NCBI GenBank assembly: GCA_041937175.2
Contig: CP166615.1
Location: forward strand, 3,904,001-3,968,000
Direction: 5' to 3'
DNA: 64,000 nucleotides
From: Limnothrix sp. BL-A-16
GTDB lineage: Bacteria > Cyanobacteriota > Cyanobacteriia > CACIAM-69d
The translations under genes and the position numbers were made by a program. This document shows, in pieces, positions 1 to 64,000 of the stretch. The notes below the pieces were generated by a model. The model was not told where the DNA came from. It saw only the letters and a list, made by a program, of their open reading frames with translations, and searched no databases. The first letter of the stretch is position 1. Each line of letters begins with the position of its first letter.

Positions 1-653
1 CCAGCCGGTTTGATCTGGCTCATTGGATGTTTTGTAAAGAGAATTTCATAAAAACTGAGCAAAAACTCTTCTGGTTGGCATTCCCTGAAAAACGTAATTC
101 AGTGGGGAGTAATAGCAACTTTGACCGGGATCTATCCACGAGGTTTCAGTCCTGGTTTAGGTTGCTATTCAGGCGATGAAACCCAAATCTTCAGTGGCCA
201 AGGTCGCTCTGCAATCCCCATCACGCTGAATAGCTGTGCTCATCACTGCCGTCGGGAAAAGACCTGGGGGATCGATCGGGATCGCCAAAATCTGTTTTGT
301 GGTTGCCCATGCCCACTTTGTAATTATTTTGTTGCAACTCTCGGTATTCCTCGAGAGTAAGACTCCCATGGGTTGCTGTATTTGATCCCTGGATTTATGA
401 ACCTAGTTGAAATAACGTCAACTTCTGTTGATTTCCCTAGACGCTGACTCAGAACCGGTTTATCTTCAAGTCAAGGTACGAAAGAAGCAAGAAACGCTTC
501 TCTCTAAGGACAGTTCCCGGTGCGTACCTCCTGCCGGAGACTGGCACGACTTCCTCTTCTGTGTTGCATCCGAAGCTTGTTGTTCAAGTAGCGTTTGCGC
601 CATGCGGCGATCGAACCGGTAGCTGTTGATAAAACTAGCTCATTCGGGAGGTC

Positions 654-701
654 ATGAATCGTGAGGTTCGCACCACAGGCGCTGCTAACAAAGCAGTCTG
701 A
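654..701 (+). CDS. candidate 15-aa small peptide (MNREVRTTGAANKAV)
   Basis: GGGAGG Shine-Dalgarno 2 nt before ATG at 654, in an otherwise gene-free region upstream of a strong terminator. Too short for the ORF track. Confidence 0.3.
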   Translation: MNREVRTTGAANKAV

Positions 702-818
702 ATCGACTGAAGTGATGCCCGATTGACCGAAGTTGTGTGTCGTTGTCCACCCGATTGATTAGCTGTTGAGAGTAAAACCTGTTGAGTGATTCCTGTCTTC
801 AAATAGCCAGCGAAAGCA

Positions 819-852
819 AAAAGGTCTAGTCCGCGTCTGGGCTAGACCTTTT
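819..852. terminator. intrinsic terminator, probably bidirectional
   Basis: AAAAGGTCTAGTCC-gcgtct-GGGCTAGACCTTTT, with an A tract before and a T tract after. Confidence 0.8.
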
Positions 853-875
853 GAGTTTGGAGAAGTGTTCGGAAT

Positions 876-1151
876 TCAAGATTGGGAGCGATCGAGCCGT
901 TTTGCAATCCAGCGGCCAATCCCGTTTAAAATTGCACCCGCCATCAGAATGCCCAAGGCCGGCTGCCATAGGGGTTGCCACAGGGAATACCACAGATCAA
1001 ACCCGAAAGGCTTGTGGAGACTGCGACCAACCACGGCGATCGCCAGCCAAGCAAAGCTCAAAAACACCAAAAACAGATTGGCCATCAGCGCGCGATCGGC
1101 CCACAGCCAAAATTTAGTTTGCCAATTGGGGGAAGAAAGGGGAGCGGTCAT
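876..1151 (-). CDS. small hypothetical membrane protein (2 TM)
   Basis: 91-aa ORF with two hydrophobic segments, ending just before the terminator. Confidence 0.65.
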   Translation of the reverse strand: MTAPLSSPNWQTKFWLWADRALMANLFLVFLSFAWLAIAVVGRSLHKPFGFDLWYSLWQPLWQPALGILMAGAILNGIGRWIAKRLDRSQS

Positions 1152-1251
1152 TGGTCTTAGGTTCGCTGGTGCGGTTTTTGTGGTGATCCTGTGGCGTTAA
1201 TTGCGTTAACTAGGAGTTGTATCATGCCCCGTTTCCCAATCGCCCTTTCCC

Positions 1252-2496
1252 TTGCAAAATCCAACATTCAACCCCGCTGGTCAACCCGCTGAGGCAACTG
1301 ATCGCCCGATCGAGCCAGCCGCGCCCCACCTGGAAACCCTAGCGATTCATGCGGGCCGCGCGCCCGACTCCGCCACGGGAGCGATCGCCCCGCCGCTATA
1401 TCTCACCAGTACCTTTGAGCGATCGGCCGATGGTTCCTATCCCCAAGGCTATCTCTACAGCCGGTTAGATCATCCCAACCGCCGATCGCTCGAAACCTGT
1501 TTGGCCGCTCTCGAAGGCGGCGCGGTGGCCGCGGCCTTCAGCTCCGGCGCAGCGGCCATGATGGCAGCGTTGCAAGCCCTCGGGCCCGGGCAGTTGGTGG
1601 CCCCGCGCGATCTCTATCGCGGTACGGCCCAACTGATGGAACAGGTGTTGCAGCCCTGGGGATTGGCGGTGGTTTGGGTGGATGCCACGGATTTGGCACA
1701 GGTGGCCACCGCCCTCACGCCCGAAACTCGCGCCGTTTGGGTGGAAACGCCTTCCAATCCGTTGCTGAAGCTGTCGGATATTCGGGCGATCGCCCAGTTA
1801 GCCCAAGCCGCCGGGGCCCTTTGCATTTGCGATAACACTTGGGCCACTCCCCTGTTGCAACGGCCCCTGGAATTGGGAGCCGATTGGGTTGTCCATTCCA
1901 CCACCAAATATCTCGGGGGCCATAGCGATGTCACCGGCGGGGCGGTCATTGCCCGCGAACTGACCCCGGCCTTTGAGCGATTACAACAGGTGCAGCGGCT
2001 GGGTGGATCCGGATTGGCTCCCTTTGACTGCTGGCTGACCCTGCGTAGCGTGGCCACCTTGCCGGTGCGAATGGCGGCCCACTGTGCCAATGGACGGCAG
2101 GTGGCGGCCTGGTTGCAATCGCACCCGGCGATCGAGGCGGTTCACTATCCCGGCCTGCCGGATCATCCCCAGGCGGCCTTGGCGCGATCGCAAATGAAAG
2201 ACTTTGGGGGCATGGTGTCGGTGCAAGTGCGGGGCGATCGCCCGGAAGCCCTGGCCGTTGCCGCCGCCCTTCAGATCTTTACCCGGGGTACAAGTCTCGG
2301 CGGCGTGGAAAGTTTAATTGAGCACCGCGCCTCGATCGAGGGGCCCGGAACCACCACCCCAGAAAACCTGCTGCGCCTCTCGATCGGCCTTGAGCACCCA
2401 GACGATTTATTGGCCGATTTGGCGCAGGCCTTGGCAAAAGTGTACGGACTCGGGGCGTGGTCGCACGTATACCCCCTTGTTGATCCCCGAGTATGA
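1252..2496 (+). CDS. PLP-dependent trans-sulfuration enzyme (cystathionine gamma-synthase/lyase family)
   Basis: Motifs YSR, ETPSNP, DNTWATP, HSTTKYLGGHSD (PLP lysine) and SLGGVESL. Start uncertain. Confidence 0.92.
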   Translation: MQNPTFNPAGQPAEATDRPIEPAAPHLETLAIHAGRAPDSATGAIAPPLYLTSTFERSADGSYPQGYLYSRLDHPNRRSLETCLAALEGGAVAAAFSSGAAAMMAALQALGPGQLVAPRDLYRGTAQLMEQVLQPWGLAVVWVDATDLAQVATALTPETRAVWVETPSNPLLKLSDIRAIAQLAQAAGALCICDNTWATPLLQRPLELGADWVVHSTTKYLGGHSDVTGGAVIARELTPAFERLQQVQRLGGSGLAPFDCWLTLRSVATLPVRMAAHCANGRQVAAWLQSHPAIEAVHYPGLPDHPQAALARSQMKDFGGMVSVQVRGDRPEALAVAAALQIFTRGTSLGGVESLIEHRASIEGPGTTTPENLLRLSIGLEHPDDLLADLAQALAKVYGLGAWSHVYPLVDPRV

Positions 2497-2532
2497 TAAA
2501 ACCGTCCTGAAAGCAGCCATGGCGATGCCCTC

Positions 2533-3375
2533 GTGATTCCCTCCCAAGACCAGGATTGGACATCTGATAACGGGTTTGATGATGTATATCGTCAGGCCTG
2601 TGGTGGCAGCATTGCCGCGATCGTCCAGATCCTGAATCAGAAGTTGGCTTCCGACCAAATTCGCACCCGCGCCATCATTGCGGGTGGTAGCTTGCAGTTG
2701 CTGTGTGAAGCACCCACAGCGGAAAACCTCGATCGCGACCATACCGTCGAGCGAGTGCGCGCCATCTTGGAACAGGTGGCCCCCCGAGGGATCCGCAAAG
2801 TCACCCTCTATGCCCGTCTCGTACAAGAACAGCAGCTTTTGTGGCTAGAGGCGATCCAACGAGAGCCGGAGGATCTGTTGTGGTCAGAGCCGATGATTTT
2901 GAAGCGATCGCACTGGTTCCGGTGGGTTTTTCGCAATCTCACCTCCCGCCAACGAGACCTCAATCTACCCACCCTTGGATCCACCTTGCCCGCCAAGGCC
3001 GCCCGTACCCAATTTTGGGTCGGAGCGGCTGGGGGAGCGATTTTGAGTGTCTTTTTGCTGGGGCTAGTGGCCTGGAATTTGAAATGGATCACCATTGGCA
3101 ACCCGCCGGCCACCCCCACCGCCAGCGCCACCAATGATCCCTTCGTGAAGGCTGTTCGTTTGGCGGAAACGGCTGCTCTTGGGGGGCAAACGGCCAAAAC
3201 GCGCCAGCAGTGGCTAGAACTAGCGACCCAGTGGCAAGCTGCCGCCGACTTGATGGAGCAAGTGACTCCGGATGATCGTCGGGCCGCCACCGCGCGCGAT
3301 CGGGCCCAGCGTTACCGCCAAAACAGCCAACAGGCCCGCCAACAGGCCGAGCTAGCCCCCGCCGCCTTGCCCTAA
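2533..3375 (+). CDS. hypothetical single-TM protein of cyanobacterial type
   Basis: 280-aa ORF with one TM segment and an Ala/Gln-rich helical C-terminus (DPFVKAVRLAE...W..A..LM). Confidence 0.75.
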   Translation: MIPSQDQDWTSDNGFDDVYRQACGGSIAAIVQILNQKLASDQIRTRAIIAGGSLQLLCEAPTAENLDRDHTVERVRAILEQVAPRGIRKVTLYARLVQEQQLLWLEAIQREPEDLLWSEPMILKRSHWFRWVFRNLTSRQRDLNLPTLGSTLPAKAARTQFWVGAAGGAILSVFLLGLVAWNLKWITIGNPPATPTASATNDPFVKAVRLAETAALGGQTAKTRQQWLELATQWQAAADLMEQVTPDDRRAATARDRAQRYRQNSQQARQQAELAPAALP

Positions 3376-3600
3376 AGCCTGTCATCAAATTTCTGCCCGA
3401 ATTCTGCTTTTAGCCCTAACTTTTGCCCTAATTCTTCTGTTGCAAAAAGACAAGGATTGCAACGCCTGCCCGAGACCAAATTGGCTTTGTTGTTGATGAA
3501 AGCTAAATGATCGATCGGACATGTTTTCCTAACTCCTGACTGATTAGTGGGAGGGCGCGATCGCTAGGATAGAATGGTGATTACTGTCAAGCTTGCCATG

Positions 3601-3663
3601 GTTGACTATAAACTGTTGACTGAAATCAGTTAACTATAGAAAGTTGACTGAAATGAGTTGACC
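3601..3663. repeat. 14-bp-period tandem array with GTTRAC core (5 units)
   Basis: GTT(G/A)AC starts at 3601, 3615, 3629, 3643 and 3657. Confidence 0.85.
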
Positions 3664-3703
3664 ACACAATTCAAAACCCGATCGCCCCGGCCAAATTGCT
3701 CCT

Positions 3704-4324
3704 ATGTCTATTCGGCACTTTTCCGCGCGATTGAGTGCAATTTCCATGTTTATCGATCGCGCCTTTAAAGTTGATGATGCCAAAATTAACAGCGTAAACC
3801 GTGCCTACACTCCTGAAGAATGGCAGCGATTCGGAGCCGCCGAACACGATCGCGCCACAAGTTTACTGTTAGATTACGAAGGCATTGTCCTACGAGCCGC
3901 TTTAAGTGAATTAAATTCCGTGGTGGAGTATGAGCTGAAGTGGGTGGTGAGGTCAATTTATCAAAAAAAATATGGCTCCCACCGTGACTATCGCCGCAAA
4001 CTTTCCCACAAGACGATCGCGGAAATCTATCGAATTATTGAACGTGAATTTCAAGTCAAAATAGAAACTTTGCCAGGATTTCAGGACGTGGAAGCCATGC
4101 GCAAAGTGGTGAATGCCTATAAGCATGATGATGGTTATAGCGGTCAATATCAACCATTTTTAACCATCTCTATTGAAAAGAAATACGAATTAGATATCCA
4201 AATGGTTCGGGACTATCTGCAAGCCGTTGAAGTATTTTTGCAAGCTTTGCCCGGCGAACGATTGCAATTGGGGCAAGATGTGCGGATTAAACCCATTCGG
4301 AATCCGGCGGGCTTTGGGGAATAG
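3704..4324 (+). CDS. hypothetical protein, possibly HEPN-like
   Basis: 206-aa ORF, AT-richer than its flanks, helical. Motifs VVEYELK and RKVVNAYKHDDG. Confidence 0.7.
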   Translation: MSIRHFSARLSAISMFIDRAFKVDDAKINSVNRAYTPEEWQRFGAAEHDRATSLLLDYEGIVLRAALSELNSVVEYELKWVVRSIYQKKYGSHRDYRRKLSHKTIAEIYRIIEREFQVKIETLPGFQDVEAMRKVVNAYKHDDGYSGQYQPFLTISIEKKYELDIQMVRDYLQAVEVFLQALPGERLQLGQDVRIKPIRNPAGFGE

Positions 4325-4344
4325 TGGGTTTTGGCGAATCGGTG

Positions 4345-4408
4345 GCCGGTCATGACAACCGGTCACGACAATTGGTCATGATGACCGGGCATTACGACTA
4401 GCCATCAA
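4345..4408. repeat. 13-bp-period degenerate tandem repeat (CCGGTCATGACAA-like, 4-5 units)
   Basis: ccggtcatgacaa / ccggtcacgacaa / ttggtcatgatga / ccgggcattacga. Confidence 0.75.
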
Positions 4409-4490
4409 CTGGGGAGCGTCGTCTGATCATCGCTAACTCCCCGCGATCGAACAAATATCGAACAGATGAGGTTGCCCTCAACGTCCCAAC

Positions 4491-4739
4491 TCAGGTGGGA
4501 ACCAGTTCGCCGGGTCGCAGCCGGGCCCAGCGGCCTTGGTCAGCCGTGAAGCTTTGGCAACCCACCACATCCCACTCCATTTCGATTTCGTTGTCGCGCG
4601 GTCGGATGTTGACATTAATGCTGGGTTCGATCGGCTCAAAATCCGGCGAATCCGTCAAATGTGCCTGTTGATGTTGGGCTTCAACCGCGTGGTAAGTCGT
4701 GCAGCGATCGATATAAAGGCAGTTGATACAAATGCACAT
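4491..4739 (-). CDS. ycf34: Ycf34 family protein
   Basis: MCICINCLYIDRCTTYHAVEAQH...EMEWDVVGCQSF signature. Confidence 0.93.
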   Translation of the reverse strand: MCICINCLYIDRCTTYHAVEAQHQQAHLTDSPDFEPIEPSINVNIRPRDNEIEMEWDVVGCQSFTADQGRWARLRPGELVPT

Positions 4740-4949
4740 GGCTTGGGCACTCCTTGGCTATTCAAACAAGGCCCGGCGAGCGATCGCACCAAAGACCACC
4801 ACGGTTCGATCGCAGCCCCAGTTTTAATCTAGCTTGCGCCCATCGCAATAGACATCTCGCCTCCTTCCCAAGCTATGCCATTCTAGAGAAGACAACTCAT
4901 CAGGCGATTGTCATCAGGCGATTGTCACACTGGGGGCGGTTTTTGCCCA

Positions 4950-5126
4950 CTATCAATATCCAAGTCGCGGGCGGGCAGTCCGAGACGCAAAACGGACGTG
5001 GAGGCAAGCGTCAGACTGGTTCGCCAGCAGCAGCCGATGAAGCGTCAACCCGTGGTCTAGTCGAGCAGCTTCGGTTGTTCGGTTAGGGCCGGAATCCCCA
5101 CGCATTTAGGCTGGGGAGGATGTCAA
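4950..5126 (+). mobile_element. IS200/IS605-family remnant: tnpB 3' tail plus right end (putative omegaRNA scaffold)
   Basis: Translates as INIQVAGGQSETQNGRGGKRQT...EASTR...QLRLF, resembling a cyanobacterial TnpB tail. Followed by the hairpin TCCCCA-n11-TGGGGA and terminal GGATGTCAA. Confidence 0.8.
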
Positions 5127-5254
5127 GAAACACGGCCAGTTCGGTCGTGTCAGCCTGGGCCGCGGATGAAGCCAACTTCGCCGCGATGGTGCAGGAAGTT
5201 CCCTGATTGCTAGCATGTTGCGGCAATGGCTTAGGGAAATCGTGACGGCGGTGT

Positions 5255-5308
5255 CGAGCCATTCATCGGGTCGTTAATGTACGAGCCATTCATCGGGTCG
5301 TTAATGTA
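5255..5308. repeat. perfect 27-bp tandem duplication
   Basis: CGAGCCATTCATCGGGTCGTTAATGTA twice. Confidence 0.95.
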
Positions 5309-5309
5309 G

Positions 5310-7187
5310 TTGATGCAAACCTTGTTGCGGGCGCGCGTAACGCGGTTGATCCAACAGTGGCTTCAGCGAATTCCGGTTGTCAGGACAGCGATCGAATACT
5401 TAGCTGCGGTCAATGTGGCGGCGGACGATGGGAGCAATCTCGATCGTATGTCCTATGAAGGCTGGCAAAATCGCTTCCTGTTAGCTCGGGTTCGGTTAGC
5501 CTTTGGGTTAGGGCTGCTGATTTCCTGGAGCTTTGCGGTCTTAGACCTGGCGCGATCGGTCTTGCGCCAGGAAACCCTCAGTTGGGATAACGTGGCCGCG
5601 CGGTTGGCCACCCTGATTAGCCTGTTGGGGTTTTGGTATTTATCCGACACCCGCTGGGGAGCGCGCCATCTGCGGGTTCTGTTTTTGGGGTTTTTATTTT
5701 CCTTCCAAATCGTCCCCGAAACTTGCCAGGTTCTGTTGTCGCCCGTGACCCTGAACCGGTTGCCTCCCCGTCTTTTTGGGTGGGCCTTTGGGTTTTTTGC
5801 CCAAGCGACCCTAATCCCGGCTCGCTGGCCCCTGCATGTGTTGTCCCAGGCCTTGGCGTTGATCCATTCCTTTGGGCTGCGGGAATTGCTGGGGGCGGCC
5901 ATTCGCTCCTCACCGATCCAATCGCGATTTGGCCTGTTGCTAGAGCTGTTTTGGATTTGTGTGGTTTGCGATTTGTCGGTTTATCTCTATGAACGGCTCC
6001 AGCGCGCGGAATTTAGCGCCCGCAGCAAGCTAGCCGATGCCTATGAACAAGTGGAGGCGGCCGAGGCCAAATATCGCAGCATCTTTGAAAACGCCGTGGA
6101 GGGAATTTTTCAGTCCACGGTGGATGGATCTTTCATCAGCATGAATCCCGCCCTGGCACGCATTTTGGGTTATGACTCGCCGGAAGCTGCGATCGCGGGA
6201 ATTACGGAAATTCCGAGTTTGTATTCAGATCCCAAGCGGCGGGATGAGTTTTGCCACATTCTGGCCACAGAGGGCCAGGCGATCGCCTTTGAATCTCAAA
6301 TTTATCGATCGGACGGTTCCACCACCTGGATTGTGGAAAATGCCCGAGCGGTCTATGACGTGCGGGGGCAAATCATTGGCTATGAGGGCACGGTGGCCGA
6401 TGTCAGCACCCGCAAAGCGGCCGAAGTGGAAATTCGCCGCGCCCTGGAAGCCGAAAAAGACCTGAACCGCATGAAATCCCAGTTCGTGTCCATGACTTCC
6501 CATGAATTTCGCACCCCCTTGACCACCATCCTGGCCTCGGCGGAAGCCCTGGAGCACTATGGCGATCGGTGGGGGCCCGATAAAAGTCGCAACTATCTCC
6601 GCCGCATCCAAACCATGGTGCATCACCTGACGGAGTTGTTGGAGTCGGTTTTGGTGTTGGGGCAGGCGGACTCGGGGCGGTTGCAGTTTCGGCCGGGGCC
6701 CGTTGACCTGGAAGGGTTCTGCAACGGGTTGGTGGAGGAAATGTCTTTGAACCTGAAGGCCAACCAGGCGATCGAGTTTCGAGTGGTGAACCGAGGGGCG
6801 GCGGCTCCAGTGTTGGCCATGGATGAAAAGCTGCTGCGGCACATCCTGTCTAATCTGCTGTCCAATGCGTTGAAATATTCCCCCAACGCCAGCACCACTC
6901 AGTTTCGGTTGATCTATGCTCCGGAGTCTGTGCGGTTTGTGATTCAAGATCAGGGCATTGGCATTCCAGCGGCCGATCGGGAGCGTTTGTTCGAGTCCTT
7001 CCACCGGGCTGGCAATGTGGGAACCATTCCCGGGACTGGGTTGGGCCTGGCGATTGTCAAGCGATCGGTTGACTTACACGGGGGACAAATCCAAGTGGAC
7101 AGCACCGAAGGCGTGGGAACCACCTTCTCGGTCACCCTACCGGTCACCCCTTGGCAACCGCTCAGCAGTGAAGAAGATCACCTCTGA
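5310..7187 (+). CDS. membrane-bound PAS sensor histidine kinase
   Basis: TM N-terminus, PAS (YRSIFENAVEGIFQS), HisKA (SHEFRTPL) and HATPase (NALKYS, DQGIGI, GTGLGL). Start uncertain. Confidence 0.92.
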   Translation: MMQTLLRARVTRLIQQWLQRIPVVRTAIEYLAAVNVAADDGSNLDRMSYEGWQNRFLLARVRLAFGLGLLISWSFAVLDLARSVLRQETLSWDNVAARLATLISLLGFWYLSDTRWGARHLRVLFLGFLFSFQIVPETCQVLLSPVTLNRLPPRLFGWAFGFFAQATLIPARWPLHVLSQALALIHSFGLRELLGAAIRSSPIQSRFGLLLELFWICVVCDLSVYLYERLQRAEFSARSKLADAYEQVEAAEAKYRSIFENAVEGIFQSTVDGSFISMNPALARILGYDSPEAAIAGITEIPSLYSDPKRRDEFCHILATEGQAIAFESQIYRSDGSTTWIVENARAVYDVRGQIIGYEGTVADVSTRKAAEVEIRRALEAEKDLNRMKSQFVSMTSHEFRTPLTTILASAEALEHYGDRWGPDKSRNYLRRIQTMVHHLTELLESVLVLGQADSGRLQFRPGPVDLEGFCNGLVEEMSLNLKANQAIEFRVVNRGAAAPVLAMDEKLLRHILSNLLSNALKYSPNASTTQFRLIYAPESVRFVIQDQGIGIPAADRERLFESFHRAGNVGTIPGTGLGLAIVKRSVDLHGGQIQVDSTEGVGTTFSVTLPVTPWQPLSSEEDHL

Positions 7188-7380
7188 TTTTGAGTCTTGA
7201 ACCTTGAACCAGTCTTGAGCGTTGGGGGCGGTTGGCAGACCACGGCGGCCGCGGTCTACCGGGTGCTGTTCTGAGCCAGACCGGCCAGGTTCAATCCTGG
7301 AAAGGAAATCCATAAAATGGGTAGCCATTGAGTTAATCGATTCTTTGTGCACAACGCATCGGGTTAAGGGAGCGATCGCC

Positions 7381-8490
7381 GTGACCAAAATTTTGACCAT
7401 CGAAGACGAACCGGATGTTCGGGAAATTATTCTCGATATTTTGGAAGCCGAGGGGTATGAGGTGGCGGGAGCCGCTGATGGCAATGCTGGCGTTCGTTTG
7501 GCCGAAGCCTTCCAACCCGATTTAATTCTGTGCGATGTGATGATGCCGGAGTTGGATGGCTATGGGGTGCTGGCGGCCCTGCGCCAATCGCCCATTACTG
7601 CAACCACTCCCTTTGTGTTCCTGACGGCCCGCACCACCAAGGGTGATGTGCGCCAAGGAATGCATTTGGGAGCCGATGATTATTTAACGAAACCGTTTAC
7701 GCGGGATGAGCTGCTGGGGGCGGTGGCCGCTCGGTTGCAACGGCAATCGGCAACCCAAAAGCAATCCCAAGAACAGCTCGATGCGTTGCGCTATAGCATT
7801 GCGTTTTCGCTGCCCCATGAGTTGCGAACGCCGCTGAATGGCATTGTGGCCACGTCGCAGTTCATGCTGGAAGAGTTGGAGGATTTGGATCCTGAAGAAA
7901 CCCGCGAGATGCTGACGGATATTCACAATTCGGGTCAGCGTTTGTTTCGGTTAATTCAAAACTTTTTGCTCTACGCGGATCTGGAGTTGGCGGCTCGGGA
8001 TCCCCAGCGGTTGCATGAGCTGCGACAACTGCAAGTGGAGAGTCCGGCGGCGGTGGTTGAAACAACGGCACGCCGACAGGTGCAGGACTGGGCGGGGCGA
8101 TCGGCTGATTTGTCGGTGCAGACGGTGGATGCGATCGTGGGGATTTCAGAATCGGCGCTGCAAAAGATGGTGATTGAGTTGGTGGATAATGCCTGCAAGT
8201 TTTCGCAGCCGGGCCAGCCGATCGCGGTGTTTACGGCAATTCAGGGCGATCGCTACCAGTTGGTGGTGAAGGATAGCGGCCGGGGCATGACTTCGGATCA
8301 GATCAAATCGGTGGGGGCCTATCAACAGTTCGATCGCAAGTTGCATGAACAACAGGGGTCGGGTTTGGGGTTAACCCTGGCCCAGCGACTTTGCACCCTC
8401 TATGGGGGAACCCTGACCATCACCAGCGAACCGGAAGGGGGCACGACGGTGCTGGTTGATTTGGGCGTGCAGGAGCGATCGACATCCTAA
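7381..8490 (+). CDS. hybrid response regulator / histidine kinase (REC-HisKA-HATPase)
   Basis: GTG start; motifs ILTIEDE, DLILCDVMMP, YLTKPF, HELRTPL, NACKFS, GSGLGL. Confidence 0.92.
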   Translation: MTKILTIEDEPDVREIILDILEAEGYEVAGAADGNAGVRLAEAFQPDLILCDVMMPELDGYGVLAALRQSPITATTPFVFLTARTTKGDVRQGMHLGADDYLTKPFTRDELLGAVAARLQRQSATQKQSQEQLDALRYSIAFSLPHELRTPLNGIVATSQFMLEELEDLDPEETREMLTDIHNSGQRLFRLIQNFLLYADLELAARDPQRLHELRQLQVESPAAVVETTARRQVQDWAGRSADLSVQTVDAIVGISESALQKMVIELVDNACKFSQPGQPIAVFTAIQGDRYQLVVKDSGRGMTSDQIKSVGAYQQFDRKLHEQQGSGLGLTLAQRLCTLYGGTLTITSEPEGGTTVLVDLGVQERSTS

Positions 8491-8696
8491 GAACGGAACC
8501 GAAAAGCAGGATGGGGCTGCCTCCATTGCTCAACGTTACAACCCGGCTGTGATTGTTACGACCCGTGACCCGGGCTGTTACGATGCGACTTAGCGGCGCT
8601 GGCAATGGAGTTCAGGTCAATTTGTGGGCATTCCCAGGGACTGGATTCATCCGCCCTGAGCCATTGAGGGTCGCTGGCTGTTGCGCTGTTTTGGAA

Positions 8697-9608
8697 ATGG
8701 CTATGTCGTCGGACTCACCCAAGTCGGTTGGAACCGAACCCACGAAGGGATCGTGGCGGCGGGCGATCGCTCGTCTGCTGCGGGGCCTGATTCGCTTGTT
8801 GGACTGGGCGGCGACGGAACTGGAAGCGGAATCGGCCTTGCCTCCGGCTACCCAAGTGCGATCGCCCCGGTTGACCCCAGCCCAAGCGGGCCATCAAGTT
8901 TTAGGCTGGGCCCGCCCTTGGCTGCCCGAATCCCTGCGGAAGCTGTCCGATCGCAATCTGACTATTGCCCTGTCGATAATGGGGGGCGTGGTGTTGGTTG
9001 CCGCGATCGCCATTTTCCCGCCTAGGTTTCAACCGGCCACGGTGGCCCAACAACCGCCGGAGTCTCAGCCTGCTCCTCTCAAGCCGTTGATTCCCACCCT
9101 GTTGGAACTGCCCTCTGATGCGGAGGAAGCGGAACCGATCACCCCCTCTGGCAACGGAGCGGCGGGATCTGAGTCCGTGCCTCGGACAACGGGAATTTCT
9201 GATCAGACTGCCGCAGAACCTGTAGATGTGGGAGCCGCCGAGACTGCACCGGTTCCTAGTCAGCCGCCCAAACTGGAGCGATCGCCGGAACAACAATTAA
9301 TTGCAGCAATCCAAGATGAAACCAGCGAAATTGCCACTCGCTACGGTGATCAAGCGTTGGTGGACTCCATTCAGGCTGATTTTCGCGCCAGTCGGCTGAT
9401 TGTGACGGTTCCGGCGGATTTGTGGTACGGGTTGGGCGATCGTAATCAGGATCGGTTTGCGGCGGATTTGTTGAAGCGATCGCGCCGTTTAGATTTCAAC
9501 AAGCTGGAGCTACAGGATCGAGAGGGGCAACTGTTGGCCCGCAGTCCAGTGGTGGGCGATCGGGTGGTGATCTTTCAGCGATCGGCCGATGGCGAGATCA
9601 CGAATTGA
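8697..9608 (+). CDS. hypothetical single-TM protein with Pro-rich linker
   Basis: One TM segment, P/E-rich linker and a compact C-terminal domain (WYGL...QD.FA..LL...LLARSPVVG). Confidence 0.75.
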   Translation: MAMSSDSPKSVGTEPTKGSWRRAIARLLRGLIRLLDWAATELEAESALPPATQVRSPRLTPAQAGHQVLGWARPWLPESLRKLSDRNLTIALSIMGGVVLVAAIAIFPPRFQPATVAQQPPESQPAPLKPLIPTLLELPSDAEEAEPITPSGNGAAGSESVPRTTGISDQTAAEPVDVGAAETAPVPSQPPKLERSPEQQLIAAIQDETSEIATRYGDQALVDSIQADFRASRLIVTVPADLWYGLGDRNQDRFAADLLKRSRRLDFNKLELQDREGQLLARSPVVGDRVVIFQRSADGEITN

Positions 9609-9610
9609 GC

Positions 9611-9961
9611 CTAAACTAGCCCCGCCACCCATTGCCCCAACAGTAACAACAACCAGTTGGCGTAGGGCAAACTGCTGAAAATTGCTCCCTGACGCGATTG
9701 CCCCCGCAGCCATAGCACCCAGCCTCCCGTTAGCCCCAAAATGGCCACCGGCGGAAACAGGGCGATCGCGACCCACGCCAGCCCGGCTCCTACCGAAGCC
9801 GCCGAATCAGCCTGGGCCAAGAGAGACGGCGAAGCCACCGCAGCCAGCAAGCCTGGAGGCAGCAAGGCCCCAAAAAATAGGCTGTTAGCAATCAAGACAA
9901 ACTGAGCAAACCCGCGCATGGCTTTTGCCGTCCCGCCGCGTACCGGAGCGCGCAGCCGCAT
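9611..9961 (-). CDS. small hypothetical membrane protein
   Basis: Three hydrophobic stretches; converges on the neighbouring gene. Confidence 0.55.
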   Translation of the reverse strand: MRLRAPVRGGTAKAMRGFAQFVLIANSLFFGALLPPGLLAAVASPSLLAQADSAASVGAGLAWVAIALFPPVAILGLTGGWVLWLRGQSRQGAIFSSLPYANWLLLLLGQWVAGLV

Positions 9962-10298
9962 TTGTCTTCGGATTGTGCCTCCAAAGCGGTTAAACCAGCA
10001 AGGGGCGATCGCTCCGGTTCAGATTTTGGGAAACAGGTTGCAAGCTGAAGAGACCAGTCTCGATCCAGTTCAAGCGCGTTCAACCGGGTTCAAAAGGCCC
10101 CCATAGCAACAACTCCCCCGGTTCGTGAACCAGGAGAGTTGCTGTTGACTGGATCTTGGATTGGTTGACTTGATGGTTGATGGTTGTTGGTCACCCAGGG
10201 GCGATCGCGCTGGATCTGCACCCCGGCTAACCAAAACCACTGACCAATCCGATTGACCAATAACTGGATCAGAACGATCGAAAAAGGGCGATCGAACC

Positions 10299-10682
10299 TT
10301 ACTTGACCGAAGCTTCTGCGCCAGCGTCTTCCAGTTTCTTCTTGGCGGCTTCGGCATCGTCCTTGGAAACGTCTTCCTTGACCACCTTGGGAGCAGCTTC
10401 CACCAAATCCTTGGCTTCCTTCAGACCCAAACCGGTCAGTTCGCGCACCACCTTCAGCACGGCGATCTTCTTGTCGGCGGGCACTTTGTCCAGCATCACA
10501 TCGAAAGCGGTCTTTTCTTCCACTTCCTCAACCGCAGCGGGAGCAGCCGCCACGATCACCCCGCCAGCGGGAGCCGCAGCGCTCACGCCGAACACTTCTT
10601 CGATTTCTTTAACCAGCTCAGCCGCTTCCAGCAGGGTCAGCGACTTCAAGCTTTCAACGATCAATGCGACCTTCTCAGACAT
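10299..10682 (-). CDS. rplL: 50S ribosomal protein L7/L12
   Basis: [15 protein letters not shown] and [24 protein letters not shown]. Confidence 0.98.
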
Positions 10683-10817
10683 GGATTTGCTCCTTGCAAT
10701 GGTTGAACAGCAATAACAGCAACAGGGGAAACCAACACAGTCGATCGGGATCGTCGGTTCGGGGGCCAAAACCCTAGGCCGCCGGGCGATCGCACTGCTC
10801 GATTCTGAAGCGATCGC

Positions 10818-11345
10818 CTAGGCGGCTTGCTTCTCGGAAATTGCCTTGATCCCACGAGCCAGCATCGAAGGCACTTCCTTGACACCGAACGCGATCTTGG
10901 TGGCCAGGCCATTGATCCCGCCAGCGATCTGAGCAATGAGTTGCTCCTTCGAGGGCAGGTCGGCAATTGCCTTGACCTCGGCCTGCGTCAGGGCGCGACC
11001 TTCCATCACACCGCCGCGCAGCTCGGTTTTCTTCGAGGCCTTTTGGAAATCTTGGTATGCCTTCAGGGCAGCACCCAGGTCTCCCTTCAGCAACAAAAAT
11101 GCCGAAGTACCCTTCAGAAACTCCGTCATGGGCTGCCAGTTGGCATCATCCTCAACGGCGATCCGCATCAGCGTGTTTTTCGTCACTTTGCAAACCGCGC
11201 CGCTCGCAGCGATGCGATTGCGTAGATCCGACAATTCAGCAACCGACAGACCCGCGTAGTCGATCACTGCCACCATTTCGGTGTCAGTGAGCAGCGACTT
11301 CAGATCCGCGACAATTGCTTGCTTGTCCTCCAGCGTGCGACCCAT
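10818..11345 (-). CDS. rplJ: 50S ribosomal protein L10
   Basis: MGRTLEDK...KVTKNTLM...[17 protein letters not shown]. Confidence 0.98.
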
Positions 11346-11388
11346 TCGTCATCACCTCCTTTCGGTTTGTCGCGCAGTCTGGAAACGA

Positions 11389-11548
11389 GAACCCCCTCGA
11401 CGGTCAGCCAAAGACGGGTCGAGGGGGTTCGATTTGACAGCCAAACAGCACCCTGAGCGGGTAGCGAGTTGGCTCAAAACAGAACAGACCTCGGTGGGGA
11501 TTGATTAAGCGATCGCGAAGCCGCGAACACACCCACTGTCTTTGGTTG
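11389..11548 (-). promoter_or_regulatory. L10 leader (rplJ autoregulatory 5' UTR) with downstream 13-bp hairpin
   Basis: Minus strand reads CCAAAGACAGTGGGTG...TTAA...CCCCACCGAGG. Perfect stem GAACCCCCTCGAC/GTCGAGGGGGTTC at 11389-11430. Confidence 0.75.
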
Positions 11549-11704
11549 TTGGGTTTTGAAGCTAGGGTTTTGAGAAGCGACTGCTGGGCCGCTAGTTCAA
11601 CATCGAGGAGGTCTTGGCTGTTGATTAGCACCGCGATCGAGCCAGATCAACAGCCGAAGCTTGGATTCGCGAAGGGGTAAATCTCTACCCCCAGCACCGC
11701 CCGT

Positions 11705-12424
11705 TTAGGCGGCGTTATCGCCAATCTTCAAGTCGCGCAGGGCAGCTACATCTACTTCTACCGACGGCCCCATGGTGGAGGTCACGTAGATGCTGCGCCA
11801 GTAGCGACCCTTGGCACCCGAAGGACGATTACGATCGATCGTCTCTTGCAACGCCTTCAGGTTCACCAGCAAATCTTCTGCCGTAAAGGCGGACTTACCG
11901 ATGCCCACGTGGACAATACCCGTGCGATCGGCCCGGAATTCCAGCTTACCAGCCTTGAACTCCGAAATCGCTTGAGGCAAGTCGAACGTCACCGTACCAC
12001 CTTTCGGCGACGGCATCAAGCCCCGGGGACCCAACAGCCGACCCAACTTCGCCACCTGGGGCATCATGTCGGGCGTGGCAATCAGGATGTCAAAATCCAT
12101 CATGCCCTTTTGGATTTCTTCAATCAGGTCTTCGGAACCGGCAATATCAGCGCCAGCGCCCGTTGCTTCCGCGACCTTTTCCCCCCGGGCAATCACCGCC
12201 ACCCGCACGGTTTGACCCGTGCCCTTGGGCAGGGCCACGGTTGTCCGCAACTGTTGGTCAGTGTATTTCGGGTCAATTCCCAACTTGATGTGGGCTTCCA
12301 CCGTTTCCACAAACTTAGCTGTGGCCAGTTCCTTCACCAGCTCCAGCGCTTCCACGGGCGCATAGGGACGCGGTTCCACCTTGGCCATTAGCTCGCGCAT
12401 CCGGCGCGAAATCTTACGAGTCAT
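11705..12424 (-). CDS. rplA: 50S ribosomal protein L1
   Basis: [13 protein letters not shown] and [16 protein letters not shown]. Confidence 0.98.
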
Positions 12425-12568
12425 GAATTAAAACACTCCTTCGGGGTCATTAGCGAAGAGCTGATCTTCTCCCCCAGATGGTTTTCAGCAAATCTGTTTG
12501 CGATCGGTCAATGACTCGGTGGATTAGGAGTCGATCGAGCCGACTGCCCCCAACCGAACCAATGGCTC

Positions 12569-12994
12569 CTACTCGACGATCGTCACGCCCATGTTGTTGG
12601 CCGTCCCTTCGATGATCCGCATGGCGGCTTCCACATCGTTGGTGTTCAGGTCAGGCAGCTTGGTTTGAGCAATTTCCTGAAGCTGAGCGCGAGTAATCTT
12701 GCCCACCTTCTTGGACTTCGGATCGCTCGAACCGCGATCGATGCCAGCGGCCTTGCAAATCAACACGGAAGCAGGCGGCGTTTTCAGAACGAAGGTAAAA
12801 CTCCGATCTTCAAACACCGAAATTTCCACAGGAACCACCAACCCAGCCTTGTCGGCCGTGCGGGCGTTGTATTCCTTGCAGAACATCATGATGTTGACCC
12901 CATGCTGACCCAGGGCGGGCCCGATCGGGGGAGCAGGGGTCGCTTTGCCGGCGGTAATCGCCAGCTTAATGATTGCGACGACTTTCTTAGCCAT
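12569..12994 (-). CDS. rplK: 50S ribosomal protein L11
   Basis: [22 protein letters not shown]. Confidence 0.99.
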
Positions 12995-13018
12995 TCGTTT
13001 ATTGCGCTATGGGACGAG

Positions 13019-13654
13019 CTAGCTTTGCTTTTGAACTTGGTTGAACTCCAGTTCAACCGGGGTATCCCGACCAAAAATCGACAGCAAGGCTTTTAGCTTG
13101 CTGCGTTCGGGACTCACTTCAATCACCTCGCCCTCAAAATCCTTAAACGGCCCAGACAAGACCACAATCTTGTCACCGGCCGCCATATCAATTTTGATGA
13201 CGGGTTCTTGCTCCTGGGCCTGGCGGAAAATGCGCTCGACTTCAGCGGGACTCAGGGGTACGGGCTTGACATGGCCGCGCCCGCGACCTTGGCCGCGCCG
13301 TTGTTCTGCCCCCACAAAGTTAATCACGTTGGGGGTATTCTTCACAACCATCCAGGTTTCGTCGTCCAGATGCATCCGCACCAGGACATAGCCGGGGAAA
13401 ACCTTCTCGTCGCCATGCTGACGGCTACCGTCCTTGCGCATTTTGACGGTGGGGGTTTGGGGAATTTCCACCTGCAAAATTCGTTCGGCCACGTCAAGGG
13501 TTTGCACCCGTTGTTGTAGGTTCATCTTGACGCGATTTTCGCAGCCGGAAGCCACTTGCACGGCATACCAGCGAGCACGACGGGCCAAAACCTTGGGCGC
13601 TTGCTCTTCGGCTTGTTCGTCGCTGTCGTAAAACTGTTCGTCGCTCAGGCTCAT
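13019..13654 (-). CDS. nusG: transcription termination/antitermination factor NusG
   Basis: WYAVQVASGCE, FPGYVLV and KOW motif GPFKDFEG. Confidence 0.98.
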   Translation of the reverse strand: MSLSDEQFYDSDEQAEEQAPKVLARRARWYAVQVASGCENRVKMNLQQRVQTLDVAERILQVEIPQTPTVKMRKDGSRQHGDEKVFPGYVLVRMHLDDETWMVVKNTPNVINFVGAEQRRGQGRGRGHVKPVPLSPAEVERIFRQAQEQEPVIKIDMAAGDKIVVLSGPFKDFEGEVIEVSPERSKLKALLSIFGRDTPVELEFNQVQKQS

Positions 13655-13872
13655 TGGAACACCTGCTTTGCGATCCAAGTGAAGAGGTTGTCAACCAGAT
13701 AGATGGTTGTGGCGGAGAGAACAACCATCAGCACCACCGCCACGGACTCACTGATGAGTTGTTGGCGACTGGGCCAAACGACTTTGCTGAGTTCTTCGCG
13801 AGTGCCGCGCAGAAACTCGGTGGGGTCGAATTTTTCGTTATCTGGGGCTGGCGATTCCGCTGGTTTGCTCAC
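13651..13872 (-). CDS. secE: preprotein translocase subunit SecE
   Basis: EELSKVVWPSRQQL plus a TM segment. GTG start with GAGGAA RBS; ATGA overlap with nusG. Confidence 0.93.
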   Translation of the reverse strand: MSKPAESPAPDNEKFDPTEFLRGTREELSKVVWPSRQQLISESVAVVLMVVLSATTIYLVDNLFTWIAKQVFQ

Positions 13873-14040
13873 GGGTGGGTTCCTCTGTTGACCAATGATC
13901 CTTAGGATGGGGACTCGATCGCACGGAAGACCAAAGGCTGATGGGCAATAGGGCCACAGACTGGCTCCGGTGAAGAGGCGTTCGATCGGTCGTGATACCC
14001 GGTTGGTCGATCGGGGCTGATCGGAAAACACGCCTCATGA

Positions 14041-14094
14041 GAATCTACCCAAAGACCTCTTGCCGGTGATGGCGGTCAGCCTTTGGGTAGATTC
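14041..14094. other. 14-bp perfect inverted repeat between trnW and secE (processing or terminator hairpin)
   Basis: GAATCTACCCAAAG ... CTTTGGGTAGATTC. Confidence 0.7.
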
Positions 14095-14112
14095 ATCGGC
14101 GATGAATGCCAG

Positions 14113-14185
14113 CGCGCCCTGGAGGACTCGAACCCCCGACATCAGGTTTTGGAGACCTGCGTTCTACCGACTGAACTAAGAGCGC
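14113..14185 (-). tRNA. trnW: tRNA-Trp(CCA)
   Basis: Reverse complement GCGCTCTTAGTTCAGTCGGTAGAACGCAGGTCTCCAAAACCTGATGTCGGGGGTTCGAGTCCTCCAGGGCGCG, 73 nt, anticodon CCA. Canonical position between rplS and secE. Confidence 0.97.
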
Positions 14186-14283
14186 ACGTTTGGACGTTTT
14201 CTCAGTTTAGCACTAATCGAGGCCGGTCGCTCAAAAACCATTTGAGATGAATGAACCGATCGAACGAAGATCCGGGGAGGATC

Positions 14284-14646
14284 TTACTTCTTGCGATCGA
14301 ACCGTTCCTTGATGCGGGTTGCCTTACCAATGCGCTGACGCAGGTAGTACAGCTTGGCACGACGGACTTTACCACGGCGCACGACTTTGATATTCGCGAC
14401 GCGGGGCGAGTGCAGCAAGAACACGCGCTCTACGCCAACACCTTGGAACACCCGACGCACGGTGACGGTTTCGTTAATCCCGCCGTTGCGCATCGCGATG
14501 ATGGTGCCTTCGTAGGGCTGGACGCGCTCTTTGCCGCCTTCTTGGATCACAACACCAACTCGAACCGTGTCCCCGACATAAAGGACGGGCAGGTCTGATT
14601 TGAGTTGCTCAGCTTCGATTGAGCGGATGACTTCTTGCGCGTTCAT
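14284..14646 (-). CDS. rplS: 50S ribosomal protein L19
   Basis: [16 protein letters not shown] and [12 protein letters not shown]. Confidence 0.98.
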
Positions 14647-14833
14647 GACTGGTTCAAAAAACCACAAGCATACATCTTAGCTGTTGAACAGTCATTTCGT
14701 CTAGATTGGTTTGGCTTTTTTCCGATCGAGCCTGGATCGTCCCCCTCGTTCGATCGGCCCTCTACACTGGGGAAACATATAAGATGCGGGACAATTCTCC
14801 TCGGTGGCACTGGGGCGGAGGGCTGAACAAACC

Positions 14834-16177
14834 ATGGAGCAAATCCTGAAAAGATCACAGCAACTGGTGCAAGGACTGCGATCGCCCTTAGGGTCGGCCA
14901 TGGTCTTGTCATTTGTGGTGCACTTGGCGGCCTTGCCTCTGCTGGCGGACTGGAATCCGGCCTCACCCCCCGAGGACGAGCGCAAAGTGGCCCTGCTGGA
15001 GCTGACCCCCGAGGAACTGCAAGAGCTGCCGGCCTTTGCCCGGGAAGCGGCTGCCCAGCCCCAAAATCCAGCCGAATTGACCAATCCCCCCAACTCCAAT
15101 TCCGGGAGCGCCAATGATCTGTTCAATCGCTTAGGCTTGGGCAGTTCGTCACCGTCCGTTGGTCGCGGAGCCGCCGCCGATCCCTTCAATACCTTTGGTG
15201 GCGCAGCGGGTAACCAGGGGCGTTCCAACAGTCGCATGGGCGATCGGGCCGCGAACCGGTTTGAGAATAATCCCAATAACAACCCCTATAACAACTCCTA
15301 CATCAATCCCTATAACGATTACGCTGGCTGGGATCAGTTCCAAAATCCGCCTCCCCGTCCCAATGGTGGCGATCGCGGTCGTCGGGGCCGCCAGCCCAAC
15401 GGTCAGTCCCGATCGCCCGTTGCAGCAACCCCCGCCACCGCCGCCGATCGCCTGGCCAAATCTACCGCCAACGTTGCGATCGCCCAATTTCGAGATCAAT
15501 GGCGAATGGCGGCCGGTCTTCAGTCCCTGGCCAGCGGTCTGAACCCGGAACCCACCGATCGCCCCGGTAACTACACCTTTAACCCCAACCTGGTGAGCAG
15601 CAACGCCACCCAAGGCCGCCTGAGCCAACTGGCCGATTGGGTGAAACGGGTCAACGATCTCCCCATGCGCAACGCAGATGGATCCCTGTTGCCGGGTACG
15701 GGCAAAGAATTAAACGGCGTTTTCCGCGACATGCTCACCGTCGGAGACTCCATTCAAAAGAAAGACACCCCGATCCAATGGCGCAAATTTGCTGACCTGC
15801 GGGCTTGCACCACCCTGAGCGCCAACCCGCCCCAACCGATCCGCTTGGTTGTCTTGGTGGGCGATCGGGGACTGGTGGCCCCCGGTTTGAACCCCGTGCG
15901 GTTGGTGCAAAGCTCCGGCTACTCAGCCTTGGATGACGAGGCGATCGCCTTTTTGACCCAACAGCTCACCGGCAAAAAACTCTCCGATCGCCCGGGTTAT
16001 CTGATCCATATCTACACCCTGACCTATCCCCCTTGCAGCAGCGCCAATCCCAGTCCAACCCCTAGCCCCACATCCAGTCCAACCCCTAGCCCTACACCCA
16101 GCCCCACACCCACCACCAACGAAAGCCCCTCATCACCCCCCAGCGAAACTCCGGCTCCCACCGGCCCATCGCCCTAG
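14834..16177 (+). CDS. TonB-like membrane-anchored Pro-rich protein
   Basis: N-terminal TM with SxxxH (SFVVH), low-complexity linker, TonB_C-like LVQSSGYSALDDEA, and a PS/PT tail. Confidence 0.7.
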   Translation: MEQILKRSQQLVQGLRSPLGSAMVLSFVVHLAALPLLADWNPASPPEDERKVALLELTPEELQELPAFAREAAAQPQNPAELTNPPNSNSGSANDLFNRLGLGSSSPSVGRGAAADPFNTFGGAAGNQGRSNSRMGDRAANRFENNPNNNPYNNSYINPYNDYAGWDQFQNPPPRPNGGDRGRRGRQPNGQSRSPVAATPATAADRLAKSTANVAIAQFRDQWRMAAGLQSLASGLNPEPTDRPGNYTFNPNLVSSNATQGRLSQLADWVKRVNDLPMRNADGSLLPGTGKELNGVFRDMLTVGDSIQKKDTPIQWRKFADLRACTTLSANPPQPIRLVVLVGDRGLVAPGLNPVRLVQSSGYSALDDEAIAFLTQQLTGKKLSDRPGYLIHIYTLTYPPCSSANPSPTPSPTSSPTPSPTPSPTPTTNESPSSPPSETPAPTGPSP

Positions 16178-16356
16178 CATTGGCAACGGCCACCCTTTCG
16201 CCATCCCTGTTTGTCCTCCGATTGATCGAGTACGTTCTAGCGAAAGTAATCGAAAAAACCGGTTGCCCCCAGCGATCGCCCCGCGCCAGAGTCAGCCGAC
16301 TGGGTAAAATCAACCCACCTCCCTACTCAGGATTTTGCGAGAACTCTGAAATCGTA

Positions 16357-17286
16357 ATGGCAACCAGCATTTTTCAATTCAGACAAAAAGATCGCCGTCC
16401 CTGGCTGCGGGTCATTCTGCAACTGCGCGGCTCCGTTGTACCCACCATTGCGCCCCGTGTGCTGTTTTGTGGAACCTTTGCCGCAGTTGTGAGTTGGTTA
16501 CATGCCCTGAAAGTTCCCGTTGCCCAACCGGGCTGGGCGAATTTAATTCCCAGCGTGGTGCTGGGGTTGCTATTGGTTTTCCGAACCAATACGGCCTATG
16601 AGCGGTTTTGGGAAGGGCGCAAACTTTGGGGCGGAATTGTGAACACGTCCCGTAACCTGGGGCGACAAATCTGGGTGGCAATTGACGAATCTACGCCAGA
16701 AGTTCGGGAACAAAAAATTTCAGCCCTGAATCTAATTGCTGCCTTTGGCATTGCCACCAAGCAACATTTACGGGGGGCATCCATAACTGAAGCGGTTGCT
16801 GATTTGGTGGAGCCGAGTGTGCTGGCTAATTTGCAAACGACTAACCATGTACCCCTCGATTTATCAGTACGAATTGCCGCTTTTCTAGAGGAGCAGCGCG
16901 ATCGCGGTAACCTCAATCCGTATCAACTGGCTTCCATGCACCGTCTGCTTGATGTGCTAGTGGATTCCTTGGGAGGCTGCGAGCGAATTTTACGAACGCC
17001 CATGCCCTTTGCCTATGCCATCCACCTGCGGCAATTGCTATTAATCTACTGCCTGCTTTTGCCCTTTGAATTGGTAGCTAAAGTGGGCTGGTGGACAGGA
17101 TTACTGGTTGCCATTATCTCCTTCACTCTGTTTGGAATTGAAGAGATTGGCGAAGAAATCGAAAATCCCTTTGGCACGGATCCAAACGATTTGCCGCTAG
17201 ATGCCATTTGCAACACCGTTCGCCAAAATATGCAAGATTTGAGTGAAATCGAACCCCGCGCGGTCGATGTGCGATCGTTGCCCTGA
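16357..17286 (+). CDS. bestrophin family (YneE-like) channel
   Basis: LLVFRTNTAYERFWEGRKLWG, CERILRTPMP and EIENPFGTDPNDLPLD. Confidence 0.95.
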   Translation: MATSIFQFRQKDRRPWLRVILQLRGSVVPTIAPRVLFCGTFAAVVSWLHALKVPVAQPGWANLIPSVVLGLLLVFRTNTAYERFWEGRKLWGGIVNTSRNLGRQIWVAIDESTPEVREQKISALNLIAAFGIATKQHLRGASITEAVADLVEPSVLANLQTTNHVPLDLSVRIAAFLEEQRDRGNLNPYQLASMHRLLDVLVDSLGGCERILRTPMPFAYAIHLRQLLLIYCLLLPFELVAKVGWWTGLLVAIISFTLFGIEEIGEEIENPFGTDPNDLPLDAICNTVRQNMQDLSEIEPRAVDVRSLP

Positions 17287-17298
17287 CCCTCCAATCGT

Positions 17299-17364
17299 CT
17301 TGTAGTGCAGGTTTCAACCTGCACCATCCTGCGCTCCGGTGCGAGCTAAAGCTCACACTACAAG
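17299..17364. repeat. inverted doublet of GTAG-type REP hairpins
   Basis: CTTGTAGTGCAGGT-TTCA-ACCTGCAC followed by the inverted copy GTGCGAGC-TAAA-GCTCACACTACAAG. Confidence 0.75.
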
Positions 17365-17440
17365 CGTTGTGCGGCCGTAGCTATAATTGTCATGGTGCTT
17401 TCTGCGTTCACCTTTTCTCATTTACTTTTTGACTCACGCC

Positions 17441-19426
17441 ATGACTCAGCAACCGACCTACGGCCCACACAATCCCCATCCCCTGTCGCAATTGCGGACG
17501 GAGTTGGTGTGGGAAGGGAAGTATGACGAGTATGGCAACCGGCGGGAGGTGGACATTGCGGGCTGCGCGATGCCGATGCAAAAAATTGAGAGCATTGATG
17601 AGCCACGGCGAGAAGCAGAAGCCAAGAAGCAATTGACACTTTTTGAACAACAAAATCAGCGGCAAGATGATTTTCGAAATCGGCTGATTTGGGGCGATAA
17701 CAAGCTAGTAATGGCTTCGTTGTTGAAGGAATTTAAGGGCAAGGTAGATTTGATTTATATTGATCCGCCGTTTGATGTGGGCGCGGATTTTACGATGAAA
17801 ATGCCTATTGGGGAAGATGAAGATGCATTCACCAAAGAACAATCCGCTTTAGAAATGGTTGCTTATCGCGACACTTGGGGAAAAGGAACAGATTCATATC
17901 TTCATATGATGTATGAACGCCTAGTTCTCATGAAGGAACTCCTGAGTGATTCGGGTAGTATTTATGTTCATTGTGATTGGCGAGTTAATAGCTTTTTAAG
18001 AAGTATTTTGGATGAAATTTTTGGATTTGATAGCTTTAGAAATCAAATTGTATGGCATTATCCGGGACGAGAAATGCATATATCAAGTAAGTTTAATGCA
18101 AAACATGACACTATTCTTTTCTACGCGAAAGGTGAAAATACGAAGGTAAGAATGGAACAAATTGCTATTCCTTATGACAAGGAAGAAAGGCTTAAAACGC
18201 TCAGAAGAAAGGTATATAAAGATGAAGATGGTAGGGACTGGGTATGGGAAACTAGAGGACAGGCTACAGGGCAAGAACCATACAAACGTTATGTAGAGGA
18301 GATAATATCTCAGGGAAAGCCGATCAGTGATGTCTGGTCAGACTTGCAGTTCTTAAGAGGTAATCATCCTGAGCGAACTGACTATGCCACTCAAAAGCCA
18401 AATGCTCTAATTGATCGCATCATCAAAGCCTCATCAAATGAAGGTGATCTTGTTGCAGATTTCTTTTGTGGATCGGGAACTACCGGAGCCGTTGCCGAGC
18501 GATTGGGTCGTCGTTGGTTAATGGCAGACCTGGGGCGATTTGCCATCCACACCACCCGCAAACGGATGATTGAACTCCAGCGGAAACTGCACAGCGACGG
18601 GCAACCCTACCGCGCCTTTGATGTCTATAACCTCGGGCGCTACGAGCGACAATGGTGGCAAAAAGATCGCCTGCAGGGAGCCGACGAAGAACATCGCCGC
18701 GTCGTGCTGGAATTTTTCAAAGCCGAGCCTTTGACTAACACCCCTTCACCCCTGCTCCATGGACGCAAAGCCGGAGCCTTTTGCCATGTGGACGGGATCG
18801 ACTCCATGTTCACCCGCGACGAAGCCAAACAGGTCGCTCAAGCCGTGAAAGCAGCGGGCGGGCGCGAGTGTTTTTGCCTCGCCTGGGAATTTGAAATGGA
18901 CTTGCACTTGCTGACCAATGCCCTAGCCCAAGAACTAGGTGTGAAGCTCAAAATGGTGCAAATCCCCCGCGAAATCATGGAGAAAAATCGCACCGCACCG
19001 CCCCCATTCTTAGAAGTTGCCGTCCTGGCCGCCGAACCCGTCTACCAAACTGCGACAACTGAAGCCGGAACCACAAATAAAAAGGCTCGTAGTGCTGACT
19101 TCAGTCAGCGCACCGTTGATATCAAACTCACCCAATTTTTGCCCTCCCTCGCCGAAGTTCCTACTAAAGAATTAGATGCAATTCGAGAGCGAGCGATCAA
19201 AAGTGGTTTTGACTTTATTGATTTTTGGGCCGTGGATTTTAATTGGCAACCCGGCAAGGCCTTTAACCACGATTGGCAAGACTACCGCACTCGCAAAGAT
19301 CGCAGCCTAAAAACCGTCAGCGATGCTAGCTATATCTATCCTGCACCTGGCAAATATGTTGCCTGCGTCAAAGTAGTAGATACCTTCGGCTGCGACACCT
19401 CAATCACGATCGATATCGAAGTGTAA
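17441..19426 (+). CDS. mod: type III-like R-M DNA methyltransferase (Mod, beta class)
   Basis: Motif IV IYIDPPF precedes motif I DFFCGSGTT; also TQKP, IWGDN and a long C-terminal extension. TATAAT at 17382. Confidence 0.9.
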   Translation: MTQQPTYGPHNPHPLSQLRTELVWEGKYDEYGNRREVDIAGCAMPMQKIESIDEPRREAEAKKQLTLFEQQNQRQDDFRNRLIWGDNKLVMASLLKEFKGKVDLIYIDPPFDVGADFTMKMPIGEDEDAFTKEQSALEMVAYRDTWGKGTDSYLHMMYERLVLMKELLSDSGSIYVHCDWRVNSFLRSILDEIFGFDSFRNQIVWHYPGREMHISSKFNAKHDTILFYAKGENTKVRMEQIAIPYDKEERLKTLRRKVYKDEDGRDWVWETRGQATGQEPYKRYVEEIISQGKPISDVWSDLQFLRGNHPERTDYATQKPNALIDRIIKASSNEGDLVADFFCGSGTTGAVAERLGRRWLMADLGRFAIHTTRKRMIELQRKLHSDGQPYRAFDVYNLGRYERQWWQKDRLQGADEEHRRVVLEFFKAEPLTNTPSPLLHGRKAGAFCHVDGIDSMFTRDEAKQVAQAVKAAGGRECFCLAWEFEMDLHLLTNALAQELGVKLKMVQIPREIMEKNRTAPPPFLEVAVLAAEPVYQTATTEAGTTNKKARSADFSQRTVDIKLTQFLPSLAEVPTKELDAIRERAIKSGFDFIDFWAVDFNWQPGKAFNHDWQDYRTRKDRSLKTVSDASYIYPAPGKYVACVKVVDTFGCDTSITIDIEV

Positions 19427-19428
19427 CG

Positions 19429-19845
19429 ATGCCAGCTAAGGACATCTATCACGACTGGGTAAAAGCATCGCTCATCCAAGCAGGGTGGACTGTTTCCCAT
19501 GATCCCCTCTCAATCCGAGTTGGCAAAATTGGCATTCATGTTGATTTGGGGCTAGAAAATCTAATTGGGGCTGAAAAAGCACAGCGAAAAATAGCGATCG
19601 AAATCAAAGGATTTATGAATGTTTCTAAAATCACAGATTTCTACGCTGCTTTTGGACAATACCTCTGCTATAAGGTTGCCCTAGCTCGTGAAGATCCCGA
19701 TCGCACCCTCTATCTAGCTGTACCCGCACCGATTTATCACACATTTTTTAAAGAGATTTTGATTCAAGATGTGTTGAATGAATATCCTATAAAAATGCTC
19801 ATCTACAACTTGTCTAGCCAGGAGATTCAGTCATGGATCGACTAA
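19429..19845 (+). CDS. xisH: XisH family protein
   Basis: MPAKDIYHDWVK...GWTVSHDP...DLG.E...IAIEIKGF...GQYLCY...RTLYLAVP. Confidence 0.93.
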   Translation: MPAKDIYHDWVKASLIQAGWTVSHDPLSIRVGKIGIHVDLGLENLIGAEKAQRKIAIEIKGFMNVSKITDFYAAFGQYLCYKVALAREDPDRTLYLAVPAPIYHTFFKEILIQDVLNEYPIKMLIYNLSSQEIQSWID

Positions 19846-20165
19846 ATCACTATCGTCATTGCATTCGCGCCTTTCTCGATCGCTACTCGCAATTTTGGCA
19901 AGAAAATGGCGTTGAGAATCAAATCATCATTGATTCTGAACATGATCACTACTTGCTGTTGAAGGCTGGATGGGTTGGCGATCGCAGAATTTACTACCCC
20001 GTTTTTCACTTTGATATTAAAGATGAAAAAATTTGGGTTCAAGAAAATACAACTGACGTAGAACTTGACAAAGACCTTGAAGCAATGGGCATCTCTAAAC
20101 AAGAAATTGTTGTGGGTTTTCACCACCCTCTAATGCGTGAGCATTCTGAGTTTGCCACGGCTTAA
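19833..20165 (+). CDS. xisI: XisI family protein
   Basis: MDRLNHYR...D.EHDHYLLL..GW...HFDIKDEKIWVQ.N.T...GISKQEIVVGFH; overlaps the xisH stop. Confidence 0.93.
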   Translation: MDRLNHYRHCIRAFLDRYSQFWQENGVENQIIIDSEHDHYLLLKAGWVGDRRIYYPVFHFDIKDEKIWVQENTTDVELDKDLEAMGISKQEIVVGFHHPLMREHSEFATA

Positions 20166-20205
20166 TCTCCTCGCCTAGTTGCCTTTTAGCCGCTTCACTA
20201 CACCC

Positions 20206-23200
20206 ATGGCCACTCTAAACCTTGCGTTGCTCGAACCGTTGTTTGCTCCTTGGCAAGAACCGAATGCTCACCGTGTTCGGGTTAATAAACTAGGAGATTC
20301 GGCCGCCGTGCAACAGGGCCGCCGACCTTCTCCGATCGAGGTGGTGAACAGCCTGCGATCGGCGGTGCGGGAATGGCGAGAAGCGTTTTACATCGGAGCC
20401 AGCGACACCAGCCGCTATTTGCTGAACCATTGGTTTAACCGCGCCCACCGACAAACCACGGCAGCCGGAGAGGACTTCGAGTTTCGCTACTACTTTTGCC
20501 AGCGCGAGGCGATCGAAACTCTGATTTACCTCAAAGAGGTGCGGCAGATCGAATGTCTGTCCCAAATCATTGCCGAGTTTGGTGGCTCGAATGCTGAACT
20601 CCAAGCCCTAGGGATTAAGGAGGAGGAAGATGCCTGGAGTCGCTATGCCTTTAAGCTGGCAACTGGTGCAGGCAAAACTAAAGTGATGAGCCTCTGCATG
20701 GTTTGGAGCTATTTCCATGCCCTGCGGGAGTCCGATTCGGAAATGGCGCGGCATTTTGTGGTAATTGCGCCGAACTTAACGGTCTATGAACGGCTCAAGG
20801 AAGACTTTGGCAATGGGCGGGTATTTGATGCTGATCCATTGATTCCGCCCGAATGGAGAGGAGATTGGAACTTGTCCGTGGTGCTGCAAGATGAGGCCAG
20901 CGGCGCAGCCACGGGGGGCACACTTTATCTAACAAACATCCATCGTCTTTACGATTCAGCCAAACGCACCAAAAAAGCGGCCGCCGATACCTATGACTGG
21001 ATGGGGCCTGCGGTGTCTAAAACGAAGGCGCTGGACAATGGAGCGGCCCTGCGCGATCGAATCATCACCCATCGGCGAGTGATGGTGCTGAATGATGAGG
21101 CGCACCATGTGTGGGACTCGGGTTCGGCATGGAATGAAGCAATTCGTTGGCTGCACGAAACCCTTGTGGCCCGCAGCGGTTGCTCCTTGGTGGCGCAATT
21201 GGATTTTTCAGCAACTCCCAAGGACAACAAGGGTCAACTGTTTAAGCACATTATCTGTGATACGCCCTTGGGAGAAGCGGTGGACGCAGGTATCGTCAAA
21301 ACACCGCTAATCGGGGCTGCCAGCCAAAACTTACAAGAGCAACCTGATGATAATGCGGCCTATCGCTGGGAACGGCATTTATTGTTGGGCTATGAACGCT
21401 GGAAAGCTAGCAGAGCAGAATGGGAGCCTAGCGGGAAAAAACCACTGCTGTTTGTCATGTGTGAAGACACGGAAGCGGCTGATCAAATTACGCAACGCTT
21501 CAACACTGATCCTCTATTTGAGCAACTAAATGGCAAAACGATTAACCTACACACCAACCTAAAGGGCAAGCTCAAGAAAGTGGGGCGAGGCAAAGAAGCT
21601 CGCCATGAGTTTGTCGAAGATGAAAAGGCAATTAGCGATGAAGACCTGAAGGCATTACGCCAACTAAGTCGTGAGCTAGATAGCAACACCAGCCCCTATT
21701 TCTGCATTGTGTCGGTGTTGATGTTGCGAGAAGGGTGGGACGTGCGGAATGTGACAACGATCGTGCCGCTGCGATCCTACAGTTCAAAAGCCAATATTCT
21801 GCCGGAGCAAACCCTAGGGCGTGGTTTACGCCGTATGACTCCGCCGGGCCAGGCGAATGAGTTAGTGACAGTGGTTGAACATCCCGCCTTTGCTAGCCTT
21901 TACCAGCAGGAATTGGCTCAAGAAGGGCTGCCATTAGAAATTGTGGAACTTGATCGGGTTCCTAAAACAACAATCTCAATTTTTCCTGATCCATCTCATA
22001 AGGATCTTGAAGCCCTAGAGATTCCAATTCCATCGCTGTTAGCGGGCTTTCGGATTGTGCCAAAGCTCGAGGGACTAACTATTCAGGACGTGAAAAAAGC
22101 CTTCAAGCCCTATCAGCCTCTACCCTTAAATCAATCATCAAGTCTAAGCATAATTCAATATGAAGGACGACATCTTTTTACAGGTGAAATCGTAGAAAAA
22201 ACGGAACTCAATCTTCCACTGCTTGCCTCAGGAGTTGGAGCAGTCTCCTATTATGTCAAGCAATTAGAAACTATCTGTAAGTTACGAGGATTGCATCAGC
22301 TTATAGCTCCTCTAATTCAGACTTTTTTAGAAGAAATTCTTTTTGCTCAAAAAGCAACATTGTTTGACCCTCAACTGGTGAGCCGCTTGGCTGATTCTGA
22401 TGTGGGTGAACACTTGCGGGCGGTGTTTGTACCTCTGATCCGCAGTCGCACCACGACGATGGAGGAGCGGCTGATGGTTGAGCCACCAAAGTTGTTAAAG
22501 CACTGGAAACCGTTTCAGGTGACCTTGAGCGATCGCCGTCCAGCTTTGCCAGCAGCGAAAACGCTGTTTAATCTGGTGACTTGCAATCGTGAACTCGAAG
22601 TGGCGGTGGCAAAGTTTTGCGATCGCGCTCCTGATGTGGTGGCCTTTGCTAAAAATGCGGGTTCTCAGGCCTTGCGAATCGATTATTTGGCCCAAGGCGA
22701 TCGGCTGGCGTTCTACACACCAGATTTCTTTGTGCGGACAAAGGATGGCGGTTGCTATTTGGTGGAAACCAAGGGGCGCGAGGATCGGGATGTGCCGTTG
22801 AAGGCTAGGGCTGCGATCGCTTGGTGTCAGGCGGCTTCTGGGGTGAATGATGGGGTGATGACTGAGGTTTTCACTACGAGCAGAAAGTGGCAGTACCTTT
22901 ACATTCCGCAAGGGGTGTTTGAGCGAATGGCAGGTGACTCTGTGGCAGAACTAGCGCGGGCTTGTGAACCTGCCTTGCAAAATCTGCTGCAATCTGAAGA
23001 GTTTCAGGACTTACCGCTGTTTGCCAACTTAGGTCAGTCTGATGAGGAAATATCCCGAACGGATGACATTGTTGATCCAAGTATTTTGAACCAGTTACCG
23101 AACCGTTATCGCTGGGCAGCCGATCAAGCGATCATGCTCTATCAATTTTTTGAAAACAAAATAGGAATGAGCTATGCACCAGTCTTTACACCTTTATTGG

Positions 23201-23664
23201 GGTCAATTGACGAAGTAGCTAAAGGATTATTGACTCGACGGCTTCAGTCGGTAATTCCTGCAAATGTCAATGATCAAAAAGCTTGGTTTTCACCTGATTT
23301 GACCGTCATAGATCGAAAGGCTGAAGGATATTATCGTAAGCTTGCCCAAAACCTCAAACGCACTTTAGTGTTTAATAATGGAGTTTCATTAATTGGGCTA
23401 CTTCGGTCATGCTTAGACTATGCTCTCAATGATCCAGTTTTAATTGGAGGGGTGTTTGAATCTCTCAGGTCTACATTACGATTCCAGGGCAATCGAGCGT
23501 TGCTAGAAACCATCACTCGGATCAACCAATTTCGAAACACCTACATCGCTCACCAAGAGTCAGAATTAACTGACCGAGACTTAGCGAAACAAGAACTACA
23601 AGTTTGGATTGAGGCACTGCACAGAATTGCAACTGATAGAAGTGATTCGTTGCTTAAGGATTGA
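20206..23664 (+). CDS. res: type III-like restriction subunit (SF2 helicase, PD-(D/E)xK nuclease, extra C-terminal HEPN-like domain)
   Basis: QREAIE, LATGAGKT, NDEAHH, FSATP, MLREGWDV, EQTLGRGLR; nuclease YTPDF...LVETKG; C-terminal FRNTYIAH. Confidence 0.88.
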   Translation: MATLNLALLEPLFAPWQEPNAHRVRVNKLGDSAAVQQGRRPSPIEVVNSLRSAVREWREAFYIGASDTSRYLLNHWFNRAHRQTTAAGEDFEFRYYFCQREAIETLIYLKEVRQIECLSQIIAEFGGSNAELQALGIKEEEDAWSRYAFKLATGAGKTKVMSLCMVWSYFHALRESDSEMARHFVVIAPNLTVYERLKEDFGNGRVFDADPLIPPEWRGDWNLSVVLQDEASGAATGGTLYLTNIHRLYDSAKRTKKAAADTYDWMGPAVSKTKALDNGAALRDRIITHRRVMVLNDEAHHVWDSGSAWNEAIRWLHETLVARSGCSLVAQLDFSATPKDNKGQLFKHIICDTPLGEAVDAGIVKTPLIGAASQNLQEQPDDNAAYRWERHLLLGYERWKASRAEWEPSGKKPLLFVMCEDTEAADQITQRFNTDPLFEQLNGKTINLHTNLKGKLKKVGRGKEARHEFVEDEKAISDEDLKALRQLSRELDSNTSPYFCIVSVLMLREGWDVRNVTTIVPLRSYSSKANILPEQTLGRGLRRMTPPGQANELVTVVEHPAFASLYQQELAQEGLPLEIVELDRVPKTTISIFPDPSHKDLEALEIPIPSLLAGFRIVPKLEGLTIQDVKKAFKPYQPLPLNQSSSLSIIQYEGRHLFTGEIVEKTELNLPLLASGVGAVSYYVKQLETICKLRGLHQLIAPLIQTFLEEILFAQKATLFDPQLVSRLADSDVGEHLRAVFVPLIRSRTTTMEERLMVEPPKLLKHWKPFQVTLSDRRPALPAAKTLFNLVTCNRELEVAVAKFCDRAPDVVAFAKNAGSQALRIDYLAQGDRLAFYTPDFFVRTKDGGCYLVETKGREDRDVPLKARAAIAWCQAASGVNDGVMTEVFTTSRKWQYLYIPQGVFERMAGDSVAELARACEPALQNLLQSEEFQDLPLFANLGQSDEEISRTDDIVDPSILNQLPNRYRWAADQAIMLYQFFENKIGMSYAPVFTPLLGSIDEVAKGLLTRRLQSVIPANVNDQKAWFSPDLTVIDRKAEGYYRKLAQNLKRTLVFNNGVSLIGLLRSCLDYALNDPVLIGGVFESLRSTLRFQGNRALLETITRINQFRNTYIAHQESELTDRDLAKQELQVWIEALHRIATDRSDSLLKD

Positions 23665-23672
23665 GAAATTTA

Positions 23673-24260
23673 ATGATCATAGAGACTAAGTGGCTCGATC
23701 GCCTGGCCCTTTGGCTGCCGGGGACTTTTGAAAATCGGGAACAGGCCCTAGCGGATCCCACTTGGTATGTGGGTGTGCGACTGTGGCATCGATCGATCGG
23801 GGTCTTTGGGCCCGGCCACTTGGGGATTTATGCGGAACAGGCCAGCGCCCCCACCTTCGCCAAAATCTATCGCCCCAGGGTGTTTCAGATTTCCCCCACC
23901 TCCGATCCTGATTTCCCGCTGGCGGTGGCCTACTTTGCCCTGCGACAGCCGGAGCGGTGGCGAGGTGCGGGTTTAGATCCCGCTATTTTGGAAACCCTGA
24001 CCTTAGCGGACTTGGAGCCGCTGCCCGGTTGTCTGTTGCCGATGGCGGTGTTGGCAGAGGGGGCCGGTTTTCGGGCCCAGCTTCCGCCCGATCGCCGTTG
24101 TTGTTTCCAGGCCGATGGGCAATTGCGCCAGGTGAGTTTGGGGTTTGAGGTGCGATCGGGCGAATTTCTCAGCTACGACAAGGGCATTGATCCCGACACG
24201 GGCAAACCAATTTGGGGGGCAATCATGGGCCCATTTCGCTATCGGCGCGTTGGCGATTAA
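23673..24260 (+). CDS. CpcT/CpeT family bilin lyase paralog
   Basis: GTFENREQA, YAEQA, YRPRV and SYDKGIDPDTGKPIWGA..GPFRY. Confidence 0.85.
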   Translation: MIIETKWLDRLALWLPGTFENREQALADPTWYVGVRLWHRSIGVFGPGHLGIYAEQASAPTFAKIYRPRVFQISPTSDPDFPLAVAYFALRQPERWRGAGLDPAILETLTLADLEPLPGCLLPMAVLAEGAGFRAQLPPDRRCCFQADGQLRQVSLGFEVRSGEFLSYDKGIDPDTGKPIWGAIMGPFRYRRVGD

Positions 24261-24402
24261 GATGCGATCGCGGGGAGCCACCGTACGGCCATCCGCTGTG
24301 GGCAGTGGCAAGCCTTCCCCTCGCCCATGTTGGATCGATTTTGTTCGCTCCTATAACCATTCATTCCTTTCAATCCCTACGAAATCCCCGATTAACCACA
24401 CC

Positions 24403-25017
24403 ATGACCCAAGTGTCTGAAGCGATCGCCCCCGCTGCTGATTTGGTGACCCTTGGCCGTTGGATGGCCGCCGACTTCAGCAACCAAGCCCAAGCCTTTGA
24501 AAATCCGCCCTTTTTTGCCCATATTCGGGTCTGTATGCGGCCCCTGCCGATCGCCCTGCTAGGCGGCATCAGTTTCTATGTGGAACAGGCCTATGATTAC
24601 GCCCTCAACCAGCCCTATCGTGTGCGGGTGTTGAAGTTGATTGAGGTGGATGGGCAGATCCAAATTGAAAACTATGCCGTTGCCGATGAGCAGGAATTTT
24701 TTGGTGCTTCTCGACAGCCCGATCGCCTGCAAGCGCTGACGGCTGATCGCCTGGAGCGGCTTTGTCATTGCAATTTTTTGGTGAGCCGGACGGGGCAAAC
24801 ATTCACGGGCCAGGTGGAACCCGGCAAGGCCTGCATGGTCACGCGCAAGGGCAAGGAAACCTACTTGGATAGTCAGTTTGAAATCACAGCCGATCGATTT
24901 GTGAGCTGGGATCGGGGCCGCGACCCGGAAACCGATGAACATGTGTGGGGTGCGGTGGCCGGGCCCTTTGACTTTGTGAAGGTGGCCAGCTTTGCCGATG
25001 AGGTCGTGGCTCCCTAG
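24403..25017 (+). CDS. cpcT: phycocyanobilin lyase CpcT
   Basis: LGRWMAADFSNQAQAFENPPFFAHIRVCMRPLP and DRGRDPETDEHVWG. Confidence 0.92.
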   Translation: MTQVSEAIAPAADLVTLGRWMAADFSNQAQAFENPPFFAHIRVCMRPLPIALLGGISFYVEQAYDYALNQPYRVRVLKLIEVDGQIQIENYAVADEQEFFGASRQPDRLQALTADRLERLCHCNFLVSRTGQTFTGQVEPGKACMVTRKGKETYLDSQFEITADRFVSWDRGRDPETDEHVWGAVAGPFDFVKVASFADEVVAP

Positions 25018-25207
25018 GGCGATGTGGCGGCGGGCGGGGAAGGGCGATCGATCGCCACGGTCGGCTTTCCCTGCGCCAAAATGATTGCCATCAGTTCCGC
25101 AGTGCTGGGTGGCCTCTCGGGCCTGAGCGGGCTGTCTTGACCGTTTTCAGTGCGCGGCTCCCCCGTTTTTGGGGTGACCGCTCGACTTCGATCAATCTCG
25201 ATAATTA

Positions 25208-26308
25208 ATGTCCATCCGATCACTCCTGCGCTGGTTTTTATTGGGGTTGCTGTTGCCGCTGGCGTTTTTGAACGGCTGGATGTTGCTTCAGGTCTTCAAT
25301 TACTTTCAGTCCCTGCTGTCTGCCTTTGTGGTGGCCACGCTGGTGTCTTTTCTGTTGGACTATCCCGTGCGGTGGCTGGAAGCGCAGGGGAAACGCTGGC
25401 GCGTGCGGCGGGAATTTGCGGTGTTGGCGATCGTCCTGTTGACCTTGGGGATTGTGGGTCTGTTGGGGCTAACGCTGGCTCCGGTGCTCTATGACCAATT
25501 TGCCGCTTTTGCCAATGGGTTGCCCGGTTGGGTGGCATCGAGTCGGCAACAGCTTGAAAACCTGTCCAGTTGGGCCATTGCCAAGCGGCTCCCGATCGAC
25601 CTTCAGCAGTTGGGAACCCAGGCGATCGCCCAATTCTCAGCCCAAATTCAAAACCTAACCACCCAATTGGTGAGCCTGTTGGTGCAAATGGCTGGACGGG
25701 CCTTTGATGCGCTGATTGCGATGGTGTTGGCGGTTTATTTGCTATTGCGGGGCGAGCCATTTTGGGATGGCTTTTTTAGTTGGTTGCCGCCCGATCGACG
25801 GGAGCAGGTTCGCCAATGTTTTCGCCAAAATTTCCAAAACTACTATGCCGGCCAAGCGGCGCTGGCCACCACGATCGGGGTGGCCATGGTGTTGCTTTTT
25901 CTGGTGCTGCAAGTGCCGTTTGGGTTGCTGTTTGGCCTGGGTATTGGGGTCATGACGCTGGTGCCCTTCGGAGCCGGAATCAGCATTGTGGTGGTGAGCT
26001 TGCTGTTGGCGGTCAAGAGTTTTTGGTTGGGGCTACAGGTGCTGTTGCTGGCCTTTTTGGTGGATCAAATTATTGAAAATACGGTTGCTCCGCGCCTGTT
26101 GGGGCAATTTACGGGGCTGAACCCAGTTTGGGTGTTGTTGTCGCTGTTGGCGGGGGCCAAGGTAGGTGGCTTGTTGGGGGTGGTGTTGGCGGTTCCGTTG
26201 GCGGGAACGATCAAAAGCGCGATCGAACTGTGGCGATCGCCCAAGCATGGCTGGACTTTGGCAACCGATTCCGCCTTGCCAACCACTACCACTCGACCCG
26301 ATCGCTGA
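25208..26308 (+). CDS. AI-2E (PerM/UPF0118) family transporter
   Basis: FLLDYPV and PRLLGQFTGLNPVWVLLSLLAGAKVGGLLGVVLAVPLA. Confidence 0.92.
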   Translation: MSIRSLLRWFLLGLLLPLAFLNGWMLLQVFNYFQSLLSAFVVATLVSFLLDYPVRWLEAQGKRWRVRREFAVLAIVLLTLGIVGLLGLTLAPVLYDQFAAFANGLPGWVASSRQQLENLSSWAIAKRLPIDLQQLGTQAIAQFSAQIQNLTTQLVSLLVQMAGRAFDALIAMVLAVYLLLRGEPFWDGFFSWLPPDRREQVRQCFRQNFQNYYAGQAALATTIGVAMVLLFLVLQVPFGLLFGLGIGVMTLVPFGAGISIVVVSLLLAVKSFWLGLQVLLLAFLVDQIIENTVAPRLLGQFTGLNPVWVLLSLLAGAKVGGLLGVVLAVPLAGTIKSAIELWRSPKHGWTLATDSALPTTTTRPDR

Positions 26309-26395
26309 GGGTCGGGCCGCAGGATTGTGGAAAGCTAAAGCGCTGAGTATCTACAGGTTCCTAGGCTGCTTCAATCTAGGGCCTAGCCTGTTCCT

Positions 26396-26428
26396 CAATT
26401 CTCAACTCTCAACTCTCAATCCTCAAAT
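26396..26428. repeat. short heptamer tandem repeat (CTCAACT-like, STRR type)
   Basis: ctcaatt ctcaact ctcaact ctcaatc ctcaa at a convergent gene junction. Confidence 0.6.
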
Positions 26429-27600
26429 CGCTGAACAGCGAGCACCGCATTTTGGCCGCCAAACCCAAAGGCGAAACAAAGGGTTCGATCGACATGTCGG
26501 GCGATCGGGGTTTGTAGCCAAAAACCGGCAAATTCTGGATCCTGCAACCCCACCGTGGGCGGCAACTGGCCGGACTCGATCGCCAAAAGACAAAACGCAA
26601 CGCCCAAGGCACTGGAAGCCCCCAACGTATGGCCAGTGGCTCCTTTGGTGGAACTCACGGGCGGTTGTTGGGGAAAAAGATCTTGAATTAAATTGGCTTC
26701 CTGGGCATCATTCAGCTTGGTGGCCGTGCCGTGGGCGTGGATATAGTCCACCTGTTCCGGCTGCCAGCCGCTACGTTCCAGGGCCAAACGCACCGCAACC
26801 CGAGCCGATCGCCCCGTTGGATCCGGCGCACTGAGGTGATAAGCATCGGTGCTGAAGCCGGCCCCTAAAATTTCTCCATAGATTTTGGCTCCGCGCGATC
26901 GGGCCAGGTCGGCCGCTTCCAACACCAGCAGAGCCGCCCCTTCTCCCAACGCCAGCCCCTCGCGCGATCGGTCAAAGGGATAGGAACCCTTGGCCGCCAG
27001 GGCCCCCATTTGGGCAAACCCCGCCAAAGTCAGGGGCGTGATTGGGGCTTCCACGGCTCCCGCCAAGACCTGATCGCACCAGCCTTCTCGAATTAAGTCC
27101 GCCCCCCGGGCGATCGCACTGATCCCGGTCGTGCAGGCGGTCATCGGAGCCAGCAGTGGGCCCCCTGCCCCCCATTGCTGGGCGATTCGCAGCGCTGGGC
27201 CGTGGGGCAAGTGCCCTAACCATTGCTCATTTAAGGGGCGCTGACCGGCCGCGTATTGCTCCAAAACGCCCTGATAGCTGCGGCTGGATCCCACTGAAAC
27301 TCCCAATTGCCGATCGGGGTCACCCGGCCTGGCCCAAGAGTCAGATCGGAGATCAACGCCGATCACATCAGCCCAGGCTGCTGCACTGGTGCGATCGATC
27401 AGGTGCGTCAAGTCGGCGGGCTGGGCATGAGTTTGGGACTTCACGCGGGAATCCATCAGGGCGATCGGACGAGCCGGAATCGCCGCAAAAGGTTGCTGCT
27501 GCTGAATCGCCGATTGACCGGCCAAGATCGATCGCCAGGTTGATGCGCGATCGCCCAAGGCCGACATCAGCCCAATTCCCGTTACCACCACCCGCCGCAC
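26416..27600 (-). CDS. beta-ketoacyl-ACP synthase (FabF-like paralog)
   Basis: RRVVVTGIG, TACTTG (catalytic Cys), HAHGTAT, KGATGHTLGAS and FGFGGQN. Confidence 0.9.
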   Translation of the reverse strand: MRRVVVTGIGLMSALGDRASTWRSILAGQSAIQQQQPFAAIPARPIALMDSRVKSQTHAQPADLTHLIDRTSAAAWADVIGVDLRSDSWARPGDPDRQLGVSVGSSRSYQGVLEQYAAGQRPLNEQWLGHLPHGPALRIAQQWGAGGPLLAPMTACTTGISAIARGADLIREGWCDQVLAGAVEAPITPLTLAGFAQMGALAAKGSYPFDRSREGLALGEGAALLVLEAADLARSRGAKIYGEILGAGFSTDAYHLSAPDPTGRSARVAVRLALERSGWQPEQVDYIHAHGTATKLNDAQEANLIQDLFPQQPPVSSTKGATGHTLGASSALGVAFCLLAIESGQLPPTVGLQDPEFAGFWLQTPIARHVDRTLCFAFGFGGQNAVLAVQRFED

Positions 27601-27618
27601 AGTGAACCGAGGAAGGCG

Positions 27619-28398
27619 TTAGGGCGTGGTTTTCAAATTTTCCAGACCCGTCGTGACGCTGGCTTTCTCAATTCGATCGCCCTGTTGCACCTGGTCGATC
27701 GTCTCCATGCCCTTGGTCACATAGCCAAACACCGCATAGCTACCGTCCAGCGGGGTTAACTCCGCCAGCGCAAAGTAAAACTGCGACGAGGCGGAATCCG
27801 GCGACATCGATCGCGCCATGGCCACCGCGCCCCGCTTGTGGGTTAAAACCGGCGTTTCTGCAATACCCAAATCGGGGAACGTCGCGCCATAGACCGGCTG
27901 CGCTTGACCCTTGGGCTTAATTTCTAGGGGAATGGTGCGCTCGCGGCCCGTTTTGGGATCCGTGAAACCGCTCATTCCCAACTCCGTGATCGGAACCTTG
28001 GGATCCTTGCTGCGCGGGTCGCCCCCTTGCACCACAAAGGGCACCGGCTCCCGCACCACCCGGTGGAACATCAAGCCGTCATAGACCCCACGGTTCACCA
28101 AATCCACAAAATTTCCCGCCGTGATCGGGGCGTTGTTGCCGTCCACCTCAATCTCCACCGGTTGACCCTTAATGGTCATGGTCACGGTTGCTTTGCCGGT
28201 TAACTGGGGCAAACCGGCGGGCAACTGGGCCGGCGTGGCCGCAACCGACGGCGTGGGGCTGCTCACTTGACGGCTATCGGCCGGTTGACCCGCACAGCCC
28301 GCGATCGAAAAAACCAGCAATGCGGCAATGGGCGCTAGCCAGAGCTTCCGGAATGCGTTTTTGCAGGTTTTCATGCAAGTGGTTGCTAAATAGCTCAT
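27619..28398 (-). CDS. cyclophilin-type peptidyl-prolyl isomerase, lipoprotein
   Basis: Lipobox IAGC, APITAGNFVDLV, FHRVV, VQGGDP and SASSQFYF. Confidence 0.93.
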   Translation of the reverse strand: MSYLATTCMKTCKNAFRKLWLAPIAALLVFSIAGCAGQPADSRQVSSPTPSVAATPAQLPAGLPQLTGKATVTMTIKGQPVEIEVDGNNAPITAGNFVDLVNRGVYDGLMFHRVVREPVPFVVQGGDPRSKDPKVPITELGMSGFTDPKTGRERTIPLEIKPKGQAQPVYGATFPDLGIAETPVLTHKRGAVAMARSMSPDSASSQFYFALAELTPLDGSYAVFGYVTKGMETIDQVQQGDRIEKASVTTGLENLKTTP

Positions 28399-28400
28399 GG

Positions 28401-28967
28401 TTACAGACCTTCCAGCGGCACAGCCAGAAACTTGGCCAAGGCGGCTCCTTCCGTTTCCAGTTCGGTCAGAGACAGGGGTTGACCGACCCGAGTTAGGGGA
28501 ATATCGCGCATATTTTTCACCCGCAGATACAAAGCCCGCCGGGGGTTAATCCCTTCCTTGAGGTCTACGCGCACCGATTGAATCGCGCTCAGGTCGCAGG
28601 TGAGCTTTACTTCACGATTTTTGCCGGGATAGCCCCACCGGAAAATGGTGGCTTTGCCCGTGGTGCGATCGAACTCGTTATAACCACCGCCCACATTCCA
28701 GCGAATGGTTAACCACAGATAGGTGGCCAGCAGTGACCCGGCGGTGCCATACAGCCCCATCACCAGTCCTTGGGGGACAAACACGAGCTTGGTGGGGTCT
28801 GAGAACAACAGCAGATTCACGCCCAGGTAACTCGACAAACCGGCAAGCAAAAAGCCCGTAGCGCCGATGGTGACGATCGTGGCGATCGCATAGCTACTGA
28901 GACGGCGCGCGCCGACAATCTCCGTCCGCAACAGGCGATCGGATTGGGGATCGGTGGAGACAGTCAT
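28401..28967 (-). CDS. ycf4: photosystem I assembly protein Ycf4
   Basis: GFLLAGLSSYLG, FVPQGLVMGLYG, WNVGGGYNEF and FRWGYPGKNR. Confidence 0.97.
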   Translation of the reverse strand: MTVSTDPQSDRLLRTEIVGARRLSSYAIATIVTIGATGFLLAGLSSYLGVNLLLFSDPTKLVFVPQGLVMGLYGTAGSLLATYLWLTIRWNVGGGYNEFDRTTGKATIFRWGYPGKNREVKLTCDLSAIQSVRVDLKEGINPRRALYLRVKNMRDIPLTRVGQPLSLTELETEGAALAKFLAVPLEGL

Positions 28968-29874
28968 AGGTGTATGGCTTAAAAATTGCTTGTGTATCGA
29001 AAACAGGTGTGGGAATGCAGGGGGGATGAAACGCTTGTTTGCCCCAAACTGCTGGCTCAGACCGGCCATGACTTGAGCGGGCCCGGTTGCTCCATCAGGA
29101 ATCGTCCCTTCAACAGTCTAAGCAAACTTGGCAGATTCCTAAAAATCTTGGCGAAAGACAACGATCCAAGAATGGCTGACAAACATTAAGCATAATTACT
29201 TATTTTTTCTTAACAAAGGTCTTAGATTGCGAGAAATAACAAAAATCGAAATAGGGCGATCGCCCGGAGCCGCGAACTCGGTGATGGTGACTTGGCGCTG
29301 GATTGCGATCTGGCTACGAGATTGACCACCCATGGGCTGTGGATTGGCATGGGAATTGGCGGTGGTCTGTTACGGAGCCACCCATCGATCCCCGCAATTC
29401 TTAAATTAGTCTGAAATTGATCGGAAGGGTTTTCGCCGCCCGCGATCCCGCCAGCGGGCCCCATTGACGCGATCCACCTGGGTTTGATCAACTCCGTTAC
29501 GAGATTCCCCGCCCCCCGATCGCCCCTTCAATTATCATGAGATTTGTAATCGATGTGATCGTTCGACTAAACCCTGGAAACCAGTCCAAATTTTCTGATT
29601 TGGTTGCCAGACTTGCGATCGCCCTACCCTCACCCGAAATGAGTGTGGTAGGTTAAGAAAAATTAACCGATCTCAGCAATCGATGGCATCGGCAACGGCG
29701 CTCTTCTGGGTGGAGGTGCAACTCATGCCCCGACCCCCTGCGGATTCTCACCGTTGCCTAGGCCCCGATCGCGAGACGGGTCAAAATTCTACGGAACCGG
29801 AAGCGCTTCAAACCCGCCTCACGACCGTAGATATCGCAATTTTGAACCTCTGTTAACAGATAGAGAGGAACTCC

Positions 29875-30933
29875 ATGACCATCGCAGTTGGACGCGTGGG
29901 CACGGAACGCGGGTGGTTCGACGTAGTGGACGACTGGCTGAAGCGAGATCGCTTCGTCTTCGTCGGCTGGTCGGGTCTGCTGTTGTTCCCCTGCGCATAC
30001 CTCGCCCTCGGAGGCTGGCTGACCGGCACCACCTTCGTCACCTCGTGGTACACCCACGGATTGGCCTCGTCGTACCTGGAAGGATGCAACTTCCTGACCG
30101 TCGCCGTGTCCACCCCGGCGAATAGCTTGGGTCACTCGCTGCTGCTGCTGTGGGGTCCCGAAGCACAGGGAGACTTCGTGCGCTGGTGTCAGTTGGGCGG
30201 CTTGTGGAACTTTGTGGCGTTGCATGGGGCATTTGGACTGATCGGCTTCATGCTGCGTCAGTTTGAGATTGCCCGCTTGGTGGGGATTCGTCCTTACAAC
30301 GCGATCGCCTTCTCGGGCCCGATCGCGGTGTTTGTGTCGGTATTCCTGATGTACCCGTTGGGTCAATCGGGCTGGTTCTTTGCGCCCAGCTTTGGAGTGG
30401 CATCGATCTTCCGGTTCCTGCTGTTCCTGCAAGGGTTCCACAACTGGACGCTGAATCCGTTCCACATGATGGGTGTTGCCGGGATTCTCGGCGGTGCGCT
30501 GCTGTGCGCCATCCACGGTGCAACGGTAGAAAACACCCTGTTCCAAGATGGGGAAAAGGCGAACACCTTTGGTGCATTTGAGCCGACCCAAGCCGAAGAA
30601 ACCTACTCGATGGTGACGGCGAACCGATTCTGGTCGCAAATCTTCGGGATTGCGTTCTCGAACAAGCGTTGGCTGCACTTCTTCATGCTGTTCGTGCCCG
30701 TGATGGGTCTGTGGACGAGTTCGATCGGGATTGTGGGATTGGGCTTGAACCTGCGGGCATACGACTTCGTGTCGCAAGAGCTGCGGGCGGCTGAAGACCC
30801 CGAATTCGAGACGTTCTACACGAAGAACATCCTGTTGAACGAAGGCATCCGCGCTTGGATGGCTCCGCAAGACCAACCCCACGAAAACTTCATCTTCCCC
30901 GAAGAGGTCCTGCCCCGTGGAAACGCCCTTTAA
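29875..30933 (+). CDS. psbD: photosystem II D2 protein
   Basis: MTIAVGR...[16 protein letters not shown]...[10 protein letters not shown]. Confidence 0.99.
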
Positions 30934-32302
30934 TACTGCAATGGTCGTGGGCGGCCGTGACCAAGATTCCACCGGGTTTGCCTGGTGGTCGGGTAACGCC
31001 CGTCTGATTAACCTGTCCGGAAAGCTGCTGGGTGCTCACGTGGCCCACGCTGGCTTGATTGTGTTCTGGGCCGGTGCGATGACGTTGTTTGAACTGTCGC
31101 ACTTCATCCCTGAAAAGCCCATGTATGAGCAGGGCTTCATCCTGCTGCCTCACCTGGCCACGTTGGGCTTGGGTGTGGGTCCCGGTGGCGAAGTGGTGGA
31201 TACCTTCCCTTACTTCGTGGCGGGCGTGCTGCACTTGATTTCGTCGGCGGTGCTCGGCTTGGGTGGGATTTACCACGCCATCCGCGGCCCCGAAACCCTT
31301 GAAGAGTACTCGTCCTTCTTCGGCTACGACTGGAAGGACAAGAACCAAATGACCAACATCATCGGCTATCACCTGATCCTGTTGGGTTGCGGTGCGTTGC
31401 TGCTGGTGTTTAAGGCCATGTTCTTTGGCGGCGTTTACGACACCTGGGCTCCCGGTGGCGGTGACGTGCGTGTCATTACCAACCCGACCCTGAACCCGGC
31501 GCGGATCTTTGGCTACCTGACCAAGGCTCCCTTTGGCGGCGAAGGCTGGATTGTCTCCGTGAACAACATGGAAGACATCATCGGCGGCCATATTTGGGTG
31601 GGTCTGACCTGCATTGCCGGTGGTATCTGGCACATCCTGACCAAGCCGTTTGCTTGGGCGCGTCGTGCGTTCATCTGGTCCGGTGAAGCTTACCTGTCCT
31701 ACAGCTTGGGCGCTCTGTCGTTGATGGGCTTCATTGCCTCGACGATGGTGTGGTACAACAACACCGCTTATCCGAGCGAGTTCTTTGGCCCTACCGGCCC
31801 TGAAGCTTCGCAGGCTCAAGCACTGACCTTCTTGATTCGTGACCAACGTTTGGGTGCAAACGTGGGTTCGGCTCAAGGCCCCACGGGTCTGGGTAAATAT
31901 CTGATGCGTTCGCCTTCGGGTGAAATCATCTTTGGTGGTGAAACGATGCGTTTCTGGGACTTCCAAGGCCCTTGGCTGGAACCCCTGCGCGGCCCCAACG
32001 GTTTGGATCTGAACAAGATCAAGAATGACATTCAGCCCTGGCAAGCTCGCCGCGCGGCTGAGTACATGACGCACGCTCCTCTGGGTTCGTTGAACTCGGT
32101 GGGCGGTGTGGCGACCGAAATTAACTCGTTTAACTACGTGTCGCCCCGCGCTTGGTTGGCTACGTCGCACTTTGTGTTGGCGTTCTTCTTCCTGGTGGGT
32201 CACCTGTGGCACGCTGGTCGCGCTCGCGCGGCTGAAGCGGGCTTCGAGAAGGGGATCAACCGCGAGAGCGAACCCGCGCTGGCGATGCCCGACCTCGACT
32301 AA
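30917..32302 (+). CDS. psbC: photosystem II CP43 protein
   Basis: GTG start overlapping the psbD end; [25 protein letters not shown] and [11 protein letters not shown]. Confidence 0.99.
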
Positions 32303-32362
32303 TCGATCGAGCTGTTGGCAATTTGATCGGGTTTGTCCTGCGGGATGACCCGATCGCCCTTA

Positions 32363-32399
32363 ACAGAGACCCTCGCTAGTCGGGGGTCTTTGTGTTTTT
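32363..32399 (+). terminator. intrinsic terminator of psbDC
   Basis: ACAGAGACCCTCG-ctagt-CGGGGGTCTTTGT followed by a T-rich tail. Confidence 0.8.
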
Positions 32400-32417
32400 G
32401 CAGGCGAGGCGAAAAAG

Positions 32418-33098
32418 ATGGCAGAGCTTGACCCCAGGGCCGCCCGAGAACGCTGGCAACGGGCACAACAATTAGCCCAAGAGACGGAGCAGGCCGCGAT
32501 CGGGCGGTGGTCGGTGGCGGGTTTGCCTGGCTTGTTGCGCTTGCAGCGGGAACTGTGGGCTGCGGGCGATCGGGCGATTGCAGAGCGCCTGGAGCGGGCC
32601 GATTGTTTTGTGGCCTGCGATCGGGGTTGTGATTGGTGCTGTTATCTGAACGTGCCGATCGCAGGGCTAGAAGCCCAGGTGATTGCCGATTGGATCAGAG
32701 CGCTGCCGATGGCTCAACGGCGGCTGATGCTGGAGCGGTTGGCGCAAACCCTAGGGCAGCTCGAGTTGATGAACCCGGGCGATCGGCTCGGTCACAAAAT
32801 CCCCTGCGCTTTTTTGGAACCCGATGGCACTTGCGGAATCTATCCCGTGCGGCCGGCCACCTGTCGATCGCACCACTCCACCTGTGCTGCCGATTGTCAA
32901 CAGGGCTGGGAAACGGGCCAATGGCCGGCGCGATCGGGGCCGATCGATGCCCAGGTTTTTGACTTGGAAGCCCAGAACGCGGGGCTACAGGCGGCTTGCG
33001 TTGCCCTGGCAATTCCGTTGGCCACCGGGGAATTGCACCAAGCGCTTGGGATGCTGGTGCTCGATCGGCCACAGTTCAAGAACAACGGGTCAGGGTAA
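32418..33098 (+). CDS. YkgJ (CxxCxxCC) family cysteine cluster protein
   Basis: ACDRGCDWCC and CAFL...CGIYPVRPATCR. Confidence 0.88.
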   Translation: MAELDPRAARERWQRAQQLAQETEQAAIGRWSVAGLPGLLRLQRELWAAGDRAIAERLERADCFVACDRGCDWCCYLNVPIAGLEAQVIADWIRALPMAQRRLMLERLAQTLGQLELMNPGDRLGHKIPCAFLEPDGTCGIYPVRPATCRSHHSTCAADCQQGWETGQWPARSGPIDAQVFDLEAQNAGLQAACVALAIPLATGELHQALGMLVLDRPQFKNNGSG

Positions 33099-33158
33099 CC
33101 GGCTAAGTTTTCCCAATTTCGCCTGAGACCAACAGCGGCCCTTTTCTCTTAAGGGCGG

Positions 33159-33230
33159 TTTCAGCGGTGAAGCTCAGCGGTGAATTTCAGTCATTCATTT
33201 CAACAGTGAATTTCAACAGTGAATTTCAAC
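33159..33230. repeat. 13-bp-period tandem repeat (TTTCAACAGTGAA-like, 5-6 units)
   Basis: tttcagcggtgaa / gctcagcggtgaa / tttcagtcattca / tttcaacagtgaa x2 / tttcaac. Confidence 0.8.
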
Positions 33231-33498
33231 GACGATCGGGCGATCGTACCTCTGAACCCGGCGCGTGAAACGGTTGAGCAACGGGCCCTTGGGATTGGGC
33301 ACGGGAAAACGCTGCCCACTGATCTAACCACTTGAAGGGCCAGCCCGCCCGATGATGCCAATTGGAAGCGGTGGCCAGAACCAAGCCCCCCACCCACAGC
33401 AGGGGAGTAGGCAACGTCACGGTTCGGAGCAACTGCCATAGTTCCGCCGCCAGAAAAAAACCGACTACCAAAACGAGCCACACTCGAAAATTCGCCAT
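33226..33498 (-). CDS. small hypothetical membrane protein
   Basis: Two TM segments and the motif LPTPLLWVGGLVLATASN. Confidence 0.7.
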   Translation of the reverse strand: MANFRVWLVLVVGFFLAAELWQLLRTVTLPTPLLWVGGLVLATASNWHHRAGWPFKWLDQWAAFSRAQSQGPVAQPFHAPGSEVRSPDRR

Positions 33499-33578
33499 TG
33501 TTGTTTCGATCGCCCCTCACGGCCCCAGTCTCGTCCAGATTGCTTGCCAGCCGTTGAACCCGGCACAACGGTTCTAGG

Positions 33579-34145
33579 CTAATTGATCTTCTGTTCAACA
33601 CCAAACCCCGCCAGCGCAATTTGATCCAACGGCGCATCCTCCGTGGCGGGGCGATGATAGTTCAAAATCCGCCGCAGGCGAAGGGTAGGATTCACCAGGG
33701 TGATGGAATCCACAGACACCACCCGTTGATAGTGGGTGGTCATCCTCAATTCCCGAGTGGCAACGGTGAAGTGAAATTGGGCCACCATCGGTTTGGCTTC
33801 CTCGTAGGCGCGATCGCGCAGGTAGTCGCCCTCCAGGATTGATCCCGTTTCAGCGTTGGGGACGAACAAAAAATTCAAGCTCTGGGCCACCCGCTCGCCA
33901 TGCTCGGAAACCGTTTGGAAGTCGAGGTGATAGCCCGGAATCTGGTCGAGATCGGCCCGATCGGGTCGTTCATTGTCCTGTAGGACTTGTTGCTTTTGCT
34001 CGAGTGAAATCGGGCGAATTTGAAATTCCGTGTGCGATCGCTCCACGGTTTGGTTGCGTAAGTAATGGTAGGTGCGTTCGGCGCTCCAGTCGCCAACACA
34101 ATGCTCAAAAAAGGTTTGAAATGGTTTTAGGGTTTGAAAAGTCAT
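33579..34145 (-). CDS. CpcS/CpeS superfamily phycobiliprotein lyase (CpcV-like)
   Basis: FFEHCVGDWSAERTYHY, YLRDRAYEE and LVNPTLRLR. Confidence 0.85.
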   Translation of the reverse strand: MTFQTLKPFQTFFEHCVGDWSAERTYHYLRNQTVERSHTEFQIRPISLEQKQQVLQDNERPDRADLDQIPGYHLDFQTVSEHGERVAQSLNFLFVPNAETGSILEGDYLRDRAYEEAKPMVAQFHFTVATRELRMTTHYQRVVSVDSITLVNPTLRLRRILNYHRPATEDAPLDQIALAGFGVEQKIN

Positions 34146-34375
34146 CGGACGGTGGTTAGGGGCGGTGGATGGCGGCAGAACACTGAGCCGGCCGGATCGA
34201 TCGCTGGCGAATCGATCACCCAGGGCGATCGCGTCTCAACTTGGTTTGCACGGCGCTGCTTGAATTATCCAGGGTGGCTGCCTAGGGATAAACCCCATTG
34301 ACCGTCTAGCGATCACGACCCGACTAGTCTAGAATCGAAAGGTTGTCTGTTTGTCGCGACACGACACCTGATCGT

Positions 34376-34552
34376 ATGGCAGTCCCTAAGAAGAAAACCT
34401 CCAACGGCAAGCGCGATCAACGCCGTGCCACTTGGAAGCGCAAAGCCAATTTGCGTGCTCAGCAAGCCCTGTCCCTGGGCAAGTCGATCCTGACCGGTCG
34501 ATCGAATTTTGTCTTCCCCACCAAAGAAACCGAAGACGAAACCGAAGAATAA
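34376..34552 (+). CDS. rpmF: 50S ribosomal protein L32
   Basis: [24 protein letters not shown]. Confidence 0.97.
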
Positions 34553-34828
34553 GTCATCTTGCGGCGGTTGATGTCGCTCTCTGCAAGTGCGCCACCACCG
34601 CCCTCGATCGCCCCGCCTGTTTTGCCTAGCCCAGTTACCTGAGTTTGGGTCAGCGCGGGTACTAAATCAGATTAATTACTTGATTCATTATTTATACAAT
34701 TCCTGACTCATTATCTCTGTTCAAGACTGTTTAAGATTAATCCAGTCGTCAACATCGAACCACATCGGAATCAGAAATTCTGAGAGCGCTTTAAAATCAA
34801 AACAGGAATGTTAAAACAAGACGACTCA

Positions 34829-34951
34829 GAGGATGTCTGAAAAGCCAAACTTGCTACTCGGTATGCCCCGATAATCGACGCAGACAAGGGGCTTAAGCCC
34901 CTTGCCCCCACGACACTGGCCCGTACTGAAAGACACTTCTCAGACATCCTC
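34829..34951 (+). mobile_element. MITE family A, copy 1 (IS5/IS1031-like ends)
   Basis: TIRs GAGGATGTCTGAAAAG / CTTCTCAGACATCCTC, TCA target duplication, internal palindrome CAAGGGGCTTAAGCCCCTTG. Confidence 0.88.
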
Positions 34952-35033
34952 TCAGGCAACTCTCCGATCAGATTTCAAGCCAGCAAACTTAAGCAAGTGT
35001 TTTCTCAGTCAGTCTCTACCCGGTGCTGCGACT

Positions 35034-35642
35034 ATGCTAGGCAAGTTTTTTCAAAAACCAGAACCCAATCAGGGCGATCGCGTGCCGCCGGGTCAATACT
35101 TAGCCACGGGGTTTCCGGTGCTGACCTATGGCGATACACCGGACATTCACCTAGAGGATTGGGAACTGGAGGTTTGGGGTTGTGCCCAGCCGGTCAAGCT
35201 TCGTTGGCATGACCTGATGGCCATGCCCCAGTCGGACTTCACGGCGGATTTTCACTGCGTTACCCGCTGGTCCAAGCTGGATGTGCAGTGGCGCGGGGTG
35301 AAGGTGACGGACTTTATGCGGGCGATCGATCTGGATCCGAAGGCAGTGCATGTGATGCAGCACTGCTATGGGGACTACACCACTAACTTGGCGATCGAGG
35401 ATTTCCTGCGCGAGGAAAACTTCTTTGCGCATACGTTGTTTGGCGAACCTTTGCCCCCGGATCATGGCGGGCCGCTGCGGTTGGTGGTTCCCCATTTATA
35501 TGCTTGGAAAAGCGGCAAGTGGCTGAAGGGCTTGGAATTTTTGGATCACGAAGCCCTGGGTTTTTGGGAACGCAATGGTTACCACAAGCGCGGTGAACCC
35601 TGGGCGGAGGAACGGTATGCCGGGCGTGGCTTGTTCCTTTAG
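35034..35642 (+). CDS. sulfite oxidase-like molybdopterin oxidoreductase
   Basis: RVPPGQY, DFHCVTRWS, HGGPLRLVVPHLYAWKSGKW and GFWERNGYH. Confidence 0.92.
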   Translation: MLGKFFQKPEPNQGDRVPPGQYLATGFPVLTYGDTPDIHLEDWELEVWGCAQPVKLRWHDLMAMPQSDFTADFHCVTRWSKLDVQWRGVKVTDFMRAIDLDPKAVHVMQHCYGDYTTNLAIEDFLREENFFAHTLFGEPLPPDHGGPLRLVVPHLYAWKSGKWLKGLEFLDHEALGFWERNGYHKRGEPWAEERYAGRGLFL

Positions 35643-35663
35643 CCTGAAATCCTGAATACGGAT

Positions 35664-36218
35664 ATGGGTGCAACTCCCGCAATTAATCCCGTCATGAATA
35701 CCGAAGATACCGGGCGAAAGCACGAGCAGGAACCAAAACCAGGGCTAGAGCCAAAACAACAACCTTTCACCACTGGCGATCGAACTGATCCATCACAGAA
35801 CCCTGACCAGGGGCCAAAAAACGTTTTGGGCGGGCCGCTGGCGCTCTGTGGCCAAAATCCGGTCACGGGGTTCTATCGCACGGGCTGTTGCGAAACGGGG
35901 CCGCTTGATCGGGGATCCCATACGGTTTGTGCCCAGGTGACGGCAGCATTTTTGGAATTCACCCGATCGCGCGGCAATGATCTGAGCACTCCGCTACCTT
36001 GGGCTGATTTTCCGGGGCTGAAACCGGGCGATCGGTGGTGTCTATGCGCCAGTCGGTGGCTAGAGGCCGTGGCGGCCGGGGCGGCTCCGCCTGTGGATTT
36101 GCAAGCAACCCATGAGGCTGCCCTGCGAATTGTGCCCCTAGAGGCCTTAAAGCGCCATGCCTTGTCCCGATCGCCCGAGGCCAGCTCAGATGGGACTCAG
36201 CCAAATCAGGCCAGTTAA
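35664..36218 (+). CDS. DUF2237 family protein
   Basis: NVLGGPL..C...PVTGFYRTGCC and GLKPGDRWCLCASRW. Start uncertain. Confidence 0.9.
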   Translation: MGATPAINPVMNTEDTGRKHEQEPKPGLEPKQQPFTTGDRTDPSQNPDQGPKNVLGGPLALCGQNPVTGFYRTGCCETGPLDRGSHTVCAQVTAAFLEFTRSRGNDLSTPLPWADFPGLKPGDRWCLCASRWLEAVAAGAAPPVDLQATHEAALRIVPLEALKRHALSRSPEASSDGTQPNQAS

Positions 36219-36303
36219 CCGAATCAGGCCAGTTAAATATAAACAAATCAGGCCAGTTAAATATAAATAACTTAGACAAATTGGGCAGATTAGACCAGTT
36301 AGG
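36203..36303. repeat. reiterated AATCAGGCCAGTTAA (3 copies plus one degenerate) duplicating the DUF2237 gene end
   Basis: Copies at about 36204, 36222 and 36246; degenerate copy near 36288. Confidence 0.85.
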
Positions 36304-36882
36304 TGTGATCCCCGTAATCTATAGCATTTCGGTTGATTGCGACTCATTGCAAAAGACCAAGGGTGAGTAATCACTCCCAAGGGCTGTAAGGCAAGGCTAG
36401 CCGTCGTTTTCAGGGCTGTGCAGTACGGTTTTCCCACAATTCTTCGCTAGATTGTCAGAGCAGGTCAGGGTACAGTAGAAGCAGGTCAGCAACCTGCTTG
36501 GCAAACACCCTAGCGATACACCAACGCAGCAAAACACTGCATGAGGCGATCGTCCTAGCTTGGCTCAAGTAGCAATGGAATTGGGAGTGAGCCTTGGGAC
36601 TGAGAACCTTACCCGGTTCCAGACTCGTCCTCTACACCCTTGAGGCTTGTTCACCGAATCTGCGCTGCGTTTGCTGTGCAGGCTTAACGCTCGGTTGTGC
36701 TGGCTGATGGGCCCCTGTTGCAACAAACCTAACCCTTGGCATTTTGCCAAGACTCGATCGAGTCGTTCCAACGACGACACCAGAGCCGATCGAAACTTTC
36801 TGGCAAACTCGCGGCGCGATCGCGAATATTTTTGCCAAACTATTCGGACGGACTCGGCTTTTATTGGGAGGGCCATCGTCAA

Positions 36883-37116
36883 GTGTCTGACAACACCAAC
36901 ATCCACGAACAAATCGAAGAAGAACGGCAGGCTGCACGCGAAGCGTGCAGCACGAACGGAGTTCACTCGCCTGAATGTGCGGCTGCTTGGGATGCACTGG
37001 AAGAACTGCAAGCCGAAGCATCGCATCAAAAAGAAGGGCACCCTGAAAAGAATTCCTTTGAAAAGTATTGCGATGACAACCCAGATGCGGCTGAATGCCG
37101 TCTCTACGACGACTAA
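36883..37116 (+). CDS. cp12: Calvin cycle regulatory protein CP12
   Basis: GTG start after GGAGG; C...ECAAAWDALEELQA and YCDDNPDAAECRLYDD. Confidence 0.95.
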   Translation: MSDNTNIHEQIEEERQAAREACSTNGVHSPECAAAWDALEELQAEASHQKEGHPEKNSFEKYCDDNPDAAECRLYDD

Positions 37117-37398
37117 GCCATAGTGCTTCTCGGTCATCTAGCAAAAGTTTGGCAGCCGAACCCCCATTCAAAATCCCAAGACTGATCACCTGAAGATTCA
37201 TGATTTGGGGCGTTCGGCCACTGGCGAATCACTCACATGAGTGCTGATTTCTGACTCGGCCTGCGGGCCGACGTGCAGGTTTTGGTCTTTTCGCTCTCGT
37301 TTGAAATCTGGCCCCAGGGCCGCAGCAACAGGATGCGCAGTCAAAGCGTTATCCTGTTTTTGCTTTTTGGGCCCATGGGGCCGATCGAGGACAAAACC

Positions 37399-38112
37399 GT
37401 GAGTGGCGATCGAGTAATTGTGGCGCTGGATGTGTCTACCTATGAGGCGGCGATCGCTTGGGTCGATCGCTTGCCGGAGGTGTCGTTCTGGAAAGTGGGT
37501 TTGGAGCTGTTCATCAGTGCGGGCCCCGCGATCGTACAGGAATTGAAGCAGCGACAAAAGCGGGTTTTTCTGGATCTGAAGCTCCATGACATTCCCAACA
37601 CCATGGCCGGGGCGGCCCGGGCCGTGGGGCGTTATGGCGTGGATTTGTTGACGGTGCATGGGGCTGCGGGGCTGACGGCCTTGGAAGCGGCCCAAACGGC
37701 GGCGATTGCAGGGGCTGCCGAAGCGGGCGCTACGCCGCCCCAACTGATTGCCGTGACCCTGCTCACCAGCATTGGCCCCGAGTGCTTGGCGGCCGATTTG
37801 CAGGTGTCTGCGAGCGTGGCTGACTACACCGCCCATTTGGCGCAATTGGCGAAAACGGCTGGTTTGGCGGGGGCCGTTTGTTCTCCCCAGGAGGCAACGA
37901 CCTTGCGATCGCACTGTGGCTCTGACTTTCTGTTGGTTTGTCCTGGGGTGCGGCCGGCTTGGGCCGCATCCGGCGATCAACAGCGCACCCTCACGCCTGC
38001 CGAGGCTTTCGCGGCCGGAGCCAGTTATTTGGTGGTGGGCCGACCGGTGACGGCGGCGGCGGATCCGGTGGCAGCTTGGGAGCGGCTGGTGGCTGAGGTC
38101 GCCAGCCGCTAG
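37399..38112 (+). CDS. pyrF: orotidine-5'-phosphate decarboxylase
   Basis: [35 protein letters not shown] and VVGRP. Confidence 0.97.
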
Positions 38113-38293
38113 ACCTGATGCAATTTCGCCCAAGGCGGGTGAGCGGTTCGATCGCGGTTGATGTCATCCTATTGCTATTGCGTTTTTTGCAATTGCCCTT
38201 TGCGATTGCCCTTTGCGATGGCGATGGCGATCGCATTCATTAGCCACTGCATTTTCATTCCCCAGGATTCAATCAAAAGGATTTGGTCAAACC

Positions 38294-38575
38294 ATGGCGC
38301 AAACGACTGGAGCAGACGCGATCGATGTGGCGATCGAGCAGGGGATTGATTTTGACGGAACGCCGATCCCGGTCGCGCGTCTGGAACTCTATCGCAAGGT
38401 GATGGCCATTGAAGCCCAGCGCCAACGCAGCGGCGTGACCAACACCATGCGATCGCGAATTGTGCGAATTGGGGCTAAGCACTTTGCCCAAGCGGAATTA
38501 AATCAAATGTTGCTGGATGCTGACCTGACCCCGCTCAAGGAGAAGGAAATTGCGTTTTACTACGGCGGCAAATAG
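38294..38575 (+). CDS. DUF4090-like conserved cyanobacterial protein
   Basis: TTGADAIDVAI..GIDFDGTPIP and RQRSGVTNTMRSRIVRIGAKH. Confidence 0.85.
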   Translation: MAQTTGADAIDVAIEQGIDFDGTPIPVARLELYRKVMAIEAQRQRSGVTNTMRSRIVRIGAKHFAQAELNQMLLDADLTPLKEKEIAFYYGGK

Positions 38576-38615
38576 CCTAGTTGCACAGCAAGCGTATTTT
38601 GATAGGTCAAATCAA

Positions 38616-39806
38616 ATGACGGTTACCGTTACCAGACCGTTAGGCAGCAAGGGGCTTAAGCCCCTTGTTACAACGGCTGGCTCCGCAACGTTGACCCAGC
38701 GAATTAGGGCAGCCGTGCCATCACTGGGGCGATCGGGCCTGATTTTTGGGGCGATCGGGCTGGGGTTGGGCTTGGGGGCCCAGCCCTTGGCGGCGGCCCC
38801 CAGCAACCCGCTCACCCCCTTGCAACGGTTGCAAACCACCCGTGCCTGCGTTGAGTGTGACCTGTCTGGGGTTGATCTGAGCGGCTTGGACTTGCGGGGC
38901 GTTGACTTGCAGCGAGCCACACTGACGGCAGCGGTTTTGAACGGGGCGAACCTGCGCGGGGCCCGGCTCGATGGCATTGCCGGCCAGGAAGCCCAGTTTC
39001 GGGATGCGGATTTGAGCGGGGCCACCCTGACCGATGCGCGGATGCGTGGGGCCAAGTTCCAGCGGGCTAACCTCACGGAAGCGGTGTTGGATAAGGCTCG
39101 CCTGCGGGAAGCGAACTTTCGAGGCGCAACCCTGACCCGCGCCAGTTTGGTGCAGAGCCTGTTGGTGGCCAGTCGCCTCAAGGAAGCGAACTTGCAGGGG
39201 GCTGATCTGCGGTTTGCCCAGTTGGATGGGGCGGATTTGTCCGATGCTCAGTTGCGATCGAGCAAGTTGGTGCGATCGAGCCTGACGGGAGCTACCCTAC
39301 TGGGGGCAAACCTGGTGATGGCTAACTTTGAAGGGGCCAATCTCTCCCAAGCCAAGCTGGGCGGCGCGGACGGGTTTCAAGCCAACTTTGCCAATGCTCT
39401 GTTGTTGGGGGCGGGCCTGCGGCAAACCAACTTGGAAGAAGCCAACCTCAGCAGTGTGAAGGCGGTAGGGGCGCGGTTTTTGGAAACGAACCTCCGCAGC
39501 GCGATCGCCACGGGAGCCGACTTCACCCAAGCTGACTTCAGCAAGGCCAATCTCCAGCGGGCGGGTCTCAGCTTGGCGGTGTTTCGGCAAGCGCGCCTGA
39601 TTGGCACGAATCTGCAACAGGCCAAGATGGGAGGGGCCGTGATGCAAGGGGCTGTGCTCACCGATGCTCGGCTCGATCGCGCCTACCTGGCCCAGGCGGA
39701 CTTACGAAGCATCGTGACCCGCAACACCAATTTCACCGGAGCCACCTTAGACGGAGCCGTGACCCGTGGGGCTGACCTATCTGGGGCGATCGGCTGGGTG
39801 CAATAG
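38616..39806 (+). CDS. exported pentapeptide repeat protein
   Basis: Signal-like segment, LQTTRACVECDL, then a long A(D/N)Lxx repeat tract. Confidence 0.92.
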   Translation: MTVTVTRPLGSKGLKPLVTTAGSATLTQRIRAAVPSLGRSGLIFGAIGLGLGLGAQPLAAAPSNPLTPLQRLQTTRACVECDLSGVDLSGLDLRGVDLQRATLTAAVLNGANLRGARLDGIAGQEAQFRDADLSGATLTDARMRGAKFQRANLTEAVLDKARLREANFRGATLTRASLVQSLLVASRLKEANLQGADLRFAQLDGADLSDAQLRSSKLVRSSLTGATLLGANLVMANFEGANLSQAKLGGADGFQANFANALLLGAGLRQTNLEEANLSSVKAVGARFLETNLRSAIATGADFTQADFSKANLQRAGLSLAVFRQARLIGTNLQQAKMGGAVMQGAVLTDARLDRAYLAQADLRSIVTRNTNFTGATLDGAVTRGADLSGAIGWVQ

Positions 39807-39999
39807 GCCGTTGATCAAGTTGATCAACCCGCTAGCCGATTGATCAAATGGGTCGATCGATCGGGTCAATTTCCATGGGCGATCGCGCTGATTGGGCGAT
39901 CGCCTCGTTCGGTCAATGGTTGGTTTAAGGGGCAAATTTCTGGATCACCCAATGGTGGGATCACAGATTATTTTGATTGGTTTGACCCCAATTATTCAT

Positions 40000-40221
40000 T
40001 TATTCATTGGGTTTTTGGTCGCGGGGAAAGCCACCAATCAGGCCGCTTTCAATCATCAACCCCACGCCGGCATTAATCACCGCCAGGGCGATCGTGCCCC
40101 ACCAAAACCAAGAATCGCCGTTAATGCGGCGTGTTACCGCTTCCCCAAATAAACAAAGACCCAAGGGAAACAGCAACACACCCGCTTGGGCTTTGATATA
40201 CCAAGTCCACTTTTTACTCAT
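40000..40221 (-). CDS. small hypothetical membrane protein (2 TM)
   Basis: GLCLFGEA and WFWWGTIALAVINAG; 73 aa. Confidence 0.7.
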   Translation of the reverse strand: MSKKWTWYIKAQAGVLLFPLGLCLFGEAVTRRINGDSWFWWGTIALAVINAGVGLMIESGLIGGFPRDQKPNE

Positions 40222-40406
40222 CGGTCTGTTTTGCGCTTTTGTGCTTTTTGTTTGTACTTTTTTGATGGAGCTTGTGCTCTTTGATTCGGTGCTCGGGAAT
40301 CTGATTAGGGCAAATCTTGATCGATCGGGGGATTGGAATCAAGACCCGAGGAATTTGGGCCGCAATCGATCGGGCGATCGAACCCATGGGGCGGCCTAAA
40401 TTCAAG

Positions 40407-40814
40407 CTATTGATTCTTCATCTTGATCTGTTCTGCCGACAGACCATAATTCGATTCAATGTCGATCGCGGCGGAACCCCCCTTCACCATCAGGCTAAAC
40501 ATCGATCCCATTTGCAGCCAAATGAAGATCGCCGTGGGAACCACCACCAACAGGCTCACCCCATAGGCCAACAGGGTAAAAAATCCCAAAACCTTCAGGC
40601 TTTCGCCCATGCACAAAAAGGTGAACACCGCCAAACCCAAGTAGGCGATGCGCATTTGGGGCTTTTTATATTCCACGGTGGGCTGGGTGCTGCGGTTTTC
40701 ATACCAGCGGTTCACCTGAAATTCCAGCATGTTCTTAAAAATTTGCCCAAAGGCCAGGGCAAAGAACAGGGTAACCAGAACGAATTGCGTGCTGTGGGGA
40801 CTGCTGTAGATCAT
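40407..40814 (-). CDS. hypothetical membrane protein (3 TM)
   Basis: Three TM segments and a C-terminal GGSAAIDI. Confidence 0.75.
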   Translation of the reverse strand: MIYSSPHSTQFVLVTLFFALAFGQIFKNMLEFQVNRWYENRSTQPTVEYKKPQMRIAYLGLAVFTFLCMGESLKVLGFFTLLAYGVSLLVVVPTAIFIWLQMGSMFSLMVKGGSAAIDIESNYGLSAEQIKMKNQ

Positions 40815-40988
40815 GGTTTGCAGGGCAGGGTTTGAAGGTCCGTTAAATCGAGCGATCGAGGCGGGGTTTTGTAACGGAATTGCAACAAAGTTGGTGTTGC
40901 CATCCTACCGCATCCGCTGGGCTGGCCGGCTCGATCGCCCCGCAATTCAGCTTAGAATGCAGCCTAGTTTCCGTCAGAGCGTGATCTC

Positions 40989-42068
40989 ATGGGTCTGCTA
41001 TTGCACCATTTTTCCCGTTGCGGGCCGGGTCGGGCTGTTCGGGCGATCGGGCTGGGGCTGTTGGTCGGGGCGATCGGGACAGTAGGCGGCCCGCTTCAGT
41101 CGCCTGCCCGTTCCAGCGTGGTGTTAACGGTGGATCCCCAAGGCAATGATGCGGCTGCCCGATCGGGCCGCGGCAGCTTCCGCACCATCACCAGCGCCCT
41201 TGACCATGCGAGCCAATACAGCAATGGGGTCACCATTCGTCTGGCTCCGGGCCGCTACAGTGCGGAATTAGGCGAGCAGTTTCCCCTGCGTGTGCCCGAT
41301 GGGGTGACCCTCAGCGGCGATCTGGACGGCCAGGGCCAAGCGGTGGTCATTCAAGGGGCCGGCGGCTTCAGCAGTCGCAGTTTCTCGCAACAGGCCGTGG
41401 CGATCGCCCTGACGGGGAGCGGGTCAGTGTTGGGGGTCACGGTCAGCAATCCGGTGCCACGCGGTACGGGCATTTGGGTGGAAAGCGACGGAGCCACGCC
41501 CGTGATCGCCAACAATCGCCTTTTGAACAACCATCGCGACGGCATTTTCGTGACGGGGCGGGCCCAACCGCAAATTTTGCGCAATTGGTTCCAAAACAAT
41601 GGCGGCAATGGCCTGTCCATCACCCGTGATGCGGGGGGGATTGTGCGCGAAAACCGGTTTCAGGCAACGGGGTTTGGTCTGGCGATCGGGGGCAATGCCA
41701 GCCCGGTGATTCAAGACAACCAAATTACCCAAAACCGAGACGGGGTGGTGATTTCTAATCAGGCCCAACCGCTGCTGCGCCGTAACCAAATTGAAGGTAA
41801 CAGTAACGATGGGTTGGTGATGATTGATCGCGCCCAGCCGGATTTGGGCACGGCCTTCAGTCCCGGCGAGAATCGCATTCTGAATAATGGTCGCTACGCA
41901 ATCTATAACGCCACCAAGGGAACGACGGTTTCGGCGGTGGGCAATGAGTTAGATCGATCGCGGGTGATGGGATCGGTGCTGCTGTCTTGGGGTGGCTTCG
42001 GGGGATCGCAATCGATCGCCCCAGGATTCCGCCCGATCGCCCCTATCCTCTCGTTTCAACGACCATGA
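40989..42068 (+). CDS. DUF1565 / parallel beta-helix exported protein
   Basis: FRTITSAL, IRLAPGRYS..LGEQFPL, repeated NosD-like strands and PDLGT...PGEN. Confidence 0.88.
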   Translation: MGLLLHHFSRCGPGRAVRAIGLGLLVGAIGTVGGPLQSPARSSVVLTVDPQGNDAAARSGRGSFRTITSALDHASQYSNGVTIRLAPGRYSAELGEQFPLRVPDGVTLSGDLDGQGQAVVIQGAGGFSSRSFSQQAVAIALTGSGSVLGVTVSNPVPRGTGIWVESDGATPVIANNRLLNNHRDGIFVTGRAQPQILRNWFQNNGGNGLSITRDAGGIVRENRFQATGFGLAIGGNASPVIQDNQITQNRDGVVISNQAQPLLRRNQIEGNSNDGLVMIDRAQPDLGTAFSPGENRILNNGRYAIYNATKGTTVSAVGNELDRSRVMGSVLLSWGGFGGSQSIAPGFRPIAPILSFQRP

Positions 42069-42712
42069 TCCCAACTTCAGATTCGCAGCCCTCAGATTCC
42101 CAACTCTCCAACTCCCCAACGCCCCCATCCCCTGATTTAGCTCCTTGGCGATCGCCCCTGTCGCGGGCCTTGCACCGTAACCGATCGCTGATCTATGCCC
42201 GCTATTTGCAACTGGCCACGGTGCGCCCCGATGGCAGTCCTGCGAACCGAACGGTGGTCTTTCGGGGATTTCGCGATCGCACGGATTGGCTCACGGTGAT
42301 CACGGACAGCCGCAGCGAAAAGATGCCGCAACTAGCTGCAAATCCCCGCGCGGAAGCCTGTTGGTACTTTCCCAAAACGCGCGAACAATTTCGGATTGCC
42401 GGAACCTTGCGGGCGGTGCTGTCCACCACGCCCGACCCCACGGAGCAGGCCGAGCGATCGCACCTGTGGCAAAACCTCTCGGATGCGGCCCGGTTGCAGT
42501 TTGCCTGGCCCGAGCCTCGGGGCGATCGCACGGTTGATCCGGCCGCCTTTGCGCCGCCGCCGCCGGATTCGATCGCGCCGCTGGAGACCTTTGTGCTGTT
42601 GTGGCTCATCCCTGAGCGGGTGGATTGGCTGGAGCTAAAGGGGGAGCCGCAAAATCGCACCGGGTTCGATCGCACCCCCGACGGTTGGCAAACCCACGCC
42701 CTCAACCCTTAG
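42065..42712 (+). CDS. pyridoxamine 5'-phosphate oxidase-like FMN flavoprotein (Npun_F5749 family)
   Basis: LAPWRSPL.RALHRNR, YLQLATV...PANRTVVFRGF, TDSRSEK and CWYFPKTREQFRI. Confidence 0.9.
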   Translation: MIPTSDSQPSDSQLSNSPTPPSPDLAPWRSPLSRALHRNRSLIYARYLQLATVRPDGSPANRTVVFRGFRDRTDWLTVITDSRSEKMPQLAANPRAEACWYFPKTREQFRIAGTLRAVLSTTPDPTEQAERSHLWQNLSDAARLQFAWPEPRGDRTVDPAAFAPPPPDSIAPLETFVLLWLIPERVDWLELKGEPQNRTGFDRTPDGWQTHALNP

Positions 42713-42842
42713 AGGATGTCTGAAAAGCCAAAATTGCTACTCTGTACGCCCCAGGGATCGATGTAGACAAGGGGCTTAAGCCCCTTGCTCCCACGACAAT
42801 TAATGTTTAGCCCGTACTGAAAGATACTTCTCAGACATCCTC
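42712..42842 (+). mobile_element. MITE family A, copy 2
   Basis: Same TIRs as copy 1, TTA target duplication, same internal 20-bp palindrome. Confidence 0.9.
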
Positions 42843-42861
42843 TTAGGGCGGTGGCTGCCAT

Positions 42862-45150
42862 CTATTGGGGACATTGGGGGTGAATGGCCCCTTGGGTGCA
42901 GAGATAGGCCAACTGGCGGGGATCCAAATTCTTGGCTTGGCTGAAGTCTGCGCCCTTCACCAGGGCCGAGGGCTTTTCGCCGTCGGTGCGGCCCACAAAC
43001 CCACCGGCCGGGGCTGTGTTGGTTGGGGCAAAGATCGCGCCTTTCAGGTTGGCTCCCTCAAACAGGGCCCCGCGTAAATCGGCCTGGGAAAAATCAGTGC
43101 CTTGTAATTGGGCATTTTGCAGTTGTGCCCCTTGCAGGTTGGCTCCGATCAGGCGGGTGGCGCTCAGGTCGGCATTCCGCAGGTTGGCCCGGTTTAAATC
43201 AGCGGTGGATAGATCGCCCCCGCGCCAACTGGCTTCGGTGAGGTCGGCTTGGGCCAAGCTGGCTCCCACGGCCCGGGCTTGACCCAGCTTGGCTCCATGT
43301 AAACTGGCTTGGTTCAGCTTGGCATCTCCGAGATCGGCCCCCGTGAGGCTGGCTCCATCGAGGTTGGCCGCTTCCAGGTTTGCTCCCAGTAGTTTGGCTT
43401 GGCTGAGGTTGGCTCCAATTAAACGCGCACTGGTCAGATTGGTGCCATTCAGGGCGGCCGCAACCAGGCTGGTGCGCTCCAGTTGACCGGTAATTAAGGA
43501 CGCGCCGGTCAGGTCGGCTCCGCGCAAGTCGGCTCCTGAGAGATCGGTGAGGGCATCGTCAAAGGTGTTCCAGCGGCCGTCGGGCCCGGCCGATCGAAAG
43601 ACGGAGCCGCGCAGGTTGGCCCCGGTGAGCACGGCGCTGCGGAGTTTGAGTCCCGAAAGATCAGCCCGATCGAGCACCAGAGAAAATTGAGCGTTGGGCG
43701 AATTGGACTGGCCCAAATCCACGCGGCTGAGGTCGATCGCCCCATCAGCCCCCGATCGCAACCGCAGCAATTTGGCGATCGCCCGTTGGGTGGCCCGCAA
43801 CCGCAGGGCTGCTCGGGTGGCCTCTCCGGTGTTGGGCCCCGCCGCCAAACTATCGGCATCGGTCTTGAGGGTTTGGTTTAACCGTTGCAGATAGGGCAAG
43901 GCGGCCGGCCCGGCGCTGGTGATCGACTGTTGCAGGGCTTCAATGAGCTGTGGGGATTCCTCTTGGCCCAACAAATTCAGCAGCAGCACAATTTCCGGAT
44001 TTGGATCCTGCACGGCCCCCAGGGCCAGCACGGAACCCCGTCGTTGGTCAGGGGCGTTTTGGCTATATTTCGCCACCAAATCCAGCAGCAGTTCCTTCTT
44101 CTGGGCTTGGGCTGCCCGTCGATCGACCTGATCTTGGACATAGATTTGAGTAGCCGCAAAAGTTCCCAACACCAGCACCAAACCGAGCGATCCCACCACC
44201 ACAATCGCCGTACCGGGATTTTGGCGCACCCAACCCCACAGCCCCCGGGCCCCGATCGGGGAAAGGATCAAATTCGTGGTTTCCTGGCCACTAGGATGAT
44301 TCAGGGTCAGCCGCGCTGCCGATCGCTCCGTGAGCGAACCACTGCCCGATCGATCATTAACCAGGAGCGATCGGCCCATGGTGGCCGGCTCGATCGGCCC
44401 CGGTTCCATGGCCGCCATCCCCGGTTCCACCCAGCCTTCCGGGTCTTGCAAGTCCACAACCCGTGTCTTGGCCAATCGATCGCGCCAGGGCCGCCGCTGA
44501 GGATCCAACAGGGCTGCTCCTGACTCCACCGCCAGCCCCACCACCGCCAAACCCAGCAAAATCGACAAATCTGGATAGGCCCCGCTGGCCCGCCACACGC
44601 CATAGGCCGTTCCCAGCGGCAAACCCCAGCGGCCCACCCCTTCTCGCAACAACACCCGCCCCAAACCAGGAGCGCGCCCTTGCTCATCCGTTAATTGCAA
44701 ACCAAACCAGGCCTTCGGCGACGTTTTGCCTGTGGTAGCCAGTAAAAAAAGTTGTAAGCCGCCCAGGGCCACCGGCAACACCAAGGCCCCAGACCAAAAG
44801 AGATTGGTCATCGGAGCCACGGCCGTGGGGCGCAAGTGTGGCGGAATGGCAAAGGTTTTGGCGGCCGCATCCTCCACACTGGCCAGCACCGGATTCAGCG
44901 GAACGGGTGGCCCCTCCAAGGCCGTGCGAGCCGCTTGCCCGATCGCAAAGGGCAAGCCCCCGCTGGCCGCAATCAGCGCCACTTCCACCGCCCAAGCCCC
45001 CATCCGCCGCCACAGAAGTGATCGCCGCTTGGGGCGATCGCTTCCTTCCGGGGCGAAGGTGGAGCCAAAGTCGGGATTAAAGTCGGGATTGTCGTTCGGA
45101 GCAGTCGGCGGGCTAACCATGCGGCGATTCCTGATGACGGCCAAGGTCAT
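42862..45150 (-). CDS. RDD domain plus pentapeptide repeat membrane protein (HglK-like)
   Basis: RDD features (RRMGAWAVE, TGKTSPK, DRLAKTRV), a TM segment, HEAT-like helices and C-terminal pentapeptide repeats. Confidence 0.85.
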   Translation of the reverse strand: MTLAVIRNRRMVSPPTAPNDNPDFNPDFGSTFAPEGSDRPKRRSLLWRRMGAWAVEVALIAASGGLPFAIGQAARTALEGPPVPLNPVLASVEDAAAKTFAIPPHLRPTAVAPMTNLFWSGALVLPVALGGLQLFLLATTGKTSPKAWFGLQLTDEQGRAPGLGRVLLREGVGRWGLPLGTAYGVWRASGAYPDLSILLGLAVVGLAVESGAALLDPQRRPWRDRLAKTRVVDLQDPEGWVEPGMAAMEPGPIEPATMGRSLLVNDRSGSGSLTERSAARLTLNHPSGQETTNLILSPIGARGLWGWVRQNPGTAIVVVGSLGLVLVLGTFAATQIYVQDQVDRRAAQAQKKELLLDLVAKYSQNAPDQRRGSVLALGAVQDPNPEIVLLLNLLGQEESPQLIEALQQSITSAGPAALPYLQRLNQTLKTDADSLAAGPNTGEATRAALRLRATQRAIAKLLRLRSGADGAIDLSRVDLGQSNSPNAQFSLVLDRADLSGLKLRSAVLTGANLRGSVFRSAGPDGRWNTFDDALTDLSGADLRGADLTGASLITGQLERTSLVAAALNGTNLTSARLIGANLSQAKLLGANLEAANLDGASLTGADLGDAKLNQASLHGAKLGQARAVGASLAQADLTEASWRGGDLSTADLNRANLRNADLSATRLIGANLQGAQLQNAQLQGTDFSQADLRGALFEGANLKGAIFAPTNTAPAGGFVGRTDGEKPSALVKGADFSQAKNLDPRQLAYLCTQGAIHPQCPQ

Positions 45151-45884
45151 GGGGAGGACAAAACCAGACTACTCGAACCTTAGGCGAGGCACAGCCCTTC
45201 CTGGGGCCGCATCAGGCTTTGGGCGTTGCCAGCCTGGAACGCAGCTTTGGGCGCAACCCATGACCGAAATTGGGCCTACCCATCATGCCACAACCCCATT
45301 GGTACTCAAGTAACTCAAGGGTTGAAAGGCTGGCCCTTAGGTCAATGAAAATTTCAGTGCGCAAGCCCCCAAGTCAAGTTCTCAAACTGCTGCTAATGAA
45401 GGCTTTTGCGCCTAAGGTGGCTGACCGAGAGCGGCGGGATCGGTGAAATGCTTGTGGGTGAAATGTGACTGCTCACCTTGCTTTCTGCTCGGGCCTGGTT
45501 GCCCAATAGCGGTCTTGGGAGCCGATCACCCAATTTCACCGGTTTTTGCTGCTTTACGAGTTCAGGGGCCTTTTTTCACTGTTGTTCGATCGGACAGGGC
45601 GATCAAGCAACTGATCAATGATCCAGCGCTAACCCGTATTTTTTGTAGTTCTCAATACAAAAAGATCCGTAAATTTACAGAAACTTCCCATTTAATAATT
45701 CAAGGTAAAAATCAAGTTAAATTCAATCACCTTTTAAATTCACATTTAATGAAAAAGTATTTGAATGACCGTTTCAGACCACTCCAGCCTGAAGCGAACT
45801 GTCTTGAATCATCGACCATTTTTTTCATTAATTACCCCTTATCCTCTCTTGCGATCTCCGGAAAGAGAAAGCACTATAGATTTA

Positions 45885-46046
45885 ATGGACAACAGTCCAC
45901 AGATGGGAAACATTCGGGATCGTAGCCCAAGTGAAGTTTGGCATGATTATGTATCAGATTGGGAACAATTCGATACAGGGGAACCCAAATCAAACCAAGC
46001 AAACTTGTTGGCTCTTAGGCATCTTAAGGAAGCTTTAGCATGGTGA
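45885..46046 (+). CDS. possible small protein (53 aa) coupled to the oxidoreductase
   Basis: Its TGA stop overlaps the downstream ATG (ATGGTGA). No recognisable family. Confidence 0.35.
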   Translation: MDNSPQMGNIRDRSPSEVWHDYVSDWEQFDTGEPKSNQANLLALRHLKEALAW

Positions 46047-48145
46047 AAGTTGTCATCCTCGGTGGTGGTATTGCCGGAATGAGCGCCGCCCATGAGTTAG
46101 TTGAGCGGGGTTTTGCCGTTGAAGTGTATGAACTCAAAAGCATTGCGGGCGGCAAGGCGCGCAGCATCAAAGTGCCAGACAGCGCTGCCCCAGGCAAACA
46201 GCCCCTGCCGGGTGAGCATGGGTTTCGCTTCTTTCCCAGCTTTTATCGGCATGTGACCGACACCATGAAGCGCATTCCTTACCAGCCTCCTCAGGGTGGA
46301 AAATTGCGCAGGGTTTTTGACAATTTGGTGGACACCACTCGGTTAGCATTGGCGCAATATGAGGATCACAAAAACCTCATTATCCTGCCCGATCGCTTTC
46401 CCCAAAGCCTAGGAGACCTGATCCTCATTTTTCGGGCTTTGCTGCAAGGGGCTACCGCTGACCTCTTGCCCGGTGAATTGGAGTTCTTTGCAGAACGCGT
46501 TTTCCAACTCCTAACCTCCTGTCCAGAACGCCGCCTGGGAGAATATGAAAAAATTGGCTGGTGGGATTATTTGGATGCCCAAAACAAGTCGATCGCCTAT
46601 CAAAATTTACTGGCCCGCGGCCTGACCACCTCGCTCGTGGCTTCCCGGGCTGAATTGGCCAGTACCAAGACCATGGGCGATATCTTCTTGCAGCTTTTGT
46701 TGGGCATTGTAGATCCCAGCAACAGCAGCGCCGATCGCGTCTTGAATGGCCCGACCAATGATGTTTGGATTGATCCCTGGCTAAAATACCTCAAGGCCCG
46801 GGGTGTGGAATATCATTTTTCCAGCCGCCTGCGTTCCATCCAAACGGAACGGGATGCCCAGGGCAACACCAAAATTTCAGGGGCGATCGTCACTGACTTA
46901 GAAACCAAGGTCGATCGCTTTGTCACGGGTGATGTTTACATTGCTGCCCTGCCCGCAGAAATTATCGCTGGACTGATCTCCGATGACCTGATTCAAGGCG
47001 ATCCCACCTTCGCCAACCTCAAGCGCCTGGCAACCAGCACCGCCTGGATGAACGGTATTCAGTACTATCTCAACCGAGATGTGCCCGTCACCCATGGCCA
47101 CGTGTTGTATGTGGATTCCCCTTGGGCCTTAACGTCCATTTCCCAAACCAAGTTTTGGCCAGAATTTCCCGTTGAACAATTTGGCGATGGGCAAGTCCGA
47201 GGCATCATCTCCGCCATCCCCTCCAACTGGGGTTACTTCATCAACCCAAACACCGATGAAGTGGGCGCAATCAACGGTACGTTGGGGCTGAAAATTCCCA
47301 AACCAGCCCAAATTTGCAACCCCGAGGAGATTAAGGAAGAAGTGTGGGAGCAAATGAAGCGCTCCTTGAAGGAAAAGGGGAAACCGCTCCTGAAAGATGA
47401 GGATCTTCATAGCTGGTTTTTGGATCCCGATATTGTTCACAACTGCTGTGACTTAGCAACCGATCCTGAAAAACTCGATGAAGTCTTGAATGGTGCATTA
47501 CCTGACTTCTTCAAGGATCTATTTTTGTGGATTCATCACCAGAACCGCGAAGTTACCTTGGAGGAGATTGCTGAGTATCTCAATGTGGATCAAAGCCAAG
47601 CCCGGTTGGCGGTGAATGCGCTAGTGGCGAAGGGATTTGTGGGGCCGATTCCACTGCCAGTGCCTAACGAGAAACTGCACCTGGAGTCCTCACAGCTATC
47701 CCAGCGTTTTCATGAACGATTGGGACGAGAAAGACTGCTCTACAAGAGCCGCATTGGTGACCCTAACGCCAATGTTAACGGTGAACCCTTGCTGGTCAAT
47801 CTGGTGAATACTTGGGTGCTGCGTCCGGAAGCCCATACCAAGATTCCCAACTTTTTCTTGGCCTCAGACTATGTGCGCACCAACACGGACTTGGCAACCA
47901 TGGAAGGAGCCAATGAAGCAGCTCGCCGGGCAGTGAACGCCATCATTGATGCTTATCAAGTCAAGGCTCCCTATTGCAAAATTTGGGAATTAAGGGAGCC
48001 AATTGTGTTTGCAGTTCGTCGTTGGTCAGACTATTTGCGCTACAAGCGGGGACTGCCCTGGAACGGAAAGGTTTCACCTTGGTATTTGCGGCTATTTTTT
48101 CCCTTTATTGCCCTATGGCAATTAATAAACCGTTGGTTTAGCTAG
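46040..48145 (+). CDS. FAD-dependent oxidoreductase (amine oxidase / carotene desaturase-like) with an inserted wHTH
   Basis: GGGIAG Rossmann motif, GGKARS, EHGFRFFP, FFLASDYV...ATMEGANEAARRAVN. Confidence 0.88.
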   Translation: MVKVVILGGGIAGMSAAHELVERGFAVEVYELKSIAGGKARSIKVPDSAAPGKQPLPGEHGFRFFPSFYRHVTDTMKRIPYQPPQGGKLRRVFDNLVDTTRLALAQYEDHKNLIILPDRFPQSLGDLILIFRALLQGATADLLPGELEFFAERVFQLLTSCPERRLGEYEKIGWWDYLDAQNKSIAYQNLLARGLTTSLVASRAELASTKTMGDIFLQLLLGIVDPSNSSADRVLNGPTNDVWIDPWLKYLKARGVEYHFSSRLRSIQTERDAQGNTKISGAIVTDLETKVDRFVTGDVYIAALPAEIIAGLISDDLIQGDPTFANLKRLATSTAWMNGIQYYLNRDVPVTHGHVLYVDSPWALTSISQTKFWPEFPVEQFGDGQVRGIISAIPSNWGYFINPNTDEVGAINGTLGLKIPKPAQICNPEEIKEEVWEQMKRSLKEKGKPLLKDEDLHSWFLDPDIVHNCCDLATDPEKLDEVLNGALPDFFKDLFLWIHHQNREVTLEEIAEYLNVDQSQARLAVNALVAKGFVGPIPLPVPNEKLHLESSQLSQRFHERLGRERLLYKSRIGDPNANVNGEPLLVNLVNTWVLRPEAHTKIPNFFLASDYVRTNTDLATMEGANEAARRAVNAIIDAYQVKAPYCKIWELREPIVFAVRRWSDYLRYKRGLPWNGKVSPWYLRLFFPFIALWQLINRWFS

Positions 48146-48504
48146 CGTTTGCCTTCGAGGGAAGAGTCATCGATCACGATTTGATGTTAATATCACTTTA
48201 CTAATGTCTAATCGTGACCGATGTCATAACATCTAGTTTGAACATTGATGACCAATCTAAATTCGACATGGCCAATCGCTTCAGTGGGCAAGTCTTTAGT
48301 TGGTAAGCCGAAATTAATTGATTTTGAGCATGAGAGCGAAAATTTAGTAAAAACATGACAATTTAGCAAAGTCAAGCAATAATTACAAATTCATGTGAAT
48401 CTAGATTCAGGGTTGACTTACAGCCTTCAAGATTGATTATATTTCGATTTTGCCCCTGCTCTGATTCTGGTTTTGTTTGTAAATTGCGCTGCCACTAAAT
48501 TGCT

Positions 48505-51500
48505 ATGGACATGTTCGCTCAGTATCAAATTTCAGAGGTTCTTTCAACAACCGAACGGACGATTGTCTATCGGGCAGTGAAACAACCAGAGCAAAAGCCG
48601 GTCATCTTAAAAACGGTGGCCTCTGATTATCCTAATCGGGCTGATTTGGCTAAGCTTCAACATGAGTATGAAGTGCTCAGAAATTTAAATCTAGAAGGGG
48701 TTGTGGAAGCCTATGGACTTGATGAAATTCAGGGAAAACCCTTTTTAGTTCTTGAAGACTTTGGAGGGTGTGACTTGATCTCTTGCCTCCAAAATCAATC
48801 GCTTTCACTGGGTGATATTCTATGGATTGGTTGTCAGTTGGCGGCAATTTTAGGACGGTTGCATAACTGCCAAATTATTCACAAGGATATTAAGCCACAT
48901 AATCTAATCTTTGAACCTAAGGTTCGGCAATTAAAGCTAACAGACTTTTCGATCGCCTCTCGCCTTTCCAAGGAACATCCGATCCTCAGTAGTCCCAATC
49001 TTTTGGAGGGGACGTTGCTCTATGTGTCGCCAGAGCAAACGGGACGCATGAACCGCACGGTGGACTATCGAACCGATTTTTATTCTTTGGGTGTCACGCT
49101 CTATGAGTTATTAACGGGTCAGCTTCCTTTCCAATCCAGCGATCCCATGGAATTGGTACATTGCCATATTGCAAAGTCACCCATTCCGCCTCATTACCTC
49201 AATGTCCAAATTCCGCCTCAAGTGTCGGCAGTGATTTTGAAGCTGATGGCCAAAACGGCGGAAGAACGCTACCAAAGCGCCTATGGCATTCAGCGAGATT
49301 TGGAGGAATGCCTGAGCCAGTGGCAACGGTCTGGTTCGATCGCCCCGTTTCCCCTGGCGGAACGTGATCAGTGCGGCACGTTCTGCATTCCCCAGAAGCT
49401 CTACGGGCGGGAAGTGGAAGTGCAACAGCTTTTGGCTGTGTTTGATCGCGTCAGTGCGGGAAATACGGAAATGGTGCTGGTGGCGGGCTATTCCGGCATC
49501 GGTAAATCGGCTTTGGTGAATGAGGTGCATAAGCCGATCGCCCGTCAGCGTGGGTACTTCATTAGCGGCAAGTTTGACCAATTTCAGCGCAATGTTCCCT
49601 ATGCTTCTCCGATTCAAGCATTCCGCGAATTAGCGCGACAGTTGCTGACCGAAACGGAGGAACAAATTTCGGTTTGGCGCGCAAAATTGACCGCAGCTTT
49701 GGGCAGCAATGGATCAATCATTACCGACGTGATTCCCGAATTGGAATCGATTATTGGTCGCCAAGCGCCAGCGCCAGAGTTACCACCCTCCGAAGCCCAA
49801 AATCGCTTCAATTTGGTCTTTCGCACCTTCATCCATGTGTTTTGTCAGGTCGATCGACCGCTGGTCATTTTTCTAGATGATTTGCAATGGGCCGATGCGG
49901 CTTCCTTGCAGCTGATTGAACAGTTAATGACCGATCCCGATGGGCAATATTTGCTGATGTTGGGGGCCTATCGGGACAATGAAGTGGATTCCATGCATCC
50001 CCTGCTGCGGATGCTAAGTACGATCAATGCGGAGGGAGCCAAACTGCAAACCATTACCCTCAAGCCCTTGACGCTCGATCATGTGTTGACCTTGGTGGGC
50101 GATACCTTGCACCGACCATCGAAAAGCGTGGAACCCATCGCCCAGTTGTTGGTGCAAAAAACCCAGGGAAATCCATTTTTCCTAACGCAGTTGTTTAAAT
50201 ATCTCTATGTTGAAGGAGTGATTTGGTTTGAGTCTGAAACAGGGCAATGGGAATGGAGCTTTCAGCATTTGCCTTCCATTGAAGTCACAGAAAATGTGAT
50301 TAATTTGATGGTTCATGAAATCCAAAAATTGGATATTTCTGTGCAACGGGCTTTGCAACTGGCCGCCTGCATTGGTAACCAATTTGATTTGGACATGTTG
50401 GCAATTGTCCATGAGAAATCTACGGCTGAAACTTCCGCAGATTTGTGGCAAGCCCTTCAGGCAGGGTTGGTTATCCCGCTTAATACGGCTTACAAAATTC
50501 CACAAGTTTTGGAAGATTGTCAAACCATCACCATCACCTACAAGTTTCTTCACGATCGCGTACAGCAAGCGGCTTACTCGTTAATTCCCGATGATGAAAA
50601 GCAACTTATCCATCTAACAGTGGGCCGTTTGTTACTCAACAGCATTGAACCCGATCGGCTGGATGACTACTTGTTTGATGTGGTGAATGCAATGAATGTG
50701 GGTTCCGCCCTCATAACCAATTCTCAGGAACAGCTCCTCTTGGCGCGGCTCAATGATCGAGCGGGCAGTAAAGCGAAGGCTGCGGCGGCCTACAGCTCGG
50801 CCCAAGAATACTTGGAAATGGGTCGTCAATTGTTGCCGGAAAATGCTTGGGAAACGGACTATGAATTAACATTCAGTCTTTATACCGAAAGTGTTGAAGT
50901 TGAATATTTACTGGCTCAATTTGAAAAAGCTCAGACCCTCTCGGAAGTTGCCTTGAAGCAATCACAATCGCTGCTTGATCGCACAAAAATTTATGAATTA
51001 AAAATTCAATTTCTGATCGCTGAAAACCAAATGCAAAGCGCGATCGAAACAGCTTTGCCTGTCTTGGAGCTGCTGGGCTATCCCTTGGTGGTTGATCCGC
51101 AATTGTTGCAACTGAATCAGCCGCTGCCAGAGCTAGATCAGTTGGCCAACTGCCCAGAGATGAGCGATCGCGCTGCTCTGGCGGCCCTCAAAATTCTGAT
51201 TATTATTACGGGCCCCTCTTACCAAGCAAGACCCGATTTGCTGCCCTTCATCGTCTTTCGGATGGTGAACATGTGCCTAGAGCTGGGCCATTCCGCCCTC
51301 GCCGCCTACGCCTATGGCATGTATGGATTGTTATTGTGTGGCCCCTTAGATCAAATTGAATTGGGTTATCGATCGGGACAAATTTCCCTGCGAATTTTGG
51401 AGCAATACCCTTCGGATGCTCTGAAATGCAAAATCCACATGCTCTTCAATTCCTTTGTGGTTCATTGGAAAGAGCCGCATCAAAACACGATTCAATTCCT

Positions 51501-53907
51501 TGAGCGCACAGTGCAAATGGGAATGGAAACGGGCGATGTGGTTTATGCCACTTACTGTGCCATGTGGTCTTGTGGCTACATGATGCTGGTGGGAATGCCC
51601 CTGACGGAAGTCGCCCGAGAGCAACAGCTTTATATCGAATTGCTCCAGAAGATTAAACAAGATCATGGTCTATATCCAGCCATGACCTGGCGACAACTAA
51701 CGGAAGCTTTGGAATCACTGGAAGCTCCCACTTCCCAACTGGAAGGTCGCTATATCAACCGCCAATTGGTTTCAGAGATTCAAGCCTCTGAAAACCAAAT
51801 GTTGCTCTTTTTCATCTACTTTGCTGAAACTATTCTGGCTTACGTGATGAATGACTGGGAAGCGGCTAAAACCAAGGTGGATTTGGCTGCTCAATACCAA
51901 GCAGCAGCTCAGGCTTCCATGCTGTCTGGTGGCTTTACTTTCTATGCCGCATTGGTTTATCTAAAAACTGCTCAATTTAGCGATTCAGCTATTTCAAATG
52001 TGAATGTAAATGCTGATGAAAAAGATCAACGTTCAACCTTAGAATGTTTGATTGCTAAGCTGAAAAATTGGTCAAATCACGCACCAGAAAACTATCAAAG
52101 TAAATATGAATTGGTGATGGCGGAAACGGCCCGTTGGCAAGGGGAAATCCTCTGCGCCATGGACTATTACGATCGCGCCATGAACACAGCCCAAACCCAT
52201 GGTCTTTGGGCTGAAGTTGCGATCGCCGCCGAGCGCGCCGCCGAGCTATATCAGGATTCCGGGCGTGGCAAAATTGCGAAACAATATTGGTTGGATGCGA
52301 TTCATGCTTACGATCGCTGGGGAGCCAAAGCCAAGGTCGCCGCGCTCCAGACCAAAGTTTTGCCCCTGCAAAATCTATCTCCTCGGCGATCGCCCACCTT
52401 GCCGCCCAAGGGCACCCAGCACTCTACTCATCCCCACACAACCGCCAGTACGGTACTGGACATTAACACCGTAATTAAAGCGGCCCAAGCCCTTTCTCGG
52501 GAAATTGTGTTGTCACAATTGCTAACGCAATTAACGCGGTTAACCCTGGAAAATGCAGGAGCCCAAACCGGCTATTTGCTACTCAAGGATCCTCAAAAAA
52601 ATAATCAGTTAATGGTGGTAGCGACCAGCCATGTGGAAGGGCAAACGGCCGTAGATGTTCCCCTGAACTGCCCCTTATCTCCGAGTTTATCTTTGCCGGT
52701 TTCCCTAATTCAATACGTGCAACGAACTCAAGAATCAGTGGTTTTGGGAAATGCCATGGCCGAAGGACTATTTACCAATGATCCTTACATTGCAAACCAT
52801 CAAATTCAATCGGTGATTTGTATGCCCATTACTCAACAAGGACAGTTAATGGGCGTTCTCTATTTGGAGAATAATTTGGCGATCGATGCTTTCACGCCCG
52901 ATCGCCTGGAAGTGTTGCAAATTCTGATGGCGCAGGCGGCTATTTCCATTGAAAATGCGCGTCTCTACCGAAACTTGGAAGACTACAGCAACAATCTGGA
53001 AAAGAAAGTAGCTGCTCGCACTCAGGAGCTAACCGAAAGAAATCAGCAATTGAAGATTACACTCCAAGAACTGCAACAAACCCAAGCGCAATTGATTCAA
53101 GCGGAAAAAATGTCGAGCTTGGGGCAAATGGTGGCGGGTATTGCTCACGAAATTAATAATCCAATTAGTTTCATCATGGGAAATATTACCCATGCCCGGT
53201 CATATTTTTTAGACTTGCTGGATTTGTTGGCACTCCATGAGCAGCATTCCTCTGCAATTCATCCAATTGTTCAGGCAAAAATGCAAGAAATGGAGCTGGA
53301 TTTCTTGAAGGAAGATTTGAACAGTCTGTTTCACTCCATGCAAAATGGAGTCGATCGGGTTCGGCAAATTGTCCTAGGACTGCGAAATTTCTCGCGCTTG
53401 GATGAATCGGATCAAAAACAAGTAGACCTGCACGAAGGAATTGACAACACGCTGCTGATTTTGCAACACCGATTACAGGTACAAAGCCAACAGCCAAAAA
53501 TTAGCGTGTTAAAAAACTATGGTGAAATTCCGTTGGTGAATTGCTACGCCAGTATGGTGAATCAGGTCTTTTTGAATATTTTGACTAATGCGATCGATGC
53601 CTTGCGATCGCCCGCCGGTTTTGCCTTGCAGCCAATGCCCGAAATTTCCATTGAAACTCGCAAAATTAGCGATCGCACTGTGCAAATTTCCATTACCGAT
53701 AATGGCCCAGGTATGGAAGACACTGTGCGACAAAAAATCTTTGATCCCTTCTTCACCACAAAACCCGTGGGCGAAGGCAAAGGATTGGGGTTGTCGGTTA
53801 GCTATCAGATCATTACCCAACAACATCAGGGACAGTTATCTTGTCAGTCTGCACCCCAACAGGGAACCACATTAATGATTGAGTTACCCATTGCTGGCCC
53901 ATCCTAA
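48505..53907 (+). CDS. Ser/Thr kinase / AAA ATPase / GAF / histidine kinase multidomain sensor
   Basis: [37 protein letters not shown] (LYLENN), AHEINNP and [16 protein letters not shown]. Confidence 0.95.
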
Positions 53908-54010
53908 GGGGCTAATGATCCTGGCAAAGTTTCATCAAATTTGCCAGAATTTTTAAATTGAACCCGTGGGCTACAAGCTCATCTTACGATTTCATGGGTG
54001 ACCCATTACT

Positions 54011-54631
54011 ATGACTAGTCAATTACGAATTGGGGTGGCTGGACCAGTCGGTTCTGGAAAAACAGCATTGGTTGATGCCCTTTGCAAAAAATTGCGCGAT
54101 CAATATAGTTTAGCGGTGGTGACCAACGATATTTACACCCAAGAGGATGCACAGTTTTTAGTTCGGAGCGCCGCCCTTTCACCCGATCGAATTGTGGGTG
54201 TGGAAACGGGCGGTTGCCCCCACACGGCTATCCGAGAAGATGCCTCCATTAATCTAGTGGCGATCGAGCAATTAGAGGCTAAATTTGTGCAGGGCGATCG
54301 TCCTATTCAAATCACCTTTGTTGAAAGCGGGGGAGATAACTTGGCCGCCACTTTTAGCCCAGAGTTAGTTGATTTAACGATTTACGTGATTGATGTGGCA
54401 GCCGGTGACAAAATTCCCCGAAAAGGGGGGCCGGGCATCACGAAATCTGATCTCTTGGTGATTAATAAAATCGATTTAGCTCCCCATGTGGGTGCTGACT
54501 TAGCCATCATGGAACGGGATGCCCAAAAAATGCGGGGCGATCGTCCTTTTCTTTTCAGCAATCTGAAAACGGGCCATGGGTTGCCCGAAATTATTGGCTT
54601 TATTGAACAGCAGTTGCCCCCGGTTTCCTAG
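54011..54631 (+). CDS. ureG: urease accessory GTPase UreG
   Basis: [30 protein letters not shown] and NKID. Confidence 0.97.
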
Positions 54632-54709
54632 GGAATACTTGAATAATCAAAGCCGATTAATTGCCTGACTTTAATTCATGATTGATCAATAGGTTAATCC
54701 ATGGGTTAA

Positions 54710-56704
54710 TCATGAATCAATGGGCAAACGAATCAAAAACTCAGTCCCTTGATTGAGTTGAGATTGTACATCGATCGACCCGCCATGTTTGGTCACTACA
54801 ATTTCTCGAGCGATCGATAGGCCAATCCCTGTGCCTTGGTTCACGCCCTTGGTTGTGAAGAGGTGATCAAAAACCCGAGCGATCGTTGCCTCATCCATTC
54901 CTTTAGCATTGTCAGCAATGCTAATCACAATCTGATTAGTTTCTAACTTTGTGGTTACGGTAATTTGATAGGAGTGGGTTGGTAAATTTTCAAGGCTCTG
55001 CTCCATGGCGGACTCGTCGATCGCGTCAATGGCATTGGCCAAAATATTCATAAATACCTGATTCATCTGCCCCGGAAAGCAGTAAATCTCAGGCGAATTC
55101 TCATAATTACGAACCACCCGGATTTCAGCGCGATGGTTAGTCGCCTTTAGGCGATATTTTAAAATTAGAATCGTGCTGTCCAAATTTTCCGTCAGTTGGG
55201 CCCTAACTTTTTGATCGGTGTCCGATCGCGTGAATGCTCGCAAACTTTTACTAATTCCAGTCACACGCCCTGTGGCATTGTGCATGGATTCAAACAACTT
55301 AGGAAAATCTTCCTCTAAAAACTCTAAATCGATATCCTCAGCATGTTCAACAATATCCCTGCCAGGTTCAGGGTATTGCTGCTGGTAAAGTCGGATATGC
55401 TCCAATAGATAATTGGCATATTCTTCAGCATTTTCAATGCTGCCATTCAAGAAGCCGATCGGGTTATTAATTTCATGGGCAACCCCAGCGATTAAATTTC
55501 CCAGTGCAGACATTTTTTCACTTTGCACCATTTGGGCTTGAGTGAACTTCAACTCCTCAAGAGTTTGCTCTAAGGTTCGATTTTGCTGAATTAATGTTTT
55601 GGCCTGATGCTCTAAAACATGATTAGCAACCTTTAAATCTGCGAATGCTCGATCCAGCTTCACCTTGGCAGTGTTTTGCTCAGCCAAAGTTGCCGTCAAA
55701 ATTAACGACGTAAAAACCACCACCACTATAAAGGACTGCAAACCCATCAACGACTGATTCAAGTGAGGGCTGGCAAAACTGCCCAACCCGCGCACCGTGC
55801 CTAAAATAGCCATCAAAGAAATCAAGAAAGCTGTGAGATTAGCGCCCAAATCTCCAAATCGAAAAACAGCCCAAATTAATAAGGGAATTAATATATAGGC
55901 GATGGATTGTCCATTCCAAAAAGCAGAAAGACTGATGAAGAAAACACTTGAAGTCAAAAATAGAAATTCAATTTCTTTGCTCGGAATTGCCTTAATTCCC
56001 AATCGTGATAAAACACCTTTAAAAGAATATGGAGTTACGATCTTACGGTTCAAAATATGAAAAATCAGTTTCGGTAAGTTACGATAACTCAGTTGATTCA
56101 GTTTTAGGTAGCGATATCCACTCAAAATGAGTGGTGTCAAAATAAAGATACCGGCAACGTTGGAAATCCACCAAGTTAACCAAGTGCTGAGAGCATTTTC
56201 AAAAAAATCAATTTTCCCAGCAGCAGCTAACATGCCTACGCCCATTGTTGCGTTGACGATGGGGCCCAGCAATCCTGCGTAAACCAAAAACCGAATGGTG
56301 TCAGAAACTTGGCTAAATGGATATCGACTGCGGGTTGACTGTTTAAATAAATCGGTTCCTAATTGAGTGCCCGCAGTGGTACCTGCGGCAATACCCAGTA
56401 CGGCCACGGTGGATAACAGCAAGGTGATCAGATTACGATCGCCCCAAAAGGCTTGAATATTGGCCCCTAAGGATCCCAAAAAAATGCCGGGAAGCACGCT
56501 TTTGCCACAGAGCAAGACAATGCCAACGGCGAATCCATCCGGCGGCCAAACTGGGGTGACCGAGTTTGGCGTGGAAGCGACGGCCCGGGACAGCTCTGCC
56601 AGGGCATCGTAAACCAAGGCGGTTGCCAAGATTGGCCCGAAGTGAAACCTTTGCAGCCACACCAGGGATTTGCGAACTGTGATGACGTTGGTGATCTGTT
56701 CCAT
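54710..56704 (-). CDS. MASE1 domain sensor histidine kinase
   Basis: VTPVWPP.G, multiple TM segments, WAVFRFG, SEKMSALG..AGVAHEINNP and GTGIGL. Confidence 0.92.
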   Translation of the reverse strand: MEQITNVITVRKSLVWLQRFHFGPILATALVYDALAELSRAVASTPNSVTPVWPPDGFAVGIVLLCGKSVLPGIFLGSLGANIQAFWGDRNLITLLLSTVAVLGIAAGTTAGTQLGTDLFKQSTRSRYPFSQVSDTIRFLVYAGLLGPIVNATMGVGMLAAAGKIDFFENALSTWLTWWISNVAGIFILTPLILSGYRYLKLNQLSYRNLPKLIFHILNRKIVTPYSFKGVLSRLGIKAIPSKEIEFLFLTSSVFFISLSAFWNGQSIAYILIPLLIWAVFRFGDLGANLTAFLISLMAILGTVRGLGSFASPHLNQSLMGLQSFIVVVVFTSLILTATLAEQNTAKVKLDRAFADLKVANHVLEHQAKTLIQQNRTLEQTLEELKFTQAQMVQSEKMSALGNLIAGVAHEINNPIGFLNGSIENAEEYANYLLEHIRLYQQQYPEPGRDIVEHAEDIDLEFLEEDFPKLFESMHNATGRVTGISKSLRAFTRSDTDQKVRAQLTENLDSTILILKYRLKATNHRAEIRVVRNYENSPEIYCFPGQMNQVFMNILANAIDAIDESAMEQSLENLPTHSYQITVTTKLETNQIVISIADNAKGMDEATIARVFDHLFTTKGVNQGTGIGLSIAREIVVTKHGGSIDVQSQLNQGTEFLIRLPIDS

Positions 56705-57374
56705 AGATTTCCAGTGGACGATCGAGCTATTGAGTATTACGTCGATCTATGAAAAAGTCGTGAAAGTATTCAGCAAATTTGTGGAAATGCAGACAAATCA
56801 GGTGTTGTTCCCATTAATTAGCCTAAATACGAGCCTTTTGGTAGTCTAAGCTTCAGACAAATTCCAATCAGTCCATTTTTTAGCAACCGTTGAATAATTG
56901 TTAAAGTTTTTAAAATGTTTACATGAAGTTCAAGCTTTTATTGATCAATTATTTTTTGCTAATTAATAGAATCCCTGAATTTTAATTTCGTATTGTTATT
57001 TGTATGAATGAATCGATTTCTGTGCTTTTTGGTTGTTTTTGGCTGTTGCTTCACGAATTATTTGAATTGCAATTTGATGCTATGTAATAGACAACAGGTG
57101 AGGAGAATTTGACTAGACTGGTGATTTAGATGGCATTAAACGAACAAAATATTAAGCGTGATTTCCTGAATTTGAAAAACTAATAATCTTACGATCTGTT
57201 TAAATTTCTATATAAAAATTAATGTCAATCCATTTGACCTCAACGGAATTTCAGCATGTCACTGCCCGATCGAGCCAGCCAGCCTCTGGAATCGATCGAT
57301 CCAGGCTTGCCCCTGGACGCTTGGACTGAACCCGGCCATAAGGTTCAGGCTCATGGCTTGCTGGGGGCTTGTGG

Positions 57375-58046
57375 CTAAAGGTCTCCCCATTTCCGCAGCA
57401 GGTTGGCGTGGGTTTTGGCAATCAGGTCAAATTCGGGTGTTTTGCCGGTTTTGGCAAATAGTGATTGGCGGGCGGTGTCCAGATCAAAAAGCAGCTCTCG
57501 TTCGGCGGGATCTTTGACGAGACTTTGGATCCAAGTGACGGCCACCAGCCGCACACCCTGCTCGATCGCTTCAACGCGGTGCAGGGTGGAGGAGGGATAG
57601 AGCACCATGGCTCCGGCTGCGAGCTTGAAGGTTTCTTCGCCATTGGTGGTTTCAATCACCAATTCGCCACCGTCGTAGGTTTCGGGCGATCGCAAAAACA
57701 GGGTGAGAGACAAGTCCGATCGAATCTTGGGATCGCTGCCCATGAAGGCGTTGTCCACGTGGCTGCCGTAGGCCATGCCGGTTTCGTAGCGACTGAACAA
57801 AATGGGGCCGATCGCCTTGGGCAGTGCTGCCATCTGAAACAACGGATTGCGCCATAGGGCCTGTTGTACCAACGTTCGCAAGGGGCCAAAGGCGGGGTCT
57901 GTGCTGGCCAGTTGGGTGTTGTGCTTCACGAGCTTGGCGTGCCAGCCAGCGGTGGCCTGGCCGTCAATAAATGTTGCGCCTGCCAGTTGCGCCTCAATGG
58001 TGGCCAGTTCCTCCACGCTCAGCACATTAGCAATAGAAATAATCAT
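57375..58046 (-). CDS. PKHD-type Fe(II)/2OG-dependent dioxygenase (PiuC/YbiX)
   Basis: FIDGQATAG..AK.VKHN, YGSHVDNA, DLSLTLFL, YDGGEL, YPSSTLHRV and NLLRKW. Confidence 0.93.
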   Translation of the reverse strand: MIISIANVLSVEELATIEAQLAGATFIDGQATAGWHAKLVKHNTQLASTDPAFGPLRTLVQQALWRNPLFQMAALPKAIGPILFSRYETGMAYGSHVDNAFMGSDPKIRSDLSLTLFLRSPETYDGGELVIETTNGEETFKLAAGAMVLYPSSTLHRVEAIEQGVRLVAVTWIQSLVKDPAERELLFDLDTARQSLFAKTGKTPEFDLIAKTHANLLRKWGDL

Positions 58047-58216
58047 TAGTCTTTTTAATTGCAGATCGTTTTCTTAGAAAAATTACTACGGTTTGGCATT
58101 AAGCAGCTCAAGTTCCTTGAGTATGGTTGACTGCAAAAACGGTTAAATTCAAGAAATATCAGCATTTTCCCGATCACGACTGCTCTGGCTTGGCTCCAGG
58201 AAGCGGGACAAGCACC

Positions 58217-58243
58217 TGTTATACTCTTGCAAGTAATTCGCAA
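58217..58243 (+). promoter_or_regulatory. extended -10 element (TGTTATACT) with adjacent Fur-like imperfect palindrome
   Basis: TTGCAAGTAATTCGCAA at 58227-58243, between divergent iron-related genes. Confidence 0.5.
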
Positions 58244-58356
58244 TTTTTGACCTCCGCTCCAATTTCTGGAGGGGCCAATCGGTGCGCCTCAGCAACCTCC
58301 GCCATGCAACCGTTGCCACTGGCCATCGGATCTTTAGCCATCAGACTTCAGCAGCC

Positions 58357-59397
58357 ATGAAAAATAAAACAAAACTTTGGGTTGGCATTGGTGCATATCT
58401 ATTAACCGCCCTGAGTCCCACGGGTTGTGCGGTTGCACCTCAGCAAAATGCAGCGGTCTCAACCCAGGGAGCGGTCTCACCTGGGGCTGAATCTCCCGTA
58501 GCTTCCGCCACAGCCTCGCCGGGGGCGGTGGCTTCGGAACTGGATCCCTGTCGGCGGGGGGCTGGCGGCGAAGGGGGCGAAGGGGGCGAAGGCGGTGAAG
58601 GGGGCGAAGGGGCCGAAGACAGCAGCGCTCCGGCCACGCCGAACCCGGCCATTAAGCCAGAGGAGTTGCAGAAGGCGGTGGCCGATTACAAGACCTATGT
58701 GGTGCAAGAGGTCGATCGCCTGGTAACTGATACGAAGGTGTTTACCGATCGGGTAATTGCCGGAGATGTGGCGGGGGCGAAAGCGGTGTATGGCTCATCG
58801 CGGTTGGGTTGGGAACGAATTGAGCCGATCGCCTCGTCCTTTGCGGCCCTGGATGGGGCGATCGATGCGCGGGTGGATGACTTTAAAGGGGAAGACGACC
58901 CCGCATTCACCGGCTTCCACCGCATTGAAATGGGGCTGTTTAAATACAACACCACCAAAGGTTATGAACCCTTTGCCCGCAAGCTGATGACGGATCTTGA
59001 GGGTCTGAAAACCTGTGTCGCTTCCTTAGAAATTGAGCCGAGGGATATGGTTCGGGGGGCTTCGGAACTGATTGAAGAAGTCTCCCTGGGCAAAATTACC
59101 GGCGAGGAAGATCGCTACAGCCGTCTGGATTTTTGGTCATTCCGCGCCAACTTGGAAGGTTCCCAAAAAGTGGTGGATTTGGTGCGGCCCATGGTGCAGC
59201 GAATTCAGCCCACGGTGTTGCAACGGGTCGATCGGGATTTTGCGGCCGTGAATCAGGTGTTGGAGAAATATAAGCTGCCCAATGGCGACTTCATGACCTA
59301 CGACAAACTTTCGGCCGCCGACAAAAAGCGCCTCCAGGCAGATTTGGCCAAGCTTGCGGAAAACATTTCCAAACTACGGGGCGTAATCGGCGTTTAG
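58357..59397 (+). CDS. efeO: EfeO/EfeM imelysin-like (M75) iron-binding lipoprotein
   Basis: WERIEPIA, IDAR.DD, FTGFHRIE (HxxE) and KITGEEDRYS; (GGE)n linker. Confidence 0.9.
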   Translation: MKNKTKLWVGIGAYLLTALSPTGCAVAPQQNAAVSTQGAVSPGAESPVASATASPGAVASELDPCRRGAGGEGGEGGEGGEGGEGAEDSSAPATPNPAIKPEELQKAVADYKTYVVQEVDRLVTDTKVFTDRVIAGDVAGAKAVYGSSRLGWERIEPIASSFAALDGAIDARVDDFKGEDDPAFTGFHRIEMGLFKYNTTKGYEPFARKLMTDLEGLKTCVASLEIEPRDMVRGASELIEEVSLGKITGEEDRYSRLDFWSFRANLEGSQKVVDLVRPMVQRIQPTVLQRVDRDFAAVNQVLEKYKLPNGDFMTYDKLSAADKKRLQADLAKLAENISKLRGVIGV

Positions 59398-59487
59398 GGC
59401 TAACTAACCGTTATCCCATCCCCACCACTGCTTGCTATACCAACGGGCCAGACATCGTTTTTGAGGAGACACTCAGAGGACATATTC

Positions 59488-60735
59488 ATGGTAAAACCAC
59501 GCTTTTCCTGGAGTCGGCGGCAACTCCTGGGACGGGGATTGGCGGTCGCCGTTGGTGCAGGCTTGGGCCTGTGGCAAGGTCAGCGCTGGTGGGGCGATCG
59601 CTCCCAGGCCGCTGCCCTGACGGAGGCGATTCCCTTTTGGGGCCCCCACCAACCGGGCATCGCGACACCGGATGTAGCCGCTGCCCTGGTGGTGGCTCTG
59701 GACGTGACCGCGCGCGATCGCCAGGAGCTGACCCAACTGTTTCAAACCCTGACCGATCGAATTGCCTACTTGATGGCCGGGGGGGCCCTGAAACCCTTGG
59801 ATCAGCGTTATCCCCCCAGCGGCTCCGGCATTTTGGGCGACGAATTTCCCGCCGATCGGCTCACGGTCACTGTTTCCGTGGGGGCTTCTCTGTTTGACCA
59901 GCGCTATGGTCTAGCCGCCGCCAAACCCCGTCATTTGACGGAAATGCCCAATTTCCCGAACGATCGCCTCGATCCCCAGCTTTGCCATGGCGACTTGCTC
60001 TTGCAGTTTTGCGCCAACCACGAAGAAACCAACATCCACGCCCTGCGCGACATCCTGAAGCAATTGTCGGGGTTGGTGGTTTTGCGCTGGCAAATGGCCG
60101 GTTTCCAACAGCCCGATCGCGATCCCCATCCCCGCCGTACCACCGTTCGCAACCTGTTGGGTTTCAAGGACGGCACGGTGAATCCGAACCCGAAGGATGA
60201 GGCGGTAATGAACCGGTTGGTGTGGGTGACTCAGAACAACCAAGAACCGGCCTGGACGGTCGGCGGTTCCTATCATGTGGTGCGAATTATTCGGATGTTT
60301 GTGGAGTTTTGGGATCGAACTCCCTTGGATGAGCAAGAGGCGGTGATGGGACGATCGCGCAGTAGCGGCGCTCCCTTGGGTTATCGCCACGAGGAAGATA
60401 TTCCGAATTATCAACGGGCTGGCAAAGCCATTCCCCTCGACTCCCATATTCGATTGGCAAATCCGCGCAATCCCGGCATGGGAGAACATCAAATTTTACG
60501 CAAGGGATTCCACTACTCTCGCGACATCGATCGCGCTGGCCAGTTGGACATGGGCTTGCTCTTTTTGGCCTTTCAACAGGATGTGAAAACGGGCTTTGAA
60601 GCCATCCAAAATCGATTGAATGGTGAACCCTTGGAGGAATACATTAAGCCGATCGGGGGTGGCTACTTTTTTGCCCTTCCCGGCGTGGCCGATCGCGGCA
60701 GTTACTTGGGCCAGTCCCTGTTGCGATCGGTGTAA
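59488..60735 (+). CDS. efeB: EfeB Dyp-type peroxidase, Tat substrate
   Basis: SRRQLL Tat motif, HQPGI.TP, RNLLGFKDGT, SHIRLANPR and LEEYIKPIGGGYFF. Confidence 0.93.
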   Translation: MVKPRFSWSRRQLLGRGLAVAVGAGLGLWQGQRWWGDRSQAAALTEAIPFWGPHQPGIATPDVAAALVVALDVTARDRQELTQLFQTLTDRIAYLMAGGALKPLDQRYPPSGSGILGDEFPADRLTVTVSVGASLFDQRYGLAAAKPRHLTEMPNFPNDRLDPQLCHGDLLLQFCANHEETNIHALRDILKQLSGLVVLRWQMAGFQQPDRDPHPRRTTVRNLLGFKDGTVNPNPKDEAVMNRLVWVTQNNQEPAWTVGGSYHVVRIIRMFVEFWDRTPLDEQEAVMGRSRSSGAPLGYRHEEDIPNYQRAGKAIPLDSHIRLANPRNPGMGEHQILRKGFHYSRDIDRAGQLDMGLLFLAFQQDVKTGFEAIQNRLNGEPLEEYIKPIGGGYFFALPGVADRGSYLGQSLLRSV

Positions 60736-60768
60736 TTGCGATCGATCTAATTCAGAAGGTACAGCTTA

Positions 60769-60910
60769 GGGCCTGTCGTCATTTAACCCGAAACCCTAGA
60801 TCTACCGTTAGCGGATCGTGAGGGACAAGGGGCTTGAGCATCTTGCTACGACGGTTAGGACACAGAAGATCAGCCGTTCTAGCATCACCTCGAAAAATGA
60901 CGACAAGCCC
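60769..60910. mobile_element. MITE family B
   Basis: TIRs GGGCCTGTCGTCATTT / AAATGACGACAAGCCC (one mismatch), TA on both sides, degenerate CAAGGGGCTTGAGCATCTTG inside. Confidence 0.8.
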
Positions 60911-60913
60911 TAA

Positions 60914-61044
60914 GAGGATGTCTGAAAAGTATCTTTTGGCCTGTGCCAAACACCAATAGTTGTGGGGGCAAGGGGCTTAAGCCCCTTGTCTCCGTCGATC
61001 CCTGGGGCGTACAGGGTAGCAATTTTGGCTTTTCAGACATCCTT
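60914..61044 (-). mobile_element. MITE family A, copy 3 (inverted)
   Basis: GAGGATGTCTGAAAAG...CTTTTCAGACATCCTT with TAA target duplication. The interior closely matches the reverse complement of copy 2. Confidence 0.9.
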
Positions 61045-61147
61045 TAAGGCGCATTGACTCAACCAATTGAGCGAATCAATCGATCAATTGAATCAATCAA
61101 TCGATCGAATGAATTAAGCAGGGTAATTCAGACCGAATTGGACTGAG

Positions 61148-62164
61148 CTAGATCGAATAATGCAGCGGAAACGCCTTCGCTCCCTTGGGCTTGACGTAAA
61201 CCCGTTGCTGGGGCGAAAGATCTAATTCATCAAATCGTTCCCGTGTTAGATGGGCCGTCATCACCTGCCCATCATCCAACACCAATTCCGCCTGAATTTC
61301 CCAACCCAAATGCACCAGCCGACTAATCCGGGCCGGAGCCGTGGCCCTGTCCGGTGTTAGCTCAATCACCACATCATGGGGTCGCAAGAAAATTTCCGGC
61401 TCCGTGGAAGCAATGCCATGGGCTTGGAAGATTTGGGAATCGCTGGGCAGAATGTTCACCGGCCCAATGAACTTCATCACAAAAGGCGTGGCGGGGCGAT
61501 CGTAAATTTCAGCGGGCGAACCAATTTGTTCAATGCGCCCATGATTCACAATCACGATTTCATCGGCCACTTCCATCGCTTCCTCTTGGTCGTGGGTCAC
61601 AAAAACCGTGGTCACATGCACTTCATCGTGCAAACGCCGCAACCAGGCCCGTAAATCCTTGCGCACCCTGGCATCCAATGCCCCAAAGGGTTCATCCAAC
61701 AGCAACACCTTCGGTTCCACAGCCAACGCCCGCGCCAGGGCCACCCGTTGCCGTTGGCCGCCGGACAGTTGGGAGGGGTAGCGATCGCCCAACCCCGAAA
61801 GCTGCACCAACTCCAGCAGCTCATCTACCCGCTGGCGCACCTTGGCGCGATCGGCCTTTTGTAACTCCAACCCAAAGCCAATGTTTTGGCGCACGGTCAT
61901 GTGCTTAAACAGGGCGTAGTGCTGAAACACAAAGCCGATGTTGCGCTCTTGTACGGTTTGGTCGGTGGCATCTTTGCCGGTGAGCCAAATGCGCCCGCTG
62001 TCTGGCTTTTCGAGACCGGCAATCAACCGCAGCAAGGTTGATTTCCCAGACCCCGACGCACCCAACAGGGCCACTAGCGAACCGGACTCTAAGCTAAGGC
62101 TGACGTTATCGACGGCCAGGAAATCGCCAAAGCGTTTGGTGACGTTTTCTACGACGATGCCCAC
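61148..62164 (-). CDS. cysA: sulfate ABC transporter ATP-binding protein
   Basis: [41 protein letters not shown] and a TOBE C-terminus. Confidence 0.93.
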
Positions 62165-62282
62165 GATGCCGCTGCTCCCGATGCGAAAGGTTGACCCCCA
62201 TTATGCAATGGATAGGTCGCCGATCGATTGCATAAACCCCGCTTTCTCGGTCGTGTTACCGGGGTTTTGTCGGGTTCGCAGC

Positions 62283-63260
62283 CTAGTTTTCTCCCGTGGC
62301 ATCGGCCGATCGCCCCAGTCGATCGAGCCATTGGCGCAAGAGGGCATTCACCTGATCGGGCGCTTCATCGTGGGGACAATGGCCTGCTCCCTCGATCGGC
62401 ACAAACTCCAAACGCGGTGAACAACCGACAAATTGTTGGGACAGGGCAAAGGGAATCAGTCGATCGCGCGTTCCCCACAACAGGAGCACCGGAATTTGGA
62501 TGTGGTTCAACACCCGCCGAATGGGGGGCGAAAACCGACTGCTGGCCATGGCGCGGATAATTTGGGCAAAGGTGCGGGCCGCCCCCCGATCGCGGGCCGG
62601 TTCTGTCAAAATTTCCACCAACTCCGGATCGATCGCCCCGGGATCTCCCCAAGCCAAGCCAGCCCAGCGCCGCACCACGGCCGGCCGGCGCACCCCATAA
62701 AAAACAGCCTGCAACAGCCAGGGAGAAGCCACCAAAGCCTCCAGCCCGAGCACCAGCGGGCGCAGGGCCCTGGGAATGATCTCCTCGCGCATAGATGGAT
62801 CGGGCAAGCTAATCGCCACGGCCCCACAAACCATTTCGGGGTAGCATTCCGCCACCGTGAGGGCAATGGCCGAGCCGATCGAGTTGCCCACCACCACCGC
62901 CGGAACCCCGATGAAGGTTTGCCAAAAATCCCGCACCTGTTCCGCCCAAAAGTAGGCATCGTAGGCCACCGAAGGTTTGCAGGATGCGCCAAAGCCCACC
63001 AAATCGAGGGCATAAACCGGGTGGTGGGTGGCCAAGGCTTCCATGTTGGAGCGCCAATAGCCGATCGAGGCCCCGAACCCATGCAGCAACAAAATGGGCG
63101 GCCCGCCATTCACCGCCGGCCCGGGCAGGAAACTGTAGCGGGTTGACCAACCGCGCCAAACCCAATCACGCCGATCGCCCACGCGATCGACCCACGATCG
63201 CGCCGGGAGTTGAGGGACTGGGGGTTGCTGGTCGGTTGTGGCCAGTGGAGTTGCGTTCAT
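62283..63260 (-). CDS. alpha/beta fold hydrolase
   Basis: LLHGFGAS, DLVGFGAS, GNSIG nucleophile elbow and AGHCPHDE. Confidence 0.92.
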   Translation of the reverse strand: MNATPLATTDQQPPVPQLPARSWVDRVGDRRDWVWRGWSTRYSFLPGPAVNGGPPILLLHGFGASIGYWRSNMEALATHHPVYALDLVGFGASCKPSVAYDAYFWAEQVRDFWQTFIGVPAVVVGNSIGSAIALTVAECYPEMVCGAVAISLPDPSMREEIIPRALRPLVLGLEALVASPWLLQAVFYGVRRPAVVRRWAGLAWGDPGAIDPELVEILTEPARDRGAARTFAQIIRAMASSRFSPPIRRVLNHIQIPVLLLWGTRDRLIPFALSQQFVGCSPRLEFVPIEGAGHCPHDEAPDQVNALLRQWLDRLGRSADATGEN

Positions 63261-63728
63261 TGGGTACTTTGGCCGAATACTTTTGATCGAGCGGCCTCGA
63301 TGATCGAATGGCCTCGATCGAGGCACTGGATCACAAGGGCCATCGTGATTAAGTTGCCTGGATCAAATACTAAGAAATCTTGCGAATTTATTGACATCCT
63401 TAGCTGCACCTTAGCCGATCAAACCGCCTATTTCCAAGGTGTGATCGCCCGAAAAGTCCCTCATCCCATCCACCCCTGGCACAGAGTAAAATAGGTGGCA
63501 GTCCCTGTTGTTTTGGGCCCAGTTTGTCCCGCAGCAGCCAGACGCTGGATGGTTCAATACCGTTCGACACCATTCAATTGATTGCTCGATCGTGCTAAGA
63601 CGGAAGCAAATCGCCTCAATCGCCCCATGCGATCGGCTGTTTCCCGCCTTAGCAACGCTGGCCCAGCCTAAATAAACTTCAAAAGCTCCATTCACAGCGA
63701 TCGCGCTACCCCAGAATCCATTTCACCA

Positions 63729-64000
63729 ATGCCACCAGTCATCGACAAACGCAAACCCGCGAATCTTCCCCCCATCAACGAAAACATCCGCTTTCCCGAA
63801 GTGCGCCTGATTGATGCGGACGGCGCACAGGTTGGAATCATCCCCACCTACGACGCACGCCGCATGGCCGAGGAAAAGGAACTAGACCTCGTGCTGATTA
63901 GTGACAAGGCCGTGCCGCCCGTTTGCCGGATCATGGACTACGGCAAATATAAGTTTGAGCAAGAAAAGAAGGCGCGCGAGGCCAAGAAGAAGCAGCACAC
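63729..64000 (+). CDS. infC: translation initiation factor IF-3 (5' part, runs off the window)
   Basis: Manual translation gives ...[17 protein letters not shown]...[39 protein letters not shown]. Confidence 0.95.

Follow-up and report, generated by a model that had tools for sequence, protein, structure and literature searches.

A xisH-xisI pair as a probably exchangeable cargo of a type III-like restriction-modification operon in Limnothrix

A block of four genes in Limnothrix sp. BL-A-16 raises the question of whether mod, xisH, xisI and res form one dedicated defence system or a restriction-modification (R-M) operon that carries xisH-xisI as an add-on. The window analysed is a 64,000-nt stretch of contig CP166615.1 (positions 3,904,001 to 3,968,000). 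The four genes are + strand open reading frames (ORFs) of the same orientation, listed at 17387-19426, 19429-19845, 19833-20165 and 20179-23664. The TTG codons at 17387 and 20179 are mechanical ORF starts. The in-frame ATG at 17441 is the likely start of mod because the matches to homologues and to the PADLOC model set in at residues 18-25 of the ORF from 17387; res starts at ATG 20206, with homologues aligning from residue 2-4. The genes are thus mod (17441-19426, 661 aa counted from ATG 17441), xisH (19429-19845, 138 aa), xisI (19833-20165, 110 aa) and res (20206-23664, 1152 aa). The tight packing described in the first-pass annotation is confirmed. Inspection of the junction letters places the mod stop TAA (19424-19426) 2 nt before the xisH ATG (19429); xisH, with its stop at 19843-19845, is overlapped over its last 13 nt by xisI, whose ATG (19833) lies within it; and 40 nt separate the xisI stop (20163-20165) from the res ATG (20206). 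This spacing suggests that the genes are co-transcribed, and a scan found no terminator-like sites between them. By Pfam, the block does lie between a bestrophin gene (Bestrophin_2, 16180-17286) and two CpeT/CpcT ORFs (23661-24260 and 24145-25017). Its GC content is 0.42-0.53 vs 0.56-0.61 to either side, and none of 80 surveyed loci shares the bestrophin or CpeT flanks; both count as support for a mobile island.

Upstream, the TATAAT hexamer noted earlier is present at 17383-17388 (+ strand), 53 nt 5' of the likely mod start, where it was found by inspection. None of the 6 sites of a sigma-70 consensus scan (8.2 expected by chance) is a full promoter on the + strand, and the hexamer is not called as one. 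A nested hairpin (inverted repeat I2, 17299-17364, + strand; outer arms CTTGTAGTG...CACTACAAG) follows the bestrophin stop and precedes the promoter region of mod. Its RNA fold (-32 kcal/mol, z -3.35) is equalled by 2/200 shuffles, and its core 20-mer occurs once in the window; possibly it is a terminator for the bestrophin gene or a REP/MITE-like element. A second, long-range mRNA stem is predicted on the + strand (inverted repeat I3, 24 nt, 79% complementary), with 20137-20160 pairing to 20248-20271 and enclosing the stop codon of xisI, the start codon of res and the 40 nt between them. The fold of 20125-20285 (-44.1 kcal/mol, z -2.80) is as good in 2 of 200 shuffles, and the predicted stem may couple translation of res to that of xisI.

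Mod is predicted to be a type III-like, beta-class N6/N4 DNA methyltransferase. The earlier type III-like assignment is borne out by a full-length match to PADLOC MTase_III (PDLC03633, 6.3e-233, model positions 3-614 of 616), and the protein also matches Pfam N6_N4_Mtase (1.1e-46). DPPF (motif IV) stands ahead of FxGxG (motif I), in the translated strings IYIDPPF and FFCGSGTT. Orthologues of mod (54-88% identical) are found 5' of res in the surveyed loci. Res matches Pfam ResIII (8.1e-13) and Tn7_TnsA-like_N (2.7e-4) and, over part of its length, PADLOC REase_III (2.8e-25). Its SF2 helicase/ATPase has GKT and DEAH motifs and is joined by a TnsA-like PD-(D/E)xK nuclease (D840, E854, K856), the motifs of both being invariant columns in the homologue alignment; full-length homologues (53-88% identical) occur in many phyla. 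The locus thus resembles the type III systems EcoP15I and EcoP1I in its mod-then-res operon, its beta-class N6/N4 methyltransferase and a Res with SF2 helicase motifs and a C-terminal PD-(D/E)xK nuclease, and PADLOC type III models match both proteins. It differs in that Res is only marginal to the canonical model (PRK15483, 19 bits, cut-off 564) and nearer to, yet below threshold for, the NCBIfam BPTD_3080 family (272 bits, cut-off 800), has an extra 220-aa C-terminal domain, and belongs to loci whose mod-res junction is often filled with cargo.

This extra domain (about residues 931-1152) is all-alpha and conserved, with an invariant R1110-N-x4-H1116. In the structural model, R-N-x4-H straddles the boundary between the penultimate helix and the loop after it, the position given for the HEPN motif in Anantharaman et al. 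2013. That source also describes HEPN domains fused to R-M nucleases and helicases (DUF4145, Abi2/Swt1), which the all-alpha C-terminus on a helicase-nuclease resembles; unlike these, the Res domain gave no significant match, by profile or by fold, to HEPN families or structures. The domain is probably HEPN-like, so that the motif and its place relative to the helices agree with the HEPN proposed earlier for Res, to which profile and fold searches add nothing, and a Res-fused RNase stands as a motif-level suggestion.

XisH (PF08814, 2.6e-49) and XisI (PF08869, 1.7e-38) are recognised by their Pfam families and have relatives in the PDB at E-values of 1e-20 to 1e-35 (XisH, 2inb and 2okf, at 3e-35; XisI, 3d7q, 2nlv, 2nvm and 2nwv). 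These PDB structures are of XisH and XisI separately, none as a complex. XisH appears to be a PD-(D/E)xK nuclease-fold protein with an intact catalytic triad: D39, E58 and K60 are invariant in 14/14 aligned copies, in support of the restriction-endonuclease-like fold claimed earlier. Neither PADLOC nor NCBIfam has a model that matches XisH or XisI, and hence there is no recorded defence phenotype for either. Among the 80 loci, XisH occurs in 14, never alone (0 loci) and always with XisI; XisI occurs without XisH in 6. This asymmetry is toxin-antitoxin-like, and XisI is, as far as sequence can tell, an obligate, co-evolving partner of XisH. The pair shares further features with type II toxin-antitoxin systems (VapBC, HigBA, MNT-HEPN, DUF4258-DUF2283): the genes are small and overlapping, patchy, mobile and multi-copy, and they share their slot with bona fide toxin-antitoxin pairs. 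It differs in that the putative toxin is a PD-(D/E)xK DNase-fold protein. The nuclease gene comes first and its partner second, the less common arrangement among toxin-antitoxin pairs, which counts against a toxin-antitoxin reading. No fused forms of XisH or XisI were found, which is weak evidence against binding between the two.

The survey sample comprised 80 loci encoding Res relatives, many of them metagenome bins whose taxonomy and assembly may be wrong; the mod-res junction could be assessed in 67. The gap is occupied in 41/67 loci. The first-pass annotation had pointed to the neighbourhoods of Res homologues as the place where a four-gene system could fail, and this is largely what is found: 26 of the 42 non-cyanobacterial loci have mod and res abutting or overlapping (gap ≤48 nt), several sampled junctions having an ATGA in which the mod stop overlaps the res start, and in the other 16 the gap is filled by diverse cargo (PIN, Fic, RhuM, NYN, DUF3800, an ABC-type ATPase and unknowns). 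The R-M family is therefore conserved without xisHI. Cyanobacterial-type loci (n=25) have no empty junction; 14 contain xisH and xisI, 5 xisI alone and 6 other toxin-like genes. Res is interrupted in 10 of these 25 loci, so some islands are decaying and possibly little informative on function. Every xisH or xisI copy in the 80 loci lies directly 5' of res. Cargo is tightly coupled in the sampled junctions, the first gene starting from the mod stop and the last stop standing 3 nt before the res ATG. By Pfam, the cargo includes XisH/XisI, DUF4258-like+DUF2283, Uma2, HEPN, PIN, Fic, RhuM, NYN, DUF3800 and AAA_15/21; PADLOC names several of the genes SoFic, PDC-S03/S17, PDC-S05, PDC-M24A/B, HEC-09 and NsnB/AriA/GajA-like. 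The mod-res junction is a recurrent site of insertion and exchange for small cargo. Since the same spot in relatives holds so many different toxin-like or defence-like inserts, xisH-xisI is probably an exchangeable add-on and not a permanent member of a new system of four genes. Alternatively, 0/25 empty junctions and xisI in 19/25 could reflect a selected link to the R-M family, beyond hitchhiking.

Exchange shows in the identities. Pairwise identities of XisH and XisI rise together (r 0.94), whereas those of XisH and XisI vs Res are uncorrelated (r 0.07 and 0.12). In nucleotide comparisons, the flanks in mod and res vary together (Spearman 0.5-0.87) and xisH is uncorrelated with either (-0.09 to 0.07). 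In four loci (L013, L014, L016 and L018), Res is 94-97% identical and XisH merely 39-53%, so the cassette has been swapped, and each of these XisH types is found again, at 85-93% identity, beside a more distant Res. The xisHI types are thus exchanged between near-identical backgrounds independently of mod and res, including among the 14/25 cyanobacterial-type loci with both genes.

The pair is also embedded in type I R-M and DISARM-like operons. Eleven plasmid contexts were hand-picked, non-randomly, from 40 records with a match, and in 4/11 xisHI lies in or between genes of methyltransferase-bearing defence loci: hsdM-xisH-xisI-uma2-hsdS-hsdR; DUF1156-xisHI-Uma2-Swt1 HEPN; DUF1156-HigBA-xisHI-CopG/PIN-VapBC-helicase on pAQ6, in line with known toxin-antitoxin pairs; and xisHI between drmA and a methyltransferase gene. 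Such embedding has precedents. In the portions of the sources available, PrrC is placed within a type Ic R-M locus, EcoprrI (PMC12707154, PMC3710099), DarTG2 between hsdS and hsdR (PMC12255303), and 'guilt-by-embedding' candidates in Hma, BREX, DISARM and type I R-M (bioRxiv 10.1101/2024.01.29.577857); the available main text of the last names no XisH/XisI, Uma2, cyanobacteria or type III R-M. The Limnothrix locus is alike in having a small toxin-type module between R-M genes at an exchange hotspot, and several cargo genes of orthologous gaps match PADLOC embedded-candidate models. It is unlike them in its type III-like host operon, the mod-res site and the XisH/XisI cargo.

An integrated four-gene defence, in which Mod/Res would silence an XisH/XisI guard that is freed when phage blocks the restriction enzyme, as for PrrC, with the Res C-terminal RNase as a third layer, would account for the tightly coupled block, the invariable position 5' of res and the cargo in 25/25 cyanobacterial-type loci, and the PrrC and HEPN-R-M linkages (PMC3710099, PMC12707154, as far as these are accessible) offer precedent. 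It is nevertheless quite unlikely. Guard contact with Mod or Res is improbable because there is no co-variation. Near-identical Res proteins accompany divergent XisH, the same cassette sits in unrelated operons, the 26 cargo-free orthologous loci lack it altogether, and XisH, unlike PrrC, has a partner protein of its own. The proposal that XisHI acts as a toxin-antitoxin or guard pair therefore survives in its first half, as a toxin-antitoxin-like or defence module that fits the comparative data, and is unlikely in its second.

DNA rearrangement as in the Anabaena fdxN element, in which an endonuclease and a directionality factor would help the recombinase of another locus to excise the island or cassette or to move it, is about as unlikely. 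Genetic evidence said to come from Ramaswamy in 1997, which reportedly implicates XisH and XisI in fdxN-element excision and gave them their names, counts in its favour. The Limnothrix proteins are homologues of that pair (PF08814/PF08869; PDB 2okf, 2nvm; E 1e-38 to 1e-49) in the same overlapping order, and the cassette is evidently mobile. Plasmid xisHI is often near integrases and Tn7-like or IS genes, and a REP-associated tyrosine transposase-like gene occurs in the same gap of 4 loci. The Hwang 2014 model, as quoted in PMC4853749, points the same way, but the accessible part of that paper also reports xisHI in genomes without xisF. In the window, the earlier observation that no recombinase is nearby holds: none of the 54 ORFs scanned belongs to a recombinase (XisF-type or other), integrase or transposase family, and neither an interrupted host gene nor direct repeats flanking the island were seen. 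Here, unlike in the fdxN element, the pair is embedded among R-M genes and swapped as a cassette; rearrangement also leaves unexplained why XisH is never alone and why PIN, Fic, RhuM and other toxins use the same slot. The least probable reading makes xisH a free-standing, homing-type endonuclease gene, purely selfish and of no host benefit, whose product cuts cassette-free junctions 3' of methyltransferase genes, with repair copying the gene into them and xisI protecting or regulating it. A nuclease gene placed with sharp boundaries precisely between two conserved genes, its recurrence 3' of methyltransferase genes in different systems and its replacement independently of the flanks all suit homing. 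However, no shared target sequence is apparent among the insertion contexts, which differ in R-M type, and non-nuclease cargo uses the same slot. The 120-nt cassette flanks are no closer in pairs of the same vs different cassette type (84.4 vs 83.9% and 77.5 vs 74.7%), so no co-conversion tract is evident.

The reading preferred, with somewhat better than even confidence, is a type III-like R-M operon in which a swappable PD-(D/E)xK nuclease/inhibitor pair lies embedded as a toxin-antitoxin-like or defence cassette. The operon would have been acquired horizontally; Mod would methylate, and Res would combine a helicase, a PD-(D/E)xK nuclease and a probable HEPN-like domain. The xisH-xisI cassette would be self-contained and no subunit of the restriction enzyme, transcribed and translated along with the operon; its horizontal exchange would proceed independently of mod and res. 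XisH would be its toxic effector, which XisI would bind and inhibit as antitoxin. For its host, the cassette would either stabilise the island by addiction or provide a second, abortive-infection-type layer of anti-phage defence.

The locus is a type III-like restriction-modification (R-M) island in which an exchangeable xisH-xisI cassette is embedded. Mechanical ORF calling fills positions 17387-23664 of the window with four + strand ORFs, which belong, in order, to the Pfam families N6_N4_Mtase, XisH, XisI and ResIII: mod (17441-19426), xisH (19429-19845, 138 aa), xisI (19833-20165, 110 aa) and res (20206-23664, 1152 aa). As read in the sequence, the mod stop TAA (19424-19426) is followed by a 2-nt spacer and the xisH ATG at 19429; the xisI ATG at 19833 lies within xisH, giving a 13-nt overlap; and the xisI TAA (20163-20165) is separated by a 40-nt spacer from the res ATG at 20206, the point from which its homologues align. 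The likely start of mod is the in-frame ATG at 17441, with a TATAAT (17383-17388) 53 nt ahead. The mod and res genes have the same orientation and are separated here by the 0.78-kb xisHI cassette. The operon status is read from gene spacing alone, because the promoter consensus scan gave none on the + strand and the terminator scan gave no terminator-like site between the four genes.

The GC content of the block is 0.42-0.53, against 0.56-0.61 outside. It is bordered by a bestrophin gene on one side and two cpcT/cpeT paralogues on the other, and the adjacent bestrophin and CpeT ORFs are whole by Pfam. The remaining window is ordinary cyanobacterial chromosome that includes an rpl cluster, psbD/psbC and ycf4. 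Families of recombinases, integrases or transposases were absent from the 54 window ORFs scanned, the repeat search gave no convincing direct repeats bordering the island, and Rfam gave no family in 15000-26000. The sole tRNA, tRNA-Trp at 14112-14185, is away from the island border. The first-pass annotation had described four co-oriented, tightly packed genes between bestrophin and cpcT with no recombinase present; since ORFs, junctions, GC dip, flanks and the lack of recombinase families among the scanned ORFs all agree, that description is confirmed.

Two potential RNA structures lie at the edges of the coding units. A nested hairpin element (17299-17364) separates the bestrophin stop from the mod promoter region. 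It is an outer 9-bp inverted repeat around three small stems, with an RNA fold z of -3.35 and a core sequence unique within the window, and may represent a terminator or else a REP/MITE-like relic at the island border. A 24-nt imperfect inverted repeat (20137-20271, fold z -2.8) pairs the end of xisI with res codons 15-22, enclosing the xisI stop and the res start, and through this stem res translation may depend on ribosomes finishing xisI. The 40-nt spacer is special to this window; the xisI-res spacing is only 3 nt in most other loci. Downstream, two CpeT/CpcT-family ORFs occur in tandem (23661-24260 and 24145-25017). As mechanical ORFs they overlap each other, and the start of the first (TTG 23661) overlaps the res stop, the domain beginning only at residue 15. 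Upstream, a + strand ORF of 457 aa (14804-16177), a putative gene, has no Pfam family; the region has a GC of about 0.6, its GC skew is strongly negative, and several minus-strand ORFs overlap there.

Orthologous junctions were surveyed by an alignment-based scan of genome contigs, from which the best 80 of 260 confirmed Res loci (designated by L numbers) were taken. Thirteen were unscored: the Res N-terminus was off the contig in 6, the upstream sequence was too short in 5, and no mod was present within 9 kb in 2 (L022, L059). The 67 scored loci comprise 42 non-cyanobacterial loci (Res 53-71% identical) and 25 cyanobacterial-type loci (Res at least 72%). Within this best-80 set, the mod-res gap is 48 nt or less in 26 of the 42 non-cyanobacterial loci, and the mod stop overlaps the res start at several sampled cargo-free junctions. 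The other 16 carry inserts of 0.26-1.8 kb: DUF3800 (2 loci), DUF4258 plus DUF2442, Fic, RhuM, an AAA_15/21 ATPase, NYN, PIN plus a small upstream gene (3 loci), DUF6978 plus DUF1828, DUF3307 plus an unknown protein, and unknowns. None of the 25 cyanobacterial-type junctions among the best 80 is empty. Fourteen hold xisH plus xisI (two different pairs in L006), six of these with extra genes of Uma2, HEPN or REP-associated tyrosine-transposase-like type; five hold xisI without xisH; and six hold other cargo only (DUF4258-like plus DUF2283, Uma2, HEPN or PIN-like).

Whatever the cargo, its first gene begins at the mod stop or a few nt from it, and in many loci the last cargo stop is followed by 3 nt and then the res ATG. 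The comparative pattern marks the mod-res junction of this Res family as a cargo hotspot, filled in 41 of the 67 scored loci from the best 80 of 260. PADLOC matched non-Xis cargo to SoFic, PDC-S03/S17 (Uma2), PDC-S05 (RhuM), PDC-M24A/B, HEC-09, PDC-S09 and NsnB/AriA/GajA-like ATPases; by these matches several cargo genes belong to known or candidate defence families. Five gap genes have no Pfam, NCBIfam or PADLOC family: L043 1971-3414 (236 aa), L058 487-1476 (329 aa), L074 1361-2338 (325 aa), L054 2095-2541 (148 aa) and L034 3384-3680 (98 aa). Two of the five sit before a PIN gene, and all are candidate antitoxins or new defence genes by position.

The first-pass annotation had proposed the four genes as one layered defence system and called for a survey of mod-res gaps. 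The xisHI pair proves frequent in the gap of cyanobacterial-type loci, but the gap is empty in most non-cyanobacterial ones. With mod and res adjacent in 26 of 42 non-cyanobacterial loci, varied cargo elsewhere and xisHI exchanged independently, the four-gene "system" is, on comparative grounds, not a conserved unit.

The independent exchange is seen at both protein and DNA levels. Across the 14 xisHI-bearing backgrounds, a set that includes the noise-adding frameshifted res of L035, pairwise identities of XisH and XisI correlate with r 0.94, and those of Res with XisH and XisI with r of only 0.07 and 0.12. The Res N-terminal halves of L013, L014, L016 and L018 are 94-97% identical, their XisH proteins only 39-53%; for each of these XisH types, a copy with 85-93% identity accompanies a more divergent Res. 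In DNA, the last 120 nt of mod co-varies with the first 1.5 kb of res (Spearman 0.5-0.87), and xisH is uncorrelated with either flank (Spearman -0.09 to 0.07). The cassette boundaries are sharp at the DNA level, and the adjoining 120 nt gave no co-conversion signal. The cassette is thus exchanged independently of the backbone genes. An alternative in which the cyanobacterial clade inherited xisHI from its ancestor and the pair merely evolves fast was rejected, because XisH types recur on distant Res backgrounds and near-identical Res proteins accompany different types. The window's flanking genes are shared by none of the best 80 of 260 loci, so the island occupies different chromosomal places.

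Among the 67 scored loci, 50 have an uninterrupted res, 13 an interrupted one and 4 a res that runs past the contig end; the window res is intact. The 25 cyanobacterial-type loci account for 10 of the 13 interruptions, so either the islands often decay or the bins hold assembly errors. In two loci mod is lost and cargo kept: L059 has XisI, MNT and HEPN genes (7900-8961) beside a degraded res, and L022 an XisI fragment and Uma2 (8255-8976) with a res that may be interrupted. A REP-associated tyrosine-transposase-like gene (240-274 aa; NCBIfam NF047646 at 74-78 bits, cut-off 80) occurs in L005 (6987-7811), L007 (574-1314), L017 (7531-8253) and L020 (6738-7463), each copy starting at or near the mod stop and the four being mutually 69-73% identical. 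L005 and L007 retain DUF2283 and XisI but have neither presumed toxin (DUF4258-like gene or XisH). The final 8 codons of L001's DUF4258-like gene survive at the end of the transposase-like ORF there, which looks like a replacement of that toxin.

The backbone is assigned to the type III-like class from its two proteins. Type III R-M enzymes cleave in an ATP-dependent manner, need two inversely oriented asymmetric sites, and hemimethylate DNA. Mod matches the PADLOC model MTase_III PDLC03633 over its full length (6.3e-233) as well as Pfam N6_N4_Mtase, and DPPF precedes FxGxG in its translation, the beta-class order; by these features it is an independent beta-class N6-adenine/N4-cytosine methyltransferase of the type III kind. 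Res matches Pfam ResIII (8.1e-13), and its GKT, DEAH and D840/E854/K856 nuclease triad (D-ExK) are invariant in a 14-sequence alignment. Its PADLOC REase_III match (2.8e-25) covers model positions 11-355 of 871 only, and it scores 19 bits against the NCBIfam type III endonuclease model (cut-off 564) and 272 bits against BPTD_3080 (under the 800 cut-off). Because Res resembles canonical type III endonucleases only marginally and is sub-threshold for BPTD_3080, the system is named type III-like. Mod and res also share the adjacency in one operon that typifies type III systems, mod abutting res in 26 of 67 orthologous loci. Full-length Res relatives are many and highly conserved: other cyanobacteria have copies at 84% identity, and those of Planctomycetota, Acidobacteriota, Pseudomonadota and others are at 53-71%. 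A PADLOC search, proposed earlier as a check on the locus, thus matched mod and res to type III models but left xisH and xisI without any model; NCBIfam has none for them either.

The C-terminus of Res had been labelled HEPN. A search with residues 931-1152 against 1.84 billion representatives gave 244 matches with E no higher than 0.001. Of 24 scanned, 13 had a TnsA-like nuclease, 3 had ResIII and 8 had no informative family; those bearing the first two appear to be Res fragments, and none of the 24 offered a new domain context. An alignment of 40 sequences has R180 and H186 (Res R1110 and H1116) as sole invariant columns, with N181 at least 90% conserved. The resulting R-N-x4-H has the form of the HEPN Rx4-6H motif with a polar residue after R. 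An AlphaFold2 model of the domain is all-alpha (pLDDT 91.7); judged by secondary-structure position only, helix 166-185 ends at the motif, followed by a loop (186-193) and the last helix (194-213). Anantharaman et al. (2013; PMC3710099), in the passages on this family, place the motif at exactly that helix-end/loop position and describe repeated fusions of HEPN to R-M nucleases and helicases. Motif and helix position fit the label, but likeness to known HEPN families or structures was not found: the best Foldseek match in PDB was to haemoglobins (E 0.13) and in BFVD had E 0.4, a PDB profile search gave nothing relevant, and Pfam (E up to 5) over 40 domain members gave just HEPN_AbiU2 in one (E 0.053) and RnlA-toxin_DBD in one (E 0.13). 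The nearest Atlas clusters are unnamed, one having RnlA-toxin_DBD on 11% of its members. A HEPN identity is plausible, not demonstrated, with the balance leaning modestly in its favor, and the domain may act as an RNase.

XisH and XisI belong to the fdxN-factor families (Pfam 2.6e-49 and 1.7e-38). The linked large serine recombinase and interrupted gene of an fdxN-type element were not found: the 54 ORFs hold no recombinase and the flanking ORFs are whole. The pair has toxin-antitoxin-like features. Two small, co-directional, overlapping genes are the arrangement of all 15 XisH copies in the 14 loci. XisH, classed in the PD-(D/E)XK superfamily in PMC3424549, has D39, E58 and K60 invariant in 14 of 14 copies, and thus has the predicted enzymatic fold and conserved active site of a toxin. 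HMM searches across every six-frame ORF in the 80 loci detected XisH in 14, always with XisI; of the 20 loci with either gene among the best 80 of 260, XisI is alone in 6 and XisH in none, the pattern of co-evolving partners with orphan antitoxins and no solo toxin. The PDB holds XisH and XisI as separate structures only, with no co-crystal, and a search for fused or longer forms found none, which is weak evidence. XisH would then be toxic and XisI would neutralize it; XisHI may act in phage defence and the four genes may be co-transcribed.

A guard role had also been suggested for the pair, a role for which PrrC serves as the comparison. Embedding of an effector in an R-M operon is present here as in PrrC. 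Dependence of XisHI on the R-M proteins for silencing is, however, unlikely, because XisH comes with its own partner, and the cassette does not co-vary with Mod or Res and is present in unrelated operons. Of the proposal of a layered anti-phage module, the comparative pattern leaves XisHI as a credible, uncatalogued toxin-antitoxin-like or defence cargo, but not as part of a conserved four-gene unit.

The unrelated operons are found among plasmids. Forty plasmid records contain a match to XisH, and in almost all of them an overlapping XisI is annotated. In 4 of 11 contexts read, which were picked by hand and are non-random, xisHI lies in or between genes of methyltransferase-bearing defence loci: hsdM-xisH-xisI-uma2-hsdS-hsdR on Euhalothece pEu2; DUF1156-xisHI-Uma2 followed by a Swt1-family HEPN protein in Tolypothrix; DUF1156-HigBA-xisHI-CopG/PIN-VapBC-helicase on pAQ6 of PCC 7002; and xisHI between drmA and a methyltransferase gene in Oscillatoria PCC 7112. 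In the other 7 it is beside VapC/PIN pairs, integrases, Tn7-like genes or IS elements. The pAQ6 string (NC_010480.1, Picosynechococcus PCC 7002, 24955-27803) consists of four small pairs, HigB-HTH, XisH-XisI, CopG-PIN and VapBC, between a DUF1156 methyltransferase-type gene and a helicase-related gene, and is a second example of a cargo slot in a defence operon. The gene directly after xisI repeatedly encodes a Uma2-family PD-(D/E)xK protein, whether or not xisH is present (L001, L005, L007, L006, L018, L035, L042, L022; plasmids NZ_CP064887.1 and NZ_CP042328.1), which suggests a recurrent xisH-xisI-uma2 trio or an XisI-Uma2 relationship. Uma2 was considered a likely solo toxin by Makarova et al. 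(2009).

The consulted papers on XisH and XisI treat these proteins as fdxN excision factors or give plain gene counts. Hwang (2014), as quoted in PMC4853749, has them as "endonuclease and recombination directionality factor"; PMC4853749 also records xisHI in genomes without xisF. A table in PMC10756260 gives 4 xisH and 7 xisI in one genome and 22 and 32 in another. Among the listed titles of papers mentioning XisH and antitoxin, none treats XisHI as a toxin-antitoxin pair. Toxins lodged in R-M operons are an established phenomenon, with PrrC (PMC12707154, PMC3710099), DarTG2 (PMC12255303) and type I R-M-linked PIN toxins (PMC5499597) as examples. Hma, BREX, DISARM and type I R-M are the systems analysed in the guilt-by-embedding preprint (bioRxiv 10.1101/2024.01.29.577857); a term search of its main text gave no Uma2, cyanobacteria or type III R-M, and its supplements may list such genes. 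It is absent from the papers found to mention XisH and XisI.

Taken together, a broader reading is possible, though held only tentatively. XisH-XisI, for ~30 years "element excision factors", would be a widespread cyanobacterial toxin-antitoxin/abortive-infection family, an XisI-restrained PD-(D/E)xK DNase that colonizes the site immediately after methyltransferase genes in operons of type III-like, type I and DISARM-like kinds. The mod-res junction of this Res family would be a natural slot for cargo, and its unannotated occupants would be new defence genes, among them the 236-aa L043, 329-aa L058 and 325-aa L074 proteins. Should the pair be merely a selfish hitchhiker, this would be an ordinary R-M island of modest interest. 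If the broader reading is true, a large and abundant cyanobacterial family would move from developmental DNA excision to conflict and defence biology, and guilt-by-embedding would extend beyond type I R-M, BREX, DISARM and Hma to a type III-like family. The sharply defined slot, with its 41 filled loci, would then provide a ready list of candidate defence or toxin genes, several of them family-less.
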